Part shown: positions 1-64,000 of the stretch, piece after piece | Layout: each line of letters opens with the position of its first letter | Position numbering within the stretch: the first letter of the stretch is position 1 | Assembly (NCBI RefSeq): GCF_056746865.1 | Contig: NZ_JBWKMP010000003.1 | DNA: 64,000 nt | Strand: one strand, 5' to 3' | DNA from: a plasmid | Made by a program: the position numbers and the translations under genes | The notes under the pieces: generated by a model | Told to the model about the DNA's origin: nothing | What the model saw: only the letters and a program-made list of their open reading frames with translations | The model's database searches: none

Positions 1-99
1 AAGATAGAAGCTCAATTACGAAAGGAGCAGCGTCAGTTGGTGGCGATGACTAACCAGCTATGGAACGCCGCTGTGAAAAAACGTGAGGCTTCCCTATGA
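1..99 (+). CDS. 3' end of an upstream ORF truncated by the window start
   Basis: Frame open from base 1 to TGA at 97-99; the stop overlaps the next ATG as ATGA. Sits in the slot P1 uses for lpa, but there is no motif evidence. Confidence 0.3.
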   Translation, partial: KIEAQLRKEQRQLVAMTNQLWNAAVKKREASL

Positions 100-1460
100 C
101 GTTAATTAACTGGGAAGCGCATCGAGCTAAGTTCCTGGAGTTAAGAGAAGAAACCGGGATCACCATAAAAGAATATTGCGAGCAGCATGACCTCAGCTTT
201 AACACCGCCAGAAAGCATCTCAATATGAAAAAAAATGAGGTTAAGGCGAAAGCTAAGGCTACCGGGAAAAGTACAAAACAGCGCGCAAAAAGCAGCGCCA
301 CCGGCTCAAAAAAAGAGCAAAAAAAGGCTAATAAAAGCACAGAATTTACAAAAACTGACAAATCGTTGGCTGGTGGACGGTTCCGCGCCATGCCGCAAAA
401 ACAAAATGCGGATCACAAAGAAAAGCCAAGTAATAACAACAAGATACACAAGGATGTGAAGGGATCATTTTGTGATGAAATGGGAGAAATGATCCCTAAA
501 AGCAGCGATAAAGCCCAACGAAACAAGGGATCATTGCAAATGATCCCTGATTCATCAGCTCAAAGCACCACTTTGCCTGCCACCAACGTCGCCCGTGAGA
601 TGATGAAGAACGGCGCGACTGAACATTTACGACTTGCGATACAGATGGCGCAGGAACGAGCAATTCAGTATCAGGCTATCGTTGACCAGGAAGCGGAGCG
701 ACTACAGGAAGAGATTGACGCCCTCGGTGATACACAGCCAGAGGGGATGCACCCAGGGCAGCGTCTTCTCGGACTGATCAGCGATGCGGCCTACTACATG
801 AATGACTTTATCACCAGGCTGGCAGCCATCTATCAGAACGAGCAGAAGCTACGCCAGGGGGATGAAAAACTTGCGCAGGGCGCGCGTCAGCAGGCATTCA
901 GGGAGGCTGAGGCCAGAGAAAAACTGGCGATTGCCCGCCTACAAGCCGAGCAGCGTGGCAAGGAGATTGAGTATCGCATTGGCGCTGACGCACGCGCCGC
1001 CAGGGTTATCGCCGCCGCTATACGTATGCGTGAGCGCGAGGAGCTGGATGATATAGGTGTTGCTGAATATATCGAGCGGCAGGGCGTCAGTGTCCCGGCT
1101 ATCCTGGCGGCACGAGCGGCAAAAGCGATCTCACTTCTGGAGCCTCCGGTTTCTGACGTTAACGATGTTGATGATGAGCAACTGGATAAAGAGGCGAAGC
1201 AGTTTGCCGAGCAACAAGCTGGACTCCCACAATGGCTTGCACAACGCCGGGCTGAAGTAGCGAAAATCGTTGATAGGCTTGGGATGGGGGATTACGACCG
1301 GAACGGAGAACGTAAAGCCGGTGAATTTGAGGCCAATGATGAAGACCTGAATATAGACCCTTCCGCGACGGCTGATATCTACGGTGATTATGACGCGGGG
1401 GATACCGGTTTTGATGCTGTAGATGACGAGATTGCGATAGACCAGCCGGAGGATGACTAA
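96..1460 (+). CDS. pacA: terminase small subunit (PacA-like)
   Basis: ATG at 96 with GTGAGG Shine-Dalgarno; N-terminal HTH-like segment; stop overlaps the start of the large-subunit gene (TAATG); contains the GATC-rich repeat cluster. Confidence 0.6.
   Translation: MTLINWEAHRAKFLELREETGITIKEYCEQHDLSFNTARKHLNMKKNEVKAKAKATGKSTKQRAKSSATGSKKEQKKANKSTEFTKTDKSLAGGRFRAMPQKQNADHKEKPSNNNKIHKDVKGSFCDEMGEMIPKSSDKAQRNKGSLQMIPDSSAQSTTLPATNVAREMMKNGATEHLRLAIQMAQERAIQYQAIVDQEAERLQEEIDALGDTQPEGMHPGQRLLGLISDAAYYMNDFITRLAAIYQNEQKLRQGDEKLAQGARQQAFREAEAREKLAIARLQAEQRGKEIEYRIGADARAARVIAAAIRMREREELDDIGVAEYIERQGVSVPAILAARAAKAISLLEPPVSDVNDVDDEQLDKEAKQFAEQQAGLPQWLAQRRAEVAKIVDRLGMGDYDRNGERKAGEFEANDEDLNIDPSATADIYGDYDAGDTGFDAVDDEIAIDQPEDD
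461..547. other. candidate pac site: four GATC-containing 9-mers in inverted pairs
   Basis: GGGATCATT at 461-469 and 527-535; AATGATCCC at 488-496 and 539-547; each carries a Dam site; lies in the 5' part of the small-terminase gene, as P1 pac does. Confidence 0.4.
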
Positions 1461-2968
1461 TGGCTGGTGGTCGTAAGATTAAGTGCGTCACCAGTGATCC
1501 ACGTTGGCGCGATATGGTTATCAGGTATCGATACAACTTTACCCAGGCGGTTGTCGATATTTTTGGGATGTTCCCCTCCCACCAGCAGCAGCAGATCATT
1601 CAGTCAGTGCAGGAGACGGGGAGCAGGACGACCGTTACGTCCGGACACGGAACGGGTAAGTCGTCCCTTACCGCGATGTTGCTACTAATTTTTATGATCC
1701 TGTTCCCCGACGCCCGCGTCATTATTGTTGCGAACAAAATAGGCCAGGTAAAAACAGGCGTATTCAAATACGTGAAACAGTTTTGGGCGAATGCTGTTAA
1801 GCGCCACGGCTGGTTACAGACCTATTTTGTCCTGTCTGACACCATGTTTTATGAGCGTTCCCGTAAAGGGATATGGGAAGTGCTCTGTAAAGGTTATCGA
1901 CTCGGTAACGAAGAGGCACTGGCGGGGGAGCACGCGGAGCATTTACTGCTAATCCTTGATGAAGCATCGGGCATATCCGATAAGGCGATTAACGTCATGA
2001 CGGGGGCGTTAACGCAGAAAGATAACCGTATGCTCATGCTTTCCCAGCCTACGCGTCCAAGCGGTTACTTTTATGAATCTCACCATTCAAGGGCAAAGGC
2101 AGAAGGCAATCCGGAAGGTGTCTGGACGGCAATAGTCCTTAACTCTGAAGAATCACCATTCGTTGAACCGAGCTTTATTCGTGAGAAATTGCTGGAGTAC
2201 GGCGGCAGGGATTCGCTGGAGTACATGGTTAAGGTGCTGGGCCAGTTCCCGCGTGCAATTAACGGGTATTTGCTTGGTCGTGATGAGTGCGACCGCGCCG
2301 CACGGCGTAAAGTGTTGCTGGAGAAAGATTGGGGCTGGGTAGCGACCGCTGACGTCGGTAATGGTCGCGATAAATCGGTGCTCAATATATGCAAAGTATC
2401 CGGTTATCGTGAGAAACGACGCGTTGTGAACTTTAAGATACTGGAGATGCCAGGCACTATGGACCCGTTGGCTTTTGCCGACTTTATCTATAACGAATGC
2501 ACTCCTGATAAATACCCGAACATCACCATTGCTGTGGATGCTGATGGCTTTGGTTCAGATACGTGTGCGCAGCTTGTCCGCCGTGGTGCTAATCCCGTTC
2601 GCATCCGTTGGGGTAAGCCTATGTTTGCGCTAAGAGACAGAGAACGCTTTGTCAATCAGCGTGCTTACGCCAATATTATGGCAGGGGATGCCATTAAATC
2701 CGGGCGTATGCGTATCGATAGTGACCCCAAAACCGCAGATCAGGCATCAAAAATCCCGTATATGCTTAACGAAGAAGGGAAGGTAGCGATGATGCGCAAG
2801 GAGCACATGCGGCAGAAGTTAAACATCAAGTCACCGGACAGATGGGATACCTACTGCTTCACTATGCTGGTGGATTACGTGCCTGCTAATGAAGACATTG
2901 GCGCAGAACTCGCAACATTCCGCGATCAGGTGTTGGCAGAAGTGGATATTCCTGATATTGACATTTAA
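1460..2968 (+). CDS. pacB: terminase large subunit (PacB-like)
   Basis: Walker A (TSGHGTGKSS) and Walker B (LLILDEASGI) motifs; 502 aa; translationally coupled to pacA. Confidence 0.75.
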   Translation: MAGGRKIKCVTSDPRWRDMVIRYRYNFTQAVVDIFGMFPSHQQQQIIQSVQETGSRTTVTSGHGTGKSSLTAMLLLIFMILFPDARVIIVANKIGQVKTGVFKYVKQFWANAVKRHGWLQTYFVLSDTMFYERSRKGIWEVLCKGYRLGNEEALAGEHAEHLLLILDEASGISDKAINVMTGALTQKDNRMLMLSQPTRPSGYFYESHHSRAKAEGNPEGVWTAIVLNSEESPFVEPSFIREKLLEYGGRDSLEYMVKVLGQFPRAINGYLLGRDECDRAARRKVLLEKDWGWVATADVGNGRDKSVLNICKVSGYREKRRVVNFKILEMPGTMDPLAFADFIYNECTPDKYPNITIAVDADGFGSDTCAQLVRRGANPVRIRWGKPMFALRDRERFVNQRAYANIMAGDAIKSGRMRIDSDPKTADQASKIPYMLNEEGKVAMMRKEHMRQKLNIKSPDRWDTYCFTMLVDYVPANEDIGAELATFRDQVLAEVDIPDIDI

Positions 2969-2969
2969 A

Positions 2970-2995
2970 AGCCCCGGCGATTCGGGGCTTGTGGG
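2970..2995. terminator. hairpin between convergent pacB and the leftward immunity-slot gene
   Basis: AAGCCCCG-gcgatt-CGGGGCTT stem-loop; a short T-run follows only in the minus-strand reading. Confidence 0.4.
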
Positions 2996-3005
2996 TGGCT
3001 TGCGA

Positions 3006-4043
3006 TTACCAGAGTTTTGCCGCGTACATCGTTTGTGTGAATGTGTACCCATAGCGTTCTTCAACGCTTTTACCGTATTTTTTCCTGGCTTCAGTAAGGC
3101 GGATGCCTGTCAGGTCATCGCCGGAGGCAATCATAACTTCCAGTAGTTCCAGGTCCATTTTATCCAGCCTTGCCATTGCATCTTTAGCCTCTTGAATTTT
3201 CCGGCTAACGATCTGGTGTATGGCTGGATCGGCTTCGGCCAGCATTTTATCTGATTTGTTTTTTAAACTCTGATTGCGGATATCAATGTTTCTCAGGATA
3301 TATGACTTCACGACGTAGCTTGGCTGCTGCTTTTCCAGATCACGAACCCGATAAAGGTCAAATTCGCCGAGAAGTCCGCACGGAAGCGGTTTAATGCCAG
3401 TGTAAATGGTAAGGGTGCGGCGCTCACCAACGTTGTTAACAACGGGAATCTCTGTGTTTGCTTTTTTTGCAAAGATCAGCGCACCGTGCGTACCCACTCT
3501 GAAGCGTGAAAGTCCATTGTTGCCCTCAATATTGGTGGTAATCACCACATCGGTATAACCTTCTTTTCTTGCGCGGTATACCTCGCCCTCACGTTCAGCG
3601 GCGAAGAATCTGCGTTCTTCTTCAAGCGCACCGACAACCTGTGAAAATATCCTGTTTTTCATGCTTTTCTTTATAGTTTTATCGTATTTTTTCAGCAGGT
3701 CTTCGCGCGTAAATGTTCTCGTTGTGGTTGCGCTTTGCATAACGATGTGCGTACTCTGATTAGTATCCTCAACAATGAATGGGATCGGTAAATAAACCGA
3801 CTCAACAATGTTTGAGGCTTTGTCATCATCCTTGCGACACAGATCAACAAAGGCTTTCCATTCGGCTATGCATTTTTCAGCTTCTTCTAATACAGCCGGA
3901 TCATGTGTTAATGCAACATGGCGAAATTCCTCGCCAACATAACTGGTATCATGGAAAACAGAGTTTGCGACCACCAGCTCTTTCCACCTTTCAGCGGTTT
4001 GCAGGAACCGTTTGTACTCATTCTCGATCGACTTCTTACTCAT
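3006..4043 (-). CDS. hypothetical protein in the c1 immunity-repressor slot
   Basis: Start taken at the internal ATG (plus 4041-4043) with AGGAA Shine-Dalgarno; operator-like motifs lie just upstream; position between pacB and rox/dre matches P1 c1; no recognised domain. Confidence 0.5.
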   Translation of the reverse strand: MSKKSIENEYKRFLQTAERWKELVVANSVFHDTSYVGEEFRHVALTHDPAVLEEAEKCIAEWKAFVDLCRKDDDKASNIVESVYLPIPFIVEDTNQSTHIVMQSATTTRTFTREDLLKKYDKTIKKSMKNRIFSQVVGALEEERRFFAAEREGEVYRARKEGYTDVVITTNIEGNNGLSRFRVGTHGALIFAKKANTEIPVVNNVGERRTLTIYTGIKPLPCGLLGEFDLYRVRDLEKQQPSYVVKSYILRNIDIRNQSLKNKSDKMLAEADPAIHQIVSRKIQEAKDAMARLDKMDLELLEVMIASGDDLTGIRLTEARKKYGKSVEERYGYTFTQTMYAAKLW

Positions 4044-4060
4044 TATTCCTACTCGATTTA

Positions 4061-4157
4061 GTTTTCTAACATAAAAGTCCTGTGACAAATTTATGCTGAA
4101 TAACAAGGTGAGTAAAGGATAAAACCGCTTTTTTTTGATTGTTCCTATTAGAAAATG
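4061..4157. promoter_or_regulatory. two operator-like motifs upstream of the immunity-slot gene
   Basis: GTTTTCTAACA at 4061-4071 and ATTAGAAAATG at 4147-4157; same motif family as the palindromes at 24565 and 35913. Confidence 0.4.
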
Positions 4158-4239
4158 TAACCAGGAGCGGCTACCGCATGGCTGACGGATTTGCGAAGTG
4201 ATCTGGTCGGTGTTTTTTTGGGAAAAAAGTTCCGATTTC

Positions 4240-4271
4240 TAACTTTAAATAATTGGCATTATTTAAAGTTA
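4240..4271. other. rox recombination site (Dre target)
   Basis: TAACTTTAAATAAT-TGGC-ATTATTTAAAGTTA: perfect 14-bp inverted arms around a 4-bp asymmetric spacer; its reverse complement matches the rox site as I recall it; 152 bp upstream of dre. Confidence 0.85.
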
Positions 4272-4423
4272 GGCTATAATCTCCAGTAAACAGGCAGTAT
4301 TGACAAGGATGAAAAATCATGCCTCGAATCAAAGGCTTGAATTTTGAAAATTAACTTATAACTACCCTGTCAGTTTTCTATTTTTCACGTAGCGTTATCT
4401 GTATATAGAGGTTTAATAGTTTC

Positions 4424-5452
4424 ATGGGTGAACTAGTTATCTCCGGCGGTTCTGGTGGTTTTCTGCGCGATATTGGCACCGAATACCAGGAAGCTGCAAA
4501 AAACTTTATGCAGTTCATGAACGACCAGGGAGCTTATGCTCCAAATACGCTTCGAGATCTCCGTCTGGTGTTTCATTCCTGGGCGCGGTGGTGTAATTCG
4601 CGCCAGCGCCCCTGGTTCCCGATTACGCCGGAAATGGCCCGCGAGTATCTTCTCCAGTTGCATGAGGCCGATCTGGCCTCGACCACCATTGATAAGCACT
4701 ATGCCATGCTTAACATGCTGCTTTCGCAATGTGGCCTCCCGCCGCTGTCGGACGATAAAAGTGTGTCTCTGGCCATGCGGCGCATCCGGCGCGAAGCGGC
4801 AACGGAAAAAGGCGAGCGAACAGGCCAGGCTATACCGTTGCGGTGGGATGATCTGAAATTGCTCGACGTGTTGCTGTCCCGTTCCGAGCGGCTGGTGGAC
4901 CTGCGCAATCGGGCGTTTCTCTTCGTGGCATACAATACCCTGATGCGTATGTCAGAAATCTCGCGCATCCGCGTCGGAGATCTGGACCAAACAGGTGACA
5001 CTGTAACGCTGCATATTTCACACACGAAGACCATCACGACCGCCGCCGGACTTGATAAGGTGCTTTCTCGTTACACTACCGCCGTACTGAACGACTGGCT
5101 GGAGGTGTCCGGACTTCGAGAACATCCGGACGCGGTGCTATTCCCGCCAATACACCGCAGTAATAAGGCCAGAATCACGACAACGCCCCTTACTGCACCT
5201 GCAATGGAGAAAATATTCAGCGATGCCTGGGGGTTGCTGAACAAACGAGATGCCACGCCGAACAAAGGAAGATACCGGACGTGGACAGGCCATAGTGCGC
5301 GTGTTGGTGCGGCAATTGATATGGCTGAGAAACAGGTGTCAATGGTCGAGATCATGCAGGAAGGTACATGGAAAAAGCCCGAAACACTTATGCGATATTT
5401 GCGCCGTAGCGGGGCATCCGTTGGTGCAAATAGTCGCCTGATGGACTCATAA
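4424..5452 (+). CDS. dre: Cre-family tyrosine recombinase Dre
   Basis: 342 aa, colinear with Cre from the N-terminus; RHR and catalytic-Tyr region present (TGHSARVGAA..LMRYLR); paired with the rox site. Confidence 0.85.
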   Translation: MGELVISGGSGGFLRDIGTEYQEAAKNFMQFMNDQGAYAPNTLRDLRLVFHSWARWCNSRQRPWFPITPEMAREYLLQLHEADLASTTIDKHYAMLNMLLSQCGLPPLSDDKSVSLAMRRIRREAATEKGERTGQAIPLRWDDLKLLDVLLSRSERLVDLRNRAFLFVAYNTLMRMSEISRIRVGDLDQTGDTVTLHISHTKTITTAAGLDKVLSRYTTAVLNDWLEVSGLREHPDAVLFPPIHRSNKARITTTPLTAPAMEKIFSDAWGLLNKRDATPNKGRYRTWTGHSARVGAAIDMAEKQVSMVEIMQEGTWKKPETLMRYLRRSGASVGANSRLMDS

Positions 5453-5498
5453 ATTAATTTTCTAACAACCTTTTTAGACAGTGCATTTTAATGTAAAG

Positions 5499-5527
5499 TA
5501 CCCTCGCCTATTGCGGAGGGTACTTTG
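5499..5527 (+). terminator. intrinsic terminator after dre
   Basis: GTACCCTCGCC-tatt-GCGGAGGGTAC hairpin followed by TTTG. Confidence 0.5.
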
Positions 5528-5629
5528 CACAATCGTATTACGGAATCAAAACGCTTCACTGTTGACGGTTACACCATAACCTTCACTGCGGGCGTTAAGC
5601 GCGACCAGGCGGTCGTGGTGTTCGGTGTT

Positions 5630-5869
5630 ATGACCGGACTTGATGCCGTTCCCGTATTTACCCTCGAAAAAAACTGGCGAAATCTGGAGGAAGCTGAACG
5701 CTACGTCCGGAAAGTAACCGTCATTGCTGCTGAAAAACTCCTGGCCCACTATCAGGAAAATTATCGCGCTATGACCGAGAAAATTAACCATGTTTTCACT
5801 CGCCCCACCAGCGGCTTCATTGCCCCTGATGCGAATGCCGGGCGCTATCCGGCAAGGGGGCGCAAATGA
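5630..5869 (+). CDS. hypothetical protein (start uncertain)
   Basis: The ORF track's TTG start at 5525 overlaps the dre terminator, so the first in-frame ATG at 5630 is used; stop overlaps the next gene. Confidence 0.3.
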   Translation: MTGLDAVPVFTLEKNWRNLEEAERYVRKVTVIAAEKLLAHYQENYRAMTEKINHVFTRPTSGFIAPDANAGRYPARGRK

Positions 5870-6354
5870 AAACTTACTACCCATCCCTGAACTGTTATCC
5901 AACCACTAATCCTGAGCTGTCAGGGAAACTTCTGTCCCTCCTGGCTGATAGTCCTGATGAATGGCATAAGCCTGGTGATATCAACACACAGTTCCCTGAG
6001 TACGGGTGTATCCGCACCCGAAATGAGCTGAAGAACCTCATTGCTCACGGTTTTGTCCGTCACCGTAGCGGGAAAGGCTATCAGTTGGCTATCCCACAAG
6101 GAGAGGCAAGAGAACTCTTTGGCTATCGAGAAAGCCAGACGCAAGCGCGGGTGATCGCAGAAATTATCCGTAATGGCAGCGTCTATGCCCGCAAATTCTG
6201 GCTGTCTGGCGGTGGTGATGCATCACAGTTCTTGCGTGCTGTGCGATCGCTGGAGGAACAAGGTGTTATCGAGAATACCTGCGTCTCCGTTCCGACCGCT
6301 CCGCATATCAAACGCCGGATTTATACATTTACCCGGAGAGCTAAAAAGCAATGA
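5866..6354 (+). CDS. hypothetical protein
   Basis: ATG with AAGGGGG Shine-Dalgarno; stop overlaps the dut ATG (ATGA). Confidence 0.5.
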   Translation: MKTYYPSLNCYPTTNPELSGKLLSLLADSPDEWHKPGDINTQFPEYGCIRTRNELKNLIAHGFVRHRSGKGYQLAIPQGEARELFGYRESQTQARVIAEIIRNGSVYARKFWLSGGGDASQFLRAVRSLEEQGVIENTCVSVPTAPHIKRRIYTFTRRAKKQ

Positions 6355-6845
6355 TTAACGTGAAAGTGAAACGCCTTCATCCGGCGGCAAAACTCCCCGT
6401 TTACGCCACCGCCGGATCGGCGGCGATGGATTTTGTTGCTGTTGAAATAACGCCGGGTATCGATAGCAACGGCGCTATTTCCTCAAGCTGGTGGGTGCAT
6501 ACCGGCCTCGCTATGGCGATCCCTCCTGGCTGGTGTCTGAAACTTTATCCTCGTTCCGGATTGGGCTGCAAAAAGCATACGCGCCTGGCTAACTGCGTAG
6601 GAATTATCGACTCCGATTATCGCGGTGAAATCAAAGCAAAACTGATTACAGATCCCGGTGGTGAAGGCGTTTGCCTCAAGCCAGGAATGGCGGTCATGCA
6701 AGGCATTTTTGAGCGTGTTGAACCGGTATCGCTGGTAGAAGTTGATGAACTCGATGAAACAGAGCGAGGTGCTGGTGGCTTTGGTAGCACATCGGAAGAC
6801 CGCATTGAAATCAAGCGTACACCGCTTCAGTACGCAAAGTTTTAA
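6351..6845 (+). CDS. dut: dUTP diphosphatase
   Basis: Trimeric dUTPase motifs: AGSAAMDF, YPRSGLG, GIIDSDYRGE, RGAGGFGSTS. Confidence 0.85.
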   Translation: MINVKVKRLHPAAKLPVYATAGSAAMDFVAVEITPGIDSNGAISSSWWVHTGLAMAIPPGWCLKLYPRSGLGCKKHTRLANCVGIIDSDYRGEIKAKLITDPGGEGVCLKPGMAVMQGIFERVEPVSLVEVDELDETERGAGGFGSTSEDRIEIKRTPLQYAKF

Positions 6846-6859
6846 GTAGAGGAAAGGCT

Positions 6860-7510
6860 ATGAATAACATGCCAACGAAAGAGCTTTTTAAGTTCCTTCC
6901 CAAATACAAAGCTCACAAAAACGTTAGTGCATCGAAAATTAAAAATGTTGTTATTTTCGGAGTAACTGATGCCCCACTTTGGGGCTGCATCGAACTCGTT
7001 GAACCAAAAGGGGCAACAGTTTGTGTTGACGCAATGTTTTTACAAAAACACCGACCAAAAACTGGCGGGTATCTGATCGTTTATGAAAACGGTTATCTGT
7101 TCTATGCCCCGGAGAAACCATTTGAGGAATGCTATGGCCTGGTTAACGACGCCTCCAAAAATGGAACCACGGTCATCATTACGGATGACAACGGCGTGAT
7201 GATTAATCTTACTGGGAGCGTAACTATTTCTGCTGGTGGCATCACCACCCAGCAAGAAGAAATCGACCTTGAAGCAGCCGACTTCTCTGATGCGCTAATG
7301 TGGTTGAAGGAAGGCAAGAAAGTTGCCCGACGCGAGTGGAAAGGCGAAAAGCAATTCTGCTGGTTAGTTCTCGCTGGAAGCGTCAATTTACACGGCATTC
7401 ACGTTCCTTATGGTGACCATTTTGTATTGAAAGATGCACAAAATATGGACAGCGTTTGGTTGCCGTCTGTGGATGATTTACTGGCCTGTGACTGGTTTGT
7501 TGTGGAGTGA
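6860..7510 (+). CDS. fusion protein: unknown N-terminal domain plus C-terminal DUF2829 (Tad2-like) domain
   Basis: C-terminal ~75 aa (FSDALMWLKEGKKVARREWKG...WLPSVDDLLACDWFVVE) matches the DUF2829 pattern as recalled; GAGGAAAGG Shine-Dalgarno. Confidence 0.55.
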   Translation: MNNMPTKELFKFLPKYKAHKNVSASKIKNVVIFGVTDAPLWGCIELVEPKGATVCVDAMFLQKHRPKTGGYLIVYENGYLFYAPEKPFEECYGLVNDASKNGTTVIITDDNGVMINLTGSVTISAGGITTQQEEIDLEAADFSDALMWLKEGKKVARREWKGEKQFCWLVLAGSVNLHGIHVPYGDHFVLKDAQNMDSVWLPSVDDLLACDWFVVE

Positions 7511-7516
7511 TTTAAC

Positions 7517-8323
7517 GTGGAAAATACCAAGAACATTCAATATCGCTTGCGTAACGGCCTGCTGGTGGATGTAAACGATGATATGTCCCTGCCCTTTGCC
7601 ACCATTGAGCGAACCATCCTTACATACCTGGGCTTAGACGAAGAGTTAGATAGTGAGAATGGCATTGCTATCTGGCGTGACGGAAAAACGGGAGTCAGAC
7701 GTTTTATTACGGCAAGAGGCATTCAGTGCACACAGGAAGAATTGTTTGAACTGGCGCAGTCTTATGGATGCATCGCGTTAGATCCCCTGTATGACCCAGC
7801 CATAGCACAACAACTCATTCGAGAGCTGTCGCTTTCGGTCACGCCAATAATCTTCCGCCAGGGAACCTTAACCGGCACATGGCGTGTAGAACGCATCTCT
7901 AAATATCAGCCATATAATATCCATTTGAACGGCACTATTACTGGTGTGGATCAACCAGTAGCAGGTGAAAACAAAGACCTGGAACTTGCAGTAATGATGG
8001 CAGCTTGTCGCGTGCTTGGCCTGGGCAAGCAGATGTTTATCCATTTCCCAAACGGCGCGGAAGGCGAAGTAGAGCTGATTTCCTGCGACTTTTCCTTAAC
8101 CTGGATGCTTGATGAATTCCTGGACAAAACAGTATTCCGTGCTGAAGAACTGGATATGTATGTCACCTCAAGTATTCCTAATGACGTGAAAGTTGAGGCC
8201 ATCGCTACAGCCAGGGCGAAATGCCGTGCGGCGATTGCAGAACAGGCCAAAGAAGAACAGTCCGATGAAGTCGCGGCAGATGTGGAGGCAGAGGTAGCGG
8301 AGGATGCTGATGCTGACGCCTAA
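7517..8323 (+). CDS. hypothetical protein with acidic C-terminal tail
   Basis: GTG start with GGAG Shine-Dalgarno; 268 aa; ends in an Asp/Glu/Ala-rich tail. Confidence 0.45.
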   Translation: MENTKNIQYRLRNGLLVDVNDDMSLPFATIERTILTYLGLDEELDSENGIAIWRDGKTGVRRFITARGIQCTQEELFELAQSYGCIALDPLYDPAIAQQLIRELSLSVTPIIFRQGTLTGTWRVERISKYQPYNIHLNGTITGVDQPVAGENKDLELAVMMAACRVLGLGKQMFIHFPNGAEGEVELISCDFSLTWMLDEFLDKTVFRAEELDMYVTSSIPNDVKVEAIATARAKCRAAIAEQAKEEQSDEVAADVEAEVAEDADADA

Positions 8324-9410
8324 AAACATCACCGAATTACCAGAGTGGAGAGAGCTGGTAAGCAAATATAGCCATGACTGGGCATTAGCAGCAGAAGAGT
8401 TGATGGGTGTTAAGTTAACCCACCAGCAAAAGCTAATTGTTGAGGCGATTCAACAAAAAGGTTCAGCAGTCAGCGTCACCACTCCTGAAGGGATAGGCCA
8501 AAAGACGGTTATCGCTATAATTAGTATTCTTTATACAATCCTGATGCCTGAGTCTAAAACGGTTATTGTTTCCCCAAAGTTCTATAATTGTCGCAGGCAA
8601 GTTATCCAATACATAAGTACGTATTGGGATAGAGTCAGTAACAGAATCCCATTGCTGGGAGAATATTTTAAAGTCGACGGAAACGGCATCAATCATCGTT
8701 ACCGGGAATATTGGGGCTGCGAAATTAAGCCATATCACCGAAATTATGAGGAAGGTTTCGGTGGATATTATGCTGAACATCTTTTAATCATTGTTACGGA
8801 GGCGGCTCTTGCTGGCGATCGGCTATTCAGCATGTTAAGAGCATCGTTAGTAAGTGACGATTCACGTATACTTTTAATGTCCGCTCCTTCAGAGGAGGAG
8901 CATGGACACTTTTACGATTCCCATCATGGTCGTGCAAAATCAGAAGAAAATCCATGTGGTATTTATACAGCCATCAAGCTGAACGCAGAAGATACCCCCA
9001 TTATTTCACAAGGTTATCTTGATAACATTGCAGAAATATATGGTGGTAAAAACAGCGATTACTACCGTCGCATGATTCTTGGTGAGTTTCCAGGTATTAG
9101 GGAGGCTGTTCTTGAATCAGATATGCCGAAAACAATGCGCTTTTCGATGCCTGATGGTAGTGAATGGATAATGCCATTACGAGTGATAGCCCGGCATCAT
9201 GCACAGCACCACGCCAAAAAACATGGCGTTACAACATTGGAGTGGTTGAAATCGCACACCATTCCACTCTTCACTGCAGATCACAATGCTATCGTTGAGT
9301 GGGCAAAAACAATTCCGTGGGAGAATGTCGCTGAATACGCCCACATGCTAAAACCGCCGAAAGACAGGCAAGAAATTAGCTGGCTGACAGCAGAAAAAAT
9401 CATTGAGTGA
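8304..9410 (+). CDS. terminase-large-subunit ATPase-domain paralog with degenerate Walker motifs
   Basis: Clear similarity to the 1460-2968 ATPase domain (THQQKLIVEAIQ.. vs SHQQQQIIQSVQ..; FYDSHHGRAKSEENP vs FYESHHSRAKAEGNP), but Walker A reads TTPEGIGQKT and Walker B IVTEAA; no nuclease-domain counterpart. Confidence 0.6.
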   Translation: MLMLTPKNITELPEWRELVSKYSHDWALAAEELMGVKLTHQQKLIVEAIQQKGSAVSVTTPEGIGQKTVIAIISILYTILMPESKTVIVSPKFYNCRRQVIQYISTYWDRVSNRIPLLGEYFKVDGNGINHRYREYWGCEIKPYHRNYEEGFGGYYAEHLLIIVTEAALAGDRLFSMLRASLVSDDSRILLMSAPSEEEHGHFYDSHHGRAKSEENPCGIYTAIKLNAEDTPIISQGYLDNIAEIYGGKNSDYYRRMILGEFPGIREAVLESDMPKTMRFSMPDGSEWIMPLRVIARHHAQHHAKKHGVTTLEWLKSHTIPLFTADHNAIVEWAKTIPWENVAEYAHMLKPPKDRQEISWLTAEKIIE

Positions 9411-9416
9411 TAGTAG

Positions 9417-9447
9417 GAAGCCCGCCTGGTTGAGCGGGCTTCTTTTC
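9417..9447 (+). terminator. intrinsic terminator after the rightward dut operon
   Basis: GAAGCCCGC-ctggttga-GCGGGCTTC hairpin followed by TTTTC. Confidence 0.5.
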
Positions 9448-9826
9448 AAATATTGGAACCATATAGTTCACGTAGTTTATCCGCTACTGAAGATACGGGG
9501 ATTTCACCAGTTGCAGCCCCCACCGCAAGTTCCACCAGCACGGGAGAATCATATACCTGTATACCGTTACGGCGTAGAAATAGCAGCGCACTGTTTAGCG
9601 CGGTACGCTTATTGGCATCATTGAATATATGCCCTCTCGCTGTAGCCACCAGGTAGGTGGCGGAGACTTCGAAAAGGTCGGTGATCTCTTCGTAGGCAAC
9701 TCTGGCCTGAACTCTCCCGATAATGGCCTCTGCCCTGCCCGGATCTGACATGCCAGGCAGGCCGCCGTAGCGGCTTATATTCGCATCATGAAGCGCAATA
9801 AGTTCTTCCGGTGATATATGCCTCAT
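9446..9826 (-). CDS. doc: Doc toxin (Fic/Doc family kinase)
   Basis: 126 aa; Fic motif HIFNDANKR; close match to P1 Doc as recalled; overlaps the phd stop. Confidence 0.9.
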
Positions 9827-10047
9827 TATCGGTTAACCAGTTCCTTGTTGGTGGAGTCCAGGGTGTCAAACAGGGATGCAAATTCAGCATCCAGCGCCGC
9901 TTTTTTGTAGGCTTCGAAAGTAGCCTTGCTGACAATTACTGCTGGCTCACGGCCTCTGCGGGTGATTTCAACCTCTTCCCCGGCTTCAACATTGTTGAGC
10001 ACTTCAGAAAGGTTGCCACGCGCGGTACGGAAGTTAATGGATTGCAT
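9826..10047 (-). CDS. phd: Phd antitoxin
   Basis: [32 protein letters not shown]...; start taken at the second ATG of the track ORF. Confidence 0.85.
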
Positions 10048-10119
10048 AAACACCTCGTGTACTCGTTATGTGTACACAATTATAAACTTCACAGGCATAA
10101 AGCACCAGCACTTTGCAGC

Positions 10120-10509
10120 TTAAATAACCGGACAATCATCAAATTCCCCACTTCGGGCATCATTGATGACATGAGTGATCACACCAAAAACAGCATTACT
10201 GCCCGTGTATCCATCGTCATCTACTGGTAACGCCTCTTTCTTCCCGGTGCTTAAGTCCTCCAGGTGCTGGCGCGGATACTTCCTGTATCTCTTTATGCGA
10301 TATTCACCCTCCATAGCGCACACAAGCAGAGAACCATCAACCGGAGTAAGCGAGGAATCAACCACCAGCAAAGCACCCTGCAATATTCCCTCACGGTGAT
10401 GGCTATCAGCTGCCCGCATGAAGTAGGTCGCTGAAGGATGTCTAATTATCTGCTGATCAAGAGAAATTCGGCTTTCAACATAATCCGCCGCAGGAGAAGG
10501 GAAGCCCAT
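10120..10509 (-). CDS. humD: UmuD'-like SOS mutagenesis protein HumD
   Basis: 129 aa; S24-peptidase/UmuD-like core (..RAADSH...LLVVDSS..RIKRY..); same neighbourhood as humD in P1. Confidence 0.75.
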   Translation of the reverse strand: MGFPSPAADYVESRISLDQQIIRHPSATYFMRAADSHHREGILQGALLVVDSSLTPVDGSLLVCAMEGEYRIKRYRKYPRQHLEDLSTGKKEALPVDDDGYTGSNAVFGVITHVINDARSGEFDDCPVI

Positions 10510-10632
10510 AGCGTTTTACCTCAATGATACTGTTTATTCATACAGTATACATTGAAAAGGCATAGTTTGTGAAAGCGGGGTTTGTAGGCGCGCCACGCTG
10601 GGGGCTAATCACATTTCTCCCCCATCTTGCCG

Positions 10633-10884
10633 TTATTTTTTTGGTGCATCCTCGTTCTGATACACCGGATCGCTCCCTTTTGGCAACTGGAGGCTTAACT
10701 GCCGATAGTGCCGTAACCGTTCCATGAAATAGGTGCGCAGATTCTCTGGTTGCTCGCGGGCTACCTGTTCAGCTATGACAGGTATGTTCAATCGCTCTTT
10801 GTACGCCACACCGCTGGCAGCCAGATCAACGTTAACCTTATCCCGTTCTTCCTGACTTTTAGCTGCAATATTCCAGTCGCTCAT
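10633..10884 (-). CDS. hot: DNA polymerase III theta-subunit homolog (Hot)
   Basis: [36 protein letters not shown] closely parallels the HolE theta sequence. Confidence 0.7.
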
Positions 10885-10886
10885 AT

Positions 10887-11153
10887 TTAAGGCTCACATT
10901 TCCAGATGGTATTCTGAACACCCGAACCGGGCGCAAGATTAGGGTTGGCGTTCGCGCTATGCTGATATACTGCTTTAGACTTCCCATATTGCTGACAGGC
11001 TTTATCTGCGGTTTTTTGCAGGCTATCCAGGCCATACCAACCATCTGACTGTATGCTTACCTTTTCACCGTCGTTGTATTGCACCATTGCACACCCAGAT
11101 ATAGCCAGTATCGCACCGACAATAACGCTTTTCCATAAAACTCTATGCAACAT
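10887..11153 (-). CDS. putative lipoprotein
   Basis: Signal peptide with lipobox (LAISGC); GAGGGGA Shine-Dalgarno; start at the ATG rather than the track's TTG. Confidence 0.45.
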
Positions 11154-11198
11154 ATACAAAAATCCCCTCTGTGAATTGAGGGGATTTTAGCATGGTGA

Positions 11199-11834
11199 TC
11201 AGATATCGGCCTTATTCGGAATTTTATCAGCCACCAGCGGCAATAAAGCCTTCGCCATTTCATGAACCAACATGGCATCAATGACGCCTAGCGTATGGCC
11301 CGGTTTAATGTTTAATGCCGCCTCAAGATGACTCCTTTCCAGGCCGCTTTTCTCGGCTTGTTTATGACGATCTGGTGTAATAACTTCGCCCAAAACGCGG
11401 CTAATTTTTTCTCGTAATTGCTGGGTGCCAGCACACTTGATCGCTGTATCGTGGAGACGGTTAACCAGTTCGCGATAAACATGCGGCTTAATGCGGATAC
11501 GTTCACCGGTGACGCCCTTTCCTGGCGCTGGCACCGAACTATCCGGATAGTTGCCAGCCTCGTAAGCTACCCGCAGCCAGTGCATGAATGTTTCAGTGGA
11601 CACACAACCACAGTCCACATCGATTTTTCCGCGTTGCTGTTCCAGCCACTGCTCAAAATTCAATCTACACGTATTACTTTCATGTTGCTCTTTTTGTCTC
11701 AAGGCCAGCATCTGCTGGGCTATTTCCAATACTTCATCTGCCGTATATCCAGCACCGTGACCATACATTTCGATACGGGAAATAATCTCTGATATACGCT
11801 CTTCAGTGATTCTGGTCATTTCTTTTTGCGCCAT
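11199..11834 (-). CDS. hypothetical protein
   Basis: 211 aa; C-terminal segment (HVYRELVNRLHD..GTQQLREK) is shared with the C-terminus of the DUF4406 protein at 23758-24369. Confidence 0.45.
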   Translation of the reverse strand: MAQKEMTRITEERISEIISRIEMYGHGAGYTADEVLEIAQQMLALRQKEQHESNTCRLNFEQWLEQQRGKIDVDCGCVSTETFMHWLRVAYEAGNYPDSSVPAPGKGVTGERIRIKPHVYRELVNRLHDTAIKCAGTQQLREKISRVLGEVITPDRHKQAEKSGLERSHLEAALNIKPGHTLGVIDAMLVHEMAKALLPLVADKIPNKADI

Positions 11835-12187
11835 TTCTTTTCACATTCCTTAGTCCATTTTTCAATGTTCATTTTGGCAATATCAGTCATTCCATCACCT
11901 AAGAAATACTTTTTCCGGTATGTCTTGCACTTAAACCACACTACAACAGCCACCAGCCAGAAAATAAAAGGCCATACAGCAATACCAACGACAGCCGCGA
12001 TAAAGCCCAATAGCCATAAATGAAGCTCTCCAACTTCTGTTTCCGGCAATATTCTTAAAGAATTAAACAGCAGGCTGAACGAATGGTCGTATGCATTGGC
12101 GGTATAAGACATGCAATCCATATAATTAAAGTCATAGCCTGCGGCTGCCGCCCATAATGGGCGGTCAAGAAAATGTTTTAGTGTCAT
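11816..12187 (-). CDS. putative membrane protein
   Basis: Two strongly hydrophobic segments (LWLLGFIAAVVGIAVWPFIFWLVAVVVWF); short overlap with the downstream gene. Confidence 0.4.
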   Translation of the reverse strand: MTLKHFLDRPLWAAAAGYDFNYMDCMSYTANAYDHSFSLLFNSLRILPETEVGELHLWLLGFIAAVVGIAVWPFIFWLVAVVVWFKCKTYRKKYFLGDGMTDIAKMNIEKWTKECEKKWRKKK

Positions 12188-12196
12188 TATATAAAT

Positions 12197-12490
12197 TTAA
12201 GGTTCAGACCAGTTATCTTCAATAGCAATGCTTAATCTTTGTAGCCATTCTGCTAATTTCAGCATTGCTTCTCTTTCGCTTAAACCACGAGGAAAATCAT
12301 CAAGCGAAATTGTTGGCTTGAATCCCCCGCAATTATCCATTTCAACTGTCAGATTTTGTTCCAGCACGGTATTTCTTACGCGGCTATTGTGCCGAAGCAA
12401 ATATACTGAGCGTGATTTATTGGTTTTGTGGTCTAGCTTATATTCGGTAAGTATCATCTGGCTTTTGCCATGATTATTACCTCTCCACAT
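12197..12490 (-). CDS. hypothetical protein
   Basis: Start at the internal ATG with GTGAGG Shine-Dalgarno; the upstream part of the track ORF is the alternate frame of a separate small ORF. Confidence 0.4.
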   Translation of the reverse strand: MWRGNNHGKSQMILTEYKLDHKTNKSRSVYLLRHNSRVRNTVLEQNLTVEMDNCGGFKPTISLDDFPRGLSEREAMLKLAEWLQRLSIAIEDNWSEP

Positions 12491-12497
12491 ACTTACC

Positions 12498-12620
12498 TCA
12501 CTTAATAAAACAACTCCATGCGTAGTTGATGATTTTTTCCCACGTAATATAAATCTGCACTCCGGCAGTAAAACCAAAGCCAACAATTGCTGAAAAAATC
12601 AAAACATTTACTTTTGACAT
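12498..12620 (-). CDS. small hydrophobic peptide (40 aa)
   Basis: MSKVNVLIFSAIVGFGFTAGVQIYITWEKIINYAWSCFIK; ORF found by eye, below the track's size cutoff. Confidence 0.25.
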   Translation of the reverse strand: MSKVNVLIFSAIVGFGFTAGVQIYITWEKIINYAWSCFIK

Positions 12621-12668
12621 TATAAATTTTCTCTCGGTGTCGTAGGTGATAGCACCATAATTGATAAT

Positions 12669-12902
12669 TTAGTGAGTTAGCAGTTCCATTTTTTTGATGA
12701 TTTCCGCATGAGCATCATCGTTATCAACACTTAGCTCGTTTAATGCTTCTCGCACTACATCAACTTCTTCAGGCTGAAAGAAGTCGTCGCGGTAATCACC
12801 AAATAGAACCGAAACCAGCCTGCCACCAGCAACATCAAGATTGGCGCTAACAGGTGGCTCTTTGCCATCCTCAAATTCGACTACAAAAGTTAATTTTCCC
12901 AT
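12669..12902 (-). CDS. hypothetical protein
   Basis: 77-aa acidic ORF in the operon frame chain. Confidence 0.4.
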   Translation of the reverse strand: MGKLTFVVEFEDGKEPPVSANLDVAGGRLVSVLFGDYRDDFFQPEEVDVVREALNELSVDNDDAHAEIIKKMELLTH

Positions 12903-12978
12903 CGTTACCCCCAGAAGATAAAAATAGCGGCAATCGCCATAGCTACGCCTACAATCGCAAATGCTTCAGGCCAGCTTA

Positions 12979-13239
12979 TTACCTCACCTCCAGTCTCCAT
13001 ACCGCCTGACCAATCCGGCTGGCATGGGTATCTTTGGATACTGTTCCATCTTTAGCCAGCTCCATAAGAATTTTGCGCAAATCTGCCGAACGCCATTCTT
13101 CATCAGGAAATTCCTTCTCCATTGCCAACCGCAGATTCCAGGTTGCTATCGTGAATGGATATTCCCCGCCGAGAGCTTTCTCTTGCAGGGCAGCACGGGA
13201 ACGTATCACCTGCAAAACCTTCTCTTTTACATCCATCAT
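12979..13239 (-). CDS. hypothetical protein
   Basis: Start at ATG with AGGAGG Shine-Dalgarno (MMDVKEKV..); overlaps the stop of the upstream gene. Confidence 0.35.
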   Translation of the reverse strand: MMDVKEKVLQVIRSRAALQEKALGGEYPFTIATWNLRLAMEKEFPDEEWRSADLRKILMELAKDGTVSKDTHASRIGQAVWRLEVR

Positions 13240-13934
13240 TTTGCCTCCTGCGGCGGTTCTGGTAGCGGCATCCAGTGTGATGGTATCCACGACGCACCAG
13301 GTATTACCCACCCATCATTAGCGTCAGGATGCCCCGGGATGTAAGTCGCCCATTTCATTCGCCAGTCACCTTTCCTGTCAAACTCCCTGGCAACAAGAAC
13401 GGCTGTTTTGGTATCCGGCATTCGCTCACTACAGCTTATCCAACTATCCGGAATTACCGGATAGTTGCCCGACAGCTTGTTCAACTTGTAAGTCTGGCTT
13501 ACAGGTTTGGCACCATGAAGCATGGCGTCGCTCCGCTCTATGCCATCCAGCGCGATTCGCAGTGCCTGAATTGTGGTAGAGCTATCGTTTGGGGCTATTC
13601 CATATCGCTCGAATACAGCTAAATGGTTGCGCATAATCTCAGGCGTAAGCTCTTTGTAAGCATAAGCAAGAGACTCTGATGCATTATCCGGCACAACCGA
13701 CGCAAGCGCGGCAGCATAAACAGGAATAACGTCCACTTGCTCTTTATTGCTTTCATCCGTTAAAGCCCAGAATAATTTCCCGGCCGGATGTTTGAAAATA
13801 TAAGCAATTGGTTCTGCTTCCAGCGATGCCAGAGCAATTTCATACGACCGTCGCTCAATATTGTCTCGCACGTCCAGGCTGCTGATACGCTCTTTGATTT
13901 CTTTAATCAGTTCTTTGTCGGTTAAAGTGGTCAT
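13236..13934 (-). CDS. DUF551-domain protein
   Basis: C-terminal segment (TAVLVAREFDRKGDW...WIPSHWMPLPEPP) matches the DUF551 signature as recalled. Confidence 0.5.
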   Translation of the reverse strand: MTTLTDKELIKEIKERISSLDVRDNIERRSYEIALASLEAEPIAYIFKHPAGKLFWALTDESNKEQVDVIPVYAAALASVVPDNASESLAYAYKELTPEIMRNHLAVFERYGIAPNDSSTTIQALRIALDGIERSDAMLHGAKPVSQTYKLNKLSGNYPVIPDSWISCSERMPDTKTAVLVAREFDRKGDWRMKWATYIPGHPDANDGWVIPGASWIPSHWMPLPEPPQEAK

Positions 13935-13944
13935 AAATTATGCC

Positions 13945-14181
13945 TCAGTTGTATCCGATTGGATTAACCGCAACAAGAACGCCATCCGCGAACAAATCTT
14001 TAATGAGGTGTTCGCTCGGCTCGCCTTTTTCGTACTCTTCAATAAGGTAAGTGTCTCCATCTTCATTGATATAAACAGGAAGGATGGAGCCGTTGATAAA
14101 GTAGGTTCCGTTGTTATCGAGGATTTTTGCCTCGGCGATTTGTTTTTTGGTAAAACGCTCTTCTTTTGTCAAAGTTGCCAT
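13945..14181 (-). CDS. hypothetical protein
   Basis: Start at the internal ATG (MATLTKEERF..). Confidence 0.35.
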   Translation of the reverse strand: MATLTKEERFTKKQIAEAKILDNNGTYFINGSILPVYINEDGDTYLIEEYEKGEPSEHLIKDLFADGVLVAVNPIGYN

Positions 14182-14182
14182 A

Positions 14183-14401
14183 TCAGCTTTCCTTATATGG
14201 GTTGATTTTGTTGTGCAATGTGTTGAACGACGCCCATACCACGTCGTTATACAATTCAATAACTGGCTCAATTATTTTCCCGATTCCCCATACCAGAATT
14301 AACGGGGATATCGGTATCATCAACACGATAAACAGAATGAGAAACAGAAATTCTGTTATTCGGCTTCTTTGCGGATATTCTTTTCTGAATAATGTTGGCA
14401 C
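14183..14401 (-). CDS. small membrane protein
   Basis: GTG start after AAGGAGAG; hydrophobic core ITEFLFLILFIVLMIPISPLILVWGIG. Confidence 0.35.
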   Translation of the reverse strand: MPTLFRKEYPQRSRITEFLFLILFIVLMIPISPLILVWGIGKIIEPVIELYNDVVWASFNTLHNKINPYKES

Positions 14402-14402
14402 A

Positions 14403-14624
14403 TCACTCTCCTTTGCCCGCAGCTTTCGCCTGCTCTTTAGCAAGTCGCTCCGCTTCTCTGAAATCCCAATCCACTCGATGTGCGATATCAATTGCAGAAC
14501 GCACGGTTCGTTCAATTAGCGTATCCAGGTTATCAATTGTCATTGCCATATCTGGATTTCGAGATAAAATCTCCGCCCTCTGAATCTGCCAGTTGTTACA
14601 GGTTTCAAGTAATGAGTTAGCCAT
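14403..14624 (-). CDS. hypothetical protein
   Basis: ATG preceded by AAGGAGA (MANSLLETCNNWQ..). Confidence 0.4.
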   Translation of the reverse strand: MANSLLETCNNWQIQRAEILSRNPDMAMTIDNLDTLIERTVRSAIDIAHRVDWDFREAERLAKEQAKAAGKGE

Positions 14625-14625
14625 A

Positions 14626-14814
14626 TCACTCTCCTTTAGTGCGCAAGTGGTTTTTCCAGCGGTTTTGCGCCGCGCTGGGCTTTTTGCAAAAACCACAATC
14701 CATCATCCCGTAATATTTCATCAACCCCATCCGTCGGTTGCTGAGTCTCACCCACTGCCAGACGCCAGGAGCGTTTCTACGAACTAACAGAATCTTTGCT
14801 TTACGGTTTTTCAT
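14626..14814 (-). CDS. small basic protein (MKNRKAK family, copy 1)
   Basis: 62 aa, Lys/Arg-rich, with CGFC; start overlaps the stop of copy 2 (ATGA). Confidence 0.4.
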   Translation of the reverse strand: MKNRKAKILLVRRNAPGVWQWVRLSNRRMGLMKYYGMMDCGFCKKPSAAQNRWKNHLRTKGE

Positions 14815-14987
14815 CTTACAGCGTACCCTTTCTTCCGCCTGTTCTGTGACGCAGTAGGCTTACGCTTTGCGGCAAAAGCCACCTGACCAAATGGATGGAG
14901 TACCGCTATCTTATGGTTGCTAATAACCAGCTCCACCACACGCACAGGTCGCTGTAAAAAAAGTCGTTTTGCCTTACGGTTTTTCAT
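14811..14987 (-). CDS. small basic protein (MKNRKAK family, copy 2)
   Basis: 58 aa (MKNRKAKRLFLQRPVRV..); AGGAGAG Shine-Dalgarno; found by eye, below the track cutoff. Confidence 0.35.
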   Translation of the reverse strand: MKNRKAKRLFLQRPVRVVELVISNHKIAVLHPFGQVAFAAKRKPTASQNRRKKGYAVR

Positions 14988-15079
14988 CGCTTTGCTCTCC
15001 TGCGTCTCTTTGCTGCTCGTCGTGCCGCTGCAATACCGGTATGGCGGCGCTTTGGTGCCGGGATGATGTTGTCAGCCAT
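14984..15079 (-). CDS. tiny Arg-rich ORF (31 aa)
   Basis: MADNIIPAPKRRHTGIAAARRAAKRRRRAKR; stop overlaps the next ATG; no clear Shine-Dalgarno. Confidence 0.2.
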   Translation of the reverse strand: MADNIIPAPKRRHTGIAAARRAAKRRRRAKR

Positions 15080-15159
15080 CAGGACATACGGCTTTGCAAT
15101 TAGCGCAGAAGCCCAAAAACGAGTCGGGTACGGTAACAAGCCGATACATGCCACACGCA

Positions 15160-15912
15160 TTACTCACCTCCTTTGATGCGAATGCCTGCGGCGCGGATTG
15201 CAGCGATGACTTCAGAAACTTTGTATGCCATTACCGTTTGGTAATCATCGTGAAAATCTGTTCGATGAAGCATGCTGCTACGTTCCGGGAGCGATATTTC
15301 CCGAGCATCCAGTTCCTTAACGCGTTCCTCCAGTTCGTAGACCCTGCATTGTTCTCTATCATCAATCAGATATACCCCAAGACATTCGCTTTCTACCCAA
15401 CCGCCAAAATCATGATCGTAACGCTCACATGAAAACTCACCGTCACCGTCCTTTGTTGGAATGGTGTAACTATCTAATGGGCCACCATATGTCGGCACAT
15501 TTCCCAATGTTGGATGCTCAATCCACATGAAAAATGCACGTCCGGTTATTGGGCAAATATCTGGCCGCCATTGGTTACGAACAGCCTTGGTTTCGGATAA
15601 TTCTTCAGCGTGTTGTTTTACTTCCTCAAGCTCAACTCTCAGCTTCCCTACCGTTAGCGCAATATCCTCGTTCTCCTGATCGCGGCGTTTTATGTATTGC
15701 TGGTTTCTTTCCCGTTCATCCAGCAGCGCCAGCACGGTTTCTGGTCCGGTCAGAAATTTGAAGGCGTTGAGCGCATCAATATCCACACCGTAATCTTTAA
15801 GTTCCTGTTCACTTAACAAATCATCATCAGCTGGCAACATTAACAGGCGTTCCATTGCTGGAATTGCACGTTCCGCCGCCTCACGCAGTGCCTGGTAATT
15901 AATTTCGCTCAC
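15160..15912 (-). CDS. Ea22-like family protein
   Basis: Contains [35 protein letters not shown] and the C-terminal [10 protein letters not shown] typical of Ea22-like prophage proteins; GTG start overlaps the upstream stop. Confidence 0.6.
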   Translation of the reverse strand: MSEINYQALREAAERAIPAMERLLMLPADDDLLSEQELKDYGVDIDALNAFKFLTGPETVLALLDERERNQQYIKRRDQENEDIALTVGKLRVELEEVKQHAEELSETKAVRNQWRPDICPITGRAFFMWIEHPTLGNVPTYGGPLDSYTIPTKDGDGEFSCERYDHDFGGWVESECLGVYLIDDREQCRVYELEERVKELDAREISLPERSSMLHRTDFHDDYQTVMAYKVSEVIAAIRAAGIRIKGGE

Positions 15913-16571
15913 TGGTTGCCTCCTTTGCGAAGCTGGGCAGCAAAGTCAACTAACCACTCAGTCATTTCAACCTTCCCTACCAGGTCGGAACCAGGGTGCA
16001 TACAGCAATCACTCTGCGCCGCTTTGAAATCCTTACACTCATATTCTTTGGCCACCAGATTTTTTGCAGCTTCTATAGCAGCATCCACCCCCTGCGCCCG
16101 CACTTCAGCCAGAAAAGCATCGGTAGCTGGAGTTTCGCTGTGGTGTAGGGCATCGTTGATAATCATTGCAGCAACACCAGCCTGCCCTGCATCCGTGACC
16201 GACACATGCTCAAGAGTTACGGCCATTGCGTGTTTCAGCCCAGCGTTCTCTGCCACCAGCGCAGCGATATTAGTCTCAAGCTCTGAAATTCGGCACGTGG
16301 CATCAATATTTGTGTCCTCCAAGCACTTAATTTCACCAAGCAGCTCCAGTGCAACCTTTGGGTTGAACGCGGCAACATGACGAGCGTTGTTCTCTGCATT
16401 TTTCTGTCCATCAAAGCCGGTCCATTTGATAACGTCTTCACATCGTTCATCACCGGGCGTGTGCACCGCATAAGTACCAGTATCCGTCGAAATAAATGCG
16501 ACCCATTCGTCTGGTGTTGCCTTTTCTGCCGCCTCACGCAGTACCTGATAGTCAATTGTCATTCTCGCCAT
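15909..16571 (-). CDS. accessory protein, [13 protein letters not shown] / QLRKGGNQ paralog family
   Basis: Shares the TDAFLAE(V/I)RA motif and C-terminal QLRKGGNQ with 21036-21803, 22951-23454 and 17200-17439. Confidence 0.5.
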   Translation of the reverse strand: MARMTIDYQVLREAAEKATPDEWVAFISTDTGTYAVHTPGDERCEDVIKWTGFDGQKNAENNARHVAAFNPKVALELLGEIKCLEDTNIDATCRISELETNIAALVAENAGLKHAMAVTLEHVSVTDAGQAGVAAMIINDALHHSETPATDAFLAEVRAQGVDAAIEAAKNLVAKEYECKDFKAAQSDCCMHPGSDLVGKVEMTEWLVDFAAQLRKGGNQ

Positions 16572-17203
16572 CCTTCACAGTTGTAATCACTACAGCCTTC
16601 AAAATCATATGGGCTGTACTGCCAGGTTATTTTTCCGCAATGCGGACAATTCCAACGCACCTTCCCGCTTCGCGACTTCTTTCTTCTGTTCTGCTCTTTC
16701 AACCAGTCAGGCATGATCAAACCTGCGCCCTGAACCATTGTTCTGCGGTTAAAGTTATTGATATTGAACGTCCGGCGCTTTGCTGCATCAGCAATGGAAA
16801 ATGGCAACCAAACTATTCCTGGTTCGTTTTTGTTGGCGACGCTAAAGATGGTCGCTTTACTGAAGTCATCTGTTGGCAATCCACCGTGTTGAAGCCAGTA
16901 AACATCGTTGCCGTTCCAGCTACCTTTTTTGTAGGCCACATACGCAGTGCAATCTGACTCAATCAGGCTTTCTGTAGGGATGTACTGGCAATCAACGTGC
17001 CACACAGCCATTGCATCCACGCTATCAGCGCAAACAGGCTGATCGATATCTCGCCCACAATTCCAGGCTTTTTGGGCTTCTTCCAGCGTGTAAACATGAG
17101 CGCGATCGATATCAGAGCTATAACCATTGCCGTTATGGCAATGGAATGAGGCGTTATTACCCACAGTTTCACGCAAGCACATCATGTAAAAACGGTTACT
17201 CAC
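16559..17203 (-). CDS. zinc-ribbon protein
   Basis: GTG start overlapping the upstream stop after AAGGAGG; C-terminal CPHCG...CEGW zinc ribbon. Confidence 0.45.
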   Translation of the reverse strand: MSNRFYMMCLRETVGNNASFHCHNGNGYSSDIDRAHVYTLEEAQKAWNCGRDIDQPVCADSVDAMAVWHVDCQYIPTESLIESDCTAYVAYKKGSWNGNDVYWLQHGGLPTDDFSKATIFSVANKNEPGIVWLPFSIADAAKRRTFNINNFNRRTMVQGAGLIMPDWLKEQNRRKKSRSGKVRWNCPHCGKITWQYSPYDFEGCSDYNCEGWRE

Positions 17204-17439
17204 TGGTTGCCTCCTTGGCGGAGTTGCGCTGCGATGCATGAAAAAAAAGACTCCCGAGTGTGACAGTTAAGAGCTGGTGCGAACGCCGCGTTAAGAACGG
17301 CGGCATCACAGCCGTCATCAATATAGAGCGCAATTTTTTTCTCCAGGCGCGCTTTGGCTTCCTGCAACTGCATACCCCGGCACGCACGCGGGATATAATC
17401 AGCAATTTGAGCGATAGCTTTTTCGTTCTGTTTAAACAT
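17200..17439 (-). CDS. small protein with C-terminal AAQLRQGGNQ
   Basis: 79 aa; its conserved C-terminal codons double as the Shine-Dalgarno for the next gene. Confidence 0.45.
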   Translation of the reverse strand: MFKQNEKAIAQIADYIPRACRGMQLQEAKARLEKKIALYIDDGCDAAVLNAAFAPALNCHTRESFFSCIAAQLRQGGNQ

Positions 17440-17635
17440 GCTTCACCTCGATAGGCTTGATGGTGTCTAACAGCAGTCGGCGGCGCGTATTTTCTGCAAA
17501 ATGGCGGCGTCCAGTTTCTTTGTGGTAAAACTCGTTTTTGCCGACGACCCACATCCGCTCTGTTTGGTGCAGTTTTTTTACCTTCGGGCCATCTTTGGTG
17601 ATCACGGTACCGGTATGGGTTTTTACGATTGTCAT
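17432..17635 (-). CDS. hypothetical protein
   Basis: 67-aa basic ORF within the operon chain. Confidence 0.35.
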   Translation of the reverse strand: MTIVKTHTGTVITKDGPKVKKLHQTERMWVVGKNEFYHKETGRRHFAENTRRRLLLDTIKPIEVKHV

Positions 17636-17718
17636 GCCACTACCTATTCGAACAGATGAACGAGACAGGCCGATGCTCGTCCACCTGAAAAACTGACGAT
17701 TTGATGCATACTCACGGT

Positions 17719-18447
17719 TTATTCCTGAATGCGCTTAAACTCGATTACCCACACCCAGGGATTAGCGTTCCAGCTTTCTTCACCATAGATGGATTCCCAC
17801 AGGCGCTGGAACGCAACCTTGGCCATTGCGAAATCCCCCTTGGGAGTAAGGAATGTTCCCGGGTGATCAGGAAGCAAACTTCCAGCAGGCGGAACGCCCT
17901 CAGCCCTTGCATCGCATTCGCTGATATCGTTCAACCGTTCAACGCGCACGTTGGTAATTTCCAACAGAATGCGTGATGCCCATCGCGGCATGTGAATTGA
18001 TGGACGCCACCCACCATCAAACTTTTCATTCACAGTGTGAGGTTTCCAGTCGGCATCATCGGGTATCGACCATAAGCCGTAATCACCAGGTTTTTGCTCG
18101 CAACTGGCCCGATAAATCCTTGCTGCGTTCTTCTCATCGCCACGACAAAGGTTGTCGTTCCAGTCCACACTGCAACCATCCTCATTGCCTAATATCGCCC
18201 ATGTTTCACGAACCCAAATTCGATCGCCGACGATACCAAATGGGCAATTGAAAACACTGCTTACACCATCAGCCCCGTACCACTGAAAACCTGCACCAAT
18301 TTTTCTAACCATCACTGGTGCTTCTGGACCAACTTCCGCAGGCTGATTTTTCATTATCCGCCGCGTCTGCGTTTTCCTTCCTTCGAGGATGGCCCGGACC
18401 ATCTCATCGTTAAAAATCATCCCGCGTTCTTTCATTTTTTGATCCAC
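17719..18447 (-). CDS. ASCH-domain-like protein
   Basis: N-terminal FNDEMVRAILEGRKTQTRR and C-terminal WVWVIEFKRI resemble YqfB-type ASCH proteins. Confidence 0.45.
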   Translation of the reverse strand: MDQKMKERGMIFNDEMVRAILEGRKTQTRRIMKNQPAEVGPEAPVMVRKIGAGFQWYGADGVSSVFNCPFGIVGDRIWVRETWAILGNEDGCSVDWNDNLCRGDEKNAARIYRASCEQKPGDYGLWSIPDDADWKPHTVNEKFDGGWRPSIHMPRWASRILLEITNVRVERLNDISECDARAEGVPPAGSLLPDHPGTFLTPKGDFAMAKVAFQRLWESIYGEESWNANPWVWVIEFKRIQE

Positions 18448-18451
18448 TCCA

Positions 18452-19447
18452 TCAGTTATTGAACGTGATCACTCCGCGCTCGATGGCGAAGTCGAAAAGC
18501 TGGTTGGCGGCTACGTAAAGGCGTATGCCATGTGCTTTTTCCCATGCCCGGACATCGTTTTCTGCGCTTCTGGCGCATTCATCGCAAAGAGGAACGGCCC
18601 AGCGATCGTGTTCGTTTAACGAGCGGGCGCGGTACATGAACGGGTGATTAACTTTGCCTCCGCATCCGATGCACGGACGAGAAATCACAAACCGGAGATA
18701 AGCCGGGCTTTTACCGAGAACCGCTTTTGGTCGGCGCATATACAGCAGGCCGGAATCCTCATCTACAGACAGGTTGACGATCTGCTCTGCGGTTATGTCC
18801 ACCAGCTCACGGGTGCTGTGCTCCCAGGTGATATCCGATTCTTTCAGTGTGCCGGTAGGGATTTCCTGTTTTGGCTGACAAAATGCAATGCGACCGGCTT
18901 CATCTGGCAGCTCGTCTTTCAGATTCCGGCGAATGGCCCAAAAAGTGAGTTCAACCATGCTCAGATCGCGTTCTGGCGGTAGTTTTAACTCGCTCGCAGC
19001 CCAGTTCATAACCCAGTTGGCACGATTCAGGGATAACTGGTCATCCAGCTTGCCGTACCCCTTCATCATGTATTCCGCATCATGCTTCCAGCACAGGCGA
19101 ACGGCAGAGCCGTTATAGAAATGAGTGGTTAGCTGGTGGCTGCAATCGCGCTTATCGTGCGCCTGGCAATCGTGGATATTGGAACTTACCCAATGAACAA
19201 GCGAATCTTCACCGCCTAATGCGTTAAATACGCGCTCGCTTTGAAAAAATGCTTTCAGAGACTGGTTGGCAACCAGCGAATAGTTCAGATCCACTACGCC
19301 ATCTGGCGTGTTTTCAGCCTGTTCGCGCGGAAGTGGAGAGATAATGAAACGGCGACCTGCGCCAATGTAGTTGCTGGTGGGCTTGTCTACCGGAAAGACA
19401 GCCACACCAGCTCCGTTTACGAAATGAGGTGTGATTATTGCACTCAT
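18452..19447 (-). CDS. DUF968-like protein with a C-terminal Ref/HNH-like Cys-His cluster
   Basis: RPCIGCGG..H....VPLCDEC at the C-terminus, similar in pattern to the ref-like gene at 24641. Confidence 0.45.
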   Translation of the reverse strand: MSAIITPHFVNGAGVAVFPVDKPTSNYIGAGRRFIISPLPREQAENTPDGVVDLNYSLVANQSLKAFFQSERVFNALGGEDSLVHWVSSNIHDCQAHDKRDCSHQLTTHFYNGSAVRLCWKHDAEYMMKGYGKLDDQLSLNRANWVMNWAASELKLPPERDLSMVELTFWAIRRNLKDELPDEAGRIAFCQPKQEIPTGTLKESDITWEHSTRELVDITAEQIVNLSVDEDSGLLYMRRPKAVLGKSPAYLRFVISRPCIGCGGKVNHPFMYRARSLNEHDRWAVPLCDECARSAENDVRAWEKAHGIRLYVAANQLFDFAIERGVITFNN

Positions 19448-19490
19448 AATGTATACCGACTCTGTTTTGTTCCGAGCGGTAAAATAATAT

Positions 19491-19520
19491 GTTAGAAAAT
19501 TAAAATCAATATTCTAACAC
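19491..19520. promoter_or_regulatory. operator-like imperfect palindrome (internal promoter region)
   Basis: GTTAGAAAAT..ATTCTAACAC between the phosphatase gene and the DUF968-like gene. Confidence 0.4.
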
Positions 19521-19551
19521 GGTTTTGAGTGCATAAACGATGTGTTCAGGA

Positions 19552-20238
19552 TTACGGCTGGCCTCCCTTCACCTGCTTTAGCGTCAGATTTCCGCAAAAA
19601 ACCGCGCCAGTGTCTATGTAGTGCTGGTTCCAGAAAGATTTCGGGCTGTTTACTGGCGTATGCCCGAAAATAAAGCTATCTGCACCAGTGATCATTCCAC
19701 CAACACCATCAACCGCGTCATAAAATCGCTCACGCCGCCAGGTAACATTGAGATCGCTAACAGGTTTACCAAACTGGTATTCGTTATCAGGATAGTCGGC
19801 ATGGGCTATAACGATAGTTTCATGCCCGGTGTTCAACTCAATGATATAGGGTAAACGTCTTACCAGCTCCACCAGCGCCCTGGCTAATATTTCCCGATCA
19901 GCGTCCAGCATGAAGAACCATTGGCCGCCATTCATTAGCCAGTTATTCACGTTGCCTGCGGGGCTTAACGCATCGATCATTAATCGCTCGTGGTTTCCCA
20001 TAACCGACCGAAACCAGGGCATCTGCAATAGCTCCAAGCATTCAACATTTTCGGTGCCGCGATCGATAAGGTCGCCAACCGATATCAGTAAATCCTGTGT
20101 CGGGTCAAAGTCCACACGATGAAGTTCAGACATCAATCTGGTGTAGCAACCATGCAGATCACCAACAACCCATATGTTTCTGTAGCCTGAACCATCAATA
20201 CGGCCATATAAATTCACTTCATGCAGCGCCTGGGTCAT
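19552..20238 (-). CDS. Ser/Thr protein phosphatase (lambda PP / NinI-like)
   Basis: Metallophosphoesterase motifs GDLHG, GDLIDRG, GNHE; start at the internal ATG. Confidence 0.75.
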
Positions 20239-20546
20239 GCGGCAACCTTCTCCCGCAGCCAGATACAAACCGGGCCATCTTCAGTGTCATGAATAGAGCC
20301 AACAAACCATCCTTCGCCCTCTGGTCGCTCTGGTTCCCAGGCGGCAATATCGGGACCATCTGCGTCCAGATTAAAATGATCTTCATCCATACTGCGAATA
20401 GTCCACTGAAGATTATTATCCTTCATCCAGGCGTCAAATTCCTCAGTGGATATATATTCACGACCTGCGCAAAACTTTTCATATTCCGGATGTGTCCAGC
20501 AGCCATATTCATCACGTTCTACCGGCATTTCTTTAATGATGCTCAC
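20235..20546 (-). CDS. hypothetical protein
   Basis: 103 aa; start and stop overlap the neighbouring genes. Confidence 0.4.
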
Positions 20547-20767
20547 TCTTCATCCTCCAAGTCGGCAACGGCCTCCATCACATCAGAACCGCGAATAACC
20601 TCAAAAGCACGGCAGGCCATTTCAAACACCTGTTGTTCTTGCGGATGCGGTGACTCCCAATACTTAAAACCAGGTCGATGCTCGTAACCCAACATGGAAT
20701 AAAAATCGCCAGCAAGTTCAATCGCTGCATCAACAAGTTCGCGATTTGTCATCGTCTGTTCTGTCAT
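20543..20767 (-). CDS. hypothetical protein
   Basis: 74-aa acidic ORF in the operon chain. Confidence 0.4.
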   Translation of the reverse strand: MTEQTMTNRELVDAAIELAGDFYSMLGYEHRPGFKYWESPHPQEQQVFEMACRAFEVIRGSDVMEAVADLEDEE

Positions 20768-21039
20768 TTTGTTTTCTCCTGTCTGAACATCACTATCATC
20801 AGGTCGCCTTTTGTCGCTATCCTGGCTGTTGTACCTGGTTCAATGCGGCTAAGCTCAAATGCGTCATAGAACGCTTCTAATGCCTTCTGGCGTAGTTCCT
20901 GTTTGCGCCGTTTTTTCCACTGTTTTAGGAAAATGGAACCCAGCCATCGCCATGTACGGGACATGATGTAAAGCCAACCGAGAAGTGCCAGACCGGTATT
21001 TAGGAGCGTATCGATCGTTATTGTCGTGTCGATATTCAC
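20764..21039 (-). CDS. small membrane protein
   Basis: GTG start overlapping the upstream stop after the conserved AAGGAGG; one hydrophobic helix. Confidence 0.4.
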   Translation of the reverse strand: MNIDTTITIDTLLNTGLALLGWLYIMSRTWRWLGSIFLKQWKKRRKQELRQKALEAFYDAFELSRIEPGTTARIATKGDLMIVMFRQEKTK

Positions 21040-21803
21040 TGGCTGCCTCCTTTGCGAAGCTGGTCGGCGAACAAACGTACACTAGACGCTTCACTGCGTA
21101 GAAACTTAACGGCATAATCAAAACCACCTCGTTCTGCGTCGTCTGCTCCGTTGTCGAGGTTATCTGCGTACATCTCTACCCCCTGCGCACGTACTTCAGC
21201 CAGGAAAGCATCGGTGGCTGGGGTATCAACACGGATACTGTCGCGCAAGATGAAAAATGCATTGAGCATTCCAGTCTCTGGCACTTCATCCTGATGCTTC
21301 TCATACGCATCAAGAGCCTTCATCATCTCAGCTCCGAATGGTTGAGGGTGCACAGACTTCAGCTCCGCATTCTCCGCCGCCAGCACCGCGCGTTCGCTCT
21401 CCAGTTCTGTAATGCGCCGTCTTGCAGCATCCAGTTCAATCGACAATTTTCCCAACTGCTCTTTATGCTTCTTGTATTCCTGATATGCGTGCCAAGACTG
21501 ACCTTTGCGCACACTATCCGTGATATCAGTAATCTGTTCTGGTGTTAGCGTGGTCAGTGGCTGTGCTGGGAAAATCAGCACTTTCCCAGCATCCCAATCA
21601 AAACCCACCTGAATTGACTGAACCTCAACTGATGGTGTTGAACCGATGCGACCAGGCGAATGAACAACGATCGTTACATCCATATCGCGACGATGGCTGT
21701 GGTTGTTGGACAAAATACGATTCACCAACTCCGAGAATTTGGAAAATTTCATGCTGATTCCCTTTGCTCTTCCTGGATAATGTTGTTGCAATCTTTCACG
21801 CAC
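21036..21803 (-). CDS. accessory protein, [13 protein letters not shown] / QLRKGGSQ paralog family
   Basis: 255 aa; motif shared with 15909-16571. Confidence 0.5.
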
Positions 21804-22072
21804 TCGTTGCAGATGAAAACGTTGTCCCCGGCAATTAACTTTTTAACGGTGTGCTGGGATTTGTTGCAGAAGCTGCAATAAAGCGTTGGACTGGCTGATA
21901 TGGATGGTGCGCCAGATGTCAGCCGCGCGATGTCGTTCTTGCGACGCAATATCACACGGCTGCACTCGACCAGCATCTCCGGGGATATATCCTCCTCCGT
22001 GGCGAGCGCCTCCAGACGTTCGAGCAAGCGAAATACTTTTTCCTGGGTGATTGCAGAATGCGATGTGGTCAT
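21749..22072 (-). CDS. ClpX N-terminal zinc-binding-domain-like protein
   Basis: [36 protein letters not shown] closely mirrors the ClpX C4 zinc-binding domain; AAGGAGAG Shine-Dalgarno; no AAA+ module. Confidence 0.5.
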
Positions 22073-22073
22073 C

Positions 22074-22724
22074 TCACTCTCCTTTGATGCGAATGCCAGC
22101 GGCACGGGAGTCATTCCATCGCTTTACTTCTTCACGAATTACGTCAATGCATTCTTTCGAATCCATTAGGTAATCTTCATCAAAAAGCCTTTCCTGTTCG
22201 TTTTCTATCGCAACAATGATTGCTTCAACTAACTTTTGTGCCTGAGAACCACTTTCTAACTCTGCAATGCGCTTCTCTGCGGCTTCCAGCTTCTCGCGCA
22301 TATCGTCAACGTACTCGACCAGAGATCCGCCAGCAGGAATTTCGCACTCCTCGACCAGTTGGAAGTAGATATCAGCTGCGGCCCGTGTGTTGCTATGCCT
22401 AGCGTCGCCCATCTCACCTTCACGAAGAGCATCGCGTTCGGCGGTAAGATTGGCTATTTTGCTGTCTTTGCCTTCAAGCTCAACGCGCAGCTTCCCTACC
22501 GTTAGCGCAATATCCTCGTTCTCCTGGTCGCGGCGTTTTATGTATTGCTGGTTTCTTTCCCGTTCATCCAGCAGCGCCAGCACAATGTGTGGCGTTATCA
22601 AGGACTCAAATTCGGCAACAGCTTGCTCACCTCGCTTGTAATTCTTAATCCCACCTAAATCTTTCGCGTTCTGTGCCGCCTCACGCAGCGCCAGTGTGTC
22701 GATGTCGATGTCGATGTTGCTCAT
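22074..22724 (-). CDS. Ea22-like family protein
   Basis: Shares the [35 protein letters not shown] block and C-terminal AAGIRIKGE with 15160-15912. Confidence 0.55.
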
Positions 22725-22954
22725 TGTGCCTCCTCGATTTCGTCCCATTCCACCCAGGCATTCTCTCCATCAGCATCGATTTCACCTTTGTGACCGCATT
22801 TGGAACAAACGGCCTCATCACCCGCCCACAAAGAATCTTTGGTTACCGACCATCCTGTTACCCTGGCTTTGCCGTGCTGGCACCTAGGGCAATCATCAAG
22901 CCATTCGACTTCGACCGTTGAAGGACCAAATCCATGTTCAGTTCGGATGCTCAT
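22721..22954 (-). CDS. zinc-ribbon protein
   Basis: CPRCQHG...CSKCGH; AAGGAG Shine-Dalgarno; overlaps the upstream stop. Confidence 0.45.
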   Translation of the reverse strand: MSIRTEHGFGPSTVEVEWLDDCPRCQHGKARVTGWSVTKDSLWAGDEAVCSKCGHKGEIDADGENAWVEWDEIEEAQ

Positions 22955-23454
22955 GACTGAACTCCTTTGCGAATCTGTTCCGCCCATTCTTCAAGGGATT
23001 TCTCCGCATATTCACCGGACAGGCCATCAATCGGATGCGGTTCATTAGCCAACTCTTCTTTCGCTGACAAAATCATGCGTGTAACGTCGAAAACTTCACG
23101 CAAAGACTTATTGATAAATCCGTGATTGAACGCAGCAGCAAGACGGCTTGCGGTGTAGTTAATCCCCTCGTTGCGTGCCTCCGCACGTATTTCAGCCAGG
23201 AAAGCGTCGGTGGCTGACATATTTCCTGTTGCCTTCATGGCCTTCAAAATAACCAGAACGCCATCTTGCCCAACCAACTCGGAGATAATCTCAGTGTTGT
23301 CGCCAACAACCTCACAGAATGCCTGAACAGCTTTACGAGCAAGTGCATTCTCCGCCGCCAGCGCCGCGCGCTCTTTCTCAAGTCGGGAAATTTCCGTTAC
23401 ATACTCAGCGTTACGCTCTGCCAGTTGTGCGGGCGTTAAACCTTCAGACTTCAT
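22951..23454 (-). CDS. accessory protein, TDAFLAEIRA paralog family
   Basis: 167 aa; motif family as 15909-16571. Confidence 0.45.
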   Translation of the reverse strand: MKSEGLTPAQLAERNAEYVTEISRLEKERAALAAENALARKAVQAFCEVVGDNTEIISELVGQDGVLVILKAMKATGNMSATDAFLAEIRAEARNEGINYTASRLAAAFNHGFINKSLREVFDVTRMILSAKEELANEPHPIDGLSGEYAEKSLEEWAEQIRKGVQS

Positions 23455-23728
23455 GCACTCTCCTTTCGAAATAAACGTACTGATTAATCATGCCCAGGGG
23501 CATTTCGAACTTTTCTGCGATCTCACGGCGGGGAACGCCACACTGATGAAGCTGCCGCGCCAGCTCTATATCGCTCTGCCGGTATTTGGCTGACTGGTGA
23601 AAGTCACCTTTCAGAATCATGCTGATCCGCAATTGCCGCGCTTTAGTCCTGACAGCACCACCGGTACGCCCGATCAGTCTCCCAATACCCTCGACTGTCA
23701 TAGTCCCGGCGCACTGGCGGAGTATCAT
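23444..23728 (-). CDS. putative DNA-binding protein
   Basis: Two helix-turn-helix-like repeats (GRLIGRTGGAVRTKARQL and GVPRREIAEKFEMP). Confidence 0.35.
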   Translation of the reverse strand: MILRQCAGTMTVEGIGRLIGRTGGAVRTKARQLRISMILKGDFHQSAKYRQSDIELARQLHQCGVPRREIAEKFEMPLGMINQYVYFERRVHEV

Positions 23729-23757
23729 GATTTCTGCCCTTCCCCATCCCCGCCAGC

Positions 23758-24369
23758 TCACGCAGAACTCCTTCTAACCAAAAGAACGCCATCTTCAGAA
23801 ACAACGTTGCAGGACTTCAGGTAATTCATTGCCTCTTTCGGTAATGGATTCTTTGGATCGGCGCTTGCCAGGGATTTCGATAACCTCATGATAAATTTGA
23901 TCATTACCTTCTGACGGAGCTTGTGCTCATGGGATGCAGACAGGTAATAGGAAATGGTATGGGCTAAACGCTCACGAAGCTGTTCTGTGCCGTGATATAC
24001 AGCAGCGATATCACGCAGTGCATTGACCAGTTCCCGGTAAATATGCGGAGCAACCTGGCATTCAATGTTGGTTGGTGACTCATAAATTACATTCAGCCCC
24101 AGCTTTTGAGCCAGCTCGTGCTCTGCACGAGCGCCAACTGATTCCTCCCACCCCTTGAGCAAATAGACCGCATTAGCCGAACGCACCATTGCAAGGCAAA
24201 TATCCATGTATTCGCTCTGGCAGAGGCCAGCAGGTAACAGCGCCGGATTCAGAACAATATGCCCTACCTCCATCAGCTCTTTTGCTTTCGAAAAAAACGC
24301 TGTGCGGTTGTAGTCGGGATAACCAGTCATCGGACCCGCGATGTAAATTTTCATAATGCGTTTTGACAT
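23758..24369 (-). CDS. DUF4406 (nucleoside 2-deoxyribosyltransferase-like) protein
   Basis: MKIYIAGPMTGYPDYN N-terminal signature; start at the internal ATG. Confidence 0.55.
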   Translation of the reverse strand: MSKRIMKIYIAGPMTGYPDYNRTAFFSKAKELMEVGHIVLNPALLPAGLCQSEYMDICLAMVRSANAVYLLKGWEESVGARAEHELAQKLGLNVIYESPTNIECQVAPHIYRELVNALRDIAAVYHGTEQLRERLAHTISYYLSASHEHKLRQKVMIKFIMRLSKSLASADPKNPLPKEAMNYLKSCNVVSEDGVLLVRRSSA

Positions 24370-24521
24370 CAAAGTTTCCCCAGGAACGTTACGCAAAAGT
24401 TAATGAGAGCAAAGAGTTCAATGCCCAGCTCAAACAACGCCAGGACAGTGAAAAACAGGGCATATAGCAACCCAATTTCTGTACCGGATTGCTGGTGGAT
24501 TGCACTTATTGCGACAAGCAT
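24369..24521 (-). CDS. small hydrophobic peptide, first gene of the leftward operon
   Basis: 50 aa; GGAGG Shine-Dalgarno; stop overlaps the DUF4406 ATG (TGATG). Confidence 0.3.
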   Translation of the reverse strand: MLVAISAIHQQSGTEIGLLYALFFTVLALFELGIELFALINFCVTFLGKL

Positions 24522-24564
24522 CATGACCTCCTGATATAGCGTCTGAAAAAAGTATCTTCATTTT

Positions 24565-24596
24565 GTGTTAGAAAATCAATTTTGATTTTCTAACAC
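24565..24596. promoter_or_regulatory. palindromic operator in the divergent promoter region
   Basis: GTGTTAGAAAATCAA-tt-TTGATTTTCTAACAC; 15-bp arms, perfect apart from the centre. Confidence 0.55.
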
Positions 24597-24640
24597 TTTT
24601 GATCAACCATAGCGGCGATGTAGACAAACCGGGTATTTCT

Positions 24641-25216
24641 ATGAAGCAAAGCTATTGGGAGAAACAGACACAAAAAGCCCTGCAAAAACTGGCTGATCCG
24701 AAATGGCGGGAGGAACAAAGGGCAAAGCGTCTTCAGCAAGCTCAACGCCAGCAGCAGCGTGCGCGAGAAAAAGCCGCATCGCCTGAATATCGGCAAAAGA
24801 AAATTGAAAAAGCGAAGCAATATGAACAGCGAAGAAAAGAGAAGGCCGCTTCTGCTCCTGTCAAAAAAACTCGCGCGTCACGCGGCCTGAAAGGCAGAAC
24901 ACTCACAGCAGATGAGCGCCGGATACAAACTGCCATCGGTGCTCTCCCCTGCATTGCCTGCCATATGCACGGACAGCATAGCCCTGTGGTATCCCTGCAC
25001 CACATCTTCGGGAGAACAGCAGAAAACGCGCATAAATACGTCCTCCCTTTGTGTAAATGGCACCATCAACACGCAGCGCCAGCAGAGATCCGCGAGCAAT
25101 ACCCCTGGTTGGTTCCTGTTCATGCTGATGGAAAAATAGGCGGCAAAGCAGATTTCAGGCGGCACAATGCTGATGAAATGACGTTGTATCAGATGGTGAC
25201 TGAATTAATAAATTAA
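24641..25216 (+). CDS. ref: Ref-like HNH endonuclease (recombination enhancement function)
   Basis: Highly charged, basic N-terminal region followed by a Cys/His HNH-like core (CIACHMHG...LPLCKWHH); start at ATG 24641, not the track's TTG. Confidence 0.5.
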   Translation: MKQSYWEKQTQKALQKLADPKWREEQRAKRLQQAQRQQQRAREKAASPEYRQKKIEKAKQYEQRRKEKAASAPVKKTRASRGLKGRTLTADERRIQTAIGALPCIACHMHGQHSPVVSLHHIFGRTAENAHKYVLPLCKWHHQHAAPAEIREQYPWLVPVHADGKIGGKADFRRHNADEMTLYQMVTELIN

Positions 25217-25547
25217 TTTTCTAACATTTTAAGTTGAATTGTGAAATTCGCCGTTGTACATTCACAACCGATTGGTACACCGGTCAACTTTTTGAGACAA
25301 ACCGTTTGGTTTTTCGTATGATTGCCGCCGCCATACCAATGGCGGTGCAATATAGGTGGCTGAAAAGCCCCCGTTGACTCACGGTGTTCCAACCTTTATT
25401 GCGCCGCCACCAGACCGTGGAACAGTCGATGGCGGCTCCGAAAGCAAGGAGTCACTACACTATGAACAGCTACTGTCTTTTCCCATCACTCGTTATCCGC
25501 CACTCACGCGATAATCTGCATTCTTTACTCGCGCTGGGGGTGTCAAA

Positions 25548-25715
25548 ATGACCGTTCGCTATCTCAACTTTCAAATCCAGAACATCACTGGCGGTTGCTA
25601 TGACTGGTTTGTCACTCTCGGAAAAGAAGTGATCACCGGGAAGCTGGATGAAGTGAAAGCTAAAGCAATGGCCTACGCCTGCAAGCAAGCCCAAAAGAAG
25701 AAAAGAAAAGCATAA
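25548..25715 (+). CDS. small ORF (55 aa) with Lys-rich tail
   Basis: GGGGGTG Shine-Dalgarno; found by eye. Confidence 0.25.
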   Translation: MTVRYLNFQIQNITGGCYDWFVTLGKEVITGKLDEVKAKAMAYACKQAQKKKRKA

Positions 25716-25818
25716 GAAAACACACAGTTGCGCCCTGGCATTATCGTGGGGTATATTTCTACGGCACCTTAGAAAAACGGGTGCCGGGATTGGAACCCCG
25801 GATAATGTCAAAGGCGAC

Positions 25819-25846
25819 ACAGACGCCGAACGCGTCTTTTTTTGTG
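25819..25846 (+). terminator. hairpin with T-run between target site 1 and the c4-like RNA
   Basis: AGACGC-cgaac-GCGTCT followed by TTTTTTGTG; short stem. Confidence 0.35.
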
Positions 25847-25892
25847 TCATGCCATCGCACAGCCATACTTAGCGTTTAGCTCAGAGATCAAT

Positions 25893-25972
25893 GGTAGTGC
25901 TGGCTGGGCTGCCGAAAGGCAGGCCGGTTCCCTTTGACGCCGGTAGTTCCAACCCAGTCAGTGCTACCGCCA
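25893..25972 (+). ncRNA. c4-like antisense regulatory RNA (immI-type)
   Basis: About 80 nt; acceptor-like stem GGTAGTGC / GTGCTACC followed by G-CCA; internal GNRA hairpin CTGCC-gaaa-GGCAG; single-stranded CCCTTTGAC and GTTCCAACC complementary to sites at 25787-25814 and 25975-26020. Confidence 0.4.
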
Positions 25973-26028
25973 TTGAGATTGGAACCTCACGCGGTAGCTC
26001 CTTAACTTAGTCAAAGGAGGCTGCCAAT

Positions 26029-26244
26029 ATGGCTACTATCCCTACCCCAACTCATTCTGAATTTATCTGGCGTTTCTATTCCTGCCAAAAACACCTTTAT
26101 ATCTGCGTAATGGCTGCTACCGAAGCAGAGGCGCGCTCATACCTTCCCGAAGAACCCTGCATTTTTGCTGCTCGCTTCACTCTTGATGCGATGGAGATCC
26201 TCAATTACTGGAATCTGCCAATGAACTGCGTGGAGGTGCACTGA
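26029..26244 (+). CDS. Icd-like small protein, translationally coupled to ant
   Basis: 71 aa; AAGGAGG Shine-Dalgarno lies inside the predicted antisense target; stop overlaps the ant ATG. Confidence 0.45.
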   Translation: MATIPTPTHSEFIWRFYSCQKHLYICVMAATEAEARSYLPEEPCIFAARFTLDAMEILNYWNLPMNCVEVH

Positions 26245-27185
26245 TGAATCTGTCCATCTCTCAAAAAGCGACAATGACCAGCATTGAGATCGCGGAACTG
26301 GTAGGAAGTCGCCCAGATAGTGTGAAGAGAACTATCGAAACACTGGCTAAAAAGAGTGTGATTCAATTTCCACAATCTGTGGAAATTGAAAATAAACAAT
26401 CAGTTGGCCCTCGTCGATTTTCCAAGGCTTACATCTTTGAAGGCGAACAAGGAAAACGAGACAGCATCATTGTCGTCGCGCAGCTCTCTCCGGAATTTAC
26501 CGCCCGGCTGGTGGACCGCTGGCGCGAACTGGAGAATGCCCGGGTACAGTTAAAATCCAAAGCCGAAATCCTGGCCGAAATGGCGCAAATGCATCTTGAG
26601 CATGAACGCCGGATCAACGCCGTTAATGCCCAGGTAGCCGAAGTATCGGCACAAGTGTCCAGGGTCACCGAAACACTTGAGCAGATCAAGAAAGGCAATA
26701 TTCCAGAAGGCTACATTGGCTATCGCCAGTTGGCGGCAAAATGCGGCCTGACTGAAGCCAAATGCCGCAACCTGGTCAACGCTTACCGGATACCCACTGA
26801 TACGCATGAGTTTTTAACTCCCGACGGTTTGCTTGCGCGACGCTCCATTGTGGCCCTGGCCCCCTTCCGGAAAGCCTTTAAGCAGGTTATGTCGGAGGCA
26901 GAACCACGTAACAAACGCTGGTATCATCCCAGGATGGGGCTATTTCAGGCCATTCACCATCCTGTGCCTGAAAGTCCAAAGGCAAACCTGTCGTTGCATA
27001 CCGCCAGAGAGAAGATTAAAACAGGGTATGCAACCGTATGCCGTCGAGCATCCTGGCCTGAAAGTGTCTGGGTATGGCCCGAAAGAGGCTCACGGAAAAA
27101 CTGGCGCACCATTCGCGACGGCAAGATCTGTGCGATTGATTTACAGCCAGAAGATGTAGCAGCGACCGACTGGATTGTTAGTTAA
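26244..27185 (+). CDS. antirepressor-like protein (Rha-type N-terminal domain)
   Basis: N-terminal TSIEIAELVGSRPDSVKRTIETL resembles the Rha / phage-antirepressor N-domain; occupies the ant position. Confidence 0.55.
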   Translation: MNLSISQKATMTSIEIAELVGSRPDSVKRTIETLAKKSVIQFPQSVEIENKQSVGPRRFSKAYIFEGEQGKRDSIIVVAQLSPEFTARLVDRWRELENARVQLKSKAEILAEMAQMHLEHERRINAVNAQVAEVSAQVSRVTETLEQIKKGNIPEGYIGYRQLAAKCGLTEAKCRNLVNAYRIPTDTHEFLTPDGLLARRSIVALAPFRKAFKQVMSEAEPRNKRWYHPRMGLFQAIHHPVPESPKANLSLHTAREKIKTGYATVCRRASWPESVWVWPERGSRKNWRTIRDGKICAIDLQPEDVAATDWIVS

Positions 27186-27191
27186 TAGATT

Positions 27192-27215
27192 TGCCCCGGT
27201 CATGCCGGGGCTTTA
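27192..27215 (+). terminator. intrinsic terminator after ant
   Basis: GCCCCGG-tcat-GCCGGGGC followed by TTTAAC. Confidence 0.45.
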
Positions 27216-27223
27216 ACTACTAA

Positions 27224-27562
27224 GTGACCGGACACAGCAAAATGTATGCCACGAAAAAAATTGATTTCACTTATTCTTCCGCCACAATTGAGCGGCGCTT
27301 CACCCTCATTAGAGAGTTGGAACTGTCAAAAGTCTGGTATCAAATTCTACTGGATGAAGAGTTCTCACTGATGATAATGGCTGAAAAAGAAGCAATGCCG
27401 AATGACCGGCATAAAGTCATTGCCAGCCTTGACCTGGTGACAAACAGATACTGGGAGACAGAGGAACTGCGTGAAGCGGGAGTAATTCGTGACCTGATGG
27501 AGAGTTCCGTTCCCCGCCGCTATCGTGCGGGAAACGAAATCTCCGTGATTAAAGGGGCTTAA
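27224..27562 (+). CDS. hypothetical protein (start uncertain)
   Basis: 112-aa track ORF; the true start may be the ATG at 27242. Confidence 0.35.
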   Translation: MTGHSKMYATKKIDFTYSSATIERRFTLIRELELSKVWYQILLDEEFSLMIMAEKEAMPNDRHKVIASLDLVTNRYWETEELREAGVIRDLMESSVPRRYRAGNEISVIKGA

Positions 27563-27951
27563 AGCTCACCAGCACGCTGTTTTTCAAGCGTAGATTTAAC
27601 ATTGGGCGCTTTCCCTTTAAAAGAATGGAAAGTGCCACATTTTTCTGTTTTAACCTCGCGCAGAGCTTCGCCATCGGCGTTCTGCCATTGATGAGATAAC
27701 GTCATATCACCGCGAGAAGGAACATCCAGCGAGTACAACGTGTAAGTTCCCCCCATCTCGGCATACTCCTGGAACACATAGCTCATTACGTCAGATTCAG
27801 TTTTCCGGTGCGCGTTATCGACCTTATTCCCATTCAGAAATATGGCGTTCGGATAGATTTTTATATCAAACCTACCGCACTTCACTTGTAAATTCCCGGC
27901 GTGAGCGATCAAAGGGAAAGCTGCCAATAAAGCAATAGCTAATCTTTTCAA
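27559..27951 (-). CDS. secreted protein
   Basis: N-terminal signal peptide MKRLAIALLAAFPLIAHA. Confidence 0.5.
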   Translation of the reverse strand: MKRLAIALLAAFPLIAHAGNLQVKCGRFDIKIYPNAIFLNGNKVDNAHRKTESDVMSYVFQEYAEMGGTYTLYSLDVPSRGDMTLSHQWQNADGEALREVKTEKCGTFHSFKGKAPNVKSTLEKQRAGEL

Positions 27952-27971
27952 TTCTGCCTCCGCTGCGTAAC

Positions 27972-28592
27972 TTATTGCCCGTATTGTTTACACCATTGCT
28001 CTGCCATTTGTGGGGCTAAAGGCCCAGCCACTGCGCTGTATTCTGCTGTTTTGCTTTGCACGCATGAGGCAGATGGTTTTTTATTGCGCTGTTCCTTGAG
28101 TTGTTTTTCATAGGCAACGATGGCATCGAAACCAGCTACATCTTCCTCCCTCATGAACCCTTTCTTGATCAGAAACTGCTGACCTTCCGGCACCAATGCT
28201 AGAGCATACAACGGCTGCAACAGCTCCCCCAATCCTTCCCGGCTATAAACTTGAAACTGCATCCAGCTTTTACTTAACGCTGTCATAGTGTCTTTGGTGG
28301 AATAGCCAGCCTTGCGTATAGCCTTGTCTAATCGATCTGCTGAATACGCAAACAAACAGAAATCGCCCTTTCCTGTAAACCCCGGTTCAACCGGTTGCAA
28401 CGTGATATTTTCTTTTTCGCAAAAGTCTATAAATTCATCAGGTCTATCGGTTTTATAGTCCCGCAATACCTTCAGTCCAGCCTCATACTTTGCAGGTAAC
28501 GCGCCTGCATAGGCAGCATTAAGAGAAACTCCCCCCAATATAACCGCGAGCACTGCTCCCAAAACCCTTAACTTCACAAAACCATCCTTCAT
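27972..28592 (-). CDS. secreted protein
   Basis: Start at the internal ATG; signal peptide MKDGFVKLRVLGAVLAVILGGVSLNAAYA. Confidence 0.5.
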   Translation of the reverse strand: MKDGFVKLRVLGAVLAVILGGVSLNAAYAGALPAKYEAGLKVLRDYKTDRPDEFIDFCEKENITLQPVEPGFTGKGDFCLFAYSADRLDKAIRKAGYSTKDTMTALSKSWMQFQVYSREGLGELLQPLYALALVPEGQQFLIKKGFMREEDVAGFDAIVAYEKQLKEQRNKKPSASCVQSKTAEYSAVAGPLAPQMAEQWCKQYGQ

Positions 28593-28802
28593 GTAAACAA
28601 ACTGAAGTTTTATGTTACAAAAGCAAACATCTACGCCAAAATGACTTAGGCCAAATTCAGCGCGAATAAAAAAATCAAAAAAATTGTTGACACTATTCTG
28701 GAAATCACAATCTGGACAAAATCCATTGCGCAAACGGCTCCCGTTGAAGGTTCTTTTGACGACTAACTTTCAGCCGATGCGCGGTAGGGAGTCATAACGC
28801 CA

Positions 28803-28832
28803 AAGCAGGCCGCCATGTGCGGCCTTTTTTTG
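28803..28832 (+). terminator. intrinsic terminator with no upstream plus-strand ORF
   Basis: AGGCCGC-catgt-GCGGCCT followed by TTTTTTTGTG. Confidence 0.5.
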
Positions 28833-28857
28833 TGCCTGCTATCGTGGAGTAAAAGCC

Positions 28858-29511
28858 ATGCAAAAGATCGCAATATTCAGTCTTTCTACTAACAAGCCGC
28901 TGATGGCTACGGCAGTCCTGAAAGACGGCGCGCTTGTAATTGACAAAGTAAAGCCGCTCCCTGCATCTGCTATTGAACAAAAACGAAAAATTCCACCAGC
29001 AATTGCCGAGCTGCGTAAAAGTGAATTTAAGGTGCTGGTTGACGAAATCACGCCAACCATTTCAGCCGGTACAGGTGCCAGCCAGGTAACATTAAAAACA
29101 CGGCACGCCGACGGCAGAGCAGCGATCATTGTCGGCATGGAGAGATACCGGGAGCTGAAACTACAAAGGCTGCTATCCCTGCCTGACAAGAACAAAGGGG
29201 CATTTGAGATCCCCGACTCTATCGTCGATACCGAATACAACGGCAACGGTGAAGAGGTTTATCGAGTTAACTGGCAAGATATCCGACCAGAGCACATCCT
29301 GATGATTCTGTGCTGCTATGCAACGGTATACCACAATGTTGCCAGCGCGGATTACCTGAAACAAATGACAGGAGCGGTAGAGAAAGAAAACAAAGCAGGG
29401 ATAATGGCCTCGTTCCTGTCCATTATCAGCGATCAAAAAGCTAAAGCAGGAAATACCCAACCAAAATCGCTGGCCGGGCAAGTAATTGATGAAGATACGG
29501 TGATACTTTAA
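28858..29511 (+). CDS. hypothetical protein
   Basis: 217 aa; ATG with upstream GGAG. Confidence 0.5.
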   Translation: MQKIAIFSLSTNKPLMATAVLKDGALVIDKVKPLPASAIEQKRKIPPAIAELRKSEFKVLVDEITPTISAGTGASQVTLKTRHADGRAAIIVGMERYRELKLQRLLSLPDKNKGAFEIPDSIVDTEYNGNGEEVYRVNWQDIRPEHILMILCCYATVYHNVASADYLKQMTGAVEKENKAGIMASFLSIISDQKAKAGNTQPKSLAGQVIDEDTVIL

Positions 29512-29842
29512 TCAACTCAGTAGCTTTGTTAACTCCCTTAATACCAGGTAGAAGAGTAACAAAAATACTAACGCCAGTATTTGCGTGGTCAACGAGGCGT
29601 TCATAAACAGAACAATTAGCTTTAACAATTCGAGAATAACGTCCATGTCATTCACACTATTTAATTTTTAATCTACAGCCAGCAAACAATGAAGCTGGCC
29701 CCCGCATAAAGATTAATGAAAGTCACTTGTCACCAGTGAGGGGATTTATGAACCACATCCCCCTGAACTGGTGGACTGTCTGTTTCTCGCATTTCACACC
29801 CTGCATACAGTTCCCCCCAGGTTATGACTGTGAGGAACTGTT

Positions 29843-30172
29843 ATGAGTTACAGCAGGCTCGACGATCGATGCATTGAAGACGATGTGCTGCGCGCACTAT
29901 TCCATCAGGAGATGATCAAGCGGGTATCGGAGTACCACTCCGATAATTTCCAGTACACGATAAAAATTGATGAGGTTTATCGCTCAGACCTGGCGGCCTA
30001 TCGCGCCTATGGCAACGCTGATTTGCGCTGGGTATTTCGCGTGCTGGTGGGCCATGAGTCAGAAATGGAAGAAATGCCGGTCGGGACAACGTTAACTCTT
30101 CCTGACGCAGCATGGCTAAGAAACAAGATTCGCGATTACGCTGGCTCGGCACCGGAGATAGAAAATGCCTGA
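29843..30172 (+). CDS. hypothetical protein
   Basis: 109 aa; stop overlaps the next ATG. Confidence 0.45.
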   Translation: MSYSRLDDRCIEDDVLRALFHQEMIKRVSEYHSDNFQYTIKIDEVYRSDLAAYRAYGNADLRWVFRVLVGHESEMEEMPVGTTLTLPDAAWLRNKIRDYAGSAPEIENA

Positions 30173-31361
30173 CTTCCTGAAAAATCAGGACGGGCGATAT
30201 ATCACTGACGGCCTGTCCTCTAAGGATTTCACACGCGTATTTGAACTCATCAGGAAAGAGCAAAACCGCAAACGCCGCCAGGCGAACAGGACACTCACGC
30301 CGGGCAGGCTTAGGAATAAATCAGCCGAAGACATTCTTAAGCTGGGGAAAAAGAAAGGCGGCACGTTCTTTACGCGTGACGATCTGAAAGGCTTCGAAAA
30401 GCTGCGAAGCAAAGCACGCGAAAAATATGACAGCAAGACGGCTGGCATTACATACGCACAACTGGTAGCGTCCAGCCAGGCTATCGATATTAAGCGAGCA
30501 AATAACGCCGTAGACGACGGTTCTGGTATCAAAAGAGCTACGCCCGTATCTCTTCGTCACAATGTGATTAATATCCGCGTGGAAGCGTCCGATATATCCG
30601 TTCACCAGCACCACATTGTCCGGGTACGTTTTGAAGAATGGGATCAGATGGTCGATGACATCGCAGAAGACGATAAATCAGCCCTGAAAGTCACAAAATC
30701 ACTGTGTGCCGGGCGAGTGTCTTTCGACTGTGACTGCGGTCGCCATCAATACTGGTATCGCTACATCGCCACTGCGGGTAACTTTGCCCTGGCCCCGCCA
30801 AAAGAATACGCCTATCCAAAAGTTCGCAACCCTAAGCTGCAAGGCGTCGCCTGTAAACATGTGATCCACTCAATGACACGACTACAGTCTGCCAGTTGGC
30901 AGATGAGTATTGCTCGTGCGCTACAAAAGGCTGCAACGCAAATTGCATTTGGTGACGATCGCCGCCGTACAACCAAACACTTCTCAAAAGAAGACGAGAA
31001 GGAGTTTAATCGCAATCGTAGCAGTAAAACGAACGTTGAAGCCGCCAAACGCGAATGGAGGCTCTATCAGAAGCGCCAGGCAGCTTTAAGTACAAAACTG
31101 GCGAAGGACAACGGCAAGATCGACAAGCTACGTGACCAACTGACCAGGGCCAGAAAGTTGTCAGACGCACAGAAAAAACGAGCGGCAGCAAAAGAAGCGG
31201 CCTTGCAACGTGAGAAACAGAAAAACAAGGAGCTTCAGCAACGCCTTGCCGATCAGTTCGCACTGAAGAAGCAGGCGTTCATTGATGCGCTGGTCATGGC
31301 AGGAACGTCACCTGGGCAAGCTGAAAAAATGTTTATGGAGTACGTGAAGAAAGGTTCTTGA
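30165..31361 (+). CDS. SWIM-zinc-finger-like protein with basic coiled-coil C-terminus
   Basis: CDCGRHQYW...CKHVIH fits the CxCx(n)CxH pattern; C-terminal ~120 aa Lys/Arg/Gln-rich. Confidence 0.45.
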   Translation: MPDFLKNQDGRYITDGLSSKDFTRVFELIRKEQNRKRRQANRTLTPGRLRNKSAEDILKLGKKKGGTFFTRDDLKGFEKLRSKAREKYDSKTAGITYAQLVASSQAIDIKRANNAVDDGSGIKRATPVSLRHNVINIRVEASDISVHQHHIVRVRFEEWDQMVDDIAEDDKSALKVTKSLCAGRVSFDCDCGRHQYWYRYIATAGNFALAPPKEYAYPKVRNPKLQGVACKHVIHSMTRLQSASWQMSIARALQKAATQIAFGDDRRRTTKHFSKEDEKEFNRNRSSKTNVEAAKREWRLYQKRQAALSTKLAKDNGKIDKLRDQLTRARKLSDAQKKRAAAKEAALQREKQKNKELQQRLADQFALKKQAFIDALVMAGTSPGQAEKMFMEYVKKGS

Positions 31362-31395
31362 TTGACAACAAAGGCGGTCATACAGACCGCCGAAC

Positions 31396-31776
31396 TCATA
31401 CACCAACCAGGCTTTCAAGAGGAATGCCAAACTGGGAATGTAAACGACGAATCATAGGTAACGTTAAATTTCGTGTTCCATTTAGCACTTCGTAAACACG
31501 ATTTGACTTACCAATCGCCGGTTCCAGATCCTTCACGGTCAGCCCTTGCTGTTCCATACGGAATTTAATGGCCTCAATAGGTGATGGTGGCTCAATTGGG
31601 TAATGTTTTTTCTCGTACTCCTCAATGAGAAGACACATGACCTCAAAGAAATCACCTTCCGGGGTGTTCATTTCCGGTTCGTTATCGAACATCGGTTCGA
31701 CCGCACGCAGTGCGGCCTCATAATCTTGTTCTGTACGGATAGGTTTAATGTTCATTAATTCCAAAGGAAAGCCCAC
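31396..31776 (-). CDS. HigA/YgjM-like HTH protein (extra antitoxin-like regulator)
   Basis: MNIKPIRTEQDYEAALRAVE.. N-domain plus C-terminal HTH (GKSNRVYEVLNGTRNLTL). Confidence 0.5.
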   Translation of the reverse strand: MGFPLELMNIKPIRTEQDYEAALRAVEPMFDNEPEMNTPEGDFFEVMCLLIEEYEKKHYPIEPPSPIEAIKFRMEQQGLTVKDLEPAIGKSNRVYEVLNGTRNLTLPMIRRLHSQFGIPLESLVGV

Positions 31777-31805
31777 TTGTTAAGTGGGCTTTTTGTATGT
31801 GTTTA
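31777..31805. terminator. bidirectional-looking hairpin
   Basis: AAAGCCCACTT-gtta-AAGTGGGCTTTTT. Confidence 0.35.
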
Positions 31806-31811
31806 ACTATA

Positions 31812-32150
31812 TCAGGCTGCTTTTTTATTCAGGTTCCGCTGAGAAATAAATTTTTCAGCAGTATTGATACGACTTAACTCTTCCTGAACGCGCATATCAT
31901 TTTCGACTTCCCACAGGTCTACTGCGGTCTGAAGATTAATCCAAAAATCTACAGAAGTATCGAATGCTTTTGCCAGGCGATATGCCATATCCATCGTTAG
32001 CTTACGATTGTTATTAACAAGAGCACTTACGGTGTTACGATGAACATGAAGTATTTCTGCTAACTCGTTGATCTTAAGCTCTAACGGCTCCAGGTATTCG
32101 TACAGCAGGATATCACCTACAGTCGTCGGTTTTCTGGTTGCCTGTTTCAT
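31812..32150 (-). CDS. higA: HigA antitoxin (HTH_XRE)
   Basis: TVGDILLYEYLEPLELKINELA...DFWINLQTAVDLWEVEN follows the HigA pattern; immediately downstream of higB. Confidence 0.7.
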   Translation of the reverse strand: MKQATRKPTTVGDILLYEYLEPLELKINELAEILHVHRNTVSALVNNNRKLTMDMAYRLAKAFDTSVDFWINLQTAVDLWEVENDMRVQEELSRINTAEKFISQRNLNKKAA

Positions 32151-32221
32151 TTTTTGCCCTTACTAGCGTGCGTATTAAGTGGACTCTGGTCAGTACCTGG
32201 CCCATCCGCCGGGTATTTGTT

Positions 32222-32524
32222 TTAGTATTTGTGAGGGTCGAGATACAAGTCCTCGGCCTTTCCGTTAACCCACTTAAAAATTAACCTGTATTGCTTATTC
32301 ACCCTTATTGATGAATAGCCGTTTAGCTTCCCTGACAATTCCTCATACCGATTACCTGGTGGTGATCTCAAGTCCTTCCAAGTAGTTGCAGCATTGATAA
32401 TATCCAGCTTCCGCAACAATGTAATCTGAATATCAGAAGGTATCTTTTTGTGTGGTATTGAAAATTCAAAAAAATCATCAAGCCACTCATCCCTGAAATT
32501 CTTTATGTTAATCTTTTTGCTCAT
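32222..32524 (-). CDS. higB: HigB toxin (RelE/ParE superfamily)
   Basis: 100 aa; C-terminal RVNKQYRLIFKWVNGKAEDLYLDPHKY matches the HigB pattern. Confidence 0.7.
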   Translation of the reverse strand: MSKKINIKNFRDEWLDDFFEFSIPHKKIPSDIQITLLRKLDIINAATTWKDLRSPPGNRYEELSGKLNGYSSIRVNKQYRLIFKWVNGKAEDLYLDPHKY

Positions 32525-32687
32525 CGATCATTTTATCCTCCATGATTATTAATGAATGTCATAATGATAGCGCACTGTTGCACCGTGCGCAAGTGCATAT
32601 TGTAACAATTCCCCTCCTCCATCCAAAATCACAATCTCCCGAAAATCTTCCTTTCGATACCTGATAAATCGACCTTTGAGGACGCTT

Positions 32688-33482
32688 ATGGGCCGTTTTG
32701 ATGAATGGCTTGCTGATGATGCAAGCCTGATGAGAAAGGGAACAGAACATGACAGCACGCAGAGAGAAGAGACAACGACGGTTGAAGCGAATGAAGGAAG
32801 CACAACGGAAAATGGGAAGGTCAGTACAGGGCCATTCAGTATTCTGGAAGAACACGCTGCCACCGAAGCAGATAGCCGCCATGATAATTGGCCTGATAAT
32901 GCTGGTGACTCTGTTACGGAAGTGATTGAACCTGACATCGCCCCCCTACCGGCATCGCTCGCTAACAGAGAACCAAACCAGCAGCTTAAAACCCGATATA
33001 ACGGACACAAAGCGTTCAACGACCAGATCCGCGCCGATTGGATGCTCATTATTGAATCAAGCCCTGACGCATTCGAGGCGCTTTTATATCGCCCGGCTGA
33101 TGGCACCTATGGCGTCGTAAACGATGAAACAGGTGAAGAGTCATTCACGCAACTGGACAACAACCAGCGTGAGCTTACCTATCTGGAACCGGAAATCGTA
33201 TACGTCCTGGACAACCCGGACGGAAGGGATTCGTTTCATGCCATTGATGCCGATGGAGAACAGGATGGTCTTGCTGATGAAGTGCTAATCCTGCGTATTG
33301 CTGCAAACAACGTACCTGTTGGTTCAATCCTGGAATGGAACGAAGAAATGGCGAATGGCCTCGCCCGCCGCTGGTGGTACGTGCACCGAATCTTCAGCTA
33401 CGGAACACAACACGTCGGCTCCCTTTATTACTGCATCCCGGCCAGGAACTTTGATACCACTCAAAACGGAGTGATCGAATGA
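32688..33482 (+). CDS. hypothetical protein (virion module)
   Basis: Start at ATG 32688 rather than the track's alternative start; first gene of a four-gene overlapping chain. Confidence 0.4.
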   Translation: MGRFDEWLADDASLMRKGTEHDSTQREETTTVEANEGSTTENGKVSTGPFSILEEHAATEADSRHDNWPDNAGDSVTEVIEPDIAPLPASLANREPNQQLKTRYNGHKAFNDQIRADWMLIIESSPDAFEALLYRPADGTYGVVNDETGEESFTQLDNNQRELTYLEPEIVYVLDNPDGRDSFHAIDADGEQDGLADEVLILRIAANNVPVGSILEWNEEMANGLARRWWYVHRIFSYGTQHVGSLYYCIPARNFDTTQNGVIE

Positions 33483-34246
33483 CATCCAACAAAACTCTCC
33501 TGTCCCGCATTGGCGAGTGGCAGACAACGCGTACTGGAAAATTCCAGACAACTGGTCTGGAAAGAGTGGATAACGCTTTTGCTACGCTAATCAGTGACAT
33601 TTTTTCTGACGTAACGCTGGTGGAACCAGCAAAAGAAGAAAGGCGCTTTGCATCATTCCTGAGTCGCCCACCAGCGGAGCGTGTTTATGTTGCCCGTTTT
33701 GATAACGCGGTCGAGTTCCTTAAAGCGGTTCGCCGTGCTAATGCCGGGCAAGGGAGAAAGCCAGAGAATCCGAACATTAATCGCGATGCGCTCCCTCTGA
33801 TTAATATCTCGCGCTCAATGGATATCAGCTATATCAACAATGACCAGCAGATAGACCGCAAAAGCTGTGATCACTTCTGCGAACCTGGCAGCGGTATGCC
33901 TTTAGTAGCCCTGGAATACACCCAGGCAAATCTGACGTATGACGTTACATTAATGGCGACGGATAAGGCGACCATGAGTCTGATGTGTAATTCGCTAGGA
34001 GCACGTCTTCGCTTGATGGCAGGAACGCAGTTTGAAGCAACAACCCCGCTGGTACGAGTACCCGTCCCGCTAATTTGCGCGATTCAGGATGCTAAAGACA
34101 TCAGTTTTACTGATGTTTCAGCCCCAATTGGGGAAGAGCGTATTTATGCTGCACAAACGGCAATTAGTGTTATAGCAGACGTGATCACCGCCTGGGAGCT
34201 GGACGCGAAACGAATTATTACTGAAACCTCTCTGAGAATGGGGTAA
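33479..34246 (+). CDS. hypothetical protein (virion module)
   Basis: ATGA overlap with the upstream stop; 255 aa. Confidence 0.45.
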   Translation: MTSNKTLLSRIGEWQTTRTGKFQTTGLERVDNAFATLISDIFSDVTLVEPAKEERRFASFLSRPPAERVYVARFDNAVEFLKAVRRANAGQGRKPENPNINRDALPLINISRSMDISYINNDQQIDRKSCDHFCEPGSGMPLVALEYTQANLTYDVTLMATDKATMSLMCNSLGARLRLMAGTQFEATTPLVRVPVPLICAIQDAKDISFTDVSAPIGEERIYAAQTAISVIADVITAWELDAKRIITETSLRMG

Positions 34247-34249
34247 GCC

Positions 34250-35230
34250 ATGTCCCAGGAGCTACAGCAATACTTTCTACAGTCCGTTACCATCAACGGA
34301 AACAAAGTACCCAGGGAGTGGATATTCACTGCCGTATATGTGGAAAAGGCAAACCTGCGTGCACCATTGCTGAAACTGGAAATTCACGACATTACCGGCA
34401 CCATAATTGATGACTGGAAAACAAAATACGGCGCAGCACTGGTTGCAGAGATGGGAGATCCACAAGGCAATTCAGGCACGTTTAAAACAACTTTTTTCGT
34501 AACATCTGCGGTGCTGGCTGGTGATGTCATCACGGTCATTGCAGTCAGTGAAGACGTTCGGATATTTAAGATCCCCGCCATACGGGCTAACCTGCATACA
34601 AATAAAACGCCTGATACCATTTTCAAGACGTATACCGGTACACTGAAAATCGCCTCCAGCGCATTGAAACGAAGCTGTACGTACCATCTTTCCGCCGGGG
34701 AAAAACCCTCCAAAATGCTATCTGAAATGGCCCGCGATAAAGGCGCTTTATGCTGGGCCTGCCGTGGTCAGTTTAACTTTTATACATTAGCTGACCTTAT
34801 GAAAGCCAAACCATCATTCACCTATGAAGGGAACAACCCCAGGGCGGAATACACGATTTCAAAAATGAGGCTTATACAGCAAGAGTATGCCGTTACGGCA
34901 AATACTCAGTATCGATTTACCGGCTATTCAATGACTGAAGGCTATGTCGAATATGGCGATAGCTCACTTCCAATACGCTATATATCCGATCCGGATATGG
35001 AAACTCTGCGCAATATGCAATTGTCGCTCGTACCCAAAATGGATATTGAGGTCGCGGGTAATCCCGACATCACGCCGGGAATGGTTATTGAGATCCTCGT
35101 GTATCGTTACGACCAGGAAAATAAGCTGGACGAATCGTTGCCTCGTAAGCTGTTGGTGAAAAACGTAGCCCATTTTGAGGACCGGATCGGCTATACAACA
35201 CGAATGATATTAGGAGTACCCAACCAGTGA
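34250..35230 (+). CDS. hypothetical protein (virion module)
   Basis: 326 aa; tightly packed with its neighbours. Confidence 0.45.
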   Translation: MSQELQQYFLQSVTINGNKVPREWIFTAVYVEKANLRAPLLKLEIHDITGTIIDDWKTKYGAALVAEMGDPQGNSGTFKTTFFVTSAVLAGDVITVIAVSEDVRIFKIPAIRANLHTNKTPDTIFKTYTGTLKIASSALKRSCTYHLSAGEKPSKMLSEMARDKGALCWACRGQFNFYTLADLMKAKPSFTYEGNNPRAEYTISKMRLIQQEYAVTANTQYRFTGYSMTEGYVEYGDSSLPIRYISDPDMETLRNMQLSLVPKMDIEVAGNPDITPGMVIEILVYRYDQENKLDESLPRKLLVKNVAHFEDRIGYTTRMILGVPNQ

Positions 35231-35904
35231 AACGCAGAGCGCAAATCGTAGGGACCAAACACCCTGCCGGACTTATGCGAGCGCAGGTCCGCATACTGCC
35301 TGACTGGAACGGTGTACCGGATGAAGACCTCCCATGGGCAGAGTATCAAATGCCTATCGGTAACGCCTTTACACCTACAGTCAGCGGCGATTTAGTCTGG
35401 GTCGAATTTCCTTATCTGGATGCTAAAGGCAGGATAGACACGCGCCGACCTTTAATCGTTGGCGCGGCGCAGGATGCCCCAGGAGGCGTACCAAATGTGC
35501 CTCCGGAAGCCTCCGGACAAGGAAACGGATGGTCGCCAGAAGAAGTTGATGGTGCTCCTGCCCGCCCCCAGTTTTCGGCGACTGAAGATTTTGTTATTCA
35601 CCGAAACAATATCCTTGAGGTCAGAACGGCTGGCGGTGGCTATGAAATAGCAAACACCGCCGCAGGATCAAGGATAGGGATGAACGAATCCGGCCAGATT
35701 TACATAATCGGCCCGGCGAATATAGTGCTTAATGCTGGAGGTGAGGTTAACGTCAAATCAAGCAGCAAAACCAATGTATCCTCAGATGGAGACGTTAATG
35801 TAAAAGGCAGCAATGTAACCGTCGCCGCTGATGGTGATATAGCCCTGAAAGCTGGTGGCGCGCTAAAAGCAACAGCGAGCAATTTCTCCTTTGTGAAGGG
35901 ATAG
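35227..35904 (+). CDS. putative baseplate spike (gpV-like)
   Basis: GTG start overlapping the upstream stop; C-terminal beta-helix-like repeats (NVKSSSKTNVSSDGDVNVKGSNVTVAADGDIALKAGGALKA). Confidence 0.35.
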   Translation: MKRRAQIVGTKHPAGLMRAQVRILPDWNGVPDEDLPWAEYQMPIGNAFTPTVSGDLVWVEFPYLDAKGRIDTRRPLIVGAAQDAPGGVPNVPPEASGQGNGWSPEEVDGAPARPQFSATEDFVIHRNNILEVRTAGGGYEIANTAAGSRIGMNESGQIYIIGPANIVLNAGGEVNVKSSSKTNVSSDGDVNVKGSNVTVAADGDIALKAGGALKATASNFSFVKG

Positions 35905-35912
35905 CAAAATGC

Positions 35913-35956
35913 AAAACTGTGTTAGATAATTGAGTTTTATTTTCTAACACAGTTTT
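35913..35956. promoter_or_regulatory. palindromic operator upstream of rdgC
   Basis: AAAACTGTGTTAGA ... TCTAACACAGTTTT: perfect 14-bp arms with GTTAGA / TCTAAC cores. Confidence 0.5.
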
Positions 35957-35963
35957 GCGAAAC

Positions 35964-36869
35964 ATGAGATTAGTCGCCTTTAAAAACATATACGTCTATC
36001 GCCTTGCCCGCGAAATTAAACTGGACTCAACCACCGTTAGTGATGCCTTAAGCCAATTCACATTCACTCCATGCGCATCACAAGAAATGGCAAAAGTCGG
36101 ATGGGTGCCGGTTCTGGCTGACAACCTGATCCATGAATACCACGGTTTTCTACTTCTCCAGCAACAGCGAGAAATTAAGCTCCTGCCCTCTCATGTCATT
36201 AAGGAGGAAGTGCAGAAAAAAGTGGAAAAGCTCGAAAATGAGCAATCTCGTAAGCTGAAGAAGTCGGAAAAAAACACCCTGAAGGATGAAGTTCTCCACT
36301 CTTTGTTGCCTCGCGCATTCACTCGCAAATCATTGTCGCGAATCCTTATTGATCGCGACAACTATCTGGTCTTCGTAGAAGCTTCCAGCGCCAGAAAAGC
36401 AGAAGAAATGCTGGCGCTCTTACGTAAATCACTTGGCAGCCTGCCAGTGATTCCATTCACGCCGATAGAACCGCTCGAAATGACTATGACCGAATGGTTC
36501 AAGTCAACATTTCCTCAAGGCTTTAAAGCAGGCGAAGAAGCCATATTGAAATCTCTGTTCGATGACGGCGGCGCAGTTCGTTGCAAGAAAGTAGACCTAC
36601 AGTCAGAGGAAATAATGACTCATATTGAAGCCGGAAAAGTTGCAACAACAGTTGCAATCAACTGGCAGGACCGCGCGACCTTCAGGTTAAACGATGACAT
36701 GAGCATCAAAGCACTGACGTTTTGCGATGATCTCTATGACCAGAACGATGACATCGACCGTGAAGATGTTGCCCAGCGATTTGATGCTGACTTCATTCTG
36801 TTCACAAGCGAATTATCCGCGATGTTTAGCTCGCTGGTGGAGGCCATTGGCGGTGAAGCAGAGCATTAA
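35964..36869 (+). CDS. rdgC: recombination-associated protein RdgC
   Basis: Colinear with E. coli RdgC throughout (KEEVQKKVEKLENEQSRKLKKSEKNTLKDEVLHSLLPRAF...); ATG at 35964. Confidence 0.85.
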   Translation: MRLVAFKNIYVYRLAREIKLDSTTVSDALSQFTFTPCASQEMAKVGWVPVLADNLIHEYHGFLLLQQQREIKLLPSHVIKEEVQKKVEKLENEQSRKLKKSEKNTLKDEVLHSLLPRAFTRKSLSRILIDRDNYLVFVEASSARKAEEMLALLRKSLGSLPVIPFTPIEPLEMTMTEWFKSTFPQGFKAGEEAILKSLFDDGGAVRCKKVDLQSEEIMTHIEAGKVATTVAINWQDRATFRLNDDMSIKALTFCDDLYDQNDDIDREDVAQRFDADFILFTSELSAMFSSLVEAIGGEAEH

Positions 36870-36885
36870 TAACCGACCGCTGGCG

Positions 36886-37533
36886 GTGAGTCTTTGTGAT
36901 TATACAGGGAATATGGTTTCCCCCTGGCTGGAACACGGCATTGATGCAGTCATTGTCGATCCGCAACACCAGGAGTCCGGCAGCCAATTGATGGAGTCAG
37001 GTGCTGTACTCACACGTATCAGCGCAATTATTGACAGTGATGAGGTCTACAATTTCCTTCGGAAAAATTTGCACAGAGTTGTATTTTTAGCCGGTTTCCC
37101 TCCATGTACTGACCTGGCTGTATCTGGCGCACGCTGGTTCGCAGATAAAGCAAAAAAAGATCCGGTTTTCCAGTTCAAAGCAATGCAGGTTGTCTGGCAG
37201 TGTTACGACATTGCAAAGATGATTGGTTGCCCGTACATGATTGAAAACCCGGTCAGCCAAATATCGACATTCTGGCGTAAACCTGATCACATATTCCATC
37301 CTTATCACTTCACTGCATATTGCAAGGAAGACAATTACACCAAAAAAACATGCCTGTGGAGCGGACAAGGATTCATCATGCCAACTCCGCGAATCGACAA
37401 GTCGTTAGGTGATCCAGATAACCGAATACACAAGGCACCGCCAGGGCCTGAAAGAGCGAATTTTCGTAGCGCGACACCTTACGGTTTTGCAAGAGCTGTA
37501 TTTGAAGCAAATAAGGAGGGAATCCGTGGCTGA
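36886..37533 (+). CDS. DNA cytosine-5 methyltransferase-like protein (start uncertain)
   Basis: PC-type motif GFPPC and ENP(V) motif; GTG at 36886 chosen as the first start after the rdgC stop; overlaps the dam start by 8 nt. Confidence 0.45.
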   Translation: MSLCDYTGNMVSPWLEHGIDAVIVDPQHQESGSQLMESGAVLTRISAIIDSDEVYNFLRKNLHRVVFLAGFPPCTDLAVSGARWFADKAKKDPVFQFKAMQVVWQCYDIAKMIGCPYMIENPVSQISTFWRKPDHIFHPYHFTAYCKEDNYTKKTCLWSGQGFIMPTPRIDKSLGDPDNRIHKAPPGPERANFRSATPYGFARAVFEANKEGIRG

Positions 37534-38285
37534 TATTGGTGCTAAATTTATTTCTTATAGCGACAATCATCGTCCTGCGGCGGAAGCCACTATCAGCCAT
37601 ATGCGACGTATTCGCTCGGAGGACGAATTTGATCGCCCAGTCTTTAAGTGGGTCGGCGGCAAATTTTCTGCACTGCCCATTATCTTCGAACACCTGCCCC
37701 ACGGAAAACGGTTGATAGAACCTTTCGTTGGAGGTGGCGCTGTTTTCACTAATGCCGGATTTAAAAGCAACCTGCTGAACGATATCAATAATGACCTGAT
37801 TAACTTCTATCAGACATTGCAGCGTGAAGGGCATTCTCTTATCACACTGGCATATCGTTTTTTTCAGGATTACAACTCTGCTGATGCATTTTTGAATGTT
37901 CGCAATGCATTCAACAATGGTGCTTATGATTCCCTTCACCATGCAGCGGCGTTCCTGTATCTCAATCGTCATTGTTTTAATGGCGTCACTCGCTATAACC
38001 GTAAAGGAGAGTTCAACGTCGGATATGGAAAGCAGAAATCACCCCACTTCCCTCTCGCGGAAATGGAGGCGTTCCTGGCTGACGATATTTCAAAGTATTC
38101 GGAATTTGTGTCCGGCGATTTTGCTGGTGTAATTGAGGCTGCCGGGAATGATGATGTGATTTTCTGCGATCCCCCCTATGAACCATTGCCTGACACTACC
38201 GGATTTACAAATTACTCAGGGCATAGCTTTAGGTTTGAAGATCAACAACGGCTGGTGTCACTGCTGGTGGATGCTGGATTTGCCC

Positions 38286-39191
38286 CTATATTTCCAGACA
38301 CCTGTTATCACTTAACCCATTACTGGCCCGCTGCCGTAGATATTCCCGTGGCGAGCGATAACCCAGTGCACTATGCGGATGCCATTCGTTATAATGCTCG
38401 AACGCCTCTGCAAGGTTCTTTGCTGCCGTTAACCCGTCTGGTTTAGGCATGATACTGATGTAGTCACGCTTTATCGTTTTCACGAAGCTCTCTGCTATGC
38501 CGTTACTCTCCGGACTCCGCACCGCCGTGTTCTTCGGTTCAAGCCCCAACATCCGGGCAAACTGCCGTGTTTCATTAGCCCGGTAGCATGAACCATTATC
38601 CGTCAGCCACTCTACTGGAGACGCCGGAAGCTCGTTGCCGAAGCGGCGTTCCACCGCTCCCAGCATTACGTCCTGTACTGTTTCACTGTCGAAGCCGCCC
38701 GTAGTGACTGCCCAGTGCAGTGCCTCACGGTCACAGCAGTCCAGCGCGAACGTGACTCGCAGTTTTTCTCCGTTATCACAGCGGAACTCGAACCCGTCAG
38801 AGCACCATCGTTGATTGCTTTCTTTCACGGCCACTTTGCCAGTATGTGCCCGTTTCGATGGCGGTACAGCGGTTTTTCGCTCAAGCAACAGCGCATTCTG
38901 GCGCATGATCCGGTAAACACGTTTGGCATTGATCGCAGGCATACCATCAAGTTCGGCCTGTCTGCGAAGCAGCGCCCATACCCGACGATAACCATACGTG
39001 GGCAGCTCTCCGATAACATGGTGTATACGGAGAAGCACATCCGTATCATCTGAGTGACGGCTGCGGCGACCATCTTTCCAGTCATCGGTTCGTCTGAGAA
39101 TGACGTGCAACTGCGCACGCGACACCCGGAGACAACGGCTGACTAAGCTTACTCCCCATCCCCGGGCAATAAGGGCGCGTGCGCTATCCAC
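38286..39191 (-). CDS. insD: IS2 transposase InsD (orfB)
   Basis: 301 aa, very close to IS2 InsD as recalled ([38 protein letters not shown]..). Confidence 0.9.
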
Positions 39192-39514
39192 TTTTTTGCA
39201 CGCCCGTATTCAACGGCTTCTTTAAGGAGTTCATTTTCCATCGTTTTTTTGCCGAGCAGGCGCTGGAGTTCTTTAATCTGCTTCATGGCAGCAGCAAGTT
39301 CAGAGGCAGGAACGACCTGCTCTCCTGCGGCCACAGCAGTAAGACTTCCCTCCTGGTATTGCTTGCGCCAGAGAAATAACTGGCTGGCTGCCACACCGTG
39401 TTGCCGGGCAACAAGGGAGACCGTCATTCCCGGTTCAAAACTCTGCTGAACAATAGCGATCTTTTCCTGTGTAGTACGCCGTCTGCGTTTCTCCGGTCCT
39501 AAGACATCAATCAT
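39149..39514 (-). CDS. insC: IS2 InsC (orfA)
   Basis: [26 protein letters not shown]..; start at the internal ATG of the track ORF. Confidence 0.85.
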
Positions 39515-39780
39515 CTGCTCTCCAATGACTAGTCTAAAAACTAGTATTAAGACTATCACTTATTTAAGTGATATTGGTTGTCTGGAGATTCAGGGGGCCA
39601 GTCTAGATGCCCACAGACGCGGAGCGAAAATTGTGATAACAAACAGTGGTGCGCCTAACATTCGCGAACTTTACGTTGGCAATGGCTTCAAGGTGTATCC
39701 TATGCCATCCCGTCGCTCTGTATCCTGTAAAGCATCAACGCGAATGATAGCTAACGACATTATAGCCACACTTAATTAAG

Positions 39781-39808
39781 AAAAGCCCCATATGGGGCTT
39801 TTATAACA
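39781..39808 (+). terminator. intrinsic terminator after the dam 3' fragment
   Basis: AAAAGCCCCA-tat-GGGGCTTTT. Confidence 0.5.
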
Positions 39809-39836
39809 TCAAACAAGCACCGTTACGGTACACTAA

Positions 39837-39903
39837 CAACACCATTCTGGTACTAAAAAGGAATCAAAGTAGCCTCAAAATAACACATGGACCCAAAACG
39901 GTG
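39837..39903. repeat. repeat block flanking the ParA/ParG-like operon (left copy)
   Basis: CAACACCATTCTGGTACTAAAAAG and AGCCTCAAA..CAAAACGGTG recur at 40993-41055. Confidence 0.45.
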
Positions 39904-39914
39904 TCATTCCGGCG

Positions 39915-40202
39915 TCATTTTGTATCCTCAGACTCTGCAAGCATGAGGATAGCATGGCGGATCATATTCAATTTGCTGCGATTATGCTTTTTGCTTAACG
40001 CATCAAGTACCTGGTACTCGTATTCATTGAAGCCAACACGAATGGATTTAAAATCACGTGGGGCGTCCTTATCGAGCACTTTGTTGTCTTCTGGTTGCTC
40101 ACCCGGCACCAAATCAGCTTTGCTGGCAAAAGCCTCAATTCGGCGTTCAAGATCGAGGTCTTTTACTTCGGGGGCTTTTACCGATTTACGAGGCTTAATC
40201 AC
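39915..40202 (-). CDS. ParG-like small partition protein
   Basis: 95 aa, directly downstream of and overlapping the ParA-like ATPase gene. Confidence 0.45.
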   Translation of the reverse strand: MIKPRKSVKAPEVKDLDLERRIEAFASKADLVPGEQPEDNKVLDKDAPRDFKSIRVGFNEYEYQVLDALSKKHNRSKLNMIRHAILMLAESEDTK

Positions 40203-40836
40203 TTAATAACTCCTTAACCAACATCTGGATTTCACCTTTAGCTTTCCCGTTGTCCATCTCAACAACGCCCTTCCCTTCAGCCATACAATCGCGGTAAACC
40301 TTGCGATCGCGAATGATGGTTTTCAGCAACTTCAGTTGCGGATATTCAGCCAGGTACTCTTTGGCCTCATTGGCTTCATTCACAACCGGATTGGATGGGG
40401 CCATTGTTAAAACTGCGCACGCCTTAATGCTAGGATTAGGCATCAGATCCAAAGCCTCTTCAAAGACTTCAACAAAATGCGCCAGCGTGTCTAAATCTGG
40501 CTGAGATGGCCTGAATGGAACAAGCAAAACATCCGCCGCAGTAATACCGGTGCGCATCTCTTTGCTATCACGACCAGCGGTATCAACAACCACAAATTCA
40601 TAACGCTTGTCCAGATCAAGAAGTGTTTCACGAATATTCCCAAACTTCTGGACGCAATGAATTACTGGAGAAACCTCTGCCGCATTACGGTCCGATGCCC
40701 AACGGGCAGATGTTCCTTGCTTATCTGCATCAAGTAGAACTACGTCCTTATTTGCGCGGGCAAGCTCCGCACAAATGTTTACGCTGGTGGTTGATTTGCC
40801 ACAGCCACCTTTTTGGCTGGCTACCAATATAATCAT
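40195..40836 (-). CDS. ParA/ParF-type partition ATPase
   Basis: Deviant Walker A SQKGGCGKSTT; 213 aa, small-ParA size. Confidence 0.7.
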   Translation of the reverse strand: MIILVASQKGGCGKSTTSVNICAELARANKDVVLLDADKQGTSARWASDRNAAEVSPVIHCVQKFGNIRETLLDLDKRYEFVVVDTAGRDSKEMRTGITAADVLLVPFRPSQPDLDTLAHFVEVFEEALDLMPNPSIKACAVLTMAPSNPVVNEANEAKEYLAEYPQLKLLKTIIRDRKVYRDCMAEGKGVVEMDNGKAKGEIQMLVKELLSD

Positions 40837-40992
40837 ATCCGTCCCTCGGTGTTATTTTGGTATCAAAATGGCTCCAAACAGAAGCCTTATTGATGCGGTT
40901 TTGGCTCTATAGTGGAGTCACTATGCTTTGCAAAAGTATAACACTAAACACTCGAAATTTGCCCTCTGTTGCATCCTGTTTAACACGAAGTC

Positions 40993-41055
40993 AGCCTCAA
41001 AGTGGAACCAGACACAAAACAGCACCACAACAACACCGTTTTGGTACTAAAAGAG
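40993..41055. repeat. repeat block flanking the ParA/ParG-like operon (right copy)
   Basis: AGCCTCAAAGTGGAACCAGACACAAAACAGCACC and CAACACCGTTTTGGTACTAAAAG; related to 39837-39903. Confidence 0.45.
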
Positions 41056-41121
41056 CACCAAATTAGAACCATAACAGTATAAAAAAGGCTGCAAATTGCA
41101 GCCTTTGAAGATGTAGATTTG

Positions 41122-41487
41122 TTAATCAGGGAGTGAGTTTGCCAAATTCTGTGCAGAGCGGCTTTTCGAAACGCCAGGTTTTTTAACATCCGCTGAGGCT
41201 GAGGGGTTTCCTTCAGGGTTTTCCCGAACTTCAGGCGAAATTTCAAGAAATGAAACCAGCATTTTTCTGATCACTTCAGGGCTATTATCACCGGATAAAA
41301 GCGATGCCAACATGGGAGGTAATCTGCTATCAACCTCGCCAAGAGCGATACCTGCAAGCATCGCTGTGCGCGCCATATCATTGCGATCTCTTAATGGATG
41401 GCCCTCAAGTTTTGCATCAGCATATTGCTCACTGGCGTTAAGACCAGGACGAAGATAAAACAATACTTTTCGACGTTCCTGAGACAT
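41122..41487 (-). CDS. parR: ParR-like centromere-binding protein
   Basis: RRKVLFYLRP...RNDMARTAMLAGIAL parallels R1 ParR; immediately downstream of parM. Confidence 0.6.
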   Translation of the reverse strand: MSQERRKVLFYLRPGLNASEQYADAKLEGHPLRDRNDMARTAMLAGIALGEVDSRLPPMLASLLSGDNSPEVIRKMLVSFLEISPEVRENPEGNPSASADVKKPGVSKSRSAQNLANSLPD

Positions 41488-41497
41488 GGCAACCTCA

Positions 41498-42454
41498 TCA
41501 ACCGATAGATTTTAGACCATAGACAAGAGCAAGTTGTGGATCATCAGCAACGAAAAACCTATCGTCACGAATGTTTACCTGCTCACGGATAGCATCAGCA
41601 ACAAGCGGCGCGCCGCCACCAATGACCATAACATGCGTGTATCCTTTGAAATCACTGATCACATCCAGTACGCGTGTACGGAGTCGTTCTATGCTTGACG
41701 AAATGGCTTTCTTAACATCATCAATAGCAGACGGATCGTTAATATTGTCGGTCAAATAATCCTCATCATCACGATTAATGATTAATTGATCGACATTATA
41801 ATTAGAGGTTTCGGTATTCGCTTTTGCAAGTGCCTGTCTGACCTCTTTAGTTACCAGCGAAACGCCGAGATTAGAATCGCCAAATACGCGAGAAACGGCG
41901 GTCATTTGCCCGGCGACCATCGACACATCCAGAGTAGTCCCACCAAGATCAACAATAAGCACAGAATGCGCTGGCACAAGGCTGTCGCACAGACCGATCC
42001 CTGCGGGTATTGACTCCGGGCGCACAGTCACTTTTTTGATAGTAAAAACCTGACCTTTGTTAAGGGTGACTGGTCGCATCAGGCTGGCCTTTTTCCGCTC
42101 AATATTTTTCATGTTGTATTGTGCGTCGTCGTCATAAAACTCTGCCAGTGGCAACGTGACAACTATTTCCACTTCTTGAGGCTCAATGCCACTTGTAAGC
42201 AGGGCATGATGAACAGCAAGCACATTAAGCGGGCTGTATTGCCATTCAACGTTATTCGTCGGCAGCACATCCGGCGAGATCAAGTCATATGAATATTTTT
42301 CGTCATCAATGATGTAGTTAAACGGCTTTCCTGCGCCAAATGTGGCGGACCATCCACGTTTAAAACTGTTCGGACAGATATGGGTTCGAGTTTCCCCGTC
42401 TTGTTCCCACAGCATTTTGATATTGGTAGAACCATCGTCGATAAAAATGCGCAT
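41498..42454 (-). CDS. parM: ParM (StbA) actin-like partition ATPase
   Basis: MRIFIDDGSTNIK..HICPNSFKR..AVHHALLTSG..IVDLGGTTLD..YTHVMVIGGGA is colinear with R1 ParM; start at the second ATG. Confidence 0.85.
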   Translation of the reverse strand: MRIFIDDGSTNIKMLWEQDGETRTHICPNSFKRGWSATFGAGKPFNYIIDDEKYSYDLISPDVLPTNNVEWQYSPLNVLAVHHALLTSGIEPQEVEIVVTLPLAEFYDDDAQYNMKNIERKKASLMRPVTLNKGQVFTIKKVTVRPESIPAGIGLCDSLVPAHSVLIVDLGGTTLDVSMVAGQMTAVSRVFGDSNLGVSLVTKEVRQALAKANTETSNYNVDQLIINRDDEDYLTDNINDPSAIDDVKKAISSSIERLRTRVLDVISDFKGYTHVMVIGGGAPLVADAIREQVNIRDDRFFVADDPQLALVYGLKSIG

Positions 42455-42555
42455 CATATTGCTCCACTTCTGAGACACATTTGAGAAAGAATTGAATTTT
42501 ATATGAGAAAACAAAATAAGACCAGAAGTTAGATAGCGTAAAAAGCATCAAACAA

Positions 42556-42644
42556 GAGACGTAAGAGAGACGCAAAAGAGACTTAGATGATACATGATGT
42601 ACCCACGATACCCGTTTGAGACAAATCAGAGACAAATGTGAGAA
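42556..42644. repeat. parC-like centromere iterons
   Basis: GAGAC / GAGAA cores at 42556, 42567, 42578 and 42618, 42629, 42640 with 11-bp phasing; two triplets flank a ~35-bp core upstream of parM. Confidence 0.5.
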
Positions 42645-42706
42645 GTAAGAAATCTGAAGAGTGAAAATCACAAAGTGGAGAAGATTTAAGAAAAAGGAGG
42701 TGTTAG

Positions 42707-42991
42707 ATGAGTGCAATAGCGACCAGTGACACAGTTTGTTCTGGTCATGGAGGATTCCCTCCGCGACCTGTAGCAGAAACAGTTTCCTGGTTTACCGTAA
42801 ATGGAAAGCCAGTGGTTGTAGATGGGGGAGCGTTCCCCAGCCATACAGACGGAAATAGCGCGCACCCCGGATCAGCCGTATCGACGCGCTCATGGTTTGC
42901 AATAGGCGGGAAAGGAGTTGTTTGTGTGGGAGATCCCCTTTCTTGTGGCTCAGTCATCGCCAATGGTGAGGCAATTTTTCAGGTGTCATAA
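42707..42991 (+). CDS. PAAR-domain spike-tip protein
   Basis: 94 aa; PAAR-like pattern (CSGHGGFPP...VNGKPVVVDG...GDPLSCGS); strong AAAAAGGAGG Shine-Dalgarno. Confidence 0.55.
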   Translation: MSAIATSDTVCSGHGGFPPRPVAETVSWFTVNGKPVVVDGGAFPSHTDGNSAHPGSAVSTRSWFAIGGKGVVCVGDPLSCGSVIANGEAIFQVS

Positions 42992-43785
42992 TGCTTGATT
43001 CAATCGCTGAAGTTAATGCATTCAAAATTCTAAATGCATCAGGCACAACTACGCCTGCATCTATCACGCTAAGTAAAACAGCGTCATCCAATGCCAGTTC
43101 TCTGGAAGAGAATATCCAGGCTCTTATCCTGAAGGATAAAGCATACCCGGCGTCGGTGGTTTCATGGGTCAATCAGCTTTCTGTCTTTTCAGAACAACTG
43201 AAAACTGTCAGTGCAGAAGCAACCAATTTAGCCGACTCGCTGTCTCCGTATACTTCGCCAACTGAATTACTTCAGATGAAAATTGGCTGGGAATGTTACG
43301 TCAAAGGTAATGAGTTATCTCCTGCGCCAGAATTTGCTCTCGTAACAGTTATGGGAGATACCCTGCATCCGCAATCGCTTATTGACGCGTTGGCAGCATT
43401 TGAACTGGTGCCAATCACTTCAGCCATGACCGCTATAAATGCAAAAGTTCAGGCGTCAAGCGGGGAGGCTTCAGGCAACGGAAGTTCCACCGGAACAACA
43501 CAGCAACCAGCACTAACAGAAGAAGAGATCAAAGCACTAAAAGACGCTGTGGAAGCAGCAACAGAACAAATAAATGCAATAAACAACACGAGCAGTAGTC
43601 TCTCAACACTTGTACAGCAAGTTAAGGACTCTACCGGAAAAGCCAAACAGGGACTGGAGAATGCTGTAGCTATTACGTTAACCGGTTCTCTACTGGGCGA
43701 TGAAGTAATGAGTCCGGCAATCAGTTTGATCATGCCACAAGGTGTGATCGATGCGCTCCAAAACAACACTAAAAAGGAACCATAA
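42991..43785 (+). CDS. hypothetical protein
   Basis: 264 aa; ATG overlaps the PAAR stop. Confidence 0.45.
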   Translation: MLDSIAEVNAFKILNASGTTTPASITLSKTASSNASSLEENIQALILKDKAYPASVVSWVNQLSVFSEQLKTVSAEATNLADSLSPYTSPTELLQMKIGWECYVKGNELSPAPEFALVTVMGDTLHPQSLIDALAAFELVPITSAMTAINAKVQASSGEASGNGSSTGTTQQPALTEEEIKALKDAVEAATEQINAINNTSSSLSTLVQQVKDSTGKAKQGLENAVAITLTGSLLGDEVMSPAISLIMPQGVIDALQNNTKKEP

Positions 43786-43855
43786 CCACACCATTTAAGC
43801 CCATAAATGGTTACAAATTGGTACACATATCACACCAACAAAAAATCTGAAGAGG

Positions 43856-44314
43856 ATGGTTTTGAAAAAGATAATTTTGATAGTAGTTGCGCTTTTAGCC
43901 ATTTATGGAATTTACCGTACTACGGCGGCAGTTATCGATCACATCAGGTATATCCGTTCCCTGGAAGACTCAAAATCACAACTTGAAAGCGAGAACAACA
44001 CGCTTTCTACCGCATTGCAGTTAAGTGAAAAATCGCGATCTGCCATGATGGCTGAAAACGAAAGAATTAAAACACTGGAGAAGGAGTACCAGCGCAAAAC
44101 AGCAGAACTGAATACCAGCCTGATCAAACAACGGGAGGAAAGCCAGAATGAAATCAATCGTCTTGAAACTGCGTTACGCAATGCCGGGGTTAATGATGTG
44201 CGTGTGCCTGATGACGTTATCAGGATGCAGCGGGAACGGGCAAAAGAAATCAATCAGCGTGCCAATGCAAATTACCGTAGAAGCCACCAGCAAACCGCAG
44301 GGAAATCTGATTGA
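43856..44314 (+). CDS. Rz-like inner-membrane spanin candidate
   Basis: N-terminal transmembrane helix followed by coiled-coil-rich sequence. Confidence 0.45.
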   Translation: MVLKKIILIVVALLAIYGIYRTTAAVIDHIRYIRSLEDSKSQLESENNTLSTALQLSEKSRSAMMAENERIKTLEKEYQRKTAELNTSLIKQREESQNEINRLETALRNAGVNDVRVPDDVIRMQRERAKEINQRANANYRRSHQQTAGKSD

Positions 44315-44528
44315 TTATACCCCTTGCATAGTGCCAGAGGACACGCCTGTGCTGTTAAACAAGTATCCGGCATACACTGAACAGTTATTCAGCACTATCG
44401 ATGAATGCAACCAACGAAACGCACTGAATAACCAAAGGAATAGGGAGATTTGGGAAGGGAAGGGGGTTAAGGCTCCTGAAGCCAGATGTCCTGGCTGTCA
44501 GCTTCTTCGAAACCGTGACAGACGTTAA
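44148..44528 (+). CDS. Rz1-like outer-membrane lipoprotein spanin candidate
   Basis: Starts inside the Rz-like gene in another frame; lipobox LSGC. Caveat: its 3' end overlaps a convergent ORF by about 60 bp. Confidence 0.35.
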   Translation: MKSIVLKLRYAMPGLMMCVCLMTLSGCSGNGQKKSISVPMQITVEATSKPQGNLIDYTPCIVPEDTPVLLNKYPAYTEQLFSTIDECNQRNALNNQRNREIWEGKGVKAPEARCPGCQLLRNRDRR

Positions 44529-44949
44529 AGTCACTCAAGCGATACTGGCGCTGACGGCCTCTATTTCGCTCATGCCAATGCATATATCCACCAGCAAATG
44601 CCAGCGGACAATCGCTATAGTCGATGTAGCCAATACCATTACCCAAACGCGCTTCGCGCGCCCCGGCTTTCCAGGACAGCAGAAAAGAGTCACGATCTGC
44701 CAGCATGACTACAAAATCATCCAGATCGCCTATGCAGTGAAGAATGCCTGCCTTGCATAACTGTTTGAGTGCCTTGGACTGACTCAGGATGTCTTCACCG
44801 TAATACTGAAAACAATCATCAACAATAGCGGGATAGCCAGCGGGTGGATTCAGGCTGGTTGGTATAGCTGACGCGATAGCCAGCATTAAACGATATTGTG
44901 TTTTCGATGGGTTCGCGTGACTCATGTTTCCTCTACTCACTGTCTCCAT
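44467..44949 (-). CDS. hypothetical protein
   Basis: 160-aa ORF, second gene of a leftward pair. Confidence 0.4.
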   Translation of the reverse strand: METVSRGNMSHANPSKTQYRLMLAIASAIPTSLNPPAGYPAIVDDCFQYYGEDILSQSKALKQLCKAGILHCIGDLDDFVVMLADRDSFLLSWKAGAREARLGNGIGYIDYSDCPLAFAGGYMHWHERNRGRQRQYRLSDFNVCHGFEEADSQDIWLQEP

Positions 44950-45329
44950 GCATTTTTCAGCTCCGGAATATCAGCCATTTCAACCAGCTTCCGAAGCCCC
45001 GCGCTGACCTTCCCATTACCAACCGCAGCAAGCCAATCCCTTACTGACTTCGGCATATAAAGAGTGGTCGTTACAGGATCTTCCACTCTTACAGGCGTGC
45101 CAATTTGAGGCCACTTAACAGATGCCAAAACGTCAGAAGGCGGGGTAAGCGCGGGAACATTAAGAATAGCCTTTCCTGAATGGAGAATCACGATTCGTTC
45201 AGCCAGGGAAAGAATGTCTCTTTCAGTAAGGATTGATGACAGTTGAGCTTCTACAAGGCATCTGCTGCTTGTATTCAGAGAATGGCTTTTAGCACCATTT
45301 TTGTATGAAACGAAGATCTTGTACGCCAT
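44937..45329 (-). CDS. hypothetical protein
   Basis: 130 aa; ATG at plus 45327-45329; operator-like motifs lie immediately upstream. Confidence 0.45.
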   Translation of the reverse strand: MAYKIFVSYKNGAKSHSLNTSSRCLVEAQLSSILTERDILSLAERIVILHSGKAILNVPALTPPSDVLASVKWPQIGTPVRVEDPVTTTLYMPKSVRDWLAAVGNGKVSAGLRKLVEMADIPELKNAWRQ

Positions 45330-45330
45330 T

Positions 45331-45411
45331 TGTTCTAATGTTTTATGTTAGAAAATTAAGATTAAACCATACTAACACAAGATTGTTAACGAAAATTATT
45401 TTTCTAATGCT
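45331..45411. promoter_or_regulatory. divergent control region with three operator-like motifs
   Basis: TGTTCTAATG (45331), GTTAGAAAATT (45347), TTTTCTAATGC (45401); TTGACT -35-like hexamer at 45412. Confidence 0.4.
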
Positions 45412-45488
45412 ATTGACTAAATAACAAAGTGAGTATTGTCACCTCGTCAAAAGAATCTTCACGCCGCGCCCGAATTTAGGGTTTAACC

Positions 45489-47186
45489 GTGAACAAGAAC
45501 ATTGAGCCAGCTCGTAAGCGCGAGCGCGAGATTATGAATCGGGCGGCAAGCGTCATGGCTATGACCGTCGATCCAACCACTGATGCTGCCGGTAACATGA
45601 TTACCGACAACGAAGTGATGATGGCTAACCTGGAAAAAGCTATCCAGAAAGAGCCAATGTTTGAAGGCGTTGGACCAGAAGCAGCTCGCCAGATCATTGG
45701 TAGCTGGGCCATGTCTATTCATGAATACAAACGCCAGCATGGGCATTATCCGGCAAGCGATGTATTAGCCAACGCCCATGTAGCACTTGAGCGCCTGATG
45801 ATGGAGTCCGCTAAAGAGACGCATGAAGGCGCTGGCAAAGCCATGTTTGAATCAGTAGCCAAGGACATGCGCACCTCCGATGGTGTAATGAAGGTTGCAC
45901 AATATGCCGCACTGATCCTGCCTGCTTCTCTCGGCGCAGCCACCAGCGACGCATGTACGTTTATCCCTTGTGATCGTGATGAAACCAATATTTACGAGCT
46001 GACCAACGTTGCTGGTACAAAATTCGGTACATTCGAGCAGGGCGATGAACTGAACATGCAGTCTGCTGGCGTGTATTCGCAGATGAAACGCCTGTACATC
46101 CTGACCGAAAAAGGCGATGGCAGCAAAACCACCTTCCAGTTTGATATCCAGAACTTCGAAGGCCAGGCCTGCCCGCTGCGCCAGGGCTACAACAAACTGC
46201 TGATTAACCGCAAACCGTCCAAAGTAGATGATGGTGACGGCAACCTGTATTTCAACGACAAAGACGTCAACGGCAACTCTTTCTCTGCTACAGCAAAAGT
46301 TAAATACGATACCGGCGTTATCGATATCACCTTTAATGAAGCACCAGCAGAAGGCACAGAAATCGCTGTTCAGGTTGAAATCAACATTGAACGCAATCCG
46401 AGCCTGATACCAGTCATTAACCAGTCCATGCGCAATTACGCCCTGCGCCCGTCGCAGTACGTGATCGCATCCGAACATACGGTTATGACAGCATCTGACC
46501 TGAGCCGTGAACACGGACTCGAACTGGCAGCATTGCAATTCTCCGCAATGCGCAACTGGATTTCCCACGAAATCGATATGATGCGCCTGCGCACTCTGGT
46601 ATTCCACACAGTTTACGGTCGTGAATTTGATGTGGCACTGCCAGAAGCGCAGAACTACGAATCGTGGGTTGGTTTAATTCGCCATGTAGTGAACGCGCTG
46701 TCACAGGACATGGCTGACCGCACCCTGACTACCGGTATCCGTGGTGGCTTTGCTGGTGGCGATGCTGCTAACTTCCTGCGTTCCTTACCGCCGCAGCACT
46801 TCCAGTTGGCACCGGGCTATGTACAGTCGCCGTACATTCAATACATCGGCACCCTGTTTGGTTCCATTCGTATCTACGAAGTGCCGAAGCCTATCTGCAA
46901 ACAATTCCAGGAACATGGCTACGACTTTGGCCTGGACGACATCTACTTCTATGGTCGTGGCGAAGGCATTGGTAAAGCTGGCCTGGTCGCTGGTGATGCT
47001 GTGCCTGCTATTCCGTATGTCCACGAAACAAATCCAGCCCTGGTAAACCGCACCACTCTTTGGGGTACAGCAATCAACGATGTGCATCCGCGCAACGGTG
47101 AGAACTATTTCACTCGCCTTCGCCTGACACGTTCGAAAGAAGGTGCGATTGACATGTTGAGCGGGCAAATCAACGAAAAAAAGTAG
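45489..47186 (+). CDS. putative major head protein
   Basis: 565 aa; GTG start; first gene of the late structural block. Size and position fit P1 gp23, but no motif evidence. Confidence 0.4.
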   Translation: MNKNIEPARKREREIMNRAASVMAMTVDPTTDAAGNMITDNEVMMANLEKAIQKEPMFEGVGPEAARQIIGSWAMSIHEYKRQHGHYPASDVLANAHVALERLMMESAKETHEGAGKAMFESVAKDMRTSDGVMKVAQYAALILPASLGAATSDACTFIPCDRDETNIYELTNVAGTKFGTFEQGDELNMQSAGVYSQMKRLYILTEKGDGSKTTFQFDIQNFEGQACPLRQGYNKLLINRKPSKVDDGDGNLYFNDKDVNGNSFSATAKVKYDTGVIDITFNEAPAEGTEIAVQVEINIERNPSLIPVINQSMRNYALRPSQYVIASEHTVMTASDLSREHGLELAALQFSAMRNWISHEIDMMRLRTLVFHTVYGREFDVALPEAQNYESWVGLIRHVVNALSQDMADRTLTTGIRGGFAGGDAANFLRSLPPQHFQLAPGYVQSPYIQYIGTLFGSIRIYEVPKPICKQFQEHGYDFGLDDIYFYGRGEGIGKAGLVAGDAVPAIPYVHETNPALVNRTTLWGTAINDVHPRNGENYFTRLRLTRSKEGAIDMLSGQINEKK

Positions 47187-47315
47187 CAGTGGCGAACGTG
47201 TCAGTTTCACCAACGGCAATTGAAGTAAACGAAGGTGAAACTATCGCCGCAAGCACTTCAAAGACACGAAAAACACCCAAAAAGAAGTAAGACAAGCCCC
47301 TGAATAGGGGGCTAT

Positions 47316-47606
47316 ATGGAGGAAAAAATGGCTGATATTCAGGTAACTATTACCCCACCAAATGCGACAGATAAAACTTTCACTGTCGAATCCGATCATC
47401 CGGAAATTGTGAGTGTTGATGGAACCACATGCACCGCAGTATCTGCTGGTACTGCGGTACTAACCATCAAAACTACAGATGGAAATAAAACCGCAACATG
47501 CACTGTAACGGTTAATGAAGCCGCAGTAAGTGTCAACTCTGTCAGCGTTGATCCGTCAACCAAAGAAGTGACGGTAGGTGACAGCTTCACGGTCGGCGAA
47601 GCCTGA
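47316..47606 (+). CDS. Big_2 (bacterial Ig-like) domain protein
   Basis: TFTVESDHPEIVSVDGTTCTAVSAGTAVLTIKTTDGNKTATCTVTV matches the Big_2 pattern. Confidence 0.55.
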   Translation: MEEKMADIQVTITPPNATDKTFTVESDHPEIVSVDGTTCTAVSAGTAVLTIKTTDGNKTATCTVTVNEAAVSVNSVSVDPSTKEVTVGDSFTVGEA

Positions 47607-47609
47607 TAA

Positions 47610-47640
47610 AAGCCTCCCCATGCAAATGGGGAGGCTTCTC
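47610..47640 (+). terminator. hairpin after the Big_2 gene
   Basis: AGCCTCCCCA-tgcaaa-TGGGGAGGCTT followed by CTCTC. Confidence 0.4.
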
Positions 47641-47671
47641 TCATCCGCTCGATAAAGAGGAAAAGAGCAGC

Positions 47672-49327
47672 ATGAATAAAATTGGTTTTTCTGTTGGTCA
47701 GGCGGCGGGCGTTGCGGTAGCGGACGTAAATGCCGATGCTATTCTGTCCAACACATCTGGCGGTGCTTCCGTCTTTGCCGGGCTGGTGATTTCCCGCAGA
47801 GGAGCACCAGGCAAGGTTTTGCAGGTTACAGCAGCCAACTATCAGAGCGTGTTAGGTTCACCTCTTCACCCGCGCACCGGGGCCGCATTTGAACCATATC
47901 GCCACGTTGAACGCGCAGTAAAAGGCGGCACCGGTTATGTGGTTCGCGTATGCGCAAAAGACATGAAAGTACCGGGCATTGCCGTTTCTGTTCAGGCCAG
48001 GTCGAAAAGCACCAAGTCAGCAAAAACTCTGCAAATTGCTCCGACCGAAGCAACGGTAAATATCGGCGATACACTGACCGTTCGTGCCGTTTCTGGAGCC
48101 ACTTCTCCGGTAACTTTCGCTGCAAGCGAAACACCTGAAATTTCCGGCAGTGAACTGGCTATTTTCTACATAAAGGACGGTGATGCTTCGACAAACCGCA
48201 CGTTATCACTGACCCGTGAGGACGAAGAAAATGACCTGTTCACTCTGGAACTGAAAGAGACACAGACCGATGGTTCTGTAGAAACTTTGGAAAGCTACCA
48301 GGTTTCTTTCGATCCGGATGCAACGAACGATATGGGCCAGCCAGCATGGATTCCTGCGTTGTTAGAAAGTCAGTCCTCCAGGCTTGGAGCTGTACTGGCT
48401 GATGGTGCCGAAGACTCCGCTCACTTGCTGACTTTCGAAGATGTAGCGTTTGAAGGCGGTACAGATGGCGATCTGTCCTCAATTGACGCTGATGATTATC
48501 TGAAAGCGTTAGAGGTTCTCGAAGCGTCAGAAGTTAATTATACCGCACTGCTTTCTATGGGCTGCTACGACGCATCCGTGCTGGCAAAAATTAATTCGCT
48601 GGCAGAAGACGTTCGCGTGGATATGTTCTACGACCTGAAATGTGCTCAGACTGGTGATAACGCTATCGCGGAAGCTAAATCACATGGTTTCGGCAAATCC
48701 CACCAGGCTGCACGTTATCACTTCCCGTACTCATGCCGTGACACTTTCAGCGGTATGAATGTGGTTTACGGAATCAGTTGTGATGCGTTCGTGGCAAAAG
48801 CGAAAGGCGTTGCGCTTGTGTCTGATGTAGGCGGCTGGCATTACGCCCCGGCTGGTCTGTCTCGCGCAATCATTGATCGCCAGAACATCACCAGACTCTC
48901 CGGAATTGGCACAATCGATCGTGAAGCGTATGTGACCGCTCGTATTAACCCTGTAAGCGTTGCAGCGGATGGTTCTGTCTACATCGACGACTCCCTGACG
49001 ACATACAGCAAAAATAACTATCTGCGATTCCAGCACGTTTCATCACTGATGAATGCAATTGCCCGCAATTTCTATGAAGTTGCTCAGGCAATCAAGCATG
49101 AACCTGATGGCGTTACGCAGGAAAGTCTGACTAACGCACTGACAGATCTTCTGGACCGTTTTTATGCGGCTGGTGCGCTGGTTACACCACGCGATGAATC
49201 TCAAGGTTCTGACCCTTATGTGGTCAAGGTAACTCAAAAAGACATCGACTTGTGGGAAGTGGAATGGTCCGTGTGCCCAACAGGCACTGCCCGTCGAATC
49301 CTCGGCAAACCAATCCTGATGCGTTGA
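47672..49327 (+). CDS. putative contractile tail sheath protein
   Basis: 551 aa; N-terminal region has sheath-like character; sits beside tube candidates. Confidence 0.45.
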   Translation: MNKIGFSVGQAAGVAVADVNADAILSNTSGGASVFAGLVISRRGAPGKVLQVTAANYQSVLGSPLHPRTGAAFEPYRHVERAVKGGTGYVVRVCAKDMKVPGIAVSVQARSKSTKSAKTLQIAPTEATVNIGDTLTVRAVSGATSPVTFAASETPEISGSELAIFYIKDGDASTNRTLSLTREDEENDLFTLELKETQTDGSVETLESYQVSFDPDATNDMGQPAWIPALLESQSSRLGAVLADGAEDSAHLLTFEDVAFEGGTDGDLSSIDADDYLKALEVLEASEVNYTALLSMGCYDASVLAKINSLAEDVRVDMFYDLKCAQTGDNAIAEAKSHGFGKSHQAARYHFPYSCRDTFSGMNVVYGISCDAFVAKAKGVALVSDVGGWHYAPAGLSRAIIDRQNITRLSGIGTIDREAYVTARINPVSVAADGSVYIDDSLTTYSKNNYLRFQHVSSLMNAIARNFYEVAQAIKHEPDGVTQESLTNALTDLLDRFYAAGALVTPRDESQGSDPYVVKVTQKDIDLWEVEWSVCPTGTARRILGKPILMR

Positions 49328-49370
49328 TTTATCTTCCCCGCTGAAACGCGGGGATGAATGAGGTTTCCTA

Positions 49371-50117
49371 ATGAAAAACTATTCTGTTGTTGATCCATTC
49401 ATGCGCGCGCTATTTGCAGGCAAAACAGCCGATAACGCAGATACAGCCATACTGGAAAGCGCCAAAGATTCTGGTTGTTTTGAAAGTGGCGATAACGCCA
49501 TCCTGGAAAGTGCCAAGAATGGAACCGATGGCGCGGATATCGAAGCCGCAATGATGGAAGCGGTGGAATCCCGTGCACAAAGTGACATCCGCAGTCTGGC
49601 AGCTTCAATGCTGGCGAGCTGGGTAGAAGATGGCGACCCTGAAGCGGATTCATTTGATGCGCTGGCAATCACAATGGCTGGCCTGGCCGACATTGACGAA
49701 GACACAGAACTGACCGACGAACAGGTTGACGCATATAACGACGCACTCGCGGCGTTGGCTAACGCGGCTGTGGCCCTGGGCGCTGATCAGGACGACGTCA
49801 CCGAGATGATCGATGACGAAGATGACGCGGCAGCAGAACGCGTATTTGACGCACTGTCAGAAAGCGATAGCGAAATGATGGAAGAAGCCATTGCGATTTA
49901 CACCGTTGCTGGTGGCAATGCCGCAATGCTCGAAGCTGTCAGCAAAAAAGTCGTTCGTGATGGCAAGGTTACTATCATCCGCAAACGCCCGCGCCCGCGT
50001 CGCATGACGTCCTTACAAAAGCAGGCGCTGAAAAAAGCTCGCCTTAAGGCGCATACGTCGATAGCTAACACTCGCCGCCGCAAGTCTATCCGCATTCGCA
50101 AAAAACGCGGTCTGTAA
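49371..50117 (+). CDS. acidic protein with basic C-terminal tail
   Basis: Asp/Glu/Ala-rich body ending in RKRPRPRR..RRRKSIRIRKKRGL. Confidence 0.4.
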   Translation: MKNYSVVDPFMRALFAGKTADNADTAILESAKDSGCFESGDNAILESAKNGTDGADIEAAMMEAVESRAQSDIRSLAASMLASWVEDGDPEADSFDALAITMAGLADIDEDTELTDEQVDAYNDALAALANAAVALGADQDDVTEMIDDEDDAAAERVFDALSESDSEMMEEAIAIYTVAGGNAAMLEAVSKKVVRDGKVTIIRKRPRPRRMTSLQKQALKKARLKAHTSIANTRRRKSIRIRKKRGL

Positions 50118-50135
50118 TGATGTAAGCCACCTGTA

Positions 50136-50753
50136 ATGGTGGCCTGTTTGGGAGAAATAGCAGTGATTTGCGGCGCTAACGTTGCGGACGGAATCAGTCC
50201 GCTAATGAAAGCATACATCATATCAAGCGAGGATATGGTCATCGGATATATCGGCGAAGGTTCCTCTGCCGAATTAACGTCTCTGTGGCAGTCGCCATTT
50301 GAAGATAAAGCGATGGGCAGCATGTTAGGCGCTATTAGCGAGGCGGCATCATCTCTTGCAGGCATCGTGCAGACATCATCAGGGTACACGAGTAAAAGCC
50401 GGTTCAACTCCACCCTCGTGTGGGAAGGGCAACAACCGCCGGAATTTACCCTTGTACTGGATTTTTTAGCGATGTCCAACGCCAAAACGGAAGTGAATGA
50501 CGCCATCACGACGTTGCTGAAAATGGCATCGCCAGAACTAAACGACATTACGCCTTTTGGTCGAGTCCCGGAGGCCGTAACGATAAATATCGGCAGGAAC
50601 GTGATGTTAACGAACGTTGTGATCAAAAGCGTCAGCTATCAGCTTGACGCCCCGCGCACATCGGAAGGCTATTTCACCCACAACACGGTCACTCTGCAAT
50701 GCAGTGGTAACACATCTATTAACCGCAGCAATATCTCATCTGTTTTTGTTTAG
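50136..50753 (+). CDS. putative tail tube protein (start uncertain)
   Basis: About 200 aa; a GTG at 50163 with GGAGA Shine-Dalgarno is an alternative start. Confidence 0.3.
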   Translation: MVACLGEIAVICGANVADGISPLMKAYIISSEDMVIGYIGEGSSAELTSLWQSPFEDKAMGSMLGAISEAASSLAGIVQTSSGYTSKSRFNSTLVWEGQQPPEFTLVLDFLAMSNAKTEVNDAITTLLKMASPELNDITPFGRVPEAVTINIGRNVMLTNVVIKSVSYQLDAPRTSEGYFTHNTVTLQCSGNTSINRSNISSVFV

Positions 50754-50761
50754 GAGTAATT

Positions 50762-51253
50762 ATGGCCGGTTTTTCAAACACAAAAGCCGATCTCGCCTTC
50801 CTGAAAGCCAGATTCAACAAGAACCTGGCAGCAGGCGAAAAATTAATTGGCACTGAATATTGGATGACCATTAAGGGATACGAAAATCTGTCAGTGCTGA
50901 TCCGCACCGCGCAGTTACCGGAAATGACGCGTGAAGACGTAGAAGATTACGCTCCAGGCGGTATGAAGTTCAACCAACACGGCCCGCTGCGTAACTCAGG
51001 TGAATTTCAGGTTACCTGTGCGGAGACGATTGAAGGTGTTGTACTCGCTGCCGTCAAAGAGATGGTTTATCAGAAGAAATATCTGGATATCTCTTTCCAG
51101 GCTGCCGCTGAATCTAACAGCGGTGACAGCAAAGGTCTGTCACGTACTTACTCACACTGCAAAGTGTATTCCGATGCCGTTGATTTCTCATCAGAAGATG
51201 TAACGGCGGTTGTCAGACCGACCCTGCGTATTGTGTACAACTGGGTTGAGTAA
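50762..51253 (+). CDS. hypothetical structural protein
   Basis: 163 aa; AGGAG-like Shine-Dalgarno. Confidence 0.4.
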   Translation: MAGFSNTKADLAFLKARFNKNLAAGEKLIGTEYWMTIKGYENLSVLIRTAQLPEMTREDVEDYAPGGMKFNQHGPLRNSGEFQVTCAETIEGVVLAAVKEMVYQKKYLDISFQAAAESNSGDSKGLSRTYSHCKVYSDAVDFSSEDVTAVVRPTLRIVYNWVE

Positions 51254-51304
51254 TACCGATCCCGCTCAAAAGAGCGGGATTATCCCCCTCCGTCCGGAGT
51301 ATTT

Positions 51305-51856
51305 ATGACACCTTCTGAACTATTAGAAAGCGTTAAAGCGCGATTCAATCCTCTTCTTGTACGGGAAGAGGAAACACTGAAAGCATTCCTGCTCAAAGCG
51401 TTGACTACTTACCAGGACAGGGCAGGCGTAGTTAAGGCGTTAAAGCTGGAGAAATCAGACGGCACGGCGATCCCTGTTCCGGATGATTATCTGTCTCTGG
51501 TCCACGTCACTGACCACAACGGGCTTCTGGTTTACGCCGACGAGATTGCCGGTTTTGTCGAACTTGAGCTTACCGGTTCTGAACGCTGGCCTTTCAAGAT
51601 GCAATACCTTGTAAATCTCCGCGATCGCAACCTGGATGAGTGGCAAGTGCCACCTGCGATTATCGGAATGCTTGAGGAATATCTTGAAGCACTTATCAAT
51701 GTCCGCAACGTTGCCCGCCAGCGAAGGGCGTCAATTGATGGCAAGTTTGATTACTCCGATCTTCCTGATGAGGCGACGCTCTACGCGCGTGTTCAGGAGA
51801 TAGAAGAAAAAATGGCAGCCAACCGGGCCATTATCCCTGGTGCTACCATTTTTTAA
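51305..51856 (+). CDS. hypothetical structural protein
   Basis: 183-aa ORF in the structural block. Confidence 0.4.
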   Translation: MTPSELLESVKARFNPLLVREEETLKAFLLKALTTYQDRAGVVKALKLEKSDGTAIPVPDDYLSLVHVTDHNGLLVYADEIAGFVELELTGSERWPFKMQYLVNLRDRNLDEWQVPPAIIGMLEEYLEALINVRNVARQRRASIDGKFDYSDLPDEATLYARVQEIEEKMAANRAIIPGATIF

Positions 51857-51869
51857 CACGGAGGGCTAC

Positions 51870-52577
51870 GTGAGTATTTTTAGTGCTACAACGCAAACGC
51901 TAGCCAGTGCGGTATCGTTTAGCGCGAAATCGTTCACCAGCAACCTTATCAGCGACATTCTGGATAGAGCGGTGTCTGGCAGTGGCGTTAGTGGGAGCTA
52001 CGGCAATGACATCGCTTACGGAAAGAACGTAGTTGCTACGGCTATGCGTATCCGCTATGCCCAGGGCTGGCAGTGGACGGTAGACGTAGACGGATTAAGC
52101 GGCTTTGATATGTTCGTTAAGGACATCACTTACAGTAGCGGGAATATTGAAACAGAAAGCAAAATCATTGGTAGCGTCGAGTTCAATAAGCCAACGCACG
52201 TAACCGCCGGGCCGGTAACAATGACGGTCAGAGACACAGAAGACGGCAAAATAATGAATTGGTTCAAAGAGCGCCGCGCTCGTGTAACCAATAGCGATGG
52301 TACGCTAAACCTGCCGCCAGATTATCTCATGAATATCAGGCTATACCGCGTTACACAGGAAGGCGGGAAAGAGCTGGAAGAGGAAATGCGTGTATTTCCG
52401 ACTCAGATAGGAGAGATCAGCCGCTCACGTGATCAGGTGTCCGAATTCTTGTCCTATCCGATCACGTTCCAGCGATACACATCTGCCGGTTCCGGCCTGT
52501 CCGCATTAGTCAATGGAGCTGCTGGTTTAGCAACAAGCGCACTTAAAAGCGCCGCCAGCAACGTGATCAAGTTTTGA
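51870..52577 (+). CDS. hypothetical structural protein
   Basis: GTG start after GGAGGG. Confidence 0.35.
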   Translation: MSIFSATTQTLASAVSFSAKSFTSNLISDILDRAVSGSGVSGSYGNDIAYGKNVVATAMRIRYAQGWQWTVDVDGLSGFDMFVKDITYSSGNIETESKIIGSVEFNKPTHVTAGPVTMTVRDTEDGKIMNWFKERRARVTNSDGTLNLPPDYLMNIRLYRVTQEGGKELEEEMRVFPTQIGEISRSRDQVSEFLSYPITFQRYTSAGSGLSALVNGAAGLATSALKSAASNVIKF

Positions 52578-52619
52578 AATGCAATATTAAAGTGCGAGAA
52601 GGTGGGGAAGGGGCAAACT

Positions 52620-52910
52620 TGAGGGCAATATCTACACCTGCTGTTTACGTCAATGATGGCATTTTTTACACATCACAACAAAATCAACGCGTTACAACCA
52701 TAAAACATTCAACAGTAGTGCGATAAAAATAGCTATAGCATACGATGCCATCTGAGGGTGATTTTTACACATTCCTTATTAATCAATAAATTACAAATAA
52801 TGTTAGCCGTTAAAGATCCAACCAACTAACTAATGATGTAAGAATTGCCCTCAATCTCCCATCTTTAAGGGCAAATCCTACACCTACAGAGAGGTGTAGA
52901 AATTGCCCTT
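52620..52910. repeat. incA-like iteron cluster downstream of repA
   Basis: About five ~21-bp copies in both orientations, for example TTGAGGGCAATATCTACACCT (52620) and TAAGGGCAAATCCTACACCT (52868). Confidence 0.5.
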
Positions 52911-53664
52911 AAGACTGCTGATAGGTGAATTTTATTTTTGTAACTCTGCCACCTTCTGTAACCTCTGAGAAAACTATTTTCATTTTTGTGTTTTTTTCGA
53001 TTTCAGCTACAGCTTTTGCCAGAAAGCTTCTCTTAAATTCGGCGTACCGTTGATAGCTTTTGGGAAGACCATAACGCTCCCGCATCCATTCAACGCCAAG
53101 TATAGCGAAGCCGCTCCCATCATCCTTTCTATACTGGCATAAGGACTCATAAAGCCGCATAGAATAAGGGTTTGTCAGGCGAGACACTTCAGTAAAATTC
53201 AGCCTCGTGAACCTCTTATCAAGCAGAGTAAAAAACGGCATGAGATATGGATTCAGATGAATAATGTAAGTCCCCCGGCGTGGTGAGTAAGCCTCCTTAA
53301 TCATCCAGGGATAAGACTCATAACTGTCTTCTGATTCGGTTGATTCATCAGGGTTATATATCGTGACTTTCTTCTCACTAAGTCCGGAGATAGCTTTACG
53401 AATATCCTTGCTGGCTTCAGCAGAGGGCAAATTATACATCTCTGCATATTCGTTGACCGTCAACTCACAGGCACCTGAACCAAGAACGCCATCCTTAGAA
53501 GCATAGCGAAGTCTTCCCACCACAATAAACAACAGTCGCTTTTGGTCGCGTGTCAGGTGATAAGCCGCCTCTGTGATCTCATTGGCCTGCGCCAAGCTAC
53601 GGCTAATTGGTGTCGCTGATTCAATCAGACTGACGGCTTTTGCCGTTAATTCCGCTCTGTTCAT
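52909..53664 (-). CDS. repA: RepA-type plasmid replication initiator (start uncertain)
   Basis: Call is contextual: no sequence motif was checked; sits between two iteron clusters with a DnaA box and AT-rich tract upstream. About 250 aa from ATG 53664. Confidence 0.55.
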   Translation of the reverse strand: MNRAELTAKAVSLIESATPISRSLAQANEITEAAYHLTRDQKRLLFIVVGRLRYASKDGVLGSGACELTVNEYAEMYNLPSAEASKDIRKAISGLSEKKVTIYNPDESTESEDSYESYPWMIKEAYSPRRGTYIIHLNPYLMPFFTLLDKRFTRLNFTEVSRLTNPYSMRLYESLCQYRKDDGSGFAILGVEWMRERYGLPKSYQRYAEFKRSFLAKAVAEIEKNTKMKIVFSEVTEGGRVTKIKFTYQQS

Positions 53665-53688
53665 AACCCTGTGTGATCCTTCAAATGG

Positions 53689-53807
53689 TGAGGGCAATTT
53701 TTACATCACTTTGAGGGCAATTACTACACCTTTTGAGGGCAAATCTTACACCTGCTGAGGGCAAATCTTACACCTCAATAGCTTAATTGAGGGCAAATCT
53801 TACACCT
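53689..53807. repeat. origin iterons (incC-like): five direct ~21-bp repeats
   Basis: TGAGGGCAA(A/T)T(C/T)TTACACCT at about 53689, 53711, 53733, 53755 and 53787. Confidence 0.55.
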
Positions 53808-53839
53808 TGGTCCTCTACAAGCCCCGCCACCCCTGGCCT

Positions 53840-53960
53840 CCGCGATGCCTAAAAAGGATCTAAAAAGGATTAAAAAGAGAAAAAGGTTTATAAAAATACT
53901 CTGTGGATATGTGAATTGCGTCACTTAAGGTGTAAAAATCACCCTCAATAGTTGCTGTTC
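53840..53960. other. AT-rich region with DnaA-box-like site and one inverted iteron
   Basis: AAAAAGGAT repeats; TGTGGATAT at 53902-53910 (reverse complement ATATCCACA); inverted iteron near 53929; GATC sites. Confidence 0.4.
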
Positions 53961-54050
53961 GATCGACAAAGATCCTTATTCAATACTCCCACAAATCACA
54001 CACTCCCTATCCTCTGAAAAACTAACTGAACCTAGCTTTCGGAGGAATCC

Positions 54051-54875
54051 TTGAACATTCCCAAATTCCCATTGCCTTCACAGCCTGAAATAGAAATTCA
54101 GTTTCATGCACCTACTGTGAAAGATGCCCTGAAATATTCAGACATCAATCCGGCAGAAGACGAGGCAACCACAACAGAATACCTCAATGCTATGCAAGAC
54201 GGCGAAATTAACGACAGCTCAAACTGGACAGTTCAGGATCGCAGAACCGCGCTTTGGTGGATCTTTGTTAATTCCAGGCCTGATGCCGTCATGACTTACT
54301 CATACGAGTGTGGTCACTGTGGAAACGTTCATCACGCAGATATTAACCTTTCAGACCTTGCCGAAACGGTAGAAATCCTGACTGTCCCGCCGTTTATTAA
54401 AACTATGGTCCCTATAAACGGAGTACCAACCGAGTGGACGCTTAAACCACTAACAGGGAAAGGAGCTGAATTGCTTGAGCGTATGCGCGCCACTTTGCCT
54501 GATATGAAAACTCCAGAGTACAGTGCTGAGGTTGCTCGTCTCCGCATAGCTGAGTTGGCCTTGTGTACATCTCTGAACGACGATCCAGAAGACTTCACAC
54601 AAGCTGCAAACAGACGATTCGATATCATTGAAAACATGGCTCTGGAAACCGAGTTTACCCCTCTGGTAGCTCGCATTCAGCTCATGCAGAAAGACCTTCG
54701 CCACGGCTTAAAAATGGCTATTGAACGAGGCACAAGCCGCCTGATCCTACCGCCACAACGCTGCAAAAACGCTAAGGAGGGTGCAGACGTGACTACCACG
54801 CTGTACGCCCCATTTCTCAATAGAGAGTTTATCCCATCAATTAGATCTGAATGGATGGCTAACCATTATCAATAA
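54051..54875 (+). CDS. hypothetical protein
   Basis: 274 aa; TTG start after GGAGG; contains CGHCG. Confidence 0.35.
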   Translation: MNIPKFPLPSQPEIEIQFHAPTVKDALKYSDINPAEDEATTTEYLNAMQDGEINDSSNWTVQDRRTALWWIFVNSRPDAVMTYSYECGHCGNVHHADINLSDLAETVEILTVPPFIKTMVPINGVPTEWTLKPLTGKGAELLERMRATLPDMKTPEYSAEVARLRIAELALCTSLNDDPEDFTQAANRRFDIIENMALETEFTPLVARIQLMQKDLRHGLKMAIERGTSRLILPPQRCKNAKEGADVTTTLYAPFLNREFIPSIRSEWMANHYQ

Positions 54876-54926
54876 CCTGACGTTATACGGCTACCAGCCA
54901 GTTAGTGACGTTGAACAATTACCGCA

Positions 54927-57900
54927 GTGGCGGGCACTCCATATGGAAAAAGCACTGGAAGAGAAATACAAAGCCCACGCCAAAAAAACAGGGTGATCAC
55001 CGCCGATGTAAGTGAGGTTATTTTGAACGATAAAAAAGACCGAATAGCGATAATCGACGCAATACAAACGGCAAACGCGAAAGAGCTAGCTGCGCTTTCA
55101 GAAATAAAAAAAGCACTTGAGTCTTACGGACGCAATCCTGATACCAGCGACGCACCACAAGGACGCGTAAGTCGTCGCCTGGCCCGAACAGGGAAAGCAG
55201 GGGCGCAACGCAACAGTTTCACACAGGGGCCGTATAAAGACCGGCTCCCTACCAGGAAACAGAGATTACGTATAAACAACACTAGCGAGATAGATAATCC
55301 GCAAAAAGCAGCAGCAGATCACCGCACCGCTCATTCGGAATCAAAAACAGCACCGCTGGCTGAAGGCAAAGCCACGAAGTCATCACCTGAGCGCATTCAA
55401 TCGCTCACTCCTGACATTCAGCCTGCAAGGCAAGAACAACCAGTTAGAGAAAACCAGAGCATCGCTGGTGCACCGTTACGGGATAGCAACGGACGATTTG
55501 CCTCTCAGAAAAAAAACGAGGATCTCGCACGCCAGAATGAGCTACGCGCACAGGCAAAACTACAGGTTGGGTTCCTGCGAAAACTCGGTTCCATTATGGG
55601 GGTTGATGGTTCAGGGAAAGCCGACGATGGAGCTGTAACCGATGCTGCCGGGGTAGGGGCTGGTGGTCCACTATGGATGGCAGCACGGGGCGTATTTGAT
55701 ATCAGCCGCGAGATTACTGGTAAGGCTAAATCATTGAAAGAATGGATAGATAATGGCAACGACAAGGCGGCTGGCGCACCGGTGGTCGCAAAAGCCCCCG
55801 CCATTACTTACCCGGCACCTGACAATGAAAGGAAGACTCCAGATAACGCGCCCGGTTCAGCAAAGGCATTTACTGAAGCCGTTAAAGAAAAATCTGTGCG
55901 TGCGATCGAAGAACAAACGAAAGTTCTTCAACGCAACGACAGCCAGATAATTGATGAGCTGGAAACTGTATCCGAAGAGATCCGGAAGCTAAGAAAGTCC
56001 CAGGAGAGTGGGCTAAAACTGAGCGACCTCCTCGGCGGTGGCAGATTACGCACCAAAATATCCCCTACACGCGGTCGTAGCAGTGCACGTGGTGGCAACA
56101 CGGGCCGCACTGGAGACAGTAAAGAAAACAAGGGCAAGAAGGGAAAAAACACCAGCAAACCTACTGAGACGGGCAGGAGTCAGGAAGGCAAAGAGGGGAA
56201 AAAAAATCAGCCAGGCAAAAACAACAGTGCGGGCGAGGAAAAAAATCGGACAAAAAATGCTGGTGGGAACGAGGGTAGTACCTCACCAAAATCATCGGGT
56301 GATAAATCTTCAGTTAAAACCAGAGCAGGTAAGGTCACTGAAGAAAGTGTAGCCAAAACGGCGACTGGTGGAGCGGCAGGGAAAGACGCTGGTAAAGCGG
56401 CAACTTCCGCTGGGGAAAGCCTTACCAGGAAAGAGGCGGGTAAGGTTGCCGTTGCCACTGGTGAAAACATCGCGAAAAAAGAAGCTGGAAAAGTGGCTCT
56501 CAAAGCTGCCGGAGGTGTTGCCGCAAGGGCCGGATTCAGGGCGATTCCAGTCATCGGCCAGGTGGCTATGGTTGGTTATGATGCCGTAGACGGCTACAGC
56601 GACACAGAAGCGCAGAGGGCGACTTATAACCTGAAGGAAGGGCAGGACGTTACAACACAGCAAAAGAGCGCCTACGCCGCTGCTAACGTCCTGGATATGG
56701 GCGGTCTGGTGACGGGAGCGGCTAACCTCATTGGCGAGGGGATGTCCGCGCTAGGCTTTGAAGGTGTCGGACAAAAACTTCAGAGTCTTGATACCAGCAA
56801 TATCGCTCGCGGCATAAATAGTTCTATCGACGCGTCGAAGAACGCATTCAGCAGCCTAAAAGAATCGTTCTCATCAAGCAGCGAAGGCACTGCGCAGGTT
56901 AAGAAAGCCGTTGAAGATGGCACCAAGCAAACGGTAGCCGCAATTAATGATCTGGCCCGACAGCTACAGGGCGGGCGCAGAGGTGAGGATGGCGTGGGTG
57001 AACACGGCTACAAATCGCCAGACGAATTTAAAGCGCCTGAAAAAAATACAATAACGGCTGATCTGAATATAGGCGGAAGCAACGCCAAGAACAGGAATTA
57101 CCGGAATAACAACCTGGGGAACCTGGTTTTTGCAAATCAGGAGGGGGCGGTACTGGAAGCGCCGAACGCGAAAGGCGAACAGCGTTTTGCGCGGTTTAAT
57201 ACGCCCGAAGAAGGGATTCGGGCATTGGCAAACCAGGTATCGAGTTATTACAACGGTACAAGTGCTGCCGCCGGGTATCAGAAGCTGCAAACAGTATCCA
57301 GCATCATTTCAAAATGGGCACCACCAACAGAGAACAACACCAATCAGTACATTGAAAACGTCAGCAAATATCTCGGGGTATCCCCCAACGATAAAATAGA
57401 CGTTAGCAACCCTGAAGTTATGACGCACCTTGTTCGCGCCATTGCGACGAAGGAGGGGGGTAACCCGGCGGTTAACAACAATTTCATCAAAACAGCTCTT
57501 GGTTCATTCAACGCTAAAACTGGGCGTTGGGAAGGGCAATTCAATGATGAAACGCTGGAACACATTAATAAAATCCAGAAGGAAAAGGGCGGTCCTCTAA
57601 TCGCTCGCAACTCCCAATATAGTGTCGGTAGCAAAGTCAAATACGCCAACGGCTCATCTTCTGCTATTCCTGCGTCAAGCGTAGCCCAGGCTGTAATGCC
57701 TAGCCCTACTGACGTGGTTCAACACGCACAGGCAGCTAAAAAACCGAAGGCAGCTCAACAGGAAAATGCCCAAGCGATCAGCCACGCGAAAGCTAGTGGC
57801 AATTCTTCCGCCGCAGCCGGATTGACGGAGCGGTTAATGAGTGCAGACGGTGTTGGGGGCGTCATCGCCGGGATAGTTGGGGGAGATCCCAATATGGGGC

Positions 57901-58790
57901 TAAATCTCGGCCCTGTCAGTTCTCCGGAAGAGATGTCCTCGTTAGCAGCAAAAGCCAAGCAATTGGATAAGTTTCTTGTTGAAAAAATATCCAGAGCAAC
58001 GGGCAAAAACTTTAGTTTCCAGAAGGCGGAACAGATCGCCGATATCACTACGGCTATACAGCAAAAGCGCAACGTTAACCGCGATACAGAAACCATTGGC
58101 CTGCTTCCGGAGAGTCCGGCAACCATCAGCGAGAAGCGTGCCACATCGACACCGGCGGGTGTGCAGATGTACGACAACGGCTACAAGGTGGTTGAAGGTG
58201 AGGACAGGGGCTTCTTTGGCTCGCTATTTGATTCAACTGTGTCAGGGCTTAACCAGGTAGGCTCCGCCGTCCTCCCCGCCGTTGGAGATAACCTCTCGCG
58301 ACTTGTGGGCGGTATTGATAGCACCGGAATGTTAAATGACTTTGTATTGCAGTCCTCTGGACAGAATACCGATGTTGCTCGCGCTATTAGTCCGTTAACA
58401 AGGAGTGTTGGCGGTTGGCTGAATGGTGGCATACAGAAAACGGCGGATACGATCAGGGACACAACTGGCGCAATCAATCAAAGCCTGTTTGCTTCGGGCG
58501 TGGCTGCTAAAGAACCGTTCCTTGCAATGCCTCCGCAGCTACCAATCGTCACGGACCTCGCACGAAGCGGAATAAGGCAGATGCTAACAACAGATACCGC
58601 AAATAACGATCCGGCTATGTTGAAAGCACTGGAGAACGTTTATTCCGTTCTTAAAGAGATTCTTGGCGTAAGCAAAGACAACCGCAAAGGCGATCAGGAC
58701 AAAGTTGTGAACACATCACAACCACAACCTCGTCAGCGTGCCAGCACGACTATCAATGACCCATCTCTTGACAAATTACTGGAGGATTAA
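54927..58790 (+). CDS. large virion-associated protein (tape-measure or injected-protein candidate; start uncertain)
   Basis: 1287 aa; central Gly/Lys-rich low-complexity tract; conserved-looking block NLGNLVFANQEGAVLEAPNAKGEQRFARFNTPEEGIRALANQV; no in-frame ATG near the 5' end. Confidence 0.45.
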   Translation: MAGTPYGKSTGREIQSPRQKNRVITADVSEVILNDKKDRIAIIDAIQTANAKELAALSEIKKALESYGRNPDTSDAPQGRVSRRLARTGKAGAQRNSFTQGPYKDRLPTRKQRLRINNTSEIDNPQKAAADHRTAHSESKTAPLAEGKATKSSPERIQSLTPDIQPARQEQPVRENQSIAGAPLRDSNGRFASQKKNEDLARQNELRAQAKLQVGFLRKLGSIMGVDGSGKADDGAVTDAAGVGAGGPLWMAARGVFDISREITGKAKSLKEWIDNGNDKAAGAPVVAKAPAITYPAPDNERKTPDNAPGSAKAFTEAVKEKSVRAIEEQTKVLQRNDSQIIDELETVSEEIRKLRKSQESGLKLSDLLGGGRLRTKISPTRGRSSARGGNTGRTGDSKENKGKKGKNTSKPTETGRSQEGKEGKKNQPGKNNSAGEEKNRTKNAGGNEGSTSPKSSGDKSSVKTRAGKVTEESVAKTATGGAAGKDAGKAATSAGESLTRKEAGKVAVATGENIAKKEAGKVALKAAGGVAARAGFRAIPVIGQVAMVGYDAVDGYSDTEAQRATYNLKEGQDVTTQQKSAYAAANVLDMGGLVTGAANLIGEGMSALGFEGVGQKLQSLDTSNIARGINSSIDASKNAFSSLKESFSSSSEGTAQVKKAVEDGTKQTVAAINDLARQLQGGRRGEDGVGEHGYKSPDEFKAPEKNTITADLNIGGSNAKNRNYRNNNLGNLVFANQEGAVLEAPNAKGEQRFARFNTPEEGIRALANQVSSYYNGTSAAAGYQKLQTVSSIISKWAPPTENNTNQYIENVSKYLGVSPNDKIDVSNPEVMTHLVRAIATKEGGNPAVNNNFIKTALGSFNAKTGRWEGQFNDETLEHINKIQKEKGGPLIARNSQYSVGSKVKYANGSSSAIPASSVAQAVMPSPTDVVQHAQAAKKPKAAQQENAQAISHAKASGNSSAAAGLTERLMSADGVGGVIAGIVGGDPNMGLNLGPVSSPEEMSSLAAKAKQLDKFLVEKISRATGKNFSFQKAEQIADITTAIQQKRNVNRDTETIGLLPESPATISEKRATSTPAGVQMYDNGYKVVEGEDRGFFGSLFDSTVSGLNQVGSAVLPAVGDNLSRLVGGIDSTGMLNDFVLQSSGQNTDVARAISPLTRSVGGWLNGGIQKTADTIRDTTGAINQSLFASGVAAKEPFLAMPPQLPIVTDLARSGIRQMLTTDTANNDPAMLKALENVYSVLKEILGVSKDNRKGDQDKVVNTSQPQPRQRASTTINDPSLDKLLED

Positions 58791-58795
58791 GACCG

Positions 58796-59170
58796 ATGCT
58801 TTATGAGATTGATGCCCGCCTTCAGACAAACGAGAGCGGGGTGGTGATCGCTGAAGGCGACACAAACGCCTGGATAGCCCGACTCGATGAATGGCTACGG
58901 ACACCAAATGGCAGCGTTTACGGATTTCCGTCATGGGGGAATCCGATGGAGGAGTTCAAACACGAACCCTTCGGTTCTGATACGTCACACATTGTTGAAG
59001 TGGCGATTGAAGCGCGAATGATGACGAAGCTACAGCAGGACTTACCAGGGCTTGGACTCCAGGCGATCCGCTGCGCGACTGTCTCTGAAGACCAGTTACT
59101 AATTAGCTTCCAGGCAAAAGGAGGCACCGTGAATGTTGTTATGCAGAAAGATAGCGGAGATACAGCGTGA
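58796..59170 (+). CDS. putative baseplate protein (gpW/gp25-like by position)
   Basis: 124 aa; stop overlaps the next gene. Confidence 0.3.
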   Translation: MLYEIDARLQTNESGVVIAEGDTNAWIARLDEWLRTPNGSVYGFPSWGNPMEEFKHEPFGSDTSHIVEVAIEARMMTKLQQDLPGLGLQAIRCATVSEDQLLISFQAKGGTVNVVMQKDSGDTA

Positions 59171-60597
59171 GTATTACCGAATTACTGGACAAGTTTAATG
59201 CCAAGCTGAACGAAAACCCCTGGTGGGCGCGATTTGTAAACAGCCAGTTTATTCAAATGCAGTCCGTTTTGGGCGCGCAGATTGTTTATATTGCGCGTAC
59301 ATTTGCAAGCCGTGCACTTACAGAAGGATTCATTTCCACCGCGACGCGTAGAGCAAGTATTCTCGCGGCAGCGGAAGACCGTGGCTATGTCGGTCGTTTG
59401 GTCGATGCGTCATACGGCACTGTTTCCATCACCAACAAAACCGACAGGGATATTACTCTACCCGGAGGGGCTGAATTACTGACAAGTGACCAGACACCAA
59501 TTGCAACCAGCAGTAGTGTTGTTATCCCTGCTGGTGAAACAGTACCCGGCATAGAAGTAAAACAGCATGAAGCAGTCAGCGTAACGTTCGACGTGGTGCA
59601 AGAAACACCATTCTTGACGCTGTTACTTTCCCGTGAGTTAACAGCAGAAGTCGCCAGCCTGGAAGTTGTCGTGATAACTAATGGTGTCGAGGAAAAATGG
59701 ACACATAACCCCCTGTTCCGCATGTCCAGGGATAACAGTAAACATTATGTGTTGGTTTATAAGCCGACAGAACAGATCGGCGTGCGCTTCGGTGATGGAT
59801 CAATGGGGATGATGCCAGCGGCAGGGAGTCAGGTACGCATTGATATTATGGCAAGCCTCGGTGATTACACGCTGGCTGAAGGCCAGAAACTTGAACCAGC
59901 AGGGAACATCTCCGGGTATGTCGAATCACTGGAAGTAAAAACCGATTCGATCATTTCTGGCGGTGGTGGCATGGAAACTACCGAGGAAACCCGAAACAGG
60001 GCGCAGTATTATGTGGCCTACGATGAGCAGGTTGTTTGGGGCGGTGATTACCGCCAGTTCATTCAGAACGTGGTCAGTGGCACGTCATGGCTTAACGTGT
60101 GGGGGGAGGCGCTACAGGAGAAAATCACGGGCTTTGATGTGCGTAATATCAACAAAATTTTCTTTTGTGGGCACAAGCCCGGCGTAACACAGGAAGCTCT
60201 GAAAACAGAGATATTATCAGCCCTTGAGAGTATCCCTAATGAGCTGAATAAGAAGTTCGAATACGTCGCCACCAATGAACAGCCGTTCAACATCAAATTT
60301 ACCGGTATCGTAAAAAAGAGTGTGCTGGTGGATGACGCGCTAACTGCAATTAAAGCGGCACTGGAGGAGAACTTCGGTAAAGACTCCATGTCATTTAGCC
60401 AGCTATTGCAGAGTGATGACGATTCACAGCAATGTTATGCACAGGTCAAAGTAAAAGATATCTGGCGAGTAATCGAATCGCTGGATATGTTCCTGTCTTA
60501 TGACGTGGCTACGCAGAACATGAAAGAAGCTGTGTACTTTAATGATTTTGTTTATCTGGACGTGGAATCATCAACGTTCAGCATAACCTATCCGTAA
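59167..60597 (+). CDS. putative baseplate J-like protein
   Basis: 476 aa; GTG start overlapping the upstream stop; placement between W-like and tail-fibre genes. Confidence 0.35.
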   Translation: MSITELLDKFNAKLNENPWWARFVNSQFIQMQSVLGAQIVYIARTFASRALTEGFISTATRRASILAAAEDRGYVGRLVDASYGTVSITNKTDRDITLPGGAELLTSDQTPIATSSSVVIPAGETVPGIEVKQHEAVSVTFDVVQETPFLTLLLSRELTAEVASLEVVVITNGVEEKWTHNPLFRMSRDNSKHYVLVYKPTEQIGVRFGDGSMGMMPAAGSQVRIDIMASLGDYTLAEGQKLEPAGNISGYVESLEVKTDSIISGGGGMETTEETRNRAQYYVAYDEQVVWGGDYRQFIQNVVSGTSWLNVWGEALQEKITGFDVRNINKIFFCGHKPGVTQEALKTEILSALESIPNELNKKFEYVATNEQPFNIKFTGIVKKSVLVDDALTAIKAALEENFGKDSMSFSQLLQSDDDSQQCYAQVKVKDIWRVIESLDMFLSYDVATQNMKEAVYFNDFVYLDVESSTFSITYP

Positions 60598-60606
60598 GAG
60601 GTCACA

Positions 60607-61449
60607 ATGCAGAATAACTGGCTAAAAGAGCGTCTGACGCAATTTAAACAGGATTCTAAATTGTGGGCCGCCTTTGTTGATACGATTCAGGACGTGTGGA
60701 ATGAATCGGTTGAACCTATTCTCACGCGAATAAGCAACCGTAAATCGTTTTTCACAATGGCAAGGGAGGATATGGACACTCGCATTGCTGAATATGGTCG
60801 TTTCTTTGTTATCACAGAAACGGACAAAACACGCAGGCCAATGCTATTAGCTCAACGACTGGATGAGGTGCACTTCAAAGGAACAGTAAGGCCGATAGAG
60901 CAAACGTTCTGGCGTGAATTTGGCACAATCCCCGTCTCATGGGAACCTTTGTATGCGCCTGTCGATACAGAAAAACATCCCTATGGTTCATTCTTCGCGA
61001 CCGCAAATGAAATACCGACCGCTCAGGCACAATATGGTGAGTTTTTCCTGACATCCAGAGGGCTGGTTGTCGTCAACCAAAATAAGCTGTATCGAGCTTA
61101 TGATAGCGATGACCGAGACGTTGCTGTACAGAAGCTACTTGCTGATTTTGATACGGTTATAGCGCCGCTATTGCCATTGCATATCGTGTTTGATGGTGTT
61201 TCTTTCCAGTTAAGCGCAACATTGCCGGAAATGGCGGAGATCCTGAATTGCTTATCTGCGGAAGTGTCCTTTATTGAGGGGGTGTACACGACGCAAGAGA
61301 TGGTCGATGAGCTATCTATTAGCGATACGATCATTCAAATAGGCGGCATCCAGTTCGCAGGAAGGCCAGACCGGACGACGGAAAGAGTGCTTCATCTCGA
61401 TGAACTCCCGCTCGACGCCTGGGCGCTGGATTATAATTTTGCACCTTAG
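60607..61449 (+). CDS. putative tail protein
   Basis: 280-aa ORF. Confidence 0.35.
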   Translation: MQNNWLKERLTQFKQDSKLWAAFVDTIQDVWNESVEPILTRISNRKSFFTMAREDMDTRIAEYGRFFVITETDKTRRPMLLAQRLDEVHFKGTVRPIEQTFWREFGTIPVSWEPLYAPVDTEKHPYGSFFATANEIPTAQAQYGEFFLTSRGLVVVNQNKLYRAYDSDDRDVAVQKLLADFDTVIAPLLPLHIVFDGVSFQLSATLPEMAEILNCLSAEVSFIEGVYTTQEMVDELSISDTIIQIGGIQFAGRPDRTTERVLHLDELPLDAWALDYNFAP

Positions 61450-61565
61450 CAAACCAGGCCCCGCCAACCTGGGTGGGGCCATTTCTCAAAACAAAAGACC
61501 ACTGGAAATCACAAACTGAACATACTGCCCTTCGATTTATTGCTTGTTAAAGGGGCTATGTTCGT

Positions 61566-62012
61566 ATGGCTGAAACTTTAAAATCCCAAAGCGATTCCAG
61601 TATTTACAAGGCGCAACTCCTTTCTTACTACTACTCTCGCCGTGCAGAGTCTGCAATCGGCAGAGGTGAGCGTTTTGTTATGACAAAGGCTTATTGGTGC
61701 AAGTCCGATCTTGTGACGGTAAATAGTGCTGGTGGCTGGACTATTTCTGATATTCCGCTCGACTTCAAGTTAAGTGATGCACAGCATTTTGCTGAATCCA
61801 ATCTCATTCTTTCCAGCCTCGATGGTGTCATTACGATTAATGCCGCTTTTCCACAAGAAACGATGCCGGACGATACACCTTACGATTTCAATACGCTGGT
61901 TCTCGTAGATGCAGAGGATCAGGCTTTTGGGGTTGTTTGTACTCAACAGGACACCTTATTCAAAGGTAAGCGATACAGCTTGCTCATGACCATTGAACAG
62001 GTCGAGGGATAA
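61566..62012 (+). CDS. hypothetical protein
   Basis: 148-aa ORF immediately before the tail-fibre gene. Confidence 0.4.
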   Translation: MAETLKSQSDSSIYKAQLLSYYYSRRAESAIGRGERFVMTKAYWCKSDLVTVNSAGGWTISDIPLDFKLSDAQHFAESNLILSSLDGVITINAAFPQETMPDDTPYDFNTLVLVDAEDQAFGVVCTQQDTLFKGKRYSLLMTIEQVEG

Positions 62013-62014
62013 TT

Positions 62015-64000
62015 ATGTGCGCAGATAAAGTAAAGAACATTGTCACCTTATCTTCGGACATTTCCGCTCCACTAATTGCAGACATGCAATACTTTGAGCT
62101 GTATAGCACCGAAGCTCTAAACAGGAAGATGAAAAATATCGTTCTGCCCGGTGTGTACTGTGGGTTTGAACCGGTGCCAGGGGATGGCCTGTTTGTGCGG
62201 ATTACATCCGAGAAAACAGAGGGAAGAGGGGCGGCTTCAGTTGACGTGGGTAAATGTCAGATATCCGTGCAGCAAGTCAGTGATGTTGTTGTTCCTGTAG
62301 AAGCAGGTGTAACGACAATCATCGTTCTTGAAGCTAATTACGAACATGGAGTGAAAACCAGCCAGGTAGATAGTTCATCGGATATTAGCGCAGCGAGAAT
62401 TATAGCTCTCGTTGATGAGGGCATAGCATCTAACCAGATTGAGCTATGCCGAGTGATCGTGCCTGACAATGCTCAAGCCGTTACCGCAGATATGATTAGC
62501 ACTAAATATCGCGCTAATCGTGCTGTAGGTGTTGAGTTCTCCAGTGCTTTGGATAGTGACGAAGAATATAAAGCTGCAACCCCCCTTGCTATCAGCACGT
62601 TAAATAAACTTAAAGCTCCGGTTGATAGCCCGGAATTTATAGGTATCCCTACATCTCCAACTCCGGAACAAGGTACAAACAGTACACAAATCGCAAACGC
62701 TGCCTTTGTTCAGGCCGCTATAACCGCACTTATTGATGGTTCTCCTTCAGCGTTGGATACGCTGAAAAAAATTGCAGATGCAATAAACAATGATCCCCAG
62801 TTTAGCCAGACGATTAATGATGCTTTAGCTCTTAAAGCGCCGTTATTAAGCCCGGCATTTACGGGGGTTCCAACAGCTCCTACGGCGTCACAAGGTACGA
62901 ACAACACTCAGATTGCAACAACCGCTTATGTTCGTGCCGCTATTTCTGCATTGGTCGGCTCATCACCAGAAGCTCTTGATACTCTTAATGAGCTTGCTGC
63001 GGCGCTGGGCAATGACCCGAACTTTGCGACTACAATGACAAATGCCCTGGCAGGTAAGCAGCCTCTCGACGCAACCTTAACCGCGCTCGCTGGCCTGGCG
63101 ACGGGGGCAAATAAATTACCGTACTTTACCGGAACAGACACTGTAGCCCAGACTGATTTAACGTCAGTCGGTCGCGATATTCTTGCTAAAACAAGCACAC
63201 TGGCTGTTATCCAATACCTTGGTTTAAGAGAACTCGGAACCAGCGGAGAAAAGCTCCCCCTGTTGAGCACAGCTAATACCTGGAGTGCACGCCAGACTTT
63301 CAGCGCGGGGATCACTGGTACGCTGACCGGGAACGCCGATACTGCGACGAAATTAAAAACAGCCAGAAAGATTAACGGTGTGGCATTTGATGGGTCGGCA
63401 GATATTACTCTGACCCCTGAAGATCTTGGCTTAACGGATATTGCTTCTCAAGCTGGTAACGCAGTTCAGCGTTCTGGCGACACAATGGGGGGGCAGCTAA
63501 AAATTGGCACAATAAATGCCCTTCGAATATTTAACCAGGACTTTGGCCTTATCTTCAGGAGATCCGAGGAATATCTTCATCTTATCCCGACAAATGAAGG
63601 GGAGGGTGAAAATGGTGACATCGGGCCATTAAGACCATTTTCTATAAACTTAAGAACTGGGTTGGTGTCCATCGGTAACGGCGTAAAAGTTGGCGGTGGT
63701 ATTACTGGTAATTTGACGGGAAACGCAGATACTGCCACAAAGCTCAAGACAGCTCGAACGATCGGCGGAGTGTCATTTGATGGCAGCGCCAATATCGACC
63801 TGCCTGGCGTGAATAAAACAGGTAATCAGAGCACTACCGGCAATGCTGCAACCGCAACGAAACTTCAGACGGCACGCACAATCGGCGGAGTGTCATTTGA
63901 TGGCAGCGCCAATATCGACCTGCCTGGCGTGAATAAAACAGGTAATCAGAGCACTACCGGCAATGCTGCAACCGCAACGAAACTTCAGACGGCACGCACA
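62015..64000 (+). CDS. tail fibre protein (3'-truncated by window end)
   Basis: ATG with GAGGG Shine-Dalgarno; open for 662 codons to the window edge; repeated tail-fibre motifs (SPxFTGxPTAPTAxQGTNNTQIA, GxLTGNADTATKLKTAR..GVxFDGSA). Confidence 0.7.
   Translation, partial: MCADKVKNIVTLSSDISAPLIADMQYFELYSTEALNRKMKNIVLPGVYCGFEPVPGDGLFVRITSEKTEGRGAASVDVGKCQISVQQVSDVVVPVEAGVTTIIVLEANYEHGVKTSQVDSSSDISAARIIALVDEGIASNQIELCRVIVPDNAQAVTADMISTKYRANRAVGVEFSSALDSDEEYKAATPLAISTLNKLKAPVDSPEFIGIPTSPTPEQGTNSTQIANAAFVQAAITALIDGSPSALDTLKKIADAINNDPQFSQTINDALALKAPLLSPAFTGVPTAPTASQGTNNTQIATTAYVRAAISALVGSSPEALDTLNELAAALGNDPNFATTMTNALAGKQPLDATLTALAGLATGANKLPYFTGTDTVAQTDLTSVGRDILAKTSTLAVIQYLGLRELGTSGEKLPLLSTANTWSARQTFSAGITGTLTGNADTATKLKTARKINGVAFDGSADITLTPEDLGLTDIASQAGNAVQRSGDTMGGQLKIGTINALRIFNQDFGLIFRRSEEYLHLIPTNEGEGENGDIGPLRPFSINLRTGLVSIGNGVKVGGGITGNLTGNADTATKLKTARTIGGVSFDGSANIDLPGVNKTGNQSTTGNAATATKLQTARTIGGVSFDGSANIDLPGVNKTGNQSTTGNAATATKLQTART
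63761..64000 (+). repeat. 120-bp tandem repeat within the tail-fibre gene
   Basis: 63761-63880 is repeated identically at 63881-64000 (ATCGGCGGAGTGTCATTTGATGGCAGCGCC...), encoding a 40-aa unit. Confidence 0.8.

Follow-up and report, generated by a model that had tools for sequence, protein, structure and literature searches.

An orphan YgjM-type HigA antitoxin gene behind an unrelated higBA module in a D6-like phage-plasmid of E. coli, apparently made by a cassette swap

The window—the whole 64-kb stretch of DNA that was analysed—is part of an E. coli phage-plasmid of the D6-like kind, related to P1, with 91% identity to phage D6 across the toxin–antitoxin (TA) region. The TA slot of this plasmid family is flanked by two tail genes that are homologous to genes 7 and 25 of P1. 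According to the open reading frame list of the window, three co-oriented ORFs on the minus strand fill positions 31396-32524 exactly. The first, higB1 (32222..32524, minus strand), encodes a 100-aa RelE-superfamily HigB toxin of the Rts1/PF05015 type, with a full-length Pfam match to PF05015 (HigB-like_toxin; positions 1-91 of 91, E 1.4e-34) and a PHROG match to phrog_3066 ("toxin of TA system", E 2e-35); no PADLOC match was obtained for this protein, which shares 76% identity with the toxin whose gene precedes ybaQ in certain strains of E. coli. The second gene, higA1 (31812..32150, minus strand), encodes the cognate 112-aa HigA antitoxin, which scored 102.5 bits against NCBIfam TIGR02607 (antidote_HigA; cut-off 47.7), also matched phrog_1381 and is 78% identical to YbaQ of E. 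coli K-12. The toxin-first HigB/HigA pair described in the initial annotation is thus borne out, as is the further HTH gene that follows it in the same orientation (higA2, 31396..31755, minus strand). Both members of the pair are full-length representatives of the Rts1-type HigB/HigA arrangement (PF05015 plus TIGR02607), of which the toxin–ybaQ pair of E. coli is another toxin-first example; the window module differs from these in the 71-nt spacer between higB1 and higA1, and from the chromosomal pair in residing on a phage-plasmid, where it was apparently put in place of another toxin gene.

The promoter and leader of this module (32525..32654, minus strand) were delimited by an alignment (A4) with sibling plasmids of the other type, which carry a higB2-higA2 pair in the slot and are referred to here as higBA2-type. 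This region contains a palindrome, GCGCACTGT-N3-ACCGTGCGC, at 32570-32590 (inverted-repeat search), which is a candidate HigA1 operator, and a sigma-70 consensus scan of 32525..32654 gave no match. Between higA1 and higA2 lies a G+C-rich hairpin (31766..31794) picked up by a terminator scan, with a predicted RNA folding energy of -15.5 to -16.4 kcal/mol (z -2.6). The same alignment places this hairpin in higBA1-type loci and not in higBA2-type loci; it belongs to the higBA1 cassette, probably as its terminator, and termination there is probably only partial because the minus-strand tail reads UUUCCUUUGG. A second terminator-like hairpin directly past the higA2 stop codon (31373..31391, minus strand; GGCGGTCTGTATGACCGCC then TTTGTTGT) marks where the three-gene unit ends, and its sequence is common to a higBA2-type sibling (L015).

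The listed ORF of the third gene begins at a GTG codon (31776), a start that we dropped in favour of the ATG at 31755 because all homologues begin with MNIKP or MxIKP; the resulting gene encodes 119 amino acids. Pfam returned only an HTH_3 domain for its product (residues 64-116), and NCBIfam gave no match. The closest solved relative is HigA (YgjM) of E. coli K-12 and Shigella (5ifg_B, 5ycl_A; E 2e-8, residues 7-113). This profile check agrees with the earlier proposal of a HigA/YgjM-like protein: the higA2 product is a HigA of the E. coli K-12 YgjM type, with an N-terminal domain and a C-terminal HTH_3. The domain layout is the one seen in K-12 HigB/HigA (YgjN/YgjM; PDB 5IFG), with an N-terminus some 17 residues shorter than that of K-12 HigA. 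Stand-alone relatives are abundant (>100 clusters with lengths of 113-134 aa and identities of 76-93%), and several database records label HigA2 a "transcriptional regulator". K-12 HigA reportedly clamps HigB, and its HTH is said to bind DNA.

The gene had also been presented as a second or extra copy of a HigA-like gene; the HigA-like part stands, whereas the notion of a copy of higA1 does not, the two belonging to different HigA families. A duplication of higA1 was rejected on the grounds of an identity of 28% that extends across 54 HTH residues only (E 0.002). The same divergence bears on the idea that HigA2 is a back-up antitoxin that also neutralises HigB1. Its position next to higBA1, with which it is probably co-transcribed, and the RelE-like folds of both HigB1 and the HigB2 toxin introduced below would suit such a role; however, the two toxins fall into separate families (PF05015 and PF09907, respectively), the antitoxins are scarcely alike, and full-length higA2 is missing from most higBA1-type siblings, so that we regard this proposal as barely credible.

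In their usual setting, HigA2 homologues at 81-95% amino acid identity always directly follow a 100-aa PF09907 HigB toxin, with a gap of 2-5 nt. Such pairs occur in Kluyvera, Xenorhabdus, lambdoid prophages of E. coli and small plasmids; D6-like siblings of the window plasmid have the toxin-first pair as well. The toxin in question, HigB2 (WP_021551810.1; prophage version WP_000692026.1), matches PF09907 in Pfam (E 4e-34), resembles K-12 HigB (5ifg_A, E 1e-7) and hits PD-Lambda-2_A in PADLOC (E 1e-40). When four toxins of this cognate type were compared with the 64-kb window by tblastn, none was found (best E 0.54), and the same held for a near-identical whole plasmid of 89.8 kb (best E 0.53)—in keeping with the statement in the initial annotation that no second toxin adjoins the third gene. 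A hidden or degraded cognate toxin was rejected on the same searches, and homology with the paired loci begins at the ATG of higA2, with no remnant ahead of it. The 242-aa product of orf73, the gene downstream of higA2 in D6, was likewise considered as a partner toxin and dismissed, each of the two genes occurring without an intact form of the other: orf73 coexists with truncated higA2, and higA2 also occurs without orf73. This protein had no PADLOC match and fell only into PHROG families of unknown function.

The regulatory sequences of the paired loci are missing along with the toxin. A family operator, GTCCCA-N3-TGGGAC, lies upstream in all paired loci, and two operators of the form (A/T)TCCCA-N3-TGGGACTA precede higB2 in the siblings L015, L016 and L019-L021 (O1 and O2, ATATCCCAGCATGGGACTA and TTGTCCCATATTGGGACTA). 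Neither the window nor the whole sibling plasmid contains GTCCCA-N3-TGGGAC; the nearest matches depart from it at 2-3 positions, are no more frequent than chance predicts and all fall within coding sequence. The close homologues of HigA2 thereby share with K-12-type HigBA the toxin-first order behind a PF09907 toxin and a palindromic operator in the promoter, whereas higA2 of the window has no toxin, promoter or operators of its own.

These observations also bear on the suggestion, raised in the initial annotation, that the third gene is a regulator—acting on higBA1, on downstream orf73 or on other phage-plasmid genes. The third gene of three-component TA systems (paaR-paaA-parE, for example) is a regulator, and the intact HTH_3 domain, the co-orientation with higBA1 and the database label mentioned above would fit a comparable role for HigA2. 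Several features weaken this alternative: the ancestral operator is gone, the palindrome in the higBA1 promoter differs from the HigA2-family operator, orf73 is not in the window, and both higBA1 and orf73 persist in siblings in which the HTH half of higA2 is deleted. Compared with systems of the paaR-paaA-parE type, higA2 is not conserved together with higBA1 and no HigA2-type operator is present in the higBA1 promoter. Recruitment as a regulator is accordingly rated as quite improbable.

The origin of the toxinless gene can be read from the sibling plasmids. A HigB2-type toxin occurs on ~20 plasmids that measure 80-97 kb, and in all five higB2-higA2 loci inspected (L015, L016 and L019-L021) the pair is flanked by the same tail genes and higBA1 is absent from the slot. 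Accession WP_021551809.1 denotes the antitoxin in a paired (L015) and two orphan contexts (L014 and L017), and a single nucleotide distinguishes orphan L017 from paired L015. In the alignment with the higBA2-type siblings, one junction falls at the ATG start codon of higA2; at the other end, homology stops after ...CAGGTATCG, which places the left junction at ~32654/32655. The segment enclosed in the window (31759..32654, minus strand; ~0.9 kb with promoter, higB1, higA1 and hairpin) stands where the siblings have ~0.4 kb consisting of a promoter, the two operators and higB2. Because the toxin and operators are gone and siblings carry the toxin together with the same antitoxin at this very locus, higA2 of the window reads as a genuine orphan antitoxin that arose when one cassette was swapped for another. 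Of the alleles of this slot, one is higB2-higA2, i.e., a PF09907 toxin with a YgjM-type antitoxin as in K-12 HigBA. In the lineage of the window, its promoter, both operators and higB2 would have been exchanged for an unrelated full module (promoter, higB1, higA1 and hairpin), with the exchange stopping at the higA2 start codon and leaving the orphan gene intact, without a promoter or operators of its own. The element is otherwise of an ordinary kind; the origin of its orphan is traceable unusually clearly.

A different reading starts from PD-lambda-2, a defence system shown by experiment (Vassallo et al. 2022, PMC9519451). HigA2 matches PADLOC PD-Lambda-2_B with E 6e-43 over profile positions 1-119 of 402, proteins of ~400 aa with 48-59% identity in the HigA2 domain are true PD-Lambda-2_B matches, and the cognate toxin HigB2 matches the A component. 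HigA2 could on these grounds be a truncated PD-lambda-2B, or a decoy that mimics the HigA-like N-terminal domain of that protein and thereby disturbs abortive infection by the system. Truncation was ruled out, the stand-alone 119-aa form being the common, toxin-paired and widespread ancestral state; moreover, no peptidase remnant follows higA2, since the next gene is just 34 nt away from its stop codon. For specific interference, an identity of only ~50-59% between HigA2 and the domain in PD-lambda-2B is low. The likeness therefore comes down to HigA2 corresponding to the N-terminal HigA-like domain of B, and the missing HigB2 to the A component. PD-lambda-2B, by comparison, has ~400 aa with an HTH and a C-terminal peptidase, whereas HigA2 stops at residue 119 without a peptidase domain; the window holds neither an A component nor a three-gene PD-lambda-2 operon, and PD-Lambda-2_C had no match among the four proteins scanned with PADLOC. 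The toxic component of PD-lambda-2, furthermore, is B (PMC9519451). Taken together, a decoy or truncated PD-lambda-2B appears very improbable.

A consensus scan found no promoter for higA2 itself; its transcripts presumably start at the higBA1 promoter and read through, and HigA2 would still be produced. Expression may nevertheless be low, given this lack of a promoter-like site and the strong hairpin that stands between higA1 and higA2. All full-length copies examined retain an intact reading frame, free of frameshifts and stop codons. Orphan alleles compared in pairs give dN/dS values of 0.06-0.10, and a clade made up of orphans only contains 12 synonymous and 6 non-synonymous segregating sites (P 6e-5 vs neutrality), although recombination with paired alleles limits this result. 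The two sets of alleles are intermixed and mosaic, and part of the purifying-selection signal may stem from the time when the allele was paired. The ratio of non-synonymous to synonymous changes is somewhat higher in the orphan clade than among paired alleles (6:12 vs 4:19), a difference that is not significant (Fisher P 0.29). Among higBA1-type plasmids in PLSDB, at least 80% of the query is kept in only 18 of 112; all 22 of the other higBA1-type records listed match from query position 275 only, so that what remains is an N-terminal ORF of 66 aa that lacks the HTH. Intact higA2 is dispensable, as most higBA1-type siblings carry the truncated form.

From this standpoint, higA2 could be a mere leftover of the toxin replacement, functionless now and heading for loss. 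The deletion of the HTH half in most higBA1-type siblings, the lack of a promoter or operator behind a terminator-like hairpin, the slightly commoner amino acid changes in the orphan-only clade and the missing co-occurrence signal with chromosomal higBA2 (see below) all argue for such a relic. Against it stand the uninterrupted frames, the significant dominance of synonymous changes within a clade composed entirely of orphans, and the nature of the sibling truncation, which reflects one recombination importing a divergent orf73 allele instead of scattered decay. On balance, a decaying relic strikes us as unlikely, if by no means negligible.

The explanation that we prefer combines the swap origin with a role of HigA2 in anti-addiction and plasmid competition, and as a whole we hold it to be slightly better than an even bet. 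The initial annotation had offered an orphan antitoxin conferring cross-immunity against host or competitor toxins; its orphan part is upheld, the identical protein being the partner of HigB2 at the same locus in D6-like siblings, and its cross-immunity part is inferred from that protein identity with a paired antitoxin. HigA2 would bind HigB2—and possibly also higBA2 operators—supplied in trans by incompatible siblings or lambdoid prophages. It would probably give trans-immunity to the HigB2 of competing plasmids and prophages. A plasmid with higBA1 and higA2 would thereby be immune to the post-segregational or abortive killing imposed by its rivals, while HigB1 would keep the host addicted to the plasmid.

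Potential sources of HigB2 are present in the same hosts. Lambdoid prophages of E. coli carry a 95%-identical antitoxin paired with a 90%-identical toxin, the prophage higBA2 module occurs in ~150 of 5426 complete E. coli genomes, and strain FWSEC0003 contains both an orphan-bearing plasmid and the prophage module. Plasmid and chromosomal copies are found together in at most ~5-7 genomes vs ~3 by chance, which is no clear enrichment (265 places in 258 genomes; summary counts). In a phage collection, the toxin lies alongside in 31 of 33 records with a YgjM-type HigA, and the remaining two are both records of phage D6. Among D6-like plasmids, toxin module and orf73 occur in all four possible combinations; together with the mosaic alleles, this suggests that such plasmids meet and recombine in the same cells.

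A bolder version, which we advance tentatively and with more doubt than belief, has the orphan serve as an active weapon in the competition of mutually incompatible D6-like phage-plasmids and also against prophages already in the host—the poison swapped, the antidote kept. If so, a plasmid with higBA1 and higA2 could, unharmed by HigB2, displace a higBA2 sibling or settle in a host that has higBA2, a relative of the abortive-infection system PD-lambda-2, on a lambdoid prophage. Immunity in this version would be one-way, since the rival cannot neutralise HigB1.

Orphan antitoxins are common in genome surveys, and their origin or anti-addiction role is rarely clear. At the D6-like locus, the origin of one orphan can be read from natural variants, with paired, orphan and truncated states at a single locus in a family of phage-plasmids that share hosts. 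These states are ready natural constructs for tests of plasmid competition and anti-addiction, and the locus also suits the question of whether PD-lambda-2-related prophage HigBA modules restrict phage-plasmids. Should the orphan be inert, the locus would still record the replacement of a TA cassette by recombination at exact gene boundaries. According to a 2020 review, the anti-addiction use of orphan antitoxins "remains to be demonstrated as a common usage" (PMC7354431).

Anti-addiction and plasmid competition are established as models, and so is the counter-defence that T4-like phages mount with orphan antitoxins (PMC7354431; bioRxiv 10.1101/2024.07.11.602962). Toxinless antitoxins of this kind include the chromosomal CcdA of Erwinia chrysanthemi, directed against CcdB of F, Dmd of T4 against RnlA and LsoA, and orphan antitoxin-like enzymes of T4-like phages against DarTG1. 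As in these orphan-antitoxin and anti-addiction systems (PMC7354431; bioRxiv 10.1101/2024.07.11.602962), higA2 belongs to a mobile element whose competitors in the same hosts carry matching toxins. Unlike the known orphan antitoxins, higA2 appears traceable to the allelic replacement of a toxin at a single locus, where it now lies behind a different, complete TA module.

Three open reading frames, all in the same orientation on the minus strand, lie within positions 31396-32524 of the window. The first, higB1 (32222-32524, 100 aa), encodes a full-length PF05015 HigB-like toxin (E 1.4e-34; phrog_3066), and the second, higA1 (31812-32150, 112 aa), matches TIGR02607 (antidote_HigA) with 102.5 bits against a cut-off of 47.7; both are typical of the Rts1-type HigBA group. 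Since all relatives of the third product begin with MNIKP, we placed this gene, higA2, at 31396-31755 (119 aa) and rejected the GTG at 31776 that the ORF listing gives as its start. Its sole Pfam match was HTH_3 at residues 64-116, an NCBIfam search of the protein gave no match, and the best solved relatives were the HigA (YgjM) proteins of E. coli K-12 and Shigella (5ifg_B and 5ycl_A, E 2e-8, residues 7-113). An origin of higA2 as a copy of higA1 was discarded (28% identity across 54 residues). These matches bear out the initial annotation, both in its coordinates and in its description of a toxin-first HigB/HigA pair followed by a HigA/YgjM-like HTH gene, and the match to solved HigA proteins supports the relation of this third gene to HigA.

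This part of the window shows 91% identity to the P1-related plasmid prophage Escherichia phage D6, in which homologues of the P1 tail genes 7 and 25 flank the counterparts of the three genes (orf70-72; annotation: one RelE-family toxin and two 'HigA family' antitoxins). The arrangement of the window recurs in a near-identical E. coli plasmid, NZ_JBTZPF010000006 (89.8 kb). We also observed candidate minus-strand ORFs for phd (9826-10053) and doc (9446-9826); by their position and the annotation of an orphan-type sibling (Phd/YefM antitoxin, death-on-curing toxin), the phage-plasmid is predicted to carry a second, P1-type addiction module beside higBA1. Adjoining phd/doc, a segment of about 1 kb (8294-9368, omitted from the blastn blocks) lacks a counterpart in NZ_JBTZPF010000006; it contains a 368-aa ORF (8304-9410) and looks like a small variable insertion.

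Stand-alone 119-aa proteins of the HigA2 type are widespread in Enterobacterales (76-93% identity), and in every context inspected a 100-aa toxin gene ends 2-5 nt ahead of the higA2 homologue. These contexts comprise chromosomes of Kluyvera and Xenorhabdus (with a PF09907 HigB_toxin), a 41-kb plasmid, and E. coli lambdoid prophages, in which the pair lies beside the immunity region and which account for about 150 chromosomal places in 5426 complete genomes. HigB2, the toxin of this second module (higB2-higA2), belongs to PF09907 (E 4e-34) and resembles K-12 HigB (5ifg_A, E 1e-7); of 33 phage-collection records containing this type of HigA, 31 have the toxin alongside, both exceptions being phage D6. 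Judged by sequence and orthologue context, higA2 is a member of the K-12 YgjM-type HigA family. The prophage antitoxin shares 95% protein identity with HigA2 and only about 80% at the DNA level, with some 62 of roughly 78 synonymous sites differing (saturated; window 31396-31755 against 5001-5360 of the E. coli prophage locus L011)—which would reflect either a constraint on the protein unusually strong for an antitoxin or a shift in codon usage.

As the initial annotation stated, no second toxin adjoins higA2: tblastn with four HigB2 toxins found none in either the window or the whole sibling plasmid (best E 0.54 and 0.53, respectively). DNA homology to the paired loci starts at the higA2 start codon, so no toxin remnant is left. 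Every paired locus has, between its -35 and -10 elements, the operator palindrome TAGTCCCA-N3-TGGGACTA, to which the window and the whole sibling plasmid offer chance-level matches only (2-3 mismatches, all inside coding sequence). The proposal that HigA2 acts as a local regulator is improbable, being disfavoured by this missing family operator, by the different palindrome of the higBA1 promoter (32570-32590) and by the existence of siblings without the HTH half. In the cognate higBA2 promoters (L011 4650-4700; the paired sibling CP069886, L015, 3423-3503; alignment A3), the -10 element lies merely about 8-10 nt ahead of the toxin start codon, suggesting a near-leaderless toxin mRNA and an operator that overlaps the core promoter.

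Searching PLSDB by tblastn with HigB2 retrieved about 20 plasmids of 80-97 kb, with the toxin at 89-91% identity, from E. coli, Salmonella, Shigella and E. fergusonii. At all five plasmid loci inspected, higB2-higA2 occupies the corresponding position between the tail genes, and none of the five has higBA1 there. The antitoxin paired with HigB2 in CP069886 is WP_021551809.1, the accession also of the orphan in plasmids arranged like the window, and one orphan allele differs from one paired allele by a single nucleotide. In alignment A4, the window and its siblings are collinear on both sides of an exchanged segment—about 0.4 kb in the sibling (promoter, two operators and higB2) versus about 0.9 kb in the window (promoter, higB1, higA1 and a hairpin)—with junctions at the higA2 ATG on one side and following ...CAGGTATCG on the other (about 32654/32655). 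Because higB2-higA2 is the widespread pair, the parsimonious reading would be that higBA1 replaced higB2; whichever way the exchange went, the higA2 of the window is an antitoxin parted from its toxin by a cassette swap, an origin that we regard as highly probable. A limited literature search found no earlier description of an allelic toxin swap at this locus.

Recombination among these plasmids is frequent, as indicated by the mosaic higA2 alleles and by the occurrence of all four combinations of toxin module type with presence or absence of orf73. This gene (242 aa) follows higA2 in D6 (L001 4490-5218) and many siblings (e.g., L002 2232-2960), and is missing from the window at 31361-31396. 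It matches phrog_8191, had no PADLOC match, exists as two alleles roughly 70% identical and, judging from its sequence, appears to encode hydrophobic segments at the N-terminus and a C-terminal half resembling a coiled coil. In most siblings, recombination importing the divergent orf73 allele truncated higA2, taking away the HTH half and leaving a 66-aa ORF.

Most of the queried region is kept in only 18 of 112 higBA1-type PLSDB plasmids, and among the matches listed outside those 18, all 22 begin at query position 275. The full-length copies of higA2 are all intact, and pairwise dN/dS among orphan alleles is 0.06-0.10; in an orphan-only clade (D6, CP031917, CP085065 and pYU39_89), synonymous segregating sites outnumber non-synonymous ones by 12 to 6 (P 6e-5 against neutral expectation). 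Part of this signal may have come from paired alleles via recombination, and constraint may be somewhat relaxed in the orphan clade (non-synonymous to synonymous 6:12, compared with 4:19 for the paired ones; Fisher P 0.29). Between higA1 and higA2 stands a strong hairpin (31766-31794, about -16 kcal/mol), and a search ahead of higA2 found no promoter-like site; expression must therefore rely on read-through. That higA2 is now an inert relic seems unlikely, if far from negligible.

The window holds a complete addiction module, higBA1, followed by an intact antitoxin belonging to another HigB family; that this antitoxin serves as a back-up against HigB1 is hardly credible. Toxins of the HigB2 family occur both on sibling plasmids sharing the window's replicon type and in lambdoid prophages found in the same hosts. 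Made at some level off the higBA1 transcript, HigA2 would shield the cell from HigB2 set free on displacement of a higBA2 plasmid or upon activation of a prophage module; we propose this protection because the same protein is paired with HigB2 in siblings and would neutralise it there. It may also repress higBA2 modules at their operators. Plasmid and chromosomal copies co-occur no more than roughly by chance, with both found in one strain, FWSEC0003. We put forward the current function of the orphan only tentatively; for swap origin and protective function combined, we lean towards acceptance. The natural paired, orphan and truncated alleles make this anti-addiction idea directly testable, which gives the locus its moderate interest. 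Immediately beyond the window, the sibling plasmid carries a gene whose annotation is Thoeris anti-defence Tad2 family (L024 41136-41711), together with DarA-type antirestriction genes, so D6-like plasmids bear several counter-defence genes, a context for an anti-toxin role of higA2. HigA1, for its part, shares 78% identity with YbaQ, a core protein of E. coli K-12 (31812-32150 against ybaQ loci L022 1208-1549 and L023 1194-1873), and ybaQ-like DNA occurs at 4833 chromosomal places among 5426 genomes. A minority of strains have an upstream RelE/ParE toxin 76% identical to HigB1; in most, ybaQ lacks a toxin, so the host chromosome bears an orphan HigA1 homologue, and chromosomal YbaQ might blunt HigB1 addiction.

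In the D6 GenBank record both HTH genes are already labelled as HigA-family antitoxins; a publication about D6-like plasmids goes no further than naming 'the higA-higB system' (PMC6799933). Complete K-12 YgjM-type HigBA modules have an adjacent toxin and an operator, whereas the window locus lacks both. HigA2 also matches positions 1-119 of the 402-position PADLOC profile PD-Lambda-2_B (E 6e-43), and HigB2 matches PD-Lambda-2_A (E 1e-40); proteins of about 400 aa that are 48-59% identical in the HigA2 domain match PD-Lambda-2_B in full. PD-lambda-2 is an experimentally demonstrated defence system whose B component joins a HigA-like HTH to a peptidase (PMC9519451). Despite this likeness of the N-terminal B domain to HigA2 and of the A component to HigB2, we rejected the window locus as PD-lambda-2, as it lacks the peptidase, the A component and the three-gene operon; a decoy or remnant of that system is very improbable. 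The locus is instead a well-documented further case of a known kind, the orphan antitoxin, and the proposed role of HigA2 would parallel the orphan-antitoxin counter-defences of phages, namely T4 Dmd and the DarTG1 orphan antitoxins (bioRxiv 10.1101/2024.07.11.602962).

Follow-up and report, generated by a model that had tools for sequence, protein, structure and literature searches.

How a plasmid prophage controls its own copy of rdgC, and what the long palindrome standing directly in front of that gene does, are the questions raised by this locus. RdgC of E. coli has been shown to inhibit RecA, and an earlier note on the same DNA had proposed that a full-length, phage-encoded RdgC is placed behind an operator-like palindrome and is controlled by a repressor. 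The stretch of DNA analysed here, 64,000 nucleotides of the plasmid contig NZ_JBWKMP010000003.1, is called the window. Judged by sequence comparison, it represents a D6-like plasmid prophage of E. coli, related to P1. Over the 4.4 kb surrounding the rdgC locus it is 99.7% identical to the E. coli plasmid NZ_LR890273.1 (plasmid 4 of strain MINF_7C, 92.8 kb) and approximately 75% identical to phage D6, a relative of P1. In the blast mapping, position 1 of the window falls into pacA of NZ_LR890273.1.

The rdgC gene and its operon

The gene at 35964-36869 (plus strand) encodes a protein of 301 residues, an ortholog of P1 HrdC, with matches to the Pfam RdgC family, to phrog_724, to P1 HrdC and to the E. 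coli RdgC structure 2OWL. The Pfam match (PF04381) covers profile positions 3-298 of 298 with an E value of 1.2e-100 and 337 bits against a cut-off of 25, and the E value for phrog_724 is 1.4e-119. Aligned to E. coli RdgC (PDB 2OWL), the product is homologous over the full length, residues 3-302 of 303 (E 1.3e-104), with the LLPRAF segment conserved, and it matches 2OWY as well (E 6.8e-62). Identity amounts to 51% with P1 HrdC (E 4e-109) and to 77% with D6 orf65, which was labelled by its depositors 'RdgC family, similar to P1 gene hrdC'. The end-to-end profile match, in a D6-like plasmid prophage as host, bears out the earlier description of a full-length phage-encoded RdgC, as does the alignment to the E. 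coli protein, and by these comparisons the gene is a genuine full-length, phage-carried RdgC homolog. The start codon is the conserved ATG at 35964; an in-frame TTG upstream, at 35955, is not conserved in D6.

E. coli RdgC, unlike the gene studied here, is the product of a chromosomal housekeeping gene without phage repressor control. That the phage protein would modulate RecA is our assumption, made by analogy with E. coli RdgC. RdgC is common among phages, with 315 records in the phage collection, so that a phage-borne copy is in itself unsurprising. The P1 gene hrdC was found to be non-essential in a CRISPRi screen (PMC10695390), and in a P1vir transcriptome study hrdC and dmt are reported to be under-induced in an hfq mutant (bioRxiv 10.64898/2025.12.28.696737).

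Two further genes follow rdgC on the same strand with close spacing. The second gene, at 36913-37533 (plus strand), encodes a putative DNA (cytosine) methyltransferase and is called dcm-like here; it matches the DNA methyltransferase family phrog_757 (E 2e-71), gave no match in Pfam, and has as its counterpart D6 orf64, annotated 'putative DNA-cytosine methylase'. The third gene is dam, coding for an N6-adenine methyltransferase (PF02086, E 7.5e-49) and starting at the GTG at 37526. Only its 5' three quarters (37526-38274, plus strand) are continuous with the operon, as the gene is interrupted past about codon 250 by an IS2 element of 1331 bp (38275-39605, minus strand) with the 5-bp target duplication GATGC on both sides. 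These 1331 bp are extra in the window compared with NZ_LR890273.1 by blast mapping, and dam is uninterrupted in that plasmid. The 3' remainder of dam (39606-39779, plus strand) aligns to NZ_LR890273.1 from 73104 on, and the open reading frame ends at 39779. Upstream of rdgC, at 35227-35904 on the plus strand, lies a baseplate gene homologous to P1 gene 5 (phrog_430, baseplate hub; D6 orf66, 'similar to P1 gene 5'), which is a possible source of read-through transcripts into rdgC.

The palindrome ahead of rdgC

The palindrome comprises 48 bp (35911-35958) and is read as a predicted bivalent operator of the C1 type with two inverted half-sites. The repeat finder gave arms at 35911-35930 and 35939-35958, each of 20 nt and 95% complementary, around an 8-nt centre. 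Among the close inverted repeats of the 64-kb window it ranks first and is the longest, and the operator-like palindrome that the earlier note placed directly before rdgC is indeed present. Its dimensions have to be revised. The arms had been described as perfect over 14 bp, which is too low, as there are 16 perfect pairs (35911-35926 with 35943-35958), followed by a T/T mismatch at 35927/35942 and three further pairs. The gene had been said to start 8 bp past the palindrome, and the distance from the palindrome end is 5 nt when counted to the conserved ATG. On the other side, 6 nt separate the palindrome from the stop codon of the baseplate gene (35902-35904).

The core of the palindrome consists of two inverted copies of ATTTTCTAACAY. 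The left operator core (35919-35930, minus strand) reads ATTATCTAACAC on the minus strand and GTGTTAGATAAT on the plus strand; it deviates from the consensus at one position and has a score of 29.2 with the position weight matrix (PWM) described below. The right operator core (35939-35950, plus strand) is ATTTTCTAACAC, an exact match to the consensus with a PWM score of 32.3. The outer 8 bp of each arm (35911-35918 and 35951-35958) fall outside the operator cores.

The core sequence is dispersed over the window. Allowing at most one mismatch, there are 12 copies of ATTTTCTAACAY where 0.78 are expected, a count reached in 0 of 100 shuffles, and the 32-bp geometry of a core, eight nucleotides and an inverted core is found at three loci against 0 expected. 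On the strength of these shuffle statistics, for the motif and for the bivalent geometry, we reject a chance origin of the palindrome. The PWM was trained on ten sites of the operator motif, and its strong matches in the window are the ten training sites only, and all ten fall between genes when placed on the annotated plasmid with 99.7% identity. A second bivalent operator with the same geometry lies at 24565-24596, between a leftward early operon and ref, and a third at 19489-19520, upstream of a DUF968/pdcB-like gene on the minus strand. Monovalent operator cores are located 18 nt upstream of the c1-like gene (4061-4072, plus strand), directly past the cre-like gene (5457-5468, plus strand), directly past ref and before the immI-like (ash/icd) region (25216-25227, plus strand), and between two leftward genes and the major capsid gene (45345-45356, minus strand). 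When the same PWM was applied to D6, sites were found adjoining c1, lpa, repL, icd/ant, ref, immI, pdcB, cre and rdgC. The operator consensus of the D6-type element is about AAATTRATTTTCTAACAY.

The single copies at c1, cre, ref and immI, which do not form hairpins, also bear on an altogether different explanation of the palindrome, namely that it is no operator and instead an intrinsic terminator or an Lpa-dependent late promoter between the baseplate operon and rdgC. A stable hairpin sited between a late structural gene and rdgC would fit such a function, but the occurrence of the core as single copies elsewhere does not, and we regard this explanation as highly improbable. The intrinsic terminator is rejected, as the A/T-rich stem is followed by GAAACATG with no T-run, and a terminator scan was negative for window positions 35911-35965 and for the corresponding site of D6. 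The Lpa-dependent late promoter is likewise rejected. The P1 -22 box, AAGTGACTT as read from P1 LP23 and LPmat, where it stands 4 nt upstream of the -10 hexamer, is absent from the palindrome, and the late-promoter box AAGTNACTT shows no enrichment in the window (21 occurrences against 23.8 expected).

A diverged C1-type repressor and its probable operator

The presumed binder of the motif is encoded by a c1-like prophage repressor gene (3006-4043, minus strand; 345 residues), identified by homology to P1 C1 and D6 orf1 and by synteny, since it is placed as in P1, after pacB and before a lox-like site and cre. The protein has 80% identity with D6 orf1, which carries the annotation 'prophage repressor, similar to P1 gene C1', and its homology to P1 C1 is weak (21% identity over 241 residues, E 1e-7). 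We infer that the c1-like protein binds the dispersed motif. In the RefSeq annotation of P1, a 'monovalent C1-controlled operator Odmt; corresponds to former Op68' and a 'sigma 70 promoter Pdmt' stand directly upstream of uhr-hrdC-dmt, and further C1 operators are given at c1/coi/cre, before and just after ref, and before lpa. The position of the motif sites at orthologs of P1 genes controlled by C1, together with the Odmt precedent, leads us to read the palindrome as an operator. It is probably the bivalent operator of a diverged repressor of the P1 C1 type, lying over the sigma-70 promoter of a three-gene early operon. The suggestion that rdgC is repressor-controlled thus gains support from comparative evidence, that is, from the placement of the motif regulon and from Odmt-Pdmt in P1. 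C1-type control over an rdgC gene is not new, as HrdC of P1 under C1 is a direct precedent.

The candidate -10 hexamer of the rdgC promoter is GATAAT at 35925-35930 (plus strand), which is created by the single position at which the left core departs from the consensus (ATTATC, not ATTTTC). It is kept in all 18 distinct relatives compared, including the most distant one, L026, in which the left operator is lost and GATAAT and the right operator are kept. A weak candidate -35 hexamer, TAGCAA (3/6), is found at 35902-35907 (plus strand), 17 nt upstream of GATAAT and overlapping the stop codon of the baseplate gene. The arrangement TAGCAA-17-GATAAT of the window matches at 8/12 positions, which is under the threshold of the promoter scan, and TAGAAA-18-GATAAT of D6 passes the consensus promoter scan. 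From these elements we infer a sigma-70 promoter over the palindrome with a transcript start near 35937. Such a start would put the two repressor sites at about -27 to -8 and +2 to +21.

The two repressor sites would then stand back to back with their core starts 20 bp apart, the left one covering the -10 hexamer and the right one covering roughly the first twenty transcribed positions. In a lysogen both sites would be occupied by repressor and the operon would be off, and after induction or infection rdgC, the dcm-like gene and dam would be transcribed, presumably early. The operon would in this way supply an RdgC-type DNA-binding protein and DNA methylases of the phage's own. If phage RdgC restrains or modulates RecA, which we assume, this would parallel the co-resident Ref nuclease, whose gene is also flanked by operators.

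Several observations speak against the operator reading or are not covered by it. The motif differs from ATTGCTCTAATAAATTT, the consensus of P1 C1, and is of another operator type, as is to be expected when the repressor shares only 21% identity with P1 C1. The -35 hexamer in the window is poor and the palindrome is not reported by the promoter scan, and there is no clear Shine-Dalgarno sequence ahead of the rdgC ATG. The complementary outer arms are not accounted for by the operator consensus, and the element may do more than bind repressor.

Comparison with D6 and P1

The locus orf65-orf64-orf63 of D6 (MF356679) is orthologous, with the same gene order, the same operator cores and the same distance from GATAAT to the start codon. 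It differs in its outer arms, which are CCATTT/AAATGG and again complementary, and in having dam intact, without IS2. The D6 record carries no operator or promoter annotation at the rdgC locus.

The uhr-hrdC-dmt operon of P1 is similar in that an RdgC-family gene is followed by a DNA methyltransferase function in an early operon behind an operator of the C1 regulon, and P1, likewise a plasmid prophage, agrees with the window in its pacAB-c1-lox-cre and ref neighbourhoods. There are, however, differences. P1 has one operator, just upstream of the -35 hexamer, whereas here two inverted operators straddle the putative -10 hexamer and start, and the small gene uhr precedes hrdC in P1, while here the operators abut rdgC directly, without uhr. 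The P1 operator and the ATTTTCTAACAY-type operator of the window can by eye be aligned at only about 9-11 of 16-17 positions. In P1 dmt is one fused gene, in contrast to the separate dcm-like and dam genes, and the position of the operon downstream of same-strand baseplate genes is not found in P1. In its architecture the palindrome resembles the divalent P1 operators Obanab (Op72ab) and Oc1ab (Op99ab), in which inverted asymmetric copies also form a palindrome over a sigma-70 promoter (putative in our case). In these P1 operators, however, the two 17-bp copies share 6 bp, so that the whole measures 28 bp and the 3' ends lie at the centre, whereas the copies ahead of rdgC point outward, are separated by an 8-bp gap and are extended by complementary outer arms.

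Taken as comparative evidence, these likenesses suggest that P1-family plasmid prophages keep an RdgC homolog and DNA methylases under direct control of the prophage repressor, and that this control may have been kept even in elements whose repressor and operator have become too divergent to be recognized easily. For the D6 group, whose members are frequent in plasmid collections of E. coli and Salmonella, the analysis gives a usable operator consensus and a map of the sites. Both can be used for annotation and for choosing targets in functional tests of phage RdgC, P1 hrdC being non-essential. The probable operator at rdgC leaves current understanding unchanged, and the wider interest lies in whether an operator palindrome can in addition be under selection as an RNA hairpin by which early and late expression are kept apart.

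Conservation and pairing of the outer arms

The outer arms were surveyed in 27 IMG/VR loci, three metagenome loci and D6, and 18 distinct relatives were compared by ungapped alignment anchored on the operator core. When IMG/VR was scanned again with a DNA pattern, the result was the very set of 27 contigs that the protein-based scan had given. In metagenomes, at least 120 loci match GATAAT-N8-ATTTTCTAACA, a pattern too unspecific for such a database; among the matches listed three loci are D6-like, all three with D6-type arms, and the rest are chance matches. Five additional plasmid loci gave no new arm variants, and in one of them, pMUB-MIN14-1, rdgC is fragmented and the palindrome pattern is absent.

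In the 18 distinct relatives there is little or no variation in the operator cores and GATAAT, and the 8-nt centre and the flanks vary. The outer arms add 6-8 complementary bp beyond the cores, and among the bivalent operators they do so at the rdgC site only; no outer-arm complementarity was found at the bivalent sites of ref and pdcB in the window and in D6, and the flanks of the remaining operators are merely A/T-rich. Four versions of the outer arms exist (CAAAACT/AGTTTTG, CCATTT/AAATGG, CCAATT/AATTGG and TTCAAT/ATTGGA), all of them complementary and with G/C end pairs in every lineage, and in one relative (L010) both sides of one core pair are changed. In the covariation analysis 92% of cells were paired and six pairs had double changes, which was matched in 0 of 500 shuffles and compares with 37-50% paired cells in slid controls, for a sample that holds only about four independent lineages. 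At pair columns 10/41 one-sided changes give G.U on the plus strand in five sequences and A.C in one. Repressor specificity fails to explain the outer arms, given that the window and D6 have the operator core in common and their repressors share 80% identity.

The symmetry of the outer arms may be a mutational by-product, in which template switching copies one arm to the other and no selected function is involved, the element being simply a bivalent operator. Quasipalindrome correction, well established as a source of mutations in E. coli, would fit, arm-to-arm copying yields apparent compensatory changes, and the outer arms are wholly different between lineages, as expected if their sequence is irrelevant. 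On the other hand, 18 of 18 sequences have the core T/T mismatch (GATAAT opposite ATTTTC) left uncorrected, the two other bivalent operators, with arms equally close, are not extended in the window or in D6, and the G/C-ended outer arms seen throughout resemble stable stems. On balance we find this origin of the arms somewhat unlikely.

A selected function of the arms would be expected if the palindrome has a dual use, as an operator on DNA and as a 20-bp RNA hairpin that forms only on read-through transcripts from the baseplate gene, where it would hide the rdgC start or serve as a site for processing of the RNase III type or for 3' protection. Late read-through would then yield no RdgC and no methylases, and transcripts begun inside the palindrome, which lack the left arm, would be translated. 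This too we consider unlikely, and that the element is such a dual-purpose one, with a hairpin that blocks RdgC translation or directs processing on read-through RNA, is in our view distinctly doubtful. If it were so, the promoter from which a transcript originates would decide the expression of recombination and methylation genes. Read-through from the baseplate operon is an assumption, the relative that has lost the left operator is without the hairpin, and the wobble asymmetry at columns 10/41 comes from few, non-independent sequences. The hairpin is also without an Rfam family, as a search of Rfam 15 gave only sub-threshold matches to generic, miRNA-precursor-like hairpins, the best with 25.5 bits against a gathering score of 47.

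Apart from its doubtful use on RNA, the palindrome would remain the bivalent operator of the C1-type repressor. The complementarity of the outer arms, found solely at the rdgC pair and maintained in each of the lineage-specific versions, the double change in the core of L010 and the covariation against shuffled and slid controls are in line with selection for pairing, as is the excess of G.U over A.C among the one-sided changes, and the failure of repressor specificity to explain the arms points in the same direction. The palindrome region folded as RNA has a predicted energy of -28.5 kcal/mol (z = -4.7). In the folding model, the accessibility of positions -18 to +3 on read-through RNA is 0.31 for the window and 0.17 for D6, and on RNA begun after the -10 hexamer it is 0.64 and 0.52, respectively.

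Putative repressor operators at rdgC and ref

Two further bivalent operator pairs, in which two inverted copies of the presumed c1-like repressor motif are arranged with the same core-N8-core geometry as at rdgC, were found in the window, one at 24565-24596 between a leftward early operon and ref, and the other at 19489-19520 upstream of a DUF968/pdcB-like gene. The complementary outer arms are absent at both of these pairs. The gene ref, which encodes a Ref-family RecA-dependent nuclease (24633-25208 region), has operator copies at 24585 and 25216, and in P1 ref likewise has operators on both sides (Oref and Omat). Since ref is bracketed by operator copies as in P1, both recombination-related genes of the element, rdgC and ref, appear from the arrangement of these motifs to be under repressor control.

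The most distant relative, L026 (IMGVR_UViG_3300009011_000012), in which RdgC is 64% identical, keeps at about 1430-1500 the candidate -10 hexamer GATAAT and the right operator, while decay has affected the core of the left operator (GTGGACGATAAT), and the hairpin cannot form at this rdgC site. In the otherwise 95.5%-identical plasmid pMUB-MIN14-1 (NZ_CP069647.1) the annotation splits rdgC into two short fragments, and a search for the operator pattern did not find it, which reflects either decay or assembly errors.

Upstream of the baseplate operon, at about 32591-32609, the sequence AAGTGCATA-TTGT-AACAAT has a layout like that of P1 late promoters (AAGTGACTT, 4 nt, -10), and it is possible that this is a late promoter, which would feed read-through into rdgC. 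Of the sequences in the region, TTTACA-16-TATAGT (10/12, 35699-35726) fits the sigma-70 consensus best; it falls within the baseplate gene, 240 bp 5' of rdgC, and may be due to chance.

Insertion, mosaicism and other palindromes

The gene dam, third in the rdgC operon, is intact in the closest plasmid relatives, whereas in the window it is interrupted by a complete IS2 of 1331 bp (38275-39605) with the transposase genes on the minus strand and a 5-bp target duplication, GATGC, at both edges (38270-38274 and 39606-39610). Compared with the elsewhere 99%-identical plasmid NZ_LR890273.1, the regions 8295-18355 and 31755-32626 align poorly or not at all; judged from this comparison, there is mosaic replacement of the early-gene region and of the toxin-antitoxin module that precedes the baseplate operon.

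In the DNA that separates the c1-like gene from the cre-like recombinase gene (4423-5451) is a perfect palindrome (CTAACTTTAAATAAT / ATTATTTAAAGTTAG, arms 4 nt apart, 4239-4272), probably the lox-type site; in the D6 record 'rox' is annotated. The G+C-rich hairpin with 18-nt arms (TGATAAAAGCCTCCCCAT / ATGGGGAGGCTTCTCTCA) at 47604-47643, 3' of the genes for the capsid and Ig-like proteins, probably acts as a transcription terminator. Another palindrome, with 21-nt arms that are 90% complementary and a 6-nt centre (52865-52912), lies where the RepB-type replication gene ends.

Follow-up and report, generated by a model that had tools for sequence, protein, structure and literature searches.

Cleavage of the phage P1 pac site needs Dam methylation, and P1 dmt becomes essential only where the host lacks Dam (PMC12707154, citing Sternberg & Coulby 1990). 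When dmt-A and dmt-B of P1 are knocked down by CRISPRi, the efficiency of plating on BW25113 is ~1.4; both are thus nonessential on this strain (PMC10695390). In P1, the mapped cleavage site is surrounded by 4+3 TGATCA/G hexamers, which are concentrated within the 5' third of pacA, and the Dam module lies within one large protein, Dmt. In phage D6, dam (orf63) follows rdgC and a small methylase-like gene; the D6 annotators liken the phage-plasmid Dam module to the C-terminal half of P1 dmt. Natural insertion sequences have a precedent in P1: wild-type P1 is said to carry IS1 and the sequenced strain is reportedly mod749::IS5. As in the locus described here, the latter would be an insertion sequence in a DNA-methylation gene of a plasmid prophage which did not destroy the phage; there IS5 reportedly lies in the Mod subunit of the type III system EcoP1I, whereas here IS2 lies in an orphan Dam.

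The stretch of plasmid DNA analysed here (64,000 nucleotides; the window) is a D6-like, P1-related phage-plasmid, i.e. a plasmid prophage of E. coli. It carries pacA and pacB, a C4 antisense RNA, and ParM/StbB and RepB modules. It is collinear with the 92.8-kb E. coli plasmid NZ_LR890273.1 in blocks of 99.3-99.9% identity, except for a mosaic stretch at ~8.3-18.3 kb; from rdgC to dam it shares the gene order of D6 at 74.6% nucleotide identity. As in D6, dam is the last gene of an operon composed of rdgC, a small methylase-like gene and dam. In contrast to D6 and to relatives such as NZ_LR890273.1, in which dam is uninterrupted, the window dam is split by a complete IS2. The features of the locus are as follows.

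36913-37533, plus strand: intact upstream methylase-like gene (D6 orf64, 'putative DNA-cytosine methylase'), in the same operon as dam
37526-38274, plus strand: dam 5' fragment, codons 1-249 and two bases of codon 250
38270-38274, no strand: left copy of the target-site duplication, GATGC
38275-39605, minus strand: IS2 (IS3 family), complete, 1331 bp, aligned without gaps to K-12 IS2A
38286-39191, minus strand: IS2 orfB (InsD-type transposase frame, 301 aa)
39149-39514, minus strand: IS2 orfA (InsC-type, 121 aa)
39606-39610, no strand: right copy of the target-site duplication, GATGC
39611-39779, plus strand: dam 3' fragment, codons 251-305 with the stop, preceded by the third base of codon 250, corresponding approximately to E. 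coli Dam residues 216-266
39781-39802, no strand: G+C-rich hairpin directly 3' of the dam stop

Both copies of GATGC can be read directly from the sequence. The empty site in NZ_LR890273.1, GTGGATGCCCACAG, contains GATGC only once; the duplication therefore arose through the insertion rather than by coincidence (chance 1/1024). Accordingly, the two flanking alignments of the window to NZ_LR890273.1 (ending at 38274 and starting at 39606) share 5 bp of the reference. The dam/IS2 junction reads ACTGCTGGTGGATGC / TGGATTTGCCCCTAT, and the ends of the element read TGGATTTGCCCC at its start (38275) and GGGGGCCAGTCTA at its end (39605). The initial annotation had recognised that an intact IS2, flanked by a 5-bp target duplication, interrupts a phage dam gene, and this holds; its start for IS2 is correct while its end (39604) is one base short, which makes the element 1331 bp rather than 1330 bp.

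Removal of 38275-39610 (1336 bp, i.e. IS2 plus one repeat copy) restores a single 305-aa open reading frame from the GTG at 37526 to the stop at 39779. Comparison with an uninterrupted homolog, which had been proposed as a check, gives a clear result: the restored protein is identical over 305/305 aa to WP_016262374.1, the Dam of NZ_LR890273.1. At the nucleotide level 916/918 positions are identical and both differences are synonymous; apart from these, IS2 is the sole difference between the two plasmids at the dam locus. The start codon is preceded by AAGGAGG and agrees with the annotated start of WP_016262374.1. The continuous frame had thus been anticipated correctly, but its length of about 308 aa had not, and the excision suggested at the time (38275-39609) leaves one extra C, which causes a frameshift and a 265-aa product. 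If 38275-39604 is taken out, the frame is 307 aa long and repeats Asp-Ala, which accounts for the earlier length; only the 1336-bp excision reproduces the intact allele.

IS2 is inserted in the orientation opposite to dam: IRR is the end at 38275 and IRL the one at 39605. Relative to K-12 IS2A (1331 bp), it has 56 substitutions (95.8% identity) and no indels, and both terminal sequences (imperfect inverted repeats) match without gaps. The orfA protein is identical to K-12 InsC1 and orfB differs from its K-12 counterpart by 10 substitutions. The two frames overlap and are both open, and the A6G -1 frameshift motif is kept (39191-39197, IS position 409). The element thus shares length, termini, orfA/orfB, the -1 site and a 5-bp target duplication with IS2 of E. 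coli, and is apparently complete and functional, as judged from its sequence. It is a sequence variant that is nearer to the copies of other strains than to K-12 IS2A; copies 99.6-99.7% identical to it are found in many plasmids and chromosomes. It is the only IS2 copy in the 64-kb window.

The occupied dam/IS2 junction is absent from PLSDB (72,556 plasmids), 5,426 complete RefSeq E. coli genomes, IMG/VR and the JGI metagenomes; the empty target site is found in four IMG/VR contigs. Among the databases searched, the insertion is private to the window sequence. Relative to WP_016262374.1, neither half of dam carries a further lesion. Together with the two synonymous differences and the absence of the junction elsewhere, this supports the earlier proposal that the insertion is recent.

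The restored protein belongs to the Dam family. It matches TIGR00571 with 231.6 bits (cut-off 114.85), residues 37-302 covering profile positions 2-265 of 267, and carries the AdoMet motif FxGxG (EPFVGGG, from residue 67) and the catalytic motif DPPY (215-218). Residues 36-302 align to residues 4-266 of the solved E. coli Dam (PDB 2G1P, 4RTJ; E 1.6e-51); the alignment runs from end to end and both motifs are shared, while a 35-residue N-terminal extension is present on the window Dam only. The score against the E. coli Dam equivalog model NF008152 is below its cut-off (220.9 vs 441). Among the residues which we take to be the DNA contacts of E. coli Dam, the alignment preserves K9, N120 and R124 and has F, V and G in place of Y119, L122 and P134. 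GATC specificity of the window Dam is inferred from its family membership. Unlike P1, in which the Dam module is fused, the window encodes Dam as a separate 305-aa gene, which matches positions 504-777 of the 779-position PHROG 116 profile. D6 orf63 is 79% identical to the restored Dam over 284 aligned codons. The full-length family match and the shared order of rdgC, small methylase-like gene and dam bear out the assignment of dam to the phage.

These data are best explained by transposition of a complete IS2 into a D6-like plasmid prophage, at codon 250 of its dam gene, with duplication of GATGC; we consider with high confidence that this is what occurred, that the methylase is very probably null and that the effect would be mild. 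The remaining product would consist of 250 Dam residues and 56 IS-coded residues, keeping the AdoMet motif and DPPY but lacking the C-terminal 55 residues. By analogy with P1, loss of the phage dam would be nearly silent in a Dam-positive E. coli host, where host Dam methylates the same GATC sites; since P1 dmt is dispensable on such hosts, a mild phenotype is expected here. The element would then rely on host Dam for GATC-dependent steps, including cleavage of its candidate pac site, and may be handicapped in dam-deficient hosts or where host Dam is limiting during lytic replication.

The candidate pac site lies at the 5' end of the window.

411-545, plus strand: candidate pac site inside pacA (96-1460), with five GATC at 411, 463, 491, 529 and 542

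Each of the five GATC is within a GGATCA/TGATCC hexamer, and together they span 135 bp. A second cluster (four GATC from 52415) was considered; in a window of 64 kb such a density is unremarkable. The initial annotation had proposed that packaging now depends on host Dam. This is plausible, given the analogy with P1 and the conserved five-GATC cluster in pacA. The alternative is that packaging is unaffected: the cluster would not be a methylation-gated pac site in D6-like phages, and the role of Dam would be a different one (shielding DNA from GATC-directed restriction, regulating replication or gene expression, or nothing measurable). We regard this as a serious possibility, though one that we judge somewhat less probable than its opposite. 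It is favoured by the differences from P1 pac in number (five vs seven), spacing and hexamer (GGATCA vs TGATCA/G), by the location of the five GATC in a coding region, and by the dispensability of P1 dmt on standard hosts; moreover, the P1 hexamers surround a mapped cleavage site, whereas the window site is a sequence-based candidate. Against it, the five GATC form invariant islands: all 20 of their 20 bases are identical to D6, compared with only 54% in the rest of 396-560, and PacA protein identity around the cluster is 35% compared with 74% overall. The cluster is retained by 25-26 of the 26 distinct pacA sequences and, within PacA, maps to the counterpart of the annotated P1 pac region; in P1 the hexamers likewise lie in the 5' third of the gene. 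This pattern argues for constraint on the GATC at the level of the DNA itself.

A further-reaching version of the packaging argument is that D6-like phage-plasmids gate pac by Dam methylation and that dam::IS2 throttles packaging as an early, possibly selected, step towards a plain plasmid. If pac is gated in this way, host Dam would run short during runaway replication and thereby throttle lytic packaging, and the dam::IS2 element would be on its way to a plain plasmid without viral spread. We consider this unlikely. Also improbable is that the knock-out was selected rather than neutral, through a benefit to the lysogen or plasmid state (avoided over-methylation or weakened lytic packaging) which would make it a step from phage-plasmid towards plain plasmid. 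The disrupted copy is indeed unusual: homologs of dam occur at 597 places in 596 related plasmids, so that at most one record could have dam in two pieces, and the gene is intact in nearly all of them. However, the insertion is a single private event, and the rest of the window (pacAB, tail and baseplate genes) is >99% collinear with an intact relative and shows no sign of decay. In comparison with D6, dam has a pN of 0.129 and a pS of 0.82 (saturated); by this sequence comparison purifying selection acts on the gene, which the D6-like family conserves, and the strength of that selection argues that its loss is usually disadvantageous or transient.

Our preferred reading is a recent loss of function with a mild expected effect. 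The 5' frame continues into IS2 and stops at 38446, giving a 306-aa hybrid of 250 Dam residues and 56 IS-coded residues. That this hybrid is still an active GATC methylase, so that nothing was lost, is very improbable, even though motif I (EPFVGGG) and motif IV (DPPY) lie upstream of the insertion and the length is similar to that of the native protein. The frame leaves Dam at residue 250 and the last 55 residues are cut off; these are matched throughout by the Dam profile and the solved E. coli Dam and are conserved with D6, while the tail encoded by the IS is unrelated sequence. The segment matching the lost residues provides the final strands of the central sheet in class-I methyltransferases; the phage GATC methylase is consequently very probably null. 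As found in the window, the gene lacks the complete catalytic domain of Dam (TIGR00571). The 3' fragment appears to lack both a recognisable ribosome-binding site and a promoter reading inward; an in-frame ATG inside IS2 ahead of it (39525) has no Shine-Dalgarno sequence. For annotation purposes, the two dam fragments make up a single pseudogene interrupted by IS2, and the open reading frame of 345 aa at 37409-38446 is not a new protein.

An assembly artefact (a collapsed or misplaced repeat) can hardly account for the IS2, since its exact ends, full length and perfect 5-bp duplication of a single-copy GATGC are not the outcome of a misassembly and both flanks are collinear with NZ_LR890273.1, despite the facts that most E. 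coli genomes carry several copies of IS2 (median four places per genome) and that the insertion is found nowhere else in the databases searched.

The earlier statement that the element lost its own adenine methyltransferase requires some adjustment. A Dam-type methylase is indeed split and its inactivity is inferred from the truncation, but 'adenine methyltransferase' is too broad. 'GATC methylase' or 'Dam-type methylase' is preferable because close relatives additionally encode, in a part of the element beyond the window, a DarB-like protein whose motifs are N6-adenine-methylase-like. The 64-kb window contains no second Dam paralog (tblastn), ~30 kb of the element being beyond it, and a motif scan of window open reading frames of at least 100 aa found no other [DNS]PP[YFW] motif.

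Insertion sequences are common in accessory genes of plasmid prophages, and a small phenotype is expected in Dam-positive E. coli. This is an ordinary mobile-element event in which element, gene and consequence are all known, and alone it answers no open question. It is, very probably, a natural knock-out of the phage's own Dam in a D6-like phage-plasmid that is otherwise intact. With NZ_LR890273.1 as a near-isogenic IS-free relative, the pair can be used to ask whether D6-type packaging is gated by GATC methylation.

The stop codon of the upstream methylase-like gene overlaps the dam GTG by 8 nt, and its longest open reading frame starts at 36727. The frame matches PHROG 757 'DNA methyltransferase' (E 3.8e-78) and has no match in Pfam or NCBIfam. 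In D6, glnS is located between dam and the parA-like gene; it is absent from the window element and from NZ_LR890273.1. A promoter and terminator scan around the dam locus gave nothing above shuffled expectation and missed the hairpin at 39781-39802, which was read from the sequence as AAAAGCCCC-ATAT-GGGGCTTTT. This hairpin resembles a bidirectional terminator separating dam from the parA-like operon, which is convergent with it; given the hairpin and the convergent operon that follow dam, no downstream gene would be affected by IS2.

The dam gene of this D6-like phage-plasmid (D6 is a P1-related phage) is interrupted by IS2. When 1336 bp are removed in silico (38275-39610, i.e. IS2 plus one GATGC), the flanks fuse into a single 305-aa ORF. 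The features of the locus are:

37526-39779, plus strand: restored dam, from GTG to stop, 305 aa, with AAGGAGG 6 nt 5' of the GTG
38270-38274 and 39606-39610: GATGC target duplication, directly outside both IS2 ends
38275-39605: IS2, 1331 bp, with ends TGGATTTGCCCC... and ...GGGGGCCAGTCTA
38286-39191, minus strand: IS2 OrfB, frame open, 10 substitutions in 301 residues relative to K-12
39149-39514, minus strand: IS2 OrfA, protein identical to K-12 IS2A OrfA
39781-39802: hairpin 3' of dam, followed by a convergent parA-like operon

The initial annotation had placed IS2 at 38275-39604, between two GATGC copies. Both copies and the left end are confirmed; the right end was one base short. The excision it proposed (38275-39609) leaves one C too many, and the resulting frameshift gives 265 aa. 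Removal of 38275-39604 alone gives 307 aa with Asp-Ala duplicated, probably the source of its "about 308 aa". The single ORF it expected is obtained with the corrected boundaries. The restored gene differs at two of 918 nt, both synonymous, from the gene for WP_016262374.1, annotated as a Dam family methyltransferase on NZ_LR890273.1 (E. coli MINF_7C plasmid 4); the proteins are identical. The empty site in that plasmid is GTGGATGCCCACAG, where GATGC is single.

The inserted element differs from K-12 IS2A (NC_000913.3 381260-382590) by 56 substitutions and no gaps (95.8% identity). It retains the A6G frameshift motif and looks functional from its sequence. Many IS2 copies on plasmids and chromosomes are 99.6-99.7% identical to it, so it is a common variant. 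The 64-kb window contains no second IS2 sequence.

By sequence comparison, the IS2 flanks are part of a D6-like plasmid prophage: the region from rdgC to dam is 74.6% identical to phage D6 with unchanged gene order, and several E. coli plasmids of ~90 kb are at least 99% identical to the flanks. Aligned to NZ_LR890273.1 by local BLAST, the whole window falls into collinear blocks at 99.3-99.9% identity, except for a mosaic at ~8.3-18.3 kb and a swap at ~31.8-32.6 kb. The blocks ending at 38274 and beginning at 39606 share exactly 5 bp of NZ_LR890273.1; the insertion is therefore clean, and its surroundings are not rearranged. Between dam and its parA-like operon, D6 carries a glutaminyl-tRNA synthetase (glnS) homolog (6581-8242 of the D6 record, compared with 39780-40200 of the window), which both the window element and NZ_LR890273.1 lack.

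The restored protein is, on profile and alignment grounds, a full-length Dam family member. It scores 231.6 bits against TIGR00571 (cut-off 114.85) over profile positions 2-265 of 267, and its residues 36-302 align to residues 4-266 of EcoDam, the E. coli Dam of solved structure (E 1.6e-51). IS2 interrupts codon 250 after its second base. Motif I (EPFVGGG, from residue 67) and DPPY (215-218) both lie 5' of the break, while the lost C-terminal segment of 55 residues corresponds to EcoDam ~216-266. Reading into IS2 yields a hybrid of 306 aa (250 Dam and 56 IS-coded residues). In the class-I methyltransferase fold, the segment after motif IV supplies further strands of the central sheet; as this is the segment lost, we infer that the hybrid is inactive. 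A mechanical ORF list also gives a 345-aa ORF (37409-38446, plus strand), which is the N-terminal part of Dam running into the IS2 end and could be mistaken for an intact gene by automatic annotation.

Translation of an 84-aa peptide carrying the Dam C-terminus is possible in principle from an in-frame ATG at 39525 within IS2; no Shine-Dalgarno sequence precedes this ATG, and the IS2 promoter is directed the opposite way. Other genes should escape polar effects, since dam is the final gene of its operon and is followed by the hairpin and the convergent operon.

Among the 72,556 plasmids of PLSDB and 5,426 complete RefSeq E. coli genomes, not one record spans IS2 together with its flanks. Exact-match searches of IMG/VR and the JGI metagenome contigs did not find the 30-nt left junction; the 30-nt empty site is present in four IMG/VR contigs. 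A dam homolog occurs at 597 places in 596 plasmids, which leaves room for no more than one record with dam in two pieces. Between the window clade and D6, pN for dam is 0.129 against a saturated pS of 0.82, which indicates strong purifying selection. Neither half of dam shows secondary lesions. Together, the absence of the junction from the searched collections, the retention of dam in the family and the unblemished halves mark a recent and private insertion into a gene normally kept, in agreement with the recent origin first proposed.

The statement that the element lost its own adenine methyltransferase is best narrowed to the GATC (Dam-type) enzyme. No further Dam-like sequence lies in the 64-kb window, and its ORFs of at least 100 aa carry no other [DNS]PP[YFW] motif. 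The enzyme may nevertheless not be the only adenine methylase: in the part of the element beyond the window, NZ_LR890273.1 (19990-26826) encodes a 2278-aa SNF2-related, DarB-like protein with EPSAGTG and GNVPFG near its N-terminus. These motifs point to a further N6-adenine methylase domain in the phage-plasmid family, of a class other than Dam, and the narrower wording is preferred because of this second candidate. Another methylase-like gene lies intact just upstream of dam; its coordinates and those of the two pac genes are:

96-1460: PacA
1460-2968: PacB (bases for both: PHROG 1711 'terminase', E 2e-167; 'DNA pacase A subunit' in the relative; pacA/pacB annotation in D6)
36913-37533: methylase-like gene (start as annotated in the relative; longest ORF from 36727)

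The methylase-like gene and dam share 8 nt, from the dam GTG to the stop of the first gene. PHROG 757 'DNA methyltransferase' and D6 orf64 'putative DNA-cytosine methylase' match this gene; no Pfam or NCBIfam model does. GFPPC and IENP, seen by eye, recall C5-methylase motifs IV and VI; a normal C5 enzyme would be longer than this protein.

Within the window, GATC sites cluster most densely in pacA, with five sites (411, 463, 491, 529 and 542), each within the hexamer GGATCA/TGATCC. Each is kept in 25 or all of 26 distinct pacA sequences, which form two ~75% identical clades. The window shares all 20 GATC bases in 396-560 with D6, against 54% of the remaining 145 bases; the encoded peptide is 35% identical, against 74% across PacA. 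Chance conservation of all 20 has a probability of ~5e-6, assuming independent per-base conservation at 0.545. These figures give good support to a DNA-level constraint on the GATC sites themselves, which stay invariant while the rest of this stretch of pacA evolves fast. The annotated P1 pac cleavage sites (pacA nucleotides 276-285) are flanked by four and three TGATCA/G hexamers, in the equivalent N-terminal region of PacA, which is poorly conserved. The GATC cluster in 396-560 is a strong pac candidate of P1-like type for D6-type phages.

P1 pac requires Dam methylation, and dmt is consequently essential only in Dam-negative hosts, according to a passage in PMC12707154 citing Sternberg & Coulby 1990. 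CRISPRi knock-down of P1 dmt-A and dmt-B left plating on BW25113 unchanged (efficiency of plating ~1.4; PMC10695390). By analogy with P1, it is plausible that packaging now depends on host Dam, as first suggested, and the effect in ordinary Dam-positive E. coli would be expected to be small. A throttling of packaging by the knock-out, as a step in the loss of the viral lifestyle, is unlikely; this reading has no positive support, as comparison with NZ_LR890273.1 reveals no decay in the remainder of the window.

The components are all known: IS2, the Dam of D6/P1-type phage-plasmids and the methylation-gated packaging logic of P1. Natural IS insertions reportedly occur in the P1 genome, including mod749::IS5 of the sequenced strain, a methylation gene interrupted by an IS. 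Novelty is limited to this one allele, which is absent from all collections searched. As a naturally occurring dam knock-out whose intact relative is near-isogenic, the allele is of modest practical use.

Across ~8300-18350, only short blocks match NZ_LR890273.1 (85-98% identity, one out of order); this is the variable accessory-gene region of the element. Three small ORFs at 31396-32524 (minus strand) encode HigB-like (100 aa), HigA-like (112 aa) and further HTH (126 aa) proteins. The first two equal the D6 toxin-antitoxin pair in size; the third has its 94% homolog in the antitoxin partner encoded by NZ_LR890273.1, and the HigB of that plasmid is replaced in the window. The arrangement looks like a toxin-antitoxin module swap leaving an orphan antitoxin. 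No tRNA genes were found across the whole window. Two RNA features were identified with Rfam:

25764-25842, plus strand: isrK, 61 bits
25887-25974, plus strand: C4 antisense RNA, 77 bits

The stretch 25764-25974 is a P1/P7-type immI immunity region; in NZ_LR890273.1, Icd-like and Rha/Ant-like genes adjoin the immI-type region.

Follow-up and report, generated by a model that had tools for sequence, protein, structure and literature searches.

The window analyzed here, a 64,000-nucleotide stretch of a D6-like phage-plasmid (contig NZ_JBWKMP010000003.1, assembly GCF_056746865.1), contains four genes and associated repeat arrays that support the presence of two different partition systems, as the earlier note had proposed: a type II ParMR system and a type Ib pair made of ParA and a small ribbon-helix-helix (RHH) protein. 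The open reading frame listing confirmed that the parMR and parA-orf95 pairs are adjacent and co-oriented, in tandem on the minus strand and 285 bp apart. The locus and its surroundings comprise the following features.

42467–42645, minus strand: parC-like centromere/regulatory region, three clusters of 11-bp-spaced iterons upstream of parM
41498–42454, minus strand: parM (stbA), 318 aa, actin-like segregation ATPase
41122–41487, minus strand: parR (stbB), 121 aa, adaptor that binds the type II centromere
41084–41106, minus strand: intrinsic terminator of the parMR operon, 10-bp stem AAAGGCTGCAA/TTGCAGCCTTT preceding a T run
41006–41071, minus strand: distal upstream iteron array, six 11-bp units (phased view), candidate centromere
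40906–40933, minus strand: candidate sigma-70 promoter of parA-orf95 (TTGCAA, 16 nt, TATAGA), weak consensus, inferred by eye
40855–40878, minus strand: proximal iteron pair TTTGGAGCCATTTTGATACCAAAA, imperfect palindrome, candidate operator
40195–40836, minus strand: parA, 213 aa, small Walker-type (type Ib) partition ATPase
39915–40202, minus strand: orf95, 95 aa, predicted to bind the type Ib centromere
39803–39888, minus strand: downstream iteron array, 11-bp-spaced units, candidate second centromere
39781–39802, no strand assigned: perfect 11+11 palindrome AAAAGCCCCAT/ATGGGGCTTTT, an inverted repeat 100% complementary and without spacer
38275–39605, minus strand: IS2, TnpB and TnpA scoring 707.8 and 276.4 bits, above the respective cut-offs

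Profile searches detected in ParM both the Pfam StbA_N domain (3.9e-69) and the ParM C-terminal domain (1.2e-55), together with a match to the partition protein family phrog_691 (1.2e-75). ParM aligns end to end with ParM of R1 (E = 1.7e-110), with which it shares the conserved phosphate and adenosine motifs DDGSTNIK, DLGGTTLD and IGGGA, and its dN/dS relative to its relatives is 0.013–0.019. An alternative ATG for parM lies at 42457. Starting 10 nt past the parM stop codon, parR encodes a protein that matches Pfam Plasmid_stab_B (4.6e-14), the partition protein family phrog_8671 (8.6e-58) and, over residues 3–78, ParR of pB171 (PDB 2jd3; E = 3.9e-7). These matches bear out the previous assignment of a ParMR pair to positions 41122–42454. 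The parC-like region contains about nine TCTC iterons with the core (G/T)TCTC(T/A), grouped in clusters at 42615–42645, 42553–42585 and 42467–42511 (starts at offsets 64/75/86, 126/137/148 and 199/221/232). GTCTC is found six times in this region for 0.1 expected occurrence, lag 11 is its top autocorrelation lag (P = 0.002), and no other part of the 64 kb is as dense in GTCTC. On the basis of these sequence features, parM, parR and the parC-like array form a type II (ParMRC) partition cassette. Its ParR/parC allele has, judging from the alignments, diverged from those of its relatives: ParR is 62.5–65% identical to ParR of D6 and other relatives, versus 94% for ParM, with a pN of 0.22–0.24 against a saturated pS of 0.83, and parC of D6 has the same architecture but TTCTCA iterons where the allele of the window has GTCTC(T/A).

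ParA matches the whole NCBIfam ParA_partition profile (NF041546, positions 1–203 of 203) with 158 bits, which is below the 180-bit cut-off and weakens the exact equivalog claim while leaving the superfamily and functional assignment unaffected. Matches to Pfam CbiA and VirC1 and to the ParA-like family phrog_164 were also obtained, as well as full-length alignments with ParF of TP228 (4dzz) and with the ParA of 5u1g (E = 3e-18). The deviant Walker A motif SQKGGCGKST (residues 7–16) fits KGGxxK[ST]; the protein lacks an N-terminal DNA-binding extension, and its 213 residues fall within the type Ib size of about 200–230 aa. Outside the D6 group, the nearest ParA identified is that of the IncI-gamma/K1 plasmid RCS49_p (45% identity), and dN/dS for ParA is 0.03–0.06. 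In the D6 record this protein is labelled "possible ParA partitioning function" and its 95-aa partner is labelled hypothetical.

orf95 is translationally coupled to parA, the two reading frames overlapping at 40195–40202. Its product has no Pfam match (E ≤ 10) and no NCBIfam match, and Pfam ParG was missed by orf95 and by all 83 of its aligned relatives. The predicted structure consists of a helix at residues 16–29, a variable linker and a C-terminal RHH domain spanning approximately residues 51–92. The N-terminus is basic (M-I-K-P-R-K), and M-[IV]-K-x-R is conserved across 83 family members. Foldseek searches with the orf95 model returned ParG (1p94) among the top matches (E of 0.7–1.1), CopG and Arc being also among the fold matches. 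The earlier description of the pair at 39915–40836 as ParG-like holds for its architecture and fold and does not extend to the ParG sequence family, to which Pfam gives no match. The orf95 family, which is without a Pfam or NCBIfam model, comprises 125 representatives when clustered at 50% and is found on 210 plasmids of PLSDB; homologous pairs of ParA and an orf95-family protein also occur alone beside plasmid rep genes. From its sequence and the modelled fold, parA-orf95 can be classified as a type Ib cassette combining a small ParA and a small RHH partner. The domain searches carried out on all four proteins thus removed neither pair as a partition system, orf95 itself remaining without a profile match. 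On many plasmids of Gammaproteobacteria, the 95-aa "hypothetical protein" encoded beside small ParA genes is very probably the RHH centromere-binding partner of these ParAs.

Compared with shuffled sequences, lag 11 gave the best autocorrelation in every intergenic region around both operons (P ≤ 0.018), and a scan of the whole 64-kb window revealed that iteron motif density peaks in the par intergenic regions. The candidate centromere upstream of the type Ib operon (41006–41071; lag 11, P ≤ 0.018) is made of the units TGGTTCTAATT, TGGTGCTCTTT, TAGTACCAAAA, CGGTGTTGTTG, TGGTGCTGTTT and TGTGTCTGGTT. In the downstream array, where autocorrelation is highest at lag 11 (P = 0.014), the clearest units are located at 39803–39855 (TAGTACCAGAA, TGGTGTTGTTA, GTGTACCGTAA, CGGTGCTTGTT and TGATGTTAT) and weaker phased units extend to 39888. 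A 38-nt block of the upstream array (41029–41066) is repeated with 82% identity downstream of the type Ib operon, at 39835–39872, and nowhere else in the 64 kb is YGGTRYY as dense as in these two arrays. These TGGTGYT-type iterons are degenerate and the consensus is our own reading. Equivalent upstream arrays are present in D6, L006 and L009, whose downstream arrays are clearer than that of the window, and lag 11 is the top lag of the type Ib iterons in all four lineages compared. The proximal iteron pair at 40855–40878, a member of the repeat family D1/D2 that is conserved in D6 and CP069886, is located downstream of the candidate promoter and ahead of the parA ribosome-binding site. A consensus promoter scan returned nothing convincing for either par operon, and it gave no call at the candidate parA promoter, where D6 and CP069886 share the TGACTCCAYTATAGAGCC block with the window.

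The 285-bp gap between the two pairs contains the parMR terminator (41084–41106), which is kept in D6 and CP069886. At the other end of the locus, the palindrome at 39781–39802 is probably a bidirectional terminator serving both the par operon and dam, which converges on it. As previously indicated, the locus lies next to IS2, which begins 309 bp past the stop codon of orf95. The element sits within a Dam-family methylase gene (the Dam profile stops at position 212 of 267) and is flanked by a 5-bp target duplication, GATGC, at 38270–38274 and 39606–39610. In the near-identical plasmid NZ_LR890273, which contains the par block and an intact dam gene, the insertion corresponds to a 1331-bp gap with a 5-bp overlap. 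IS2 is a mere neighbour that interrupts dam, outside the partition module.

The four-gene block occupies the same site, without IS2, in phage D6, in approximately 120 PLSDB plasmids and in divergent metagenomic relatives, and the tandem is retained in every D6-like element examined. Comparison with related phage-plasmids indicates that the block is ancestral in the D6 group, and the suggestion that it reflects module capture next to IS2 must be abandoned, as none of these occurrences needs the insertion sequence. The genes are all intact and under purifying selection (dN/dS of 0.01–0.12 for the par genes). There is real modularity of another kind: between the window and CP069886, identity is 95–100% over the parA-orf95 coding block and 41–80% in the flanks, a pattern that points to recent exchange of this block by recombination between sublineages. 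The two cassettes have different evolutionary histories, the recombination tract being confined to parA-orf95.

Carrying two partition systems had been described as unusual, a view that does not survive comparison with plasmid surveys. Approximately 19% of the par-bearing PLSDB plasmids have more than one system according to a 2026 survey, and 971 PLSDB plasmids carry exactly an RHH-type I and a type II system (PMC13245405). Moreover, pB171 provides the classic adjacent type II and type Ib pair (PMC6519299). The pairing is real but ordinary, given that the whole D6 group has the block and that similar pairs reside on many plasmids; neighbouring loci of types II and Ib were already described with pB171, which further limits the surprise.

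The double par locus of pB171 (par1, parMR; par2, parAB) likewise places type II and type Ib systems side by side. In the pB171-type locus carried by CP057027, ParA and ParB are 214 and 91 aa long versus 213 and 95 aa here, and ParR matches the aligned stretch of PDB 2jd3. Identity between pB171-type and window proteins reaches 43% for ParA, 42% for ParM and 33% for the ParR N-terminal domain, while BLASTP of orf95 against the 91-aa pB171-type ParB gave nothing meaningful (E = 2.1 over 7 residues). Repeat arrays on both sides of a type Ib operon have been reported for pB171, pSM19035 and pESBL (PMC7602700). The pB171 operons are divergent and have a single common regulatory region (PMC6519299), a divergent layout also seen on CP057027, whereas those of the window are in tandem, with a terminator between them and arrays of their own for each cassette. 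The genetic contexts also differ, pB171 being an IncF virulence plasmid and the window belonging to a phage-plasmid.

ParMRC of R1 has, like the window, ParR downstream and 11-bp-spaced iterons upstream of parM; in contrast, the iteron sequence and the three-cluster grouping are specific to the present lineage. ParFGH of TP228 has a ParF to which the window ParA aligns over its full length and a partner that is likewise small, with an unstructured basic N-terminus and, as modelled for orf95, a C-terminal RHH domain, yet ParG and orf95 have no sequence similarity and orf95 has an additional conserved helix (residues 16–29). The partner encoded by the experimentally characterized pESBL locus is small, was once annotated as hypothetical and is accompanied by parS arrays of octamer repeats on both sides (PMC7602700). 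The IncI-gamma/K1 RCS49_p locus, which encodes a 208-aa ParA and a 100-aa hypothetical protein, has this pESBL layout; however, the pESBL-type partner and orf95 are unrelated in sequence, and the pESBL octamers differ from the 11-bp-spaced TGGTGYT-type iterons found here. ParABS of P1 (type Ia) plays the same role on a closely related phage-plasmid backbone, many structural genes being common to P1 and D6. The P1 record annotates the ParAB system that the earlier note had mentioned, and tblastn of P1 ParA and ParB against the window, D6 and the closest complete relative of the window gave no match. The P1 parS-parB-parA locus adjoins repA, between gene 23 and upfA, whereas the D6-like par cassettes are located between upfC and dmt, away from repA. 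No other par system is annotated in D6 or NZ_LR890273.

Taken together, these results make it probable that the locus consists of two autonomous partition cassettes in tandem, which together replace the P1-type ParABS in the D6 lineage of P1-like phage-plasmids. Homology, fold, operon structure, repeats, purifying selection and conservation of the tandem in the D6 group are observed; DNA binding, autoregulation, ATPase stimulation and plasmid stabilization are what we infer from the families to which the proteins belong. In the type II cassette, the 11-bp iterons ahead of parM would serve as binding sites for ParR dimers, which would also repress the operon and cap the filaments of ParM; by ATP-driven insertional polymerization, these filaments would push sister prophage plasmids apart. 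In the type Ib cassette, an orf95 RHH dimer would bind the TGGTGYT-type iterons flanking the operon to form a partition complex and would probably also repress the parA promoter, while its basic N-terminal tail would stimulate the ATPase of nucleoid-bound ParA dimers and thereby promote even spacing of the plasmids over the nucleoid. Independence of the cassettes is suggested by the terminator between them, their different histories and the restriction of the recombination tract to parA-orf95. The weakest step is that both cassettes would contribute to stability, as has been reported for other dual-par plasmids such as pINV, because elsewhere one system of such a pair is dispensable or masked: only one of the two par systems of SCP1 is needed in the laboratory (PMC13245405), and on pINV par activity varies with temperature and is hidden by further maintenance systems (PMC6519299).

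This inequality between the systems of pINV and SCP1 is what lends some weight to an explanation that we nevertheless consider improbable, in which a single cassette, most likely ParMRC, carries out segregation while ParA and the 95-aa protein are redundant, conditional (on host, temperature or growth state) or decaying. It is difficult to reconcile with four intact genes under purifying selection and with the persistence of the tandem across some 120 plasmids and divergent relatives, and the recent spread of parA-orf95 by recombination makes a decaying module unlikely. Far less probable still is that the four genes constitute one integrated system in which the 95-aa RHH protein regulates copy number or transcription and binds no centromere. 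The "cop, parA, stbB and parM" genes of pYU39_89 have been presented as one partition system with the small gene named cop (PMC6799933), RHH proteins are often plain repressors (CopG and Arc, both among the orf95 fold matches, are examples), and one regulatory region serves both loci of pB171 (PMC6519299). Against such integration stand the strong terminator between operons that each have their own arrays with a different motif, the occurrence of ParMRC alone on thousands of plasmids and of ParA with an orf95-family protein alone by rep genes, the distinct histories of the two halves, and the translational coupling of orf95 to parA. Furthermore, a simple operator would not need iterons on both sides of the operon.

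The least credible of the explanations considered is that ParA and the 95-aa protein have no partition role and position another cargo or serve the lytic cycle or defence. ATPases of the ParA/MinD family do position chemotaxis clusters and carboxysomes (PMC4270457), and ParA scores below the NCBIfam partition cut-off and has a faint PADLOC match. That match, however, covers the P-loop only (residues 5–38, E = 1.8e-4), the nearest relatives of this ParA are plasmid ParAs, one of them in a locus laid out like the validated pESBL locus, homologous pairs are found by plasmid replication genes, DNA iterons flank the operon, and no other cargo gene is linked to it.

If two autonomous cassettes are indeed at work, D6-like phage-plasmids use two unrelated segregation machines and no ParABS, which would help to account for their being both stable and compatible with P1. 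A more speculative and rather doubtful extension is that the tandem lets D6-type phage-plasmids change partition specificity cassette by cassette without ever being unpartitioned, with orf95 additionally defining a broad group of proteins that bind type Ib centromeres. This extension is built on the diverged ParR and iterons (65% identity; GTCTC(T/A) versus TTCTCA) and on the parA-orf95 swap (about 100% identity to a relative with flanks of 41–80%). If true, the double locus would be a device to escape centromere-based incompatibility with co-resident relatives, and the two systems might also share labour across hosts or growth states. The ParR/parC divergence and cassette exchange observed in the D6 group provide a natural experiment on the evolution of partition specificity and incompatibility. 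The D6-like group is common among E. coli, Salmonella and Shigella, and the block is carried by about 120 complete plasmids in PLSDB.

The window is a portion of a D6-like (P1-related) phage-plasmid in which a type II (parM-parR) and a type Ib (parA-orf95) partition cassette lie in tandem on the minus strand. The four ORFs were found exactly where the earlier note had placed them, and profile matches bore out its assignments for ParM, ParR and ParA, while the 95-aa product of orf95, its proposed ParG-like partner of ParA, had no match in Pfam or NCBIfam. The features of the region are as follows:

42615-42645, 42553-42585 and 42467-42511: three clusters of parC-like iterons upstream of parM (TCTC core, 11-bp spacing)
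41498-42454, minus strand: parM
41122-41487, minus strand: parR
41084-41106: intrinsic terminator after parR, conserved in relatives
41006-41071: upstream type Ib iteron array, candidate centromere, six units
40855-40878: type Ib iteron pair just ahead of the parA ribosome-binding site
40195-40836, minus strand: parA
39915-40202, minus strand: orf95
39803-39855: downstream type Ib iteron array, candidate centromere, about five units
38275-39605: IS2 (1331 bp) within the gene for a Dam-family DNA adenine methylase, flanked by a 5-bp target duplication, GATGC (38270-39610 overall)

The 318-aa product of parM contains both ParM domains, and its alignment with R1 ParM spans the whole length (E 1.7e-110), with conservation of the DDGSTNIK, DLGGTTLD and IGGGA motifs, and the 121-aa product of parR matches Pfam Plasmid_stab_B and the N-terminal domain of pB171 ParR (PDB 2jd3). 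The parC-like region holds six occurrences of GTCTC against 0.1 expected and has the highest GTCTC density of any window in the 64 kb; 11 is its strongest autocorrelation lag (P=0.002). This array sits in the intergenic region common to parM and a divergently transcribed homologue of P1 upfC (42707-42991), which codes for a PAAR-domain protein (NCBIfam T6SS_PAAR_dom, 6e-10, under the cut-off). A consensus promoter scan revealed no credible promoter for either par operon; conserved sequence weakly suggests a candidate promoter for parA-orf95.

The 213-aa product of parA is a small ParA with a deviant Walker A motif at residues 7-16, which aligns over its full length with TP228 ParF (E 3e-18) and with NCBIfam ParA_partition (158 bits versus a cut-off of 180). 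It shares 45% identity with ParA of an IncI-gamma/K1 plasmid, the locus of which is laid out like the pESBL type Ib system, itself studied by experiment, and 43% identity with ParA of a pB171-type locus on CP057027 that stood in for pB171, its ParR being a match to PDB 2jd3 over the stretch aligned. We rejected the possibility that this ParA is a component of a defence system, as the PADLOC match is confined to the P-loop. A 38-nt block upstream of parA (41029-41066) is repeated with 82% identity downstream of orf95 (39835-39872), and both regions split into 11-bp units of the type TGGTGYTnnTT, the consensus of which is degenerate. Lag 11 is the top autocorrelation lag both upstream and downstream in the window, in D6 and in two divergent relatives, and of all windows in the 64 kb the two array regions are the richest in YGGTRYY. 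Repeat arrays flanking the operon on both sides have been described for pB171, pSM19035 and pESBL (PMC7602700).

The orf95 gene, with an AAGGAG Shine-Dalgarno sequence, shares 8 nt with the end of parA. The PHROG of its product is annotated "unknown function", and sequence-only PDB searches returned nothing significant. Because a word-indexed homologue search recovered close relatives only, an exhaustive HMM search was needed, which yielded 125 small relatives (representatives at 50% clustering). Their alignment displays a conserved basic N-terminus (M-[IV]-K-x-R), a helix (IExFAxxAD) followed by a variable linker, and the motif FKxIRVPFNEYEYxxLxxxAxKxGRSKLNxIRxAI. A first AF2 model based on 9 sequences was poor (pLDDT 61, weak Foldseek matches) and was superseded by an AlphaFold model built from an 83-sequence alignment, in which pLDDT reaches 82.7 overall and 88-98 in the C-terminal half. 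CopA, CopG, Arc and ParG occupy the top Foldseek ranks for this model (probability up to 0.98), and several family members match the Pfam NikA-like and RHH_1 families. A domain of only ~45 residues keeps these statistics modest, but the fold and family results agree with one another. In three out of three distant homologues, the 95-aa-type gene lies directly after a ~210-aa ParA gene and beside a plasmid replication gene, and a Serratia conjugative plasmid carries the ParA and 95-aa-type pair on its own. The family was detected by tblastn on 210 PLSDB plasmids, with hosts in Acinetobacter, Moraxella, Aeromonas, Serratia and Arsenophonus. Its members, 65-100 aa in length, have no Pfam or NCBIfam model, and those sampled are annotated as hypothetical (one set as DUF1548); the gene often overlaps that of an AAA-family ATPase.

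The 3.3-kb par region is 85% identical to that of Escherichia phage D6, where the counterpart genes orf58-61 are annotated StbA, StbB, "possible ParA partitioning function" and hypothetical. Its matches in PLSDB are 122 plasmids of Escherichia, Salmonella and Shigella, plus one of Enterobacter; 7 of them cover the full length at ≥94% identity (99.9% for NZ_LR890273). The suggestion of module capture next to IS2 does not fit this distribution. The tandem block occupies the same site, with the upfC/upfB homologues on one side and the dam (dmt) methylase gene on the other, in D6, in ~120 plasmids and in metagenomic relatives with a 95-aa protein only 74-78% identical to that of the window, and NZ_LR890273 carries the same par block beside an intact dam gene. 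IS2-mediated capture was rejected because relatives devoid of IS2 have the block and because the element is a simple insertion, with its 5-bp duplication inside dam, that splits the methylase gene into 37409-38274 and 39606-39779. The tandem par block is ancestral to the D6 group.

The interrupted methylase has its homologue in the C-terminal half of P1 dmt. Upstream of dam, a 268-aa ORF (36727-37533) without NCBIfam match at E≤1e-5 is the counterpart of D6 orf64 ("putative DNA-cytosine methylase"); as listed, it begins farther upstream than the shorter gene annotated in relatives. A full-length gene for glutaminyl-tRNA synthetase, glnS, separates dmt from the 95-aa gene in D6 and most relatives (4069-5730 in the D6 locus, 2069-3730 in CP069886 and 6554-8215 in the divergent relative L006). 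It is absent from the window lineage and from another divergent relative, L009, so that the downstream iteron array adjoins the dam terminator. In the D6-like Salmonella plasmid NZ_MK356557.1, almost no genes are annotated across the par region and the 95-aa homologue is only 50% identical; the assembly may be of low quality or frameshifted.

In the literature on D6-like plasmids, the four genes are given as one partition system (PMC6799933). Carriage of two systems, which the earlier note deemed unusual, is common: a 2026 survey reported that 19% of the PLSDB plasmids with a par system carry more than one, and that 971 plasmids combine RHH-type I with type II (PMC13245405). P1 does use ParAB, as stated there, and carries parS-parB-parA next to repA in the interval from gene 23 to upfA; P1-type ParAB is absent from D6-like elements, and a third par system of this type was rejected. 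Two functional systems are known on pINV and an adjacent pair of par loci on pB171 (PMC6519299). The latter is the closest known arrangement, yet its operons are divergent around a common regulatory region, whereas those of the window are in tandem and terminator-insulated, each with its own arrays, and the predicted type Ib centromere-binding protein falls in another sequence family. The locus therefore belongs with known dual par loci but has a tandem layout.

All four par genes are under purifying selection, with dN/dS of 0.013-0.019 for parM, 0.03-0.06 for parA and 0.09-0.12 for orf95; for parR, pN is 0.22-0.24 versus a saturated pS of 0.83. Judging from sequence comparison, the two cassettes differ in history. 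ParA and the 95-aa protein share 96-100% identity with those of D6 and CP069886. Because a sliding comparison with CP069886 gave 95-100% identity within 39973-40872 and 41-80% in the DNA to either side, including the iteron arrays, and the capsid gene of most relatives is only 60-80% identical, the parA-orf95 coding block looks to have been recently exchanged by recombination, in a tract confined to the two genes. ParM is 94% identical to that of D6 at the protein level with only 80% DNA identity, ParR is only 62.5-65% identical to those of D6 and relatives, and the iteron core reads TTCTCA in D6 versus GTCTC(T/A) in the window. From these alignments (41122-41487 and 42467-42645 in the window versus 7208-7546 and 8516-8781 in the D6 locus), it appears that ParR and parC diverged together, suggesting that partition or incompatibility specificity may have changed. 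The distinct ParR allele of the window lineage (121 aa versus 112 aa, 65% identity) is found on 7 PLSDB plasmids, including one from E. marmotae.
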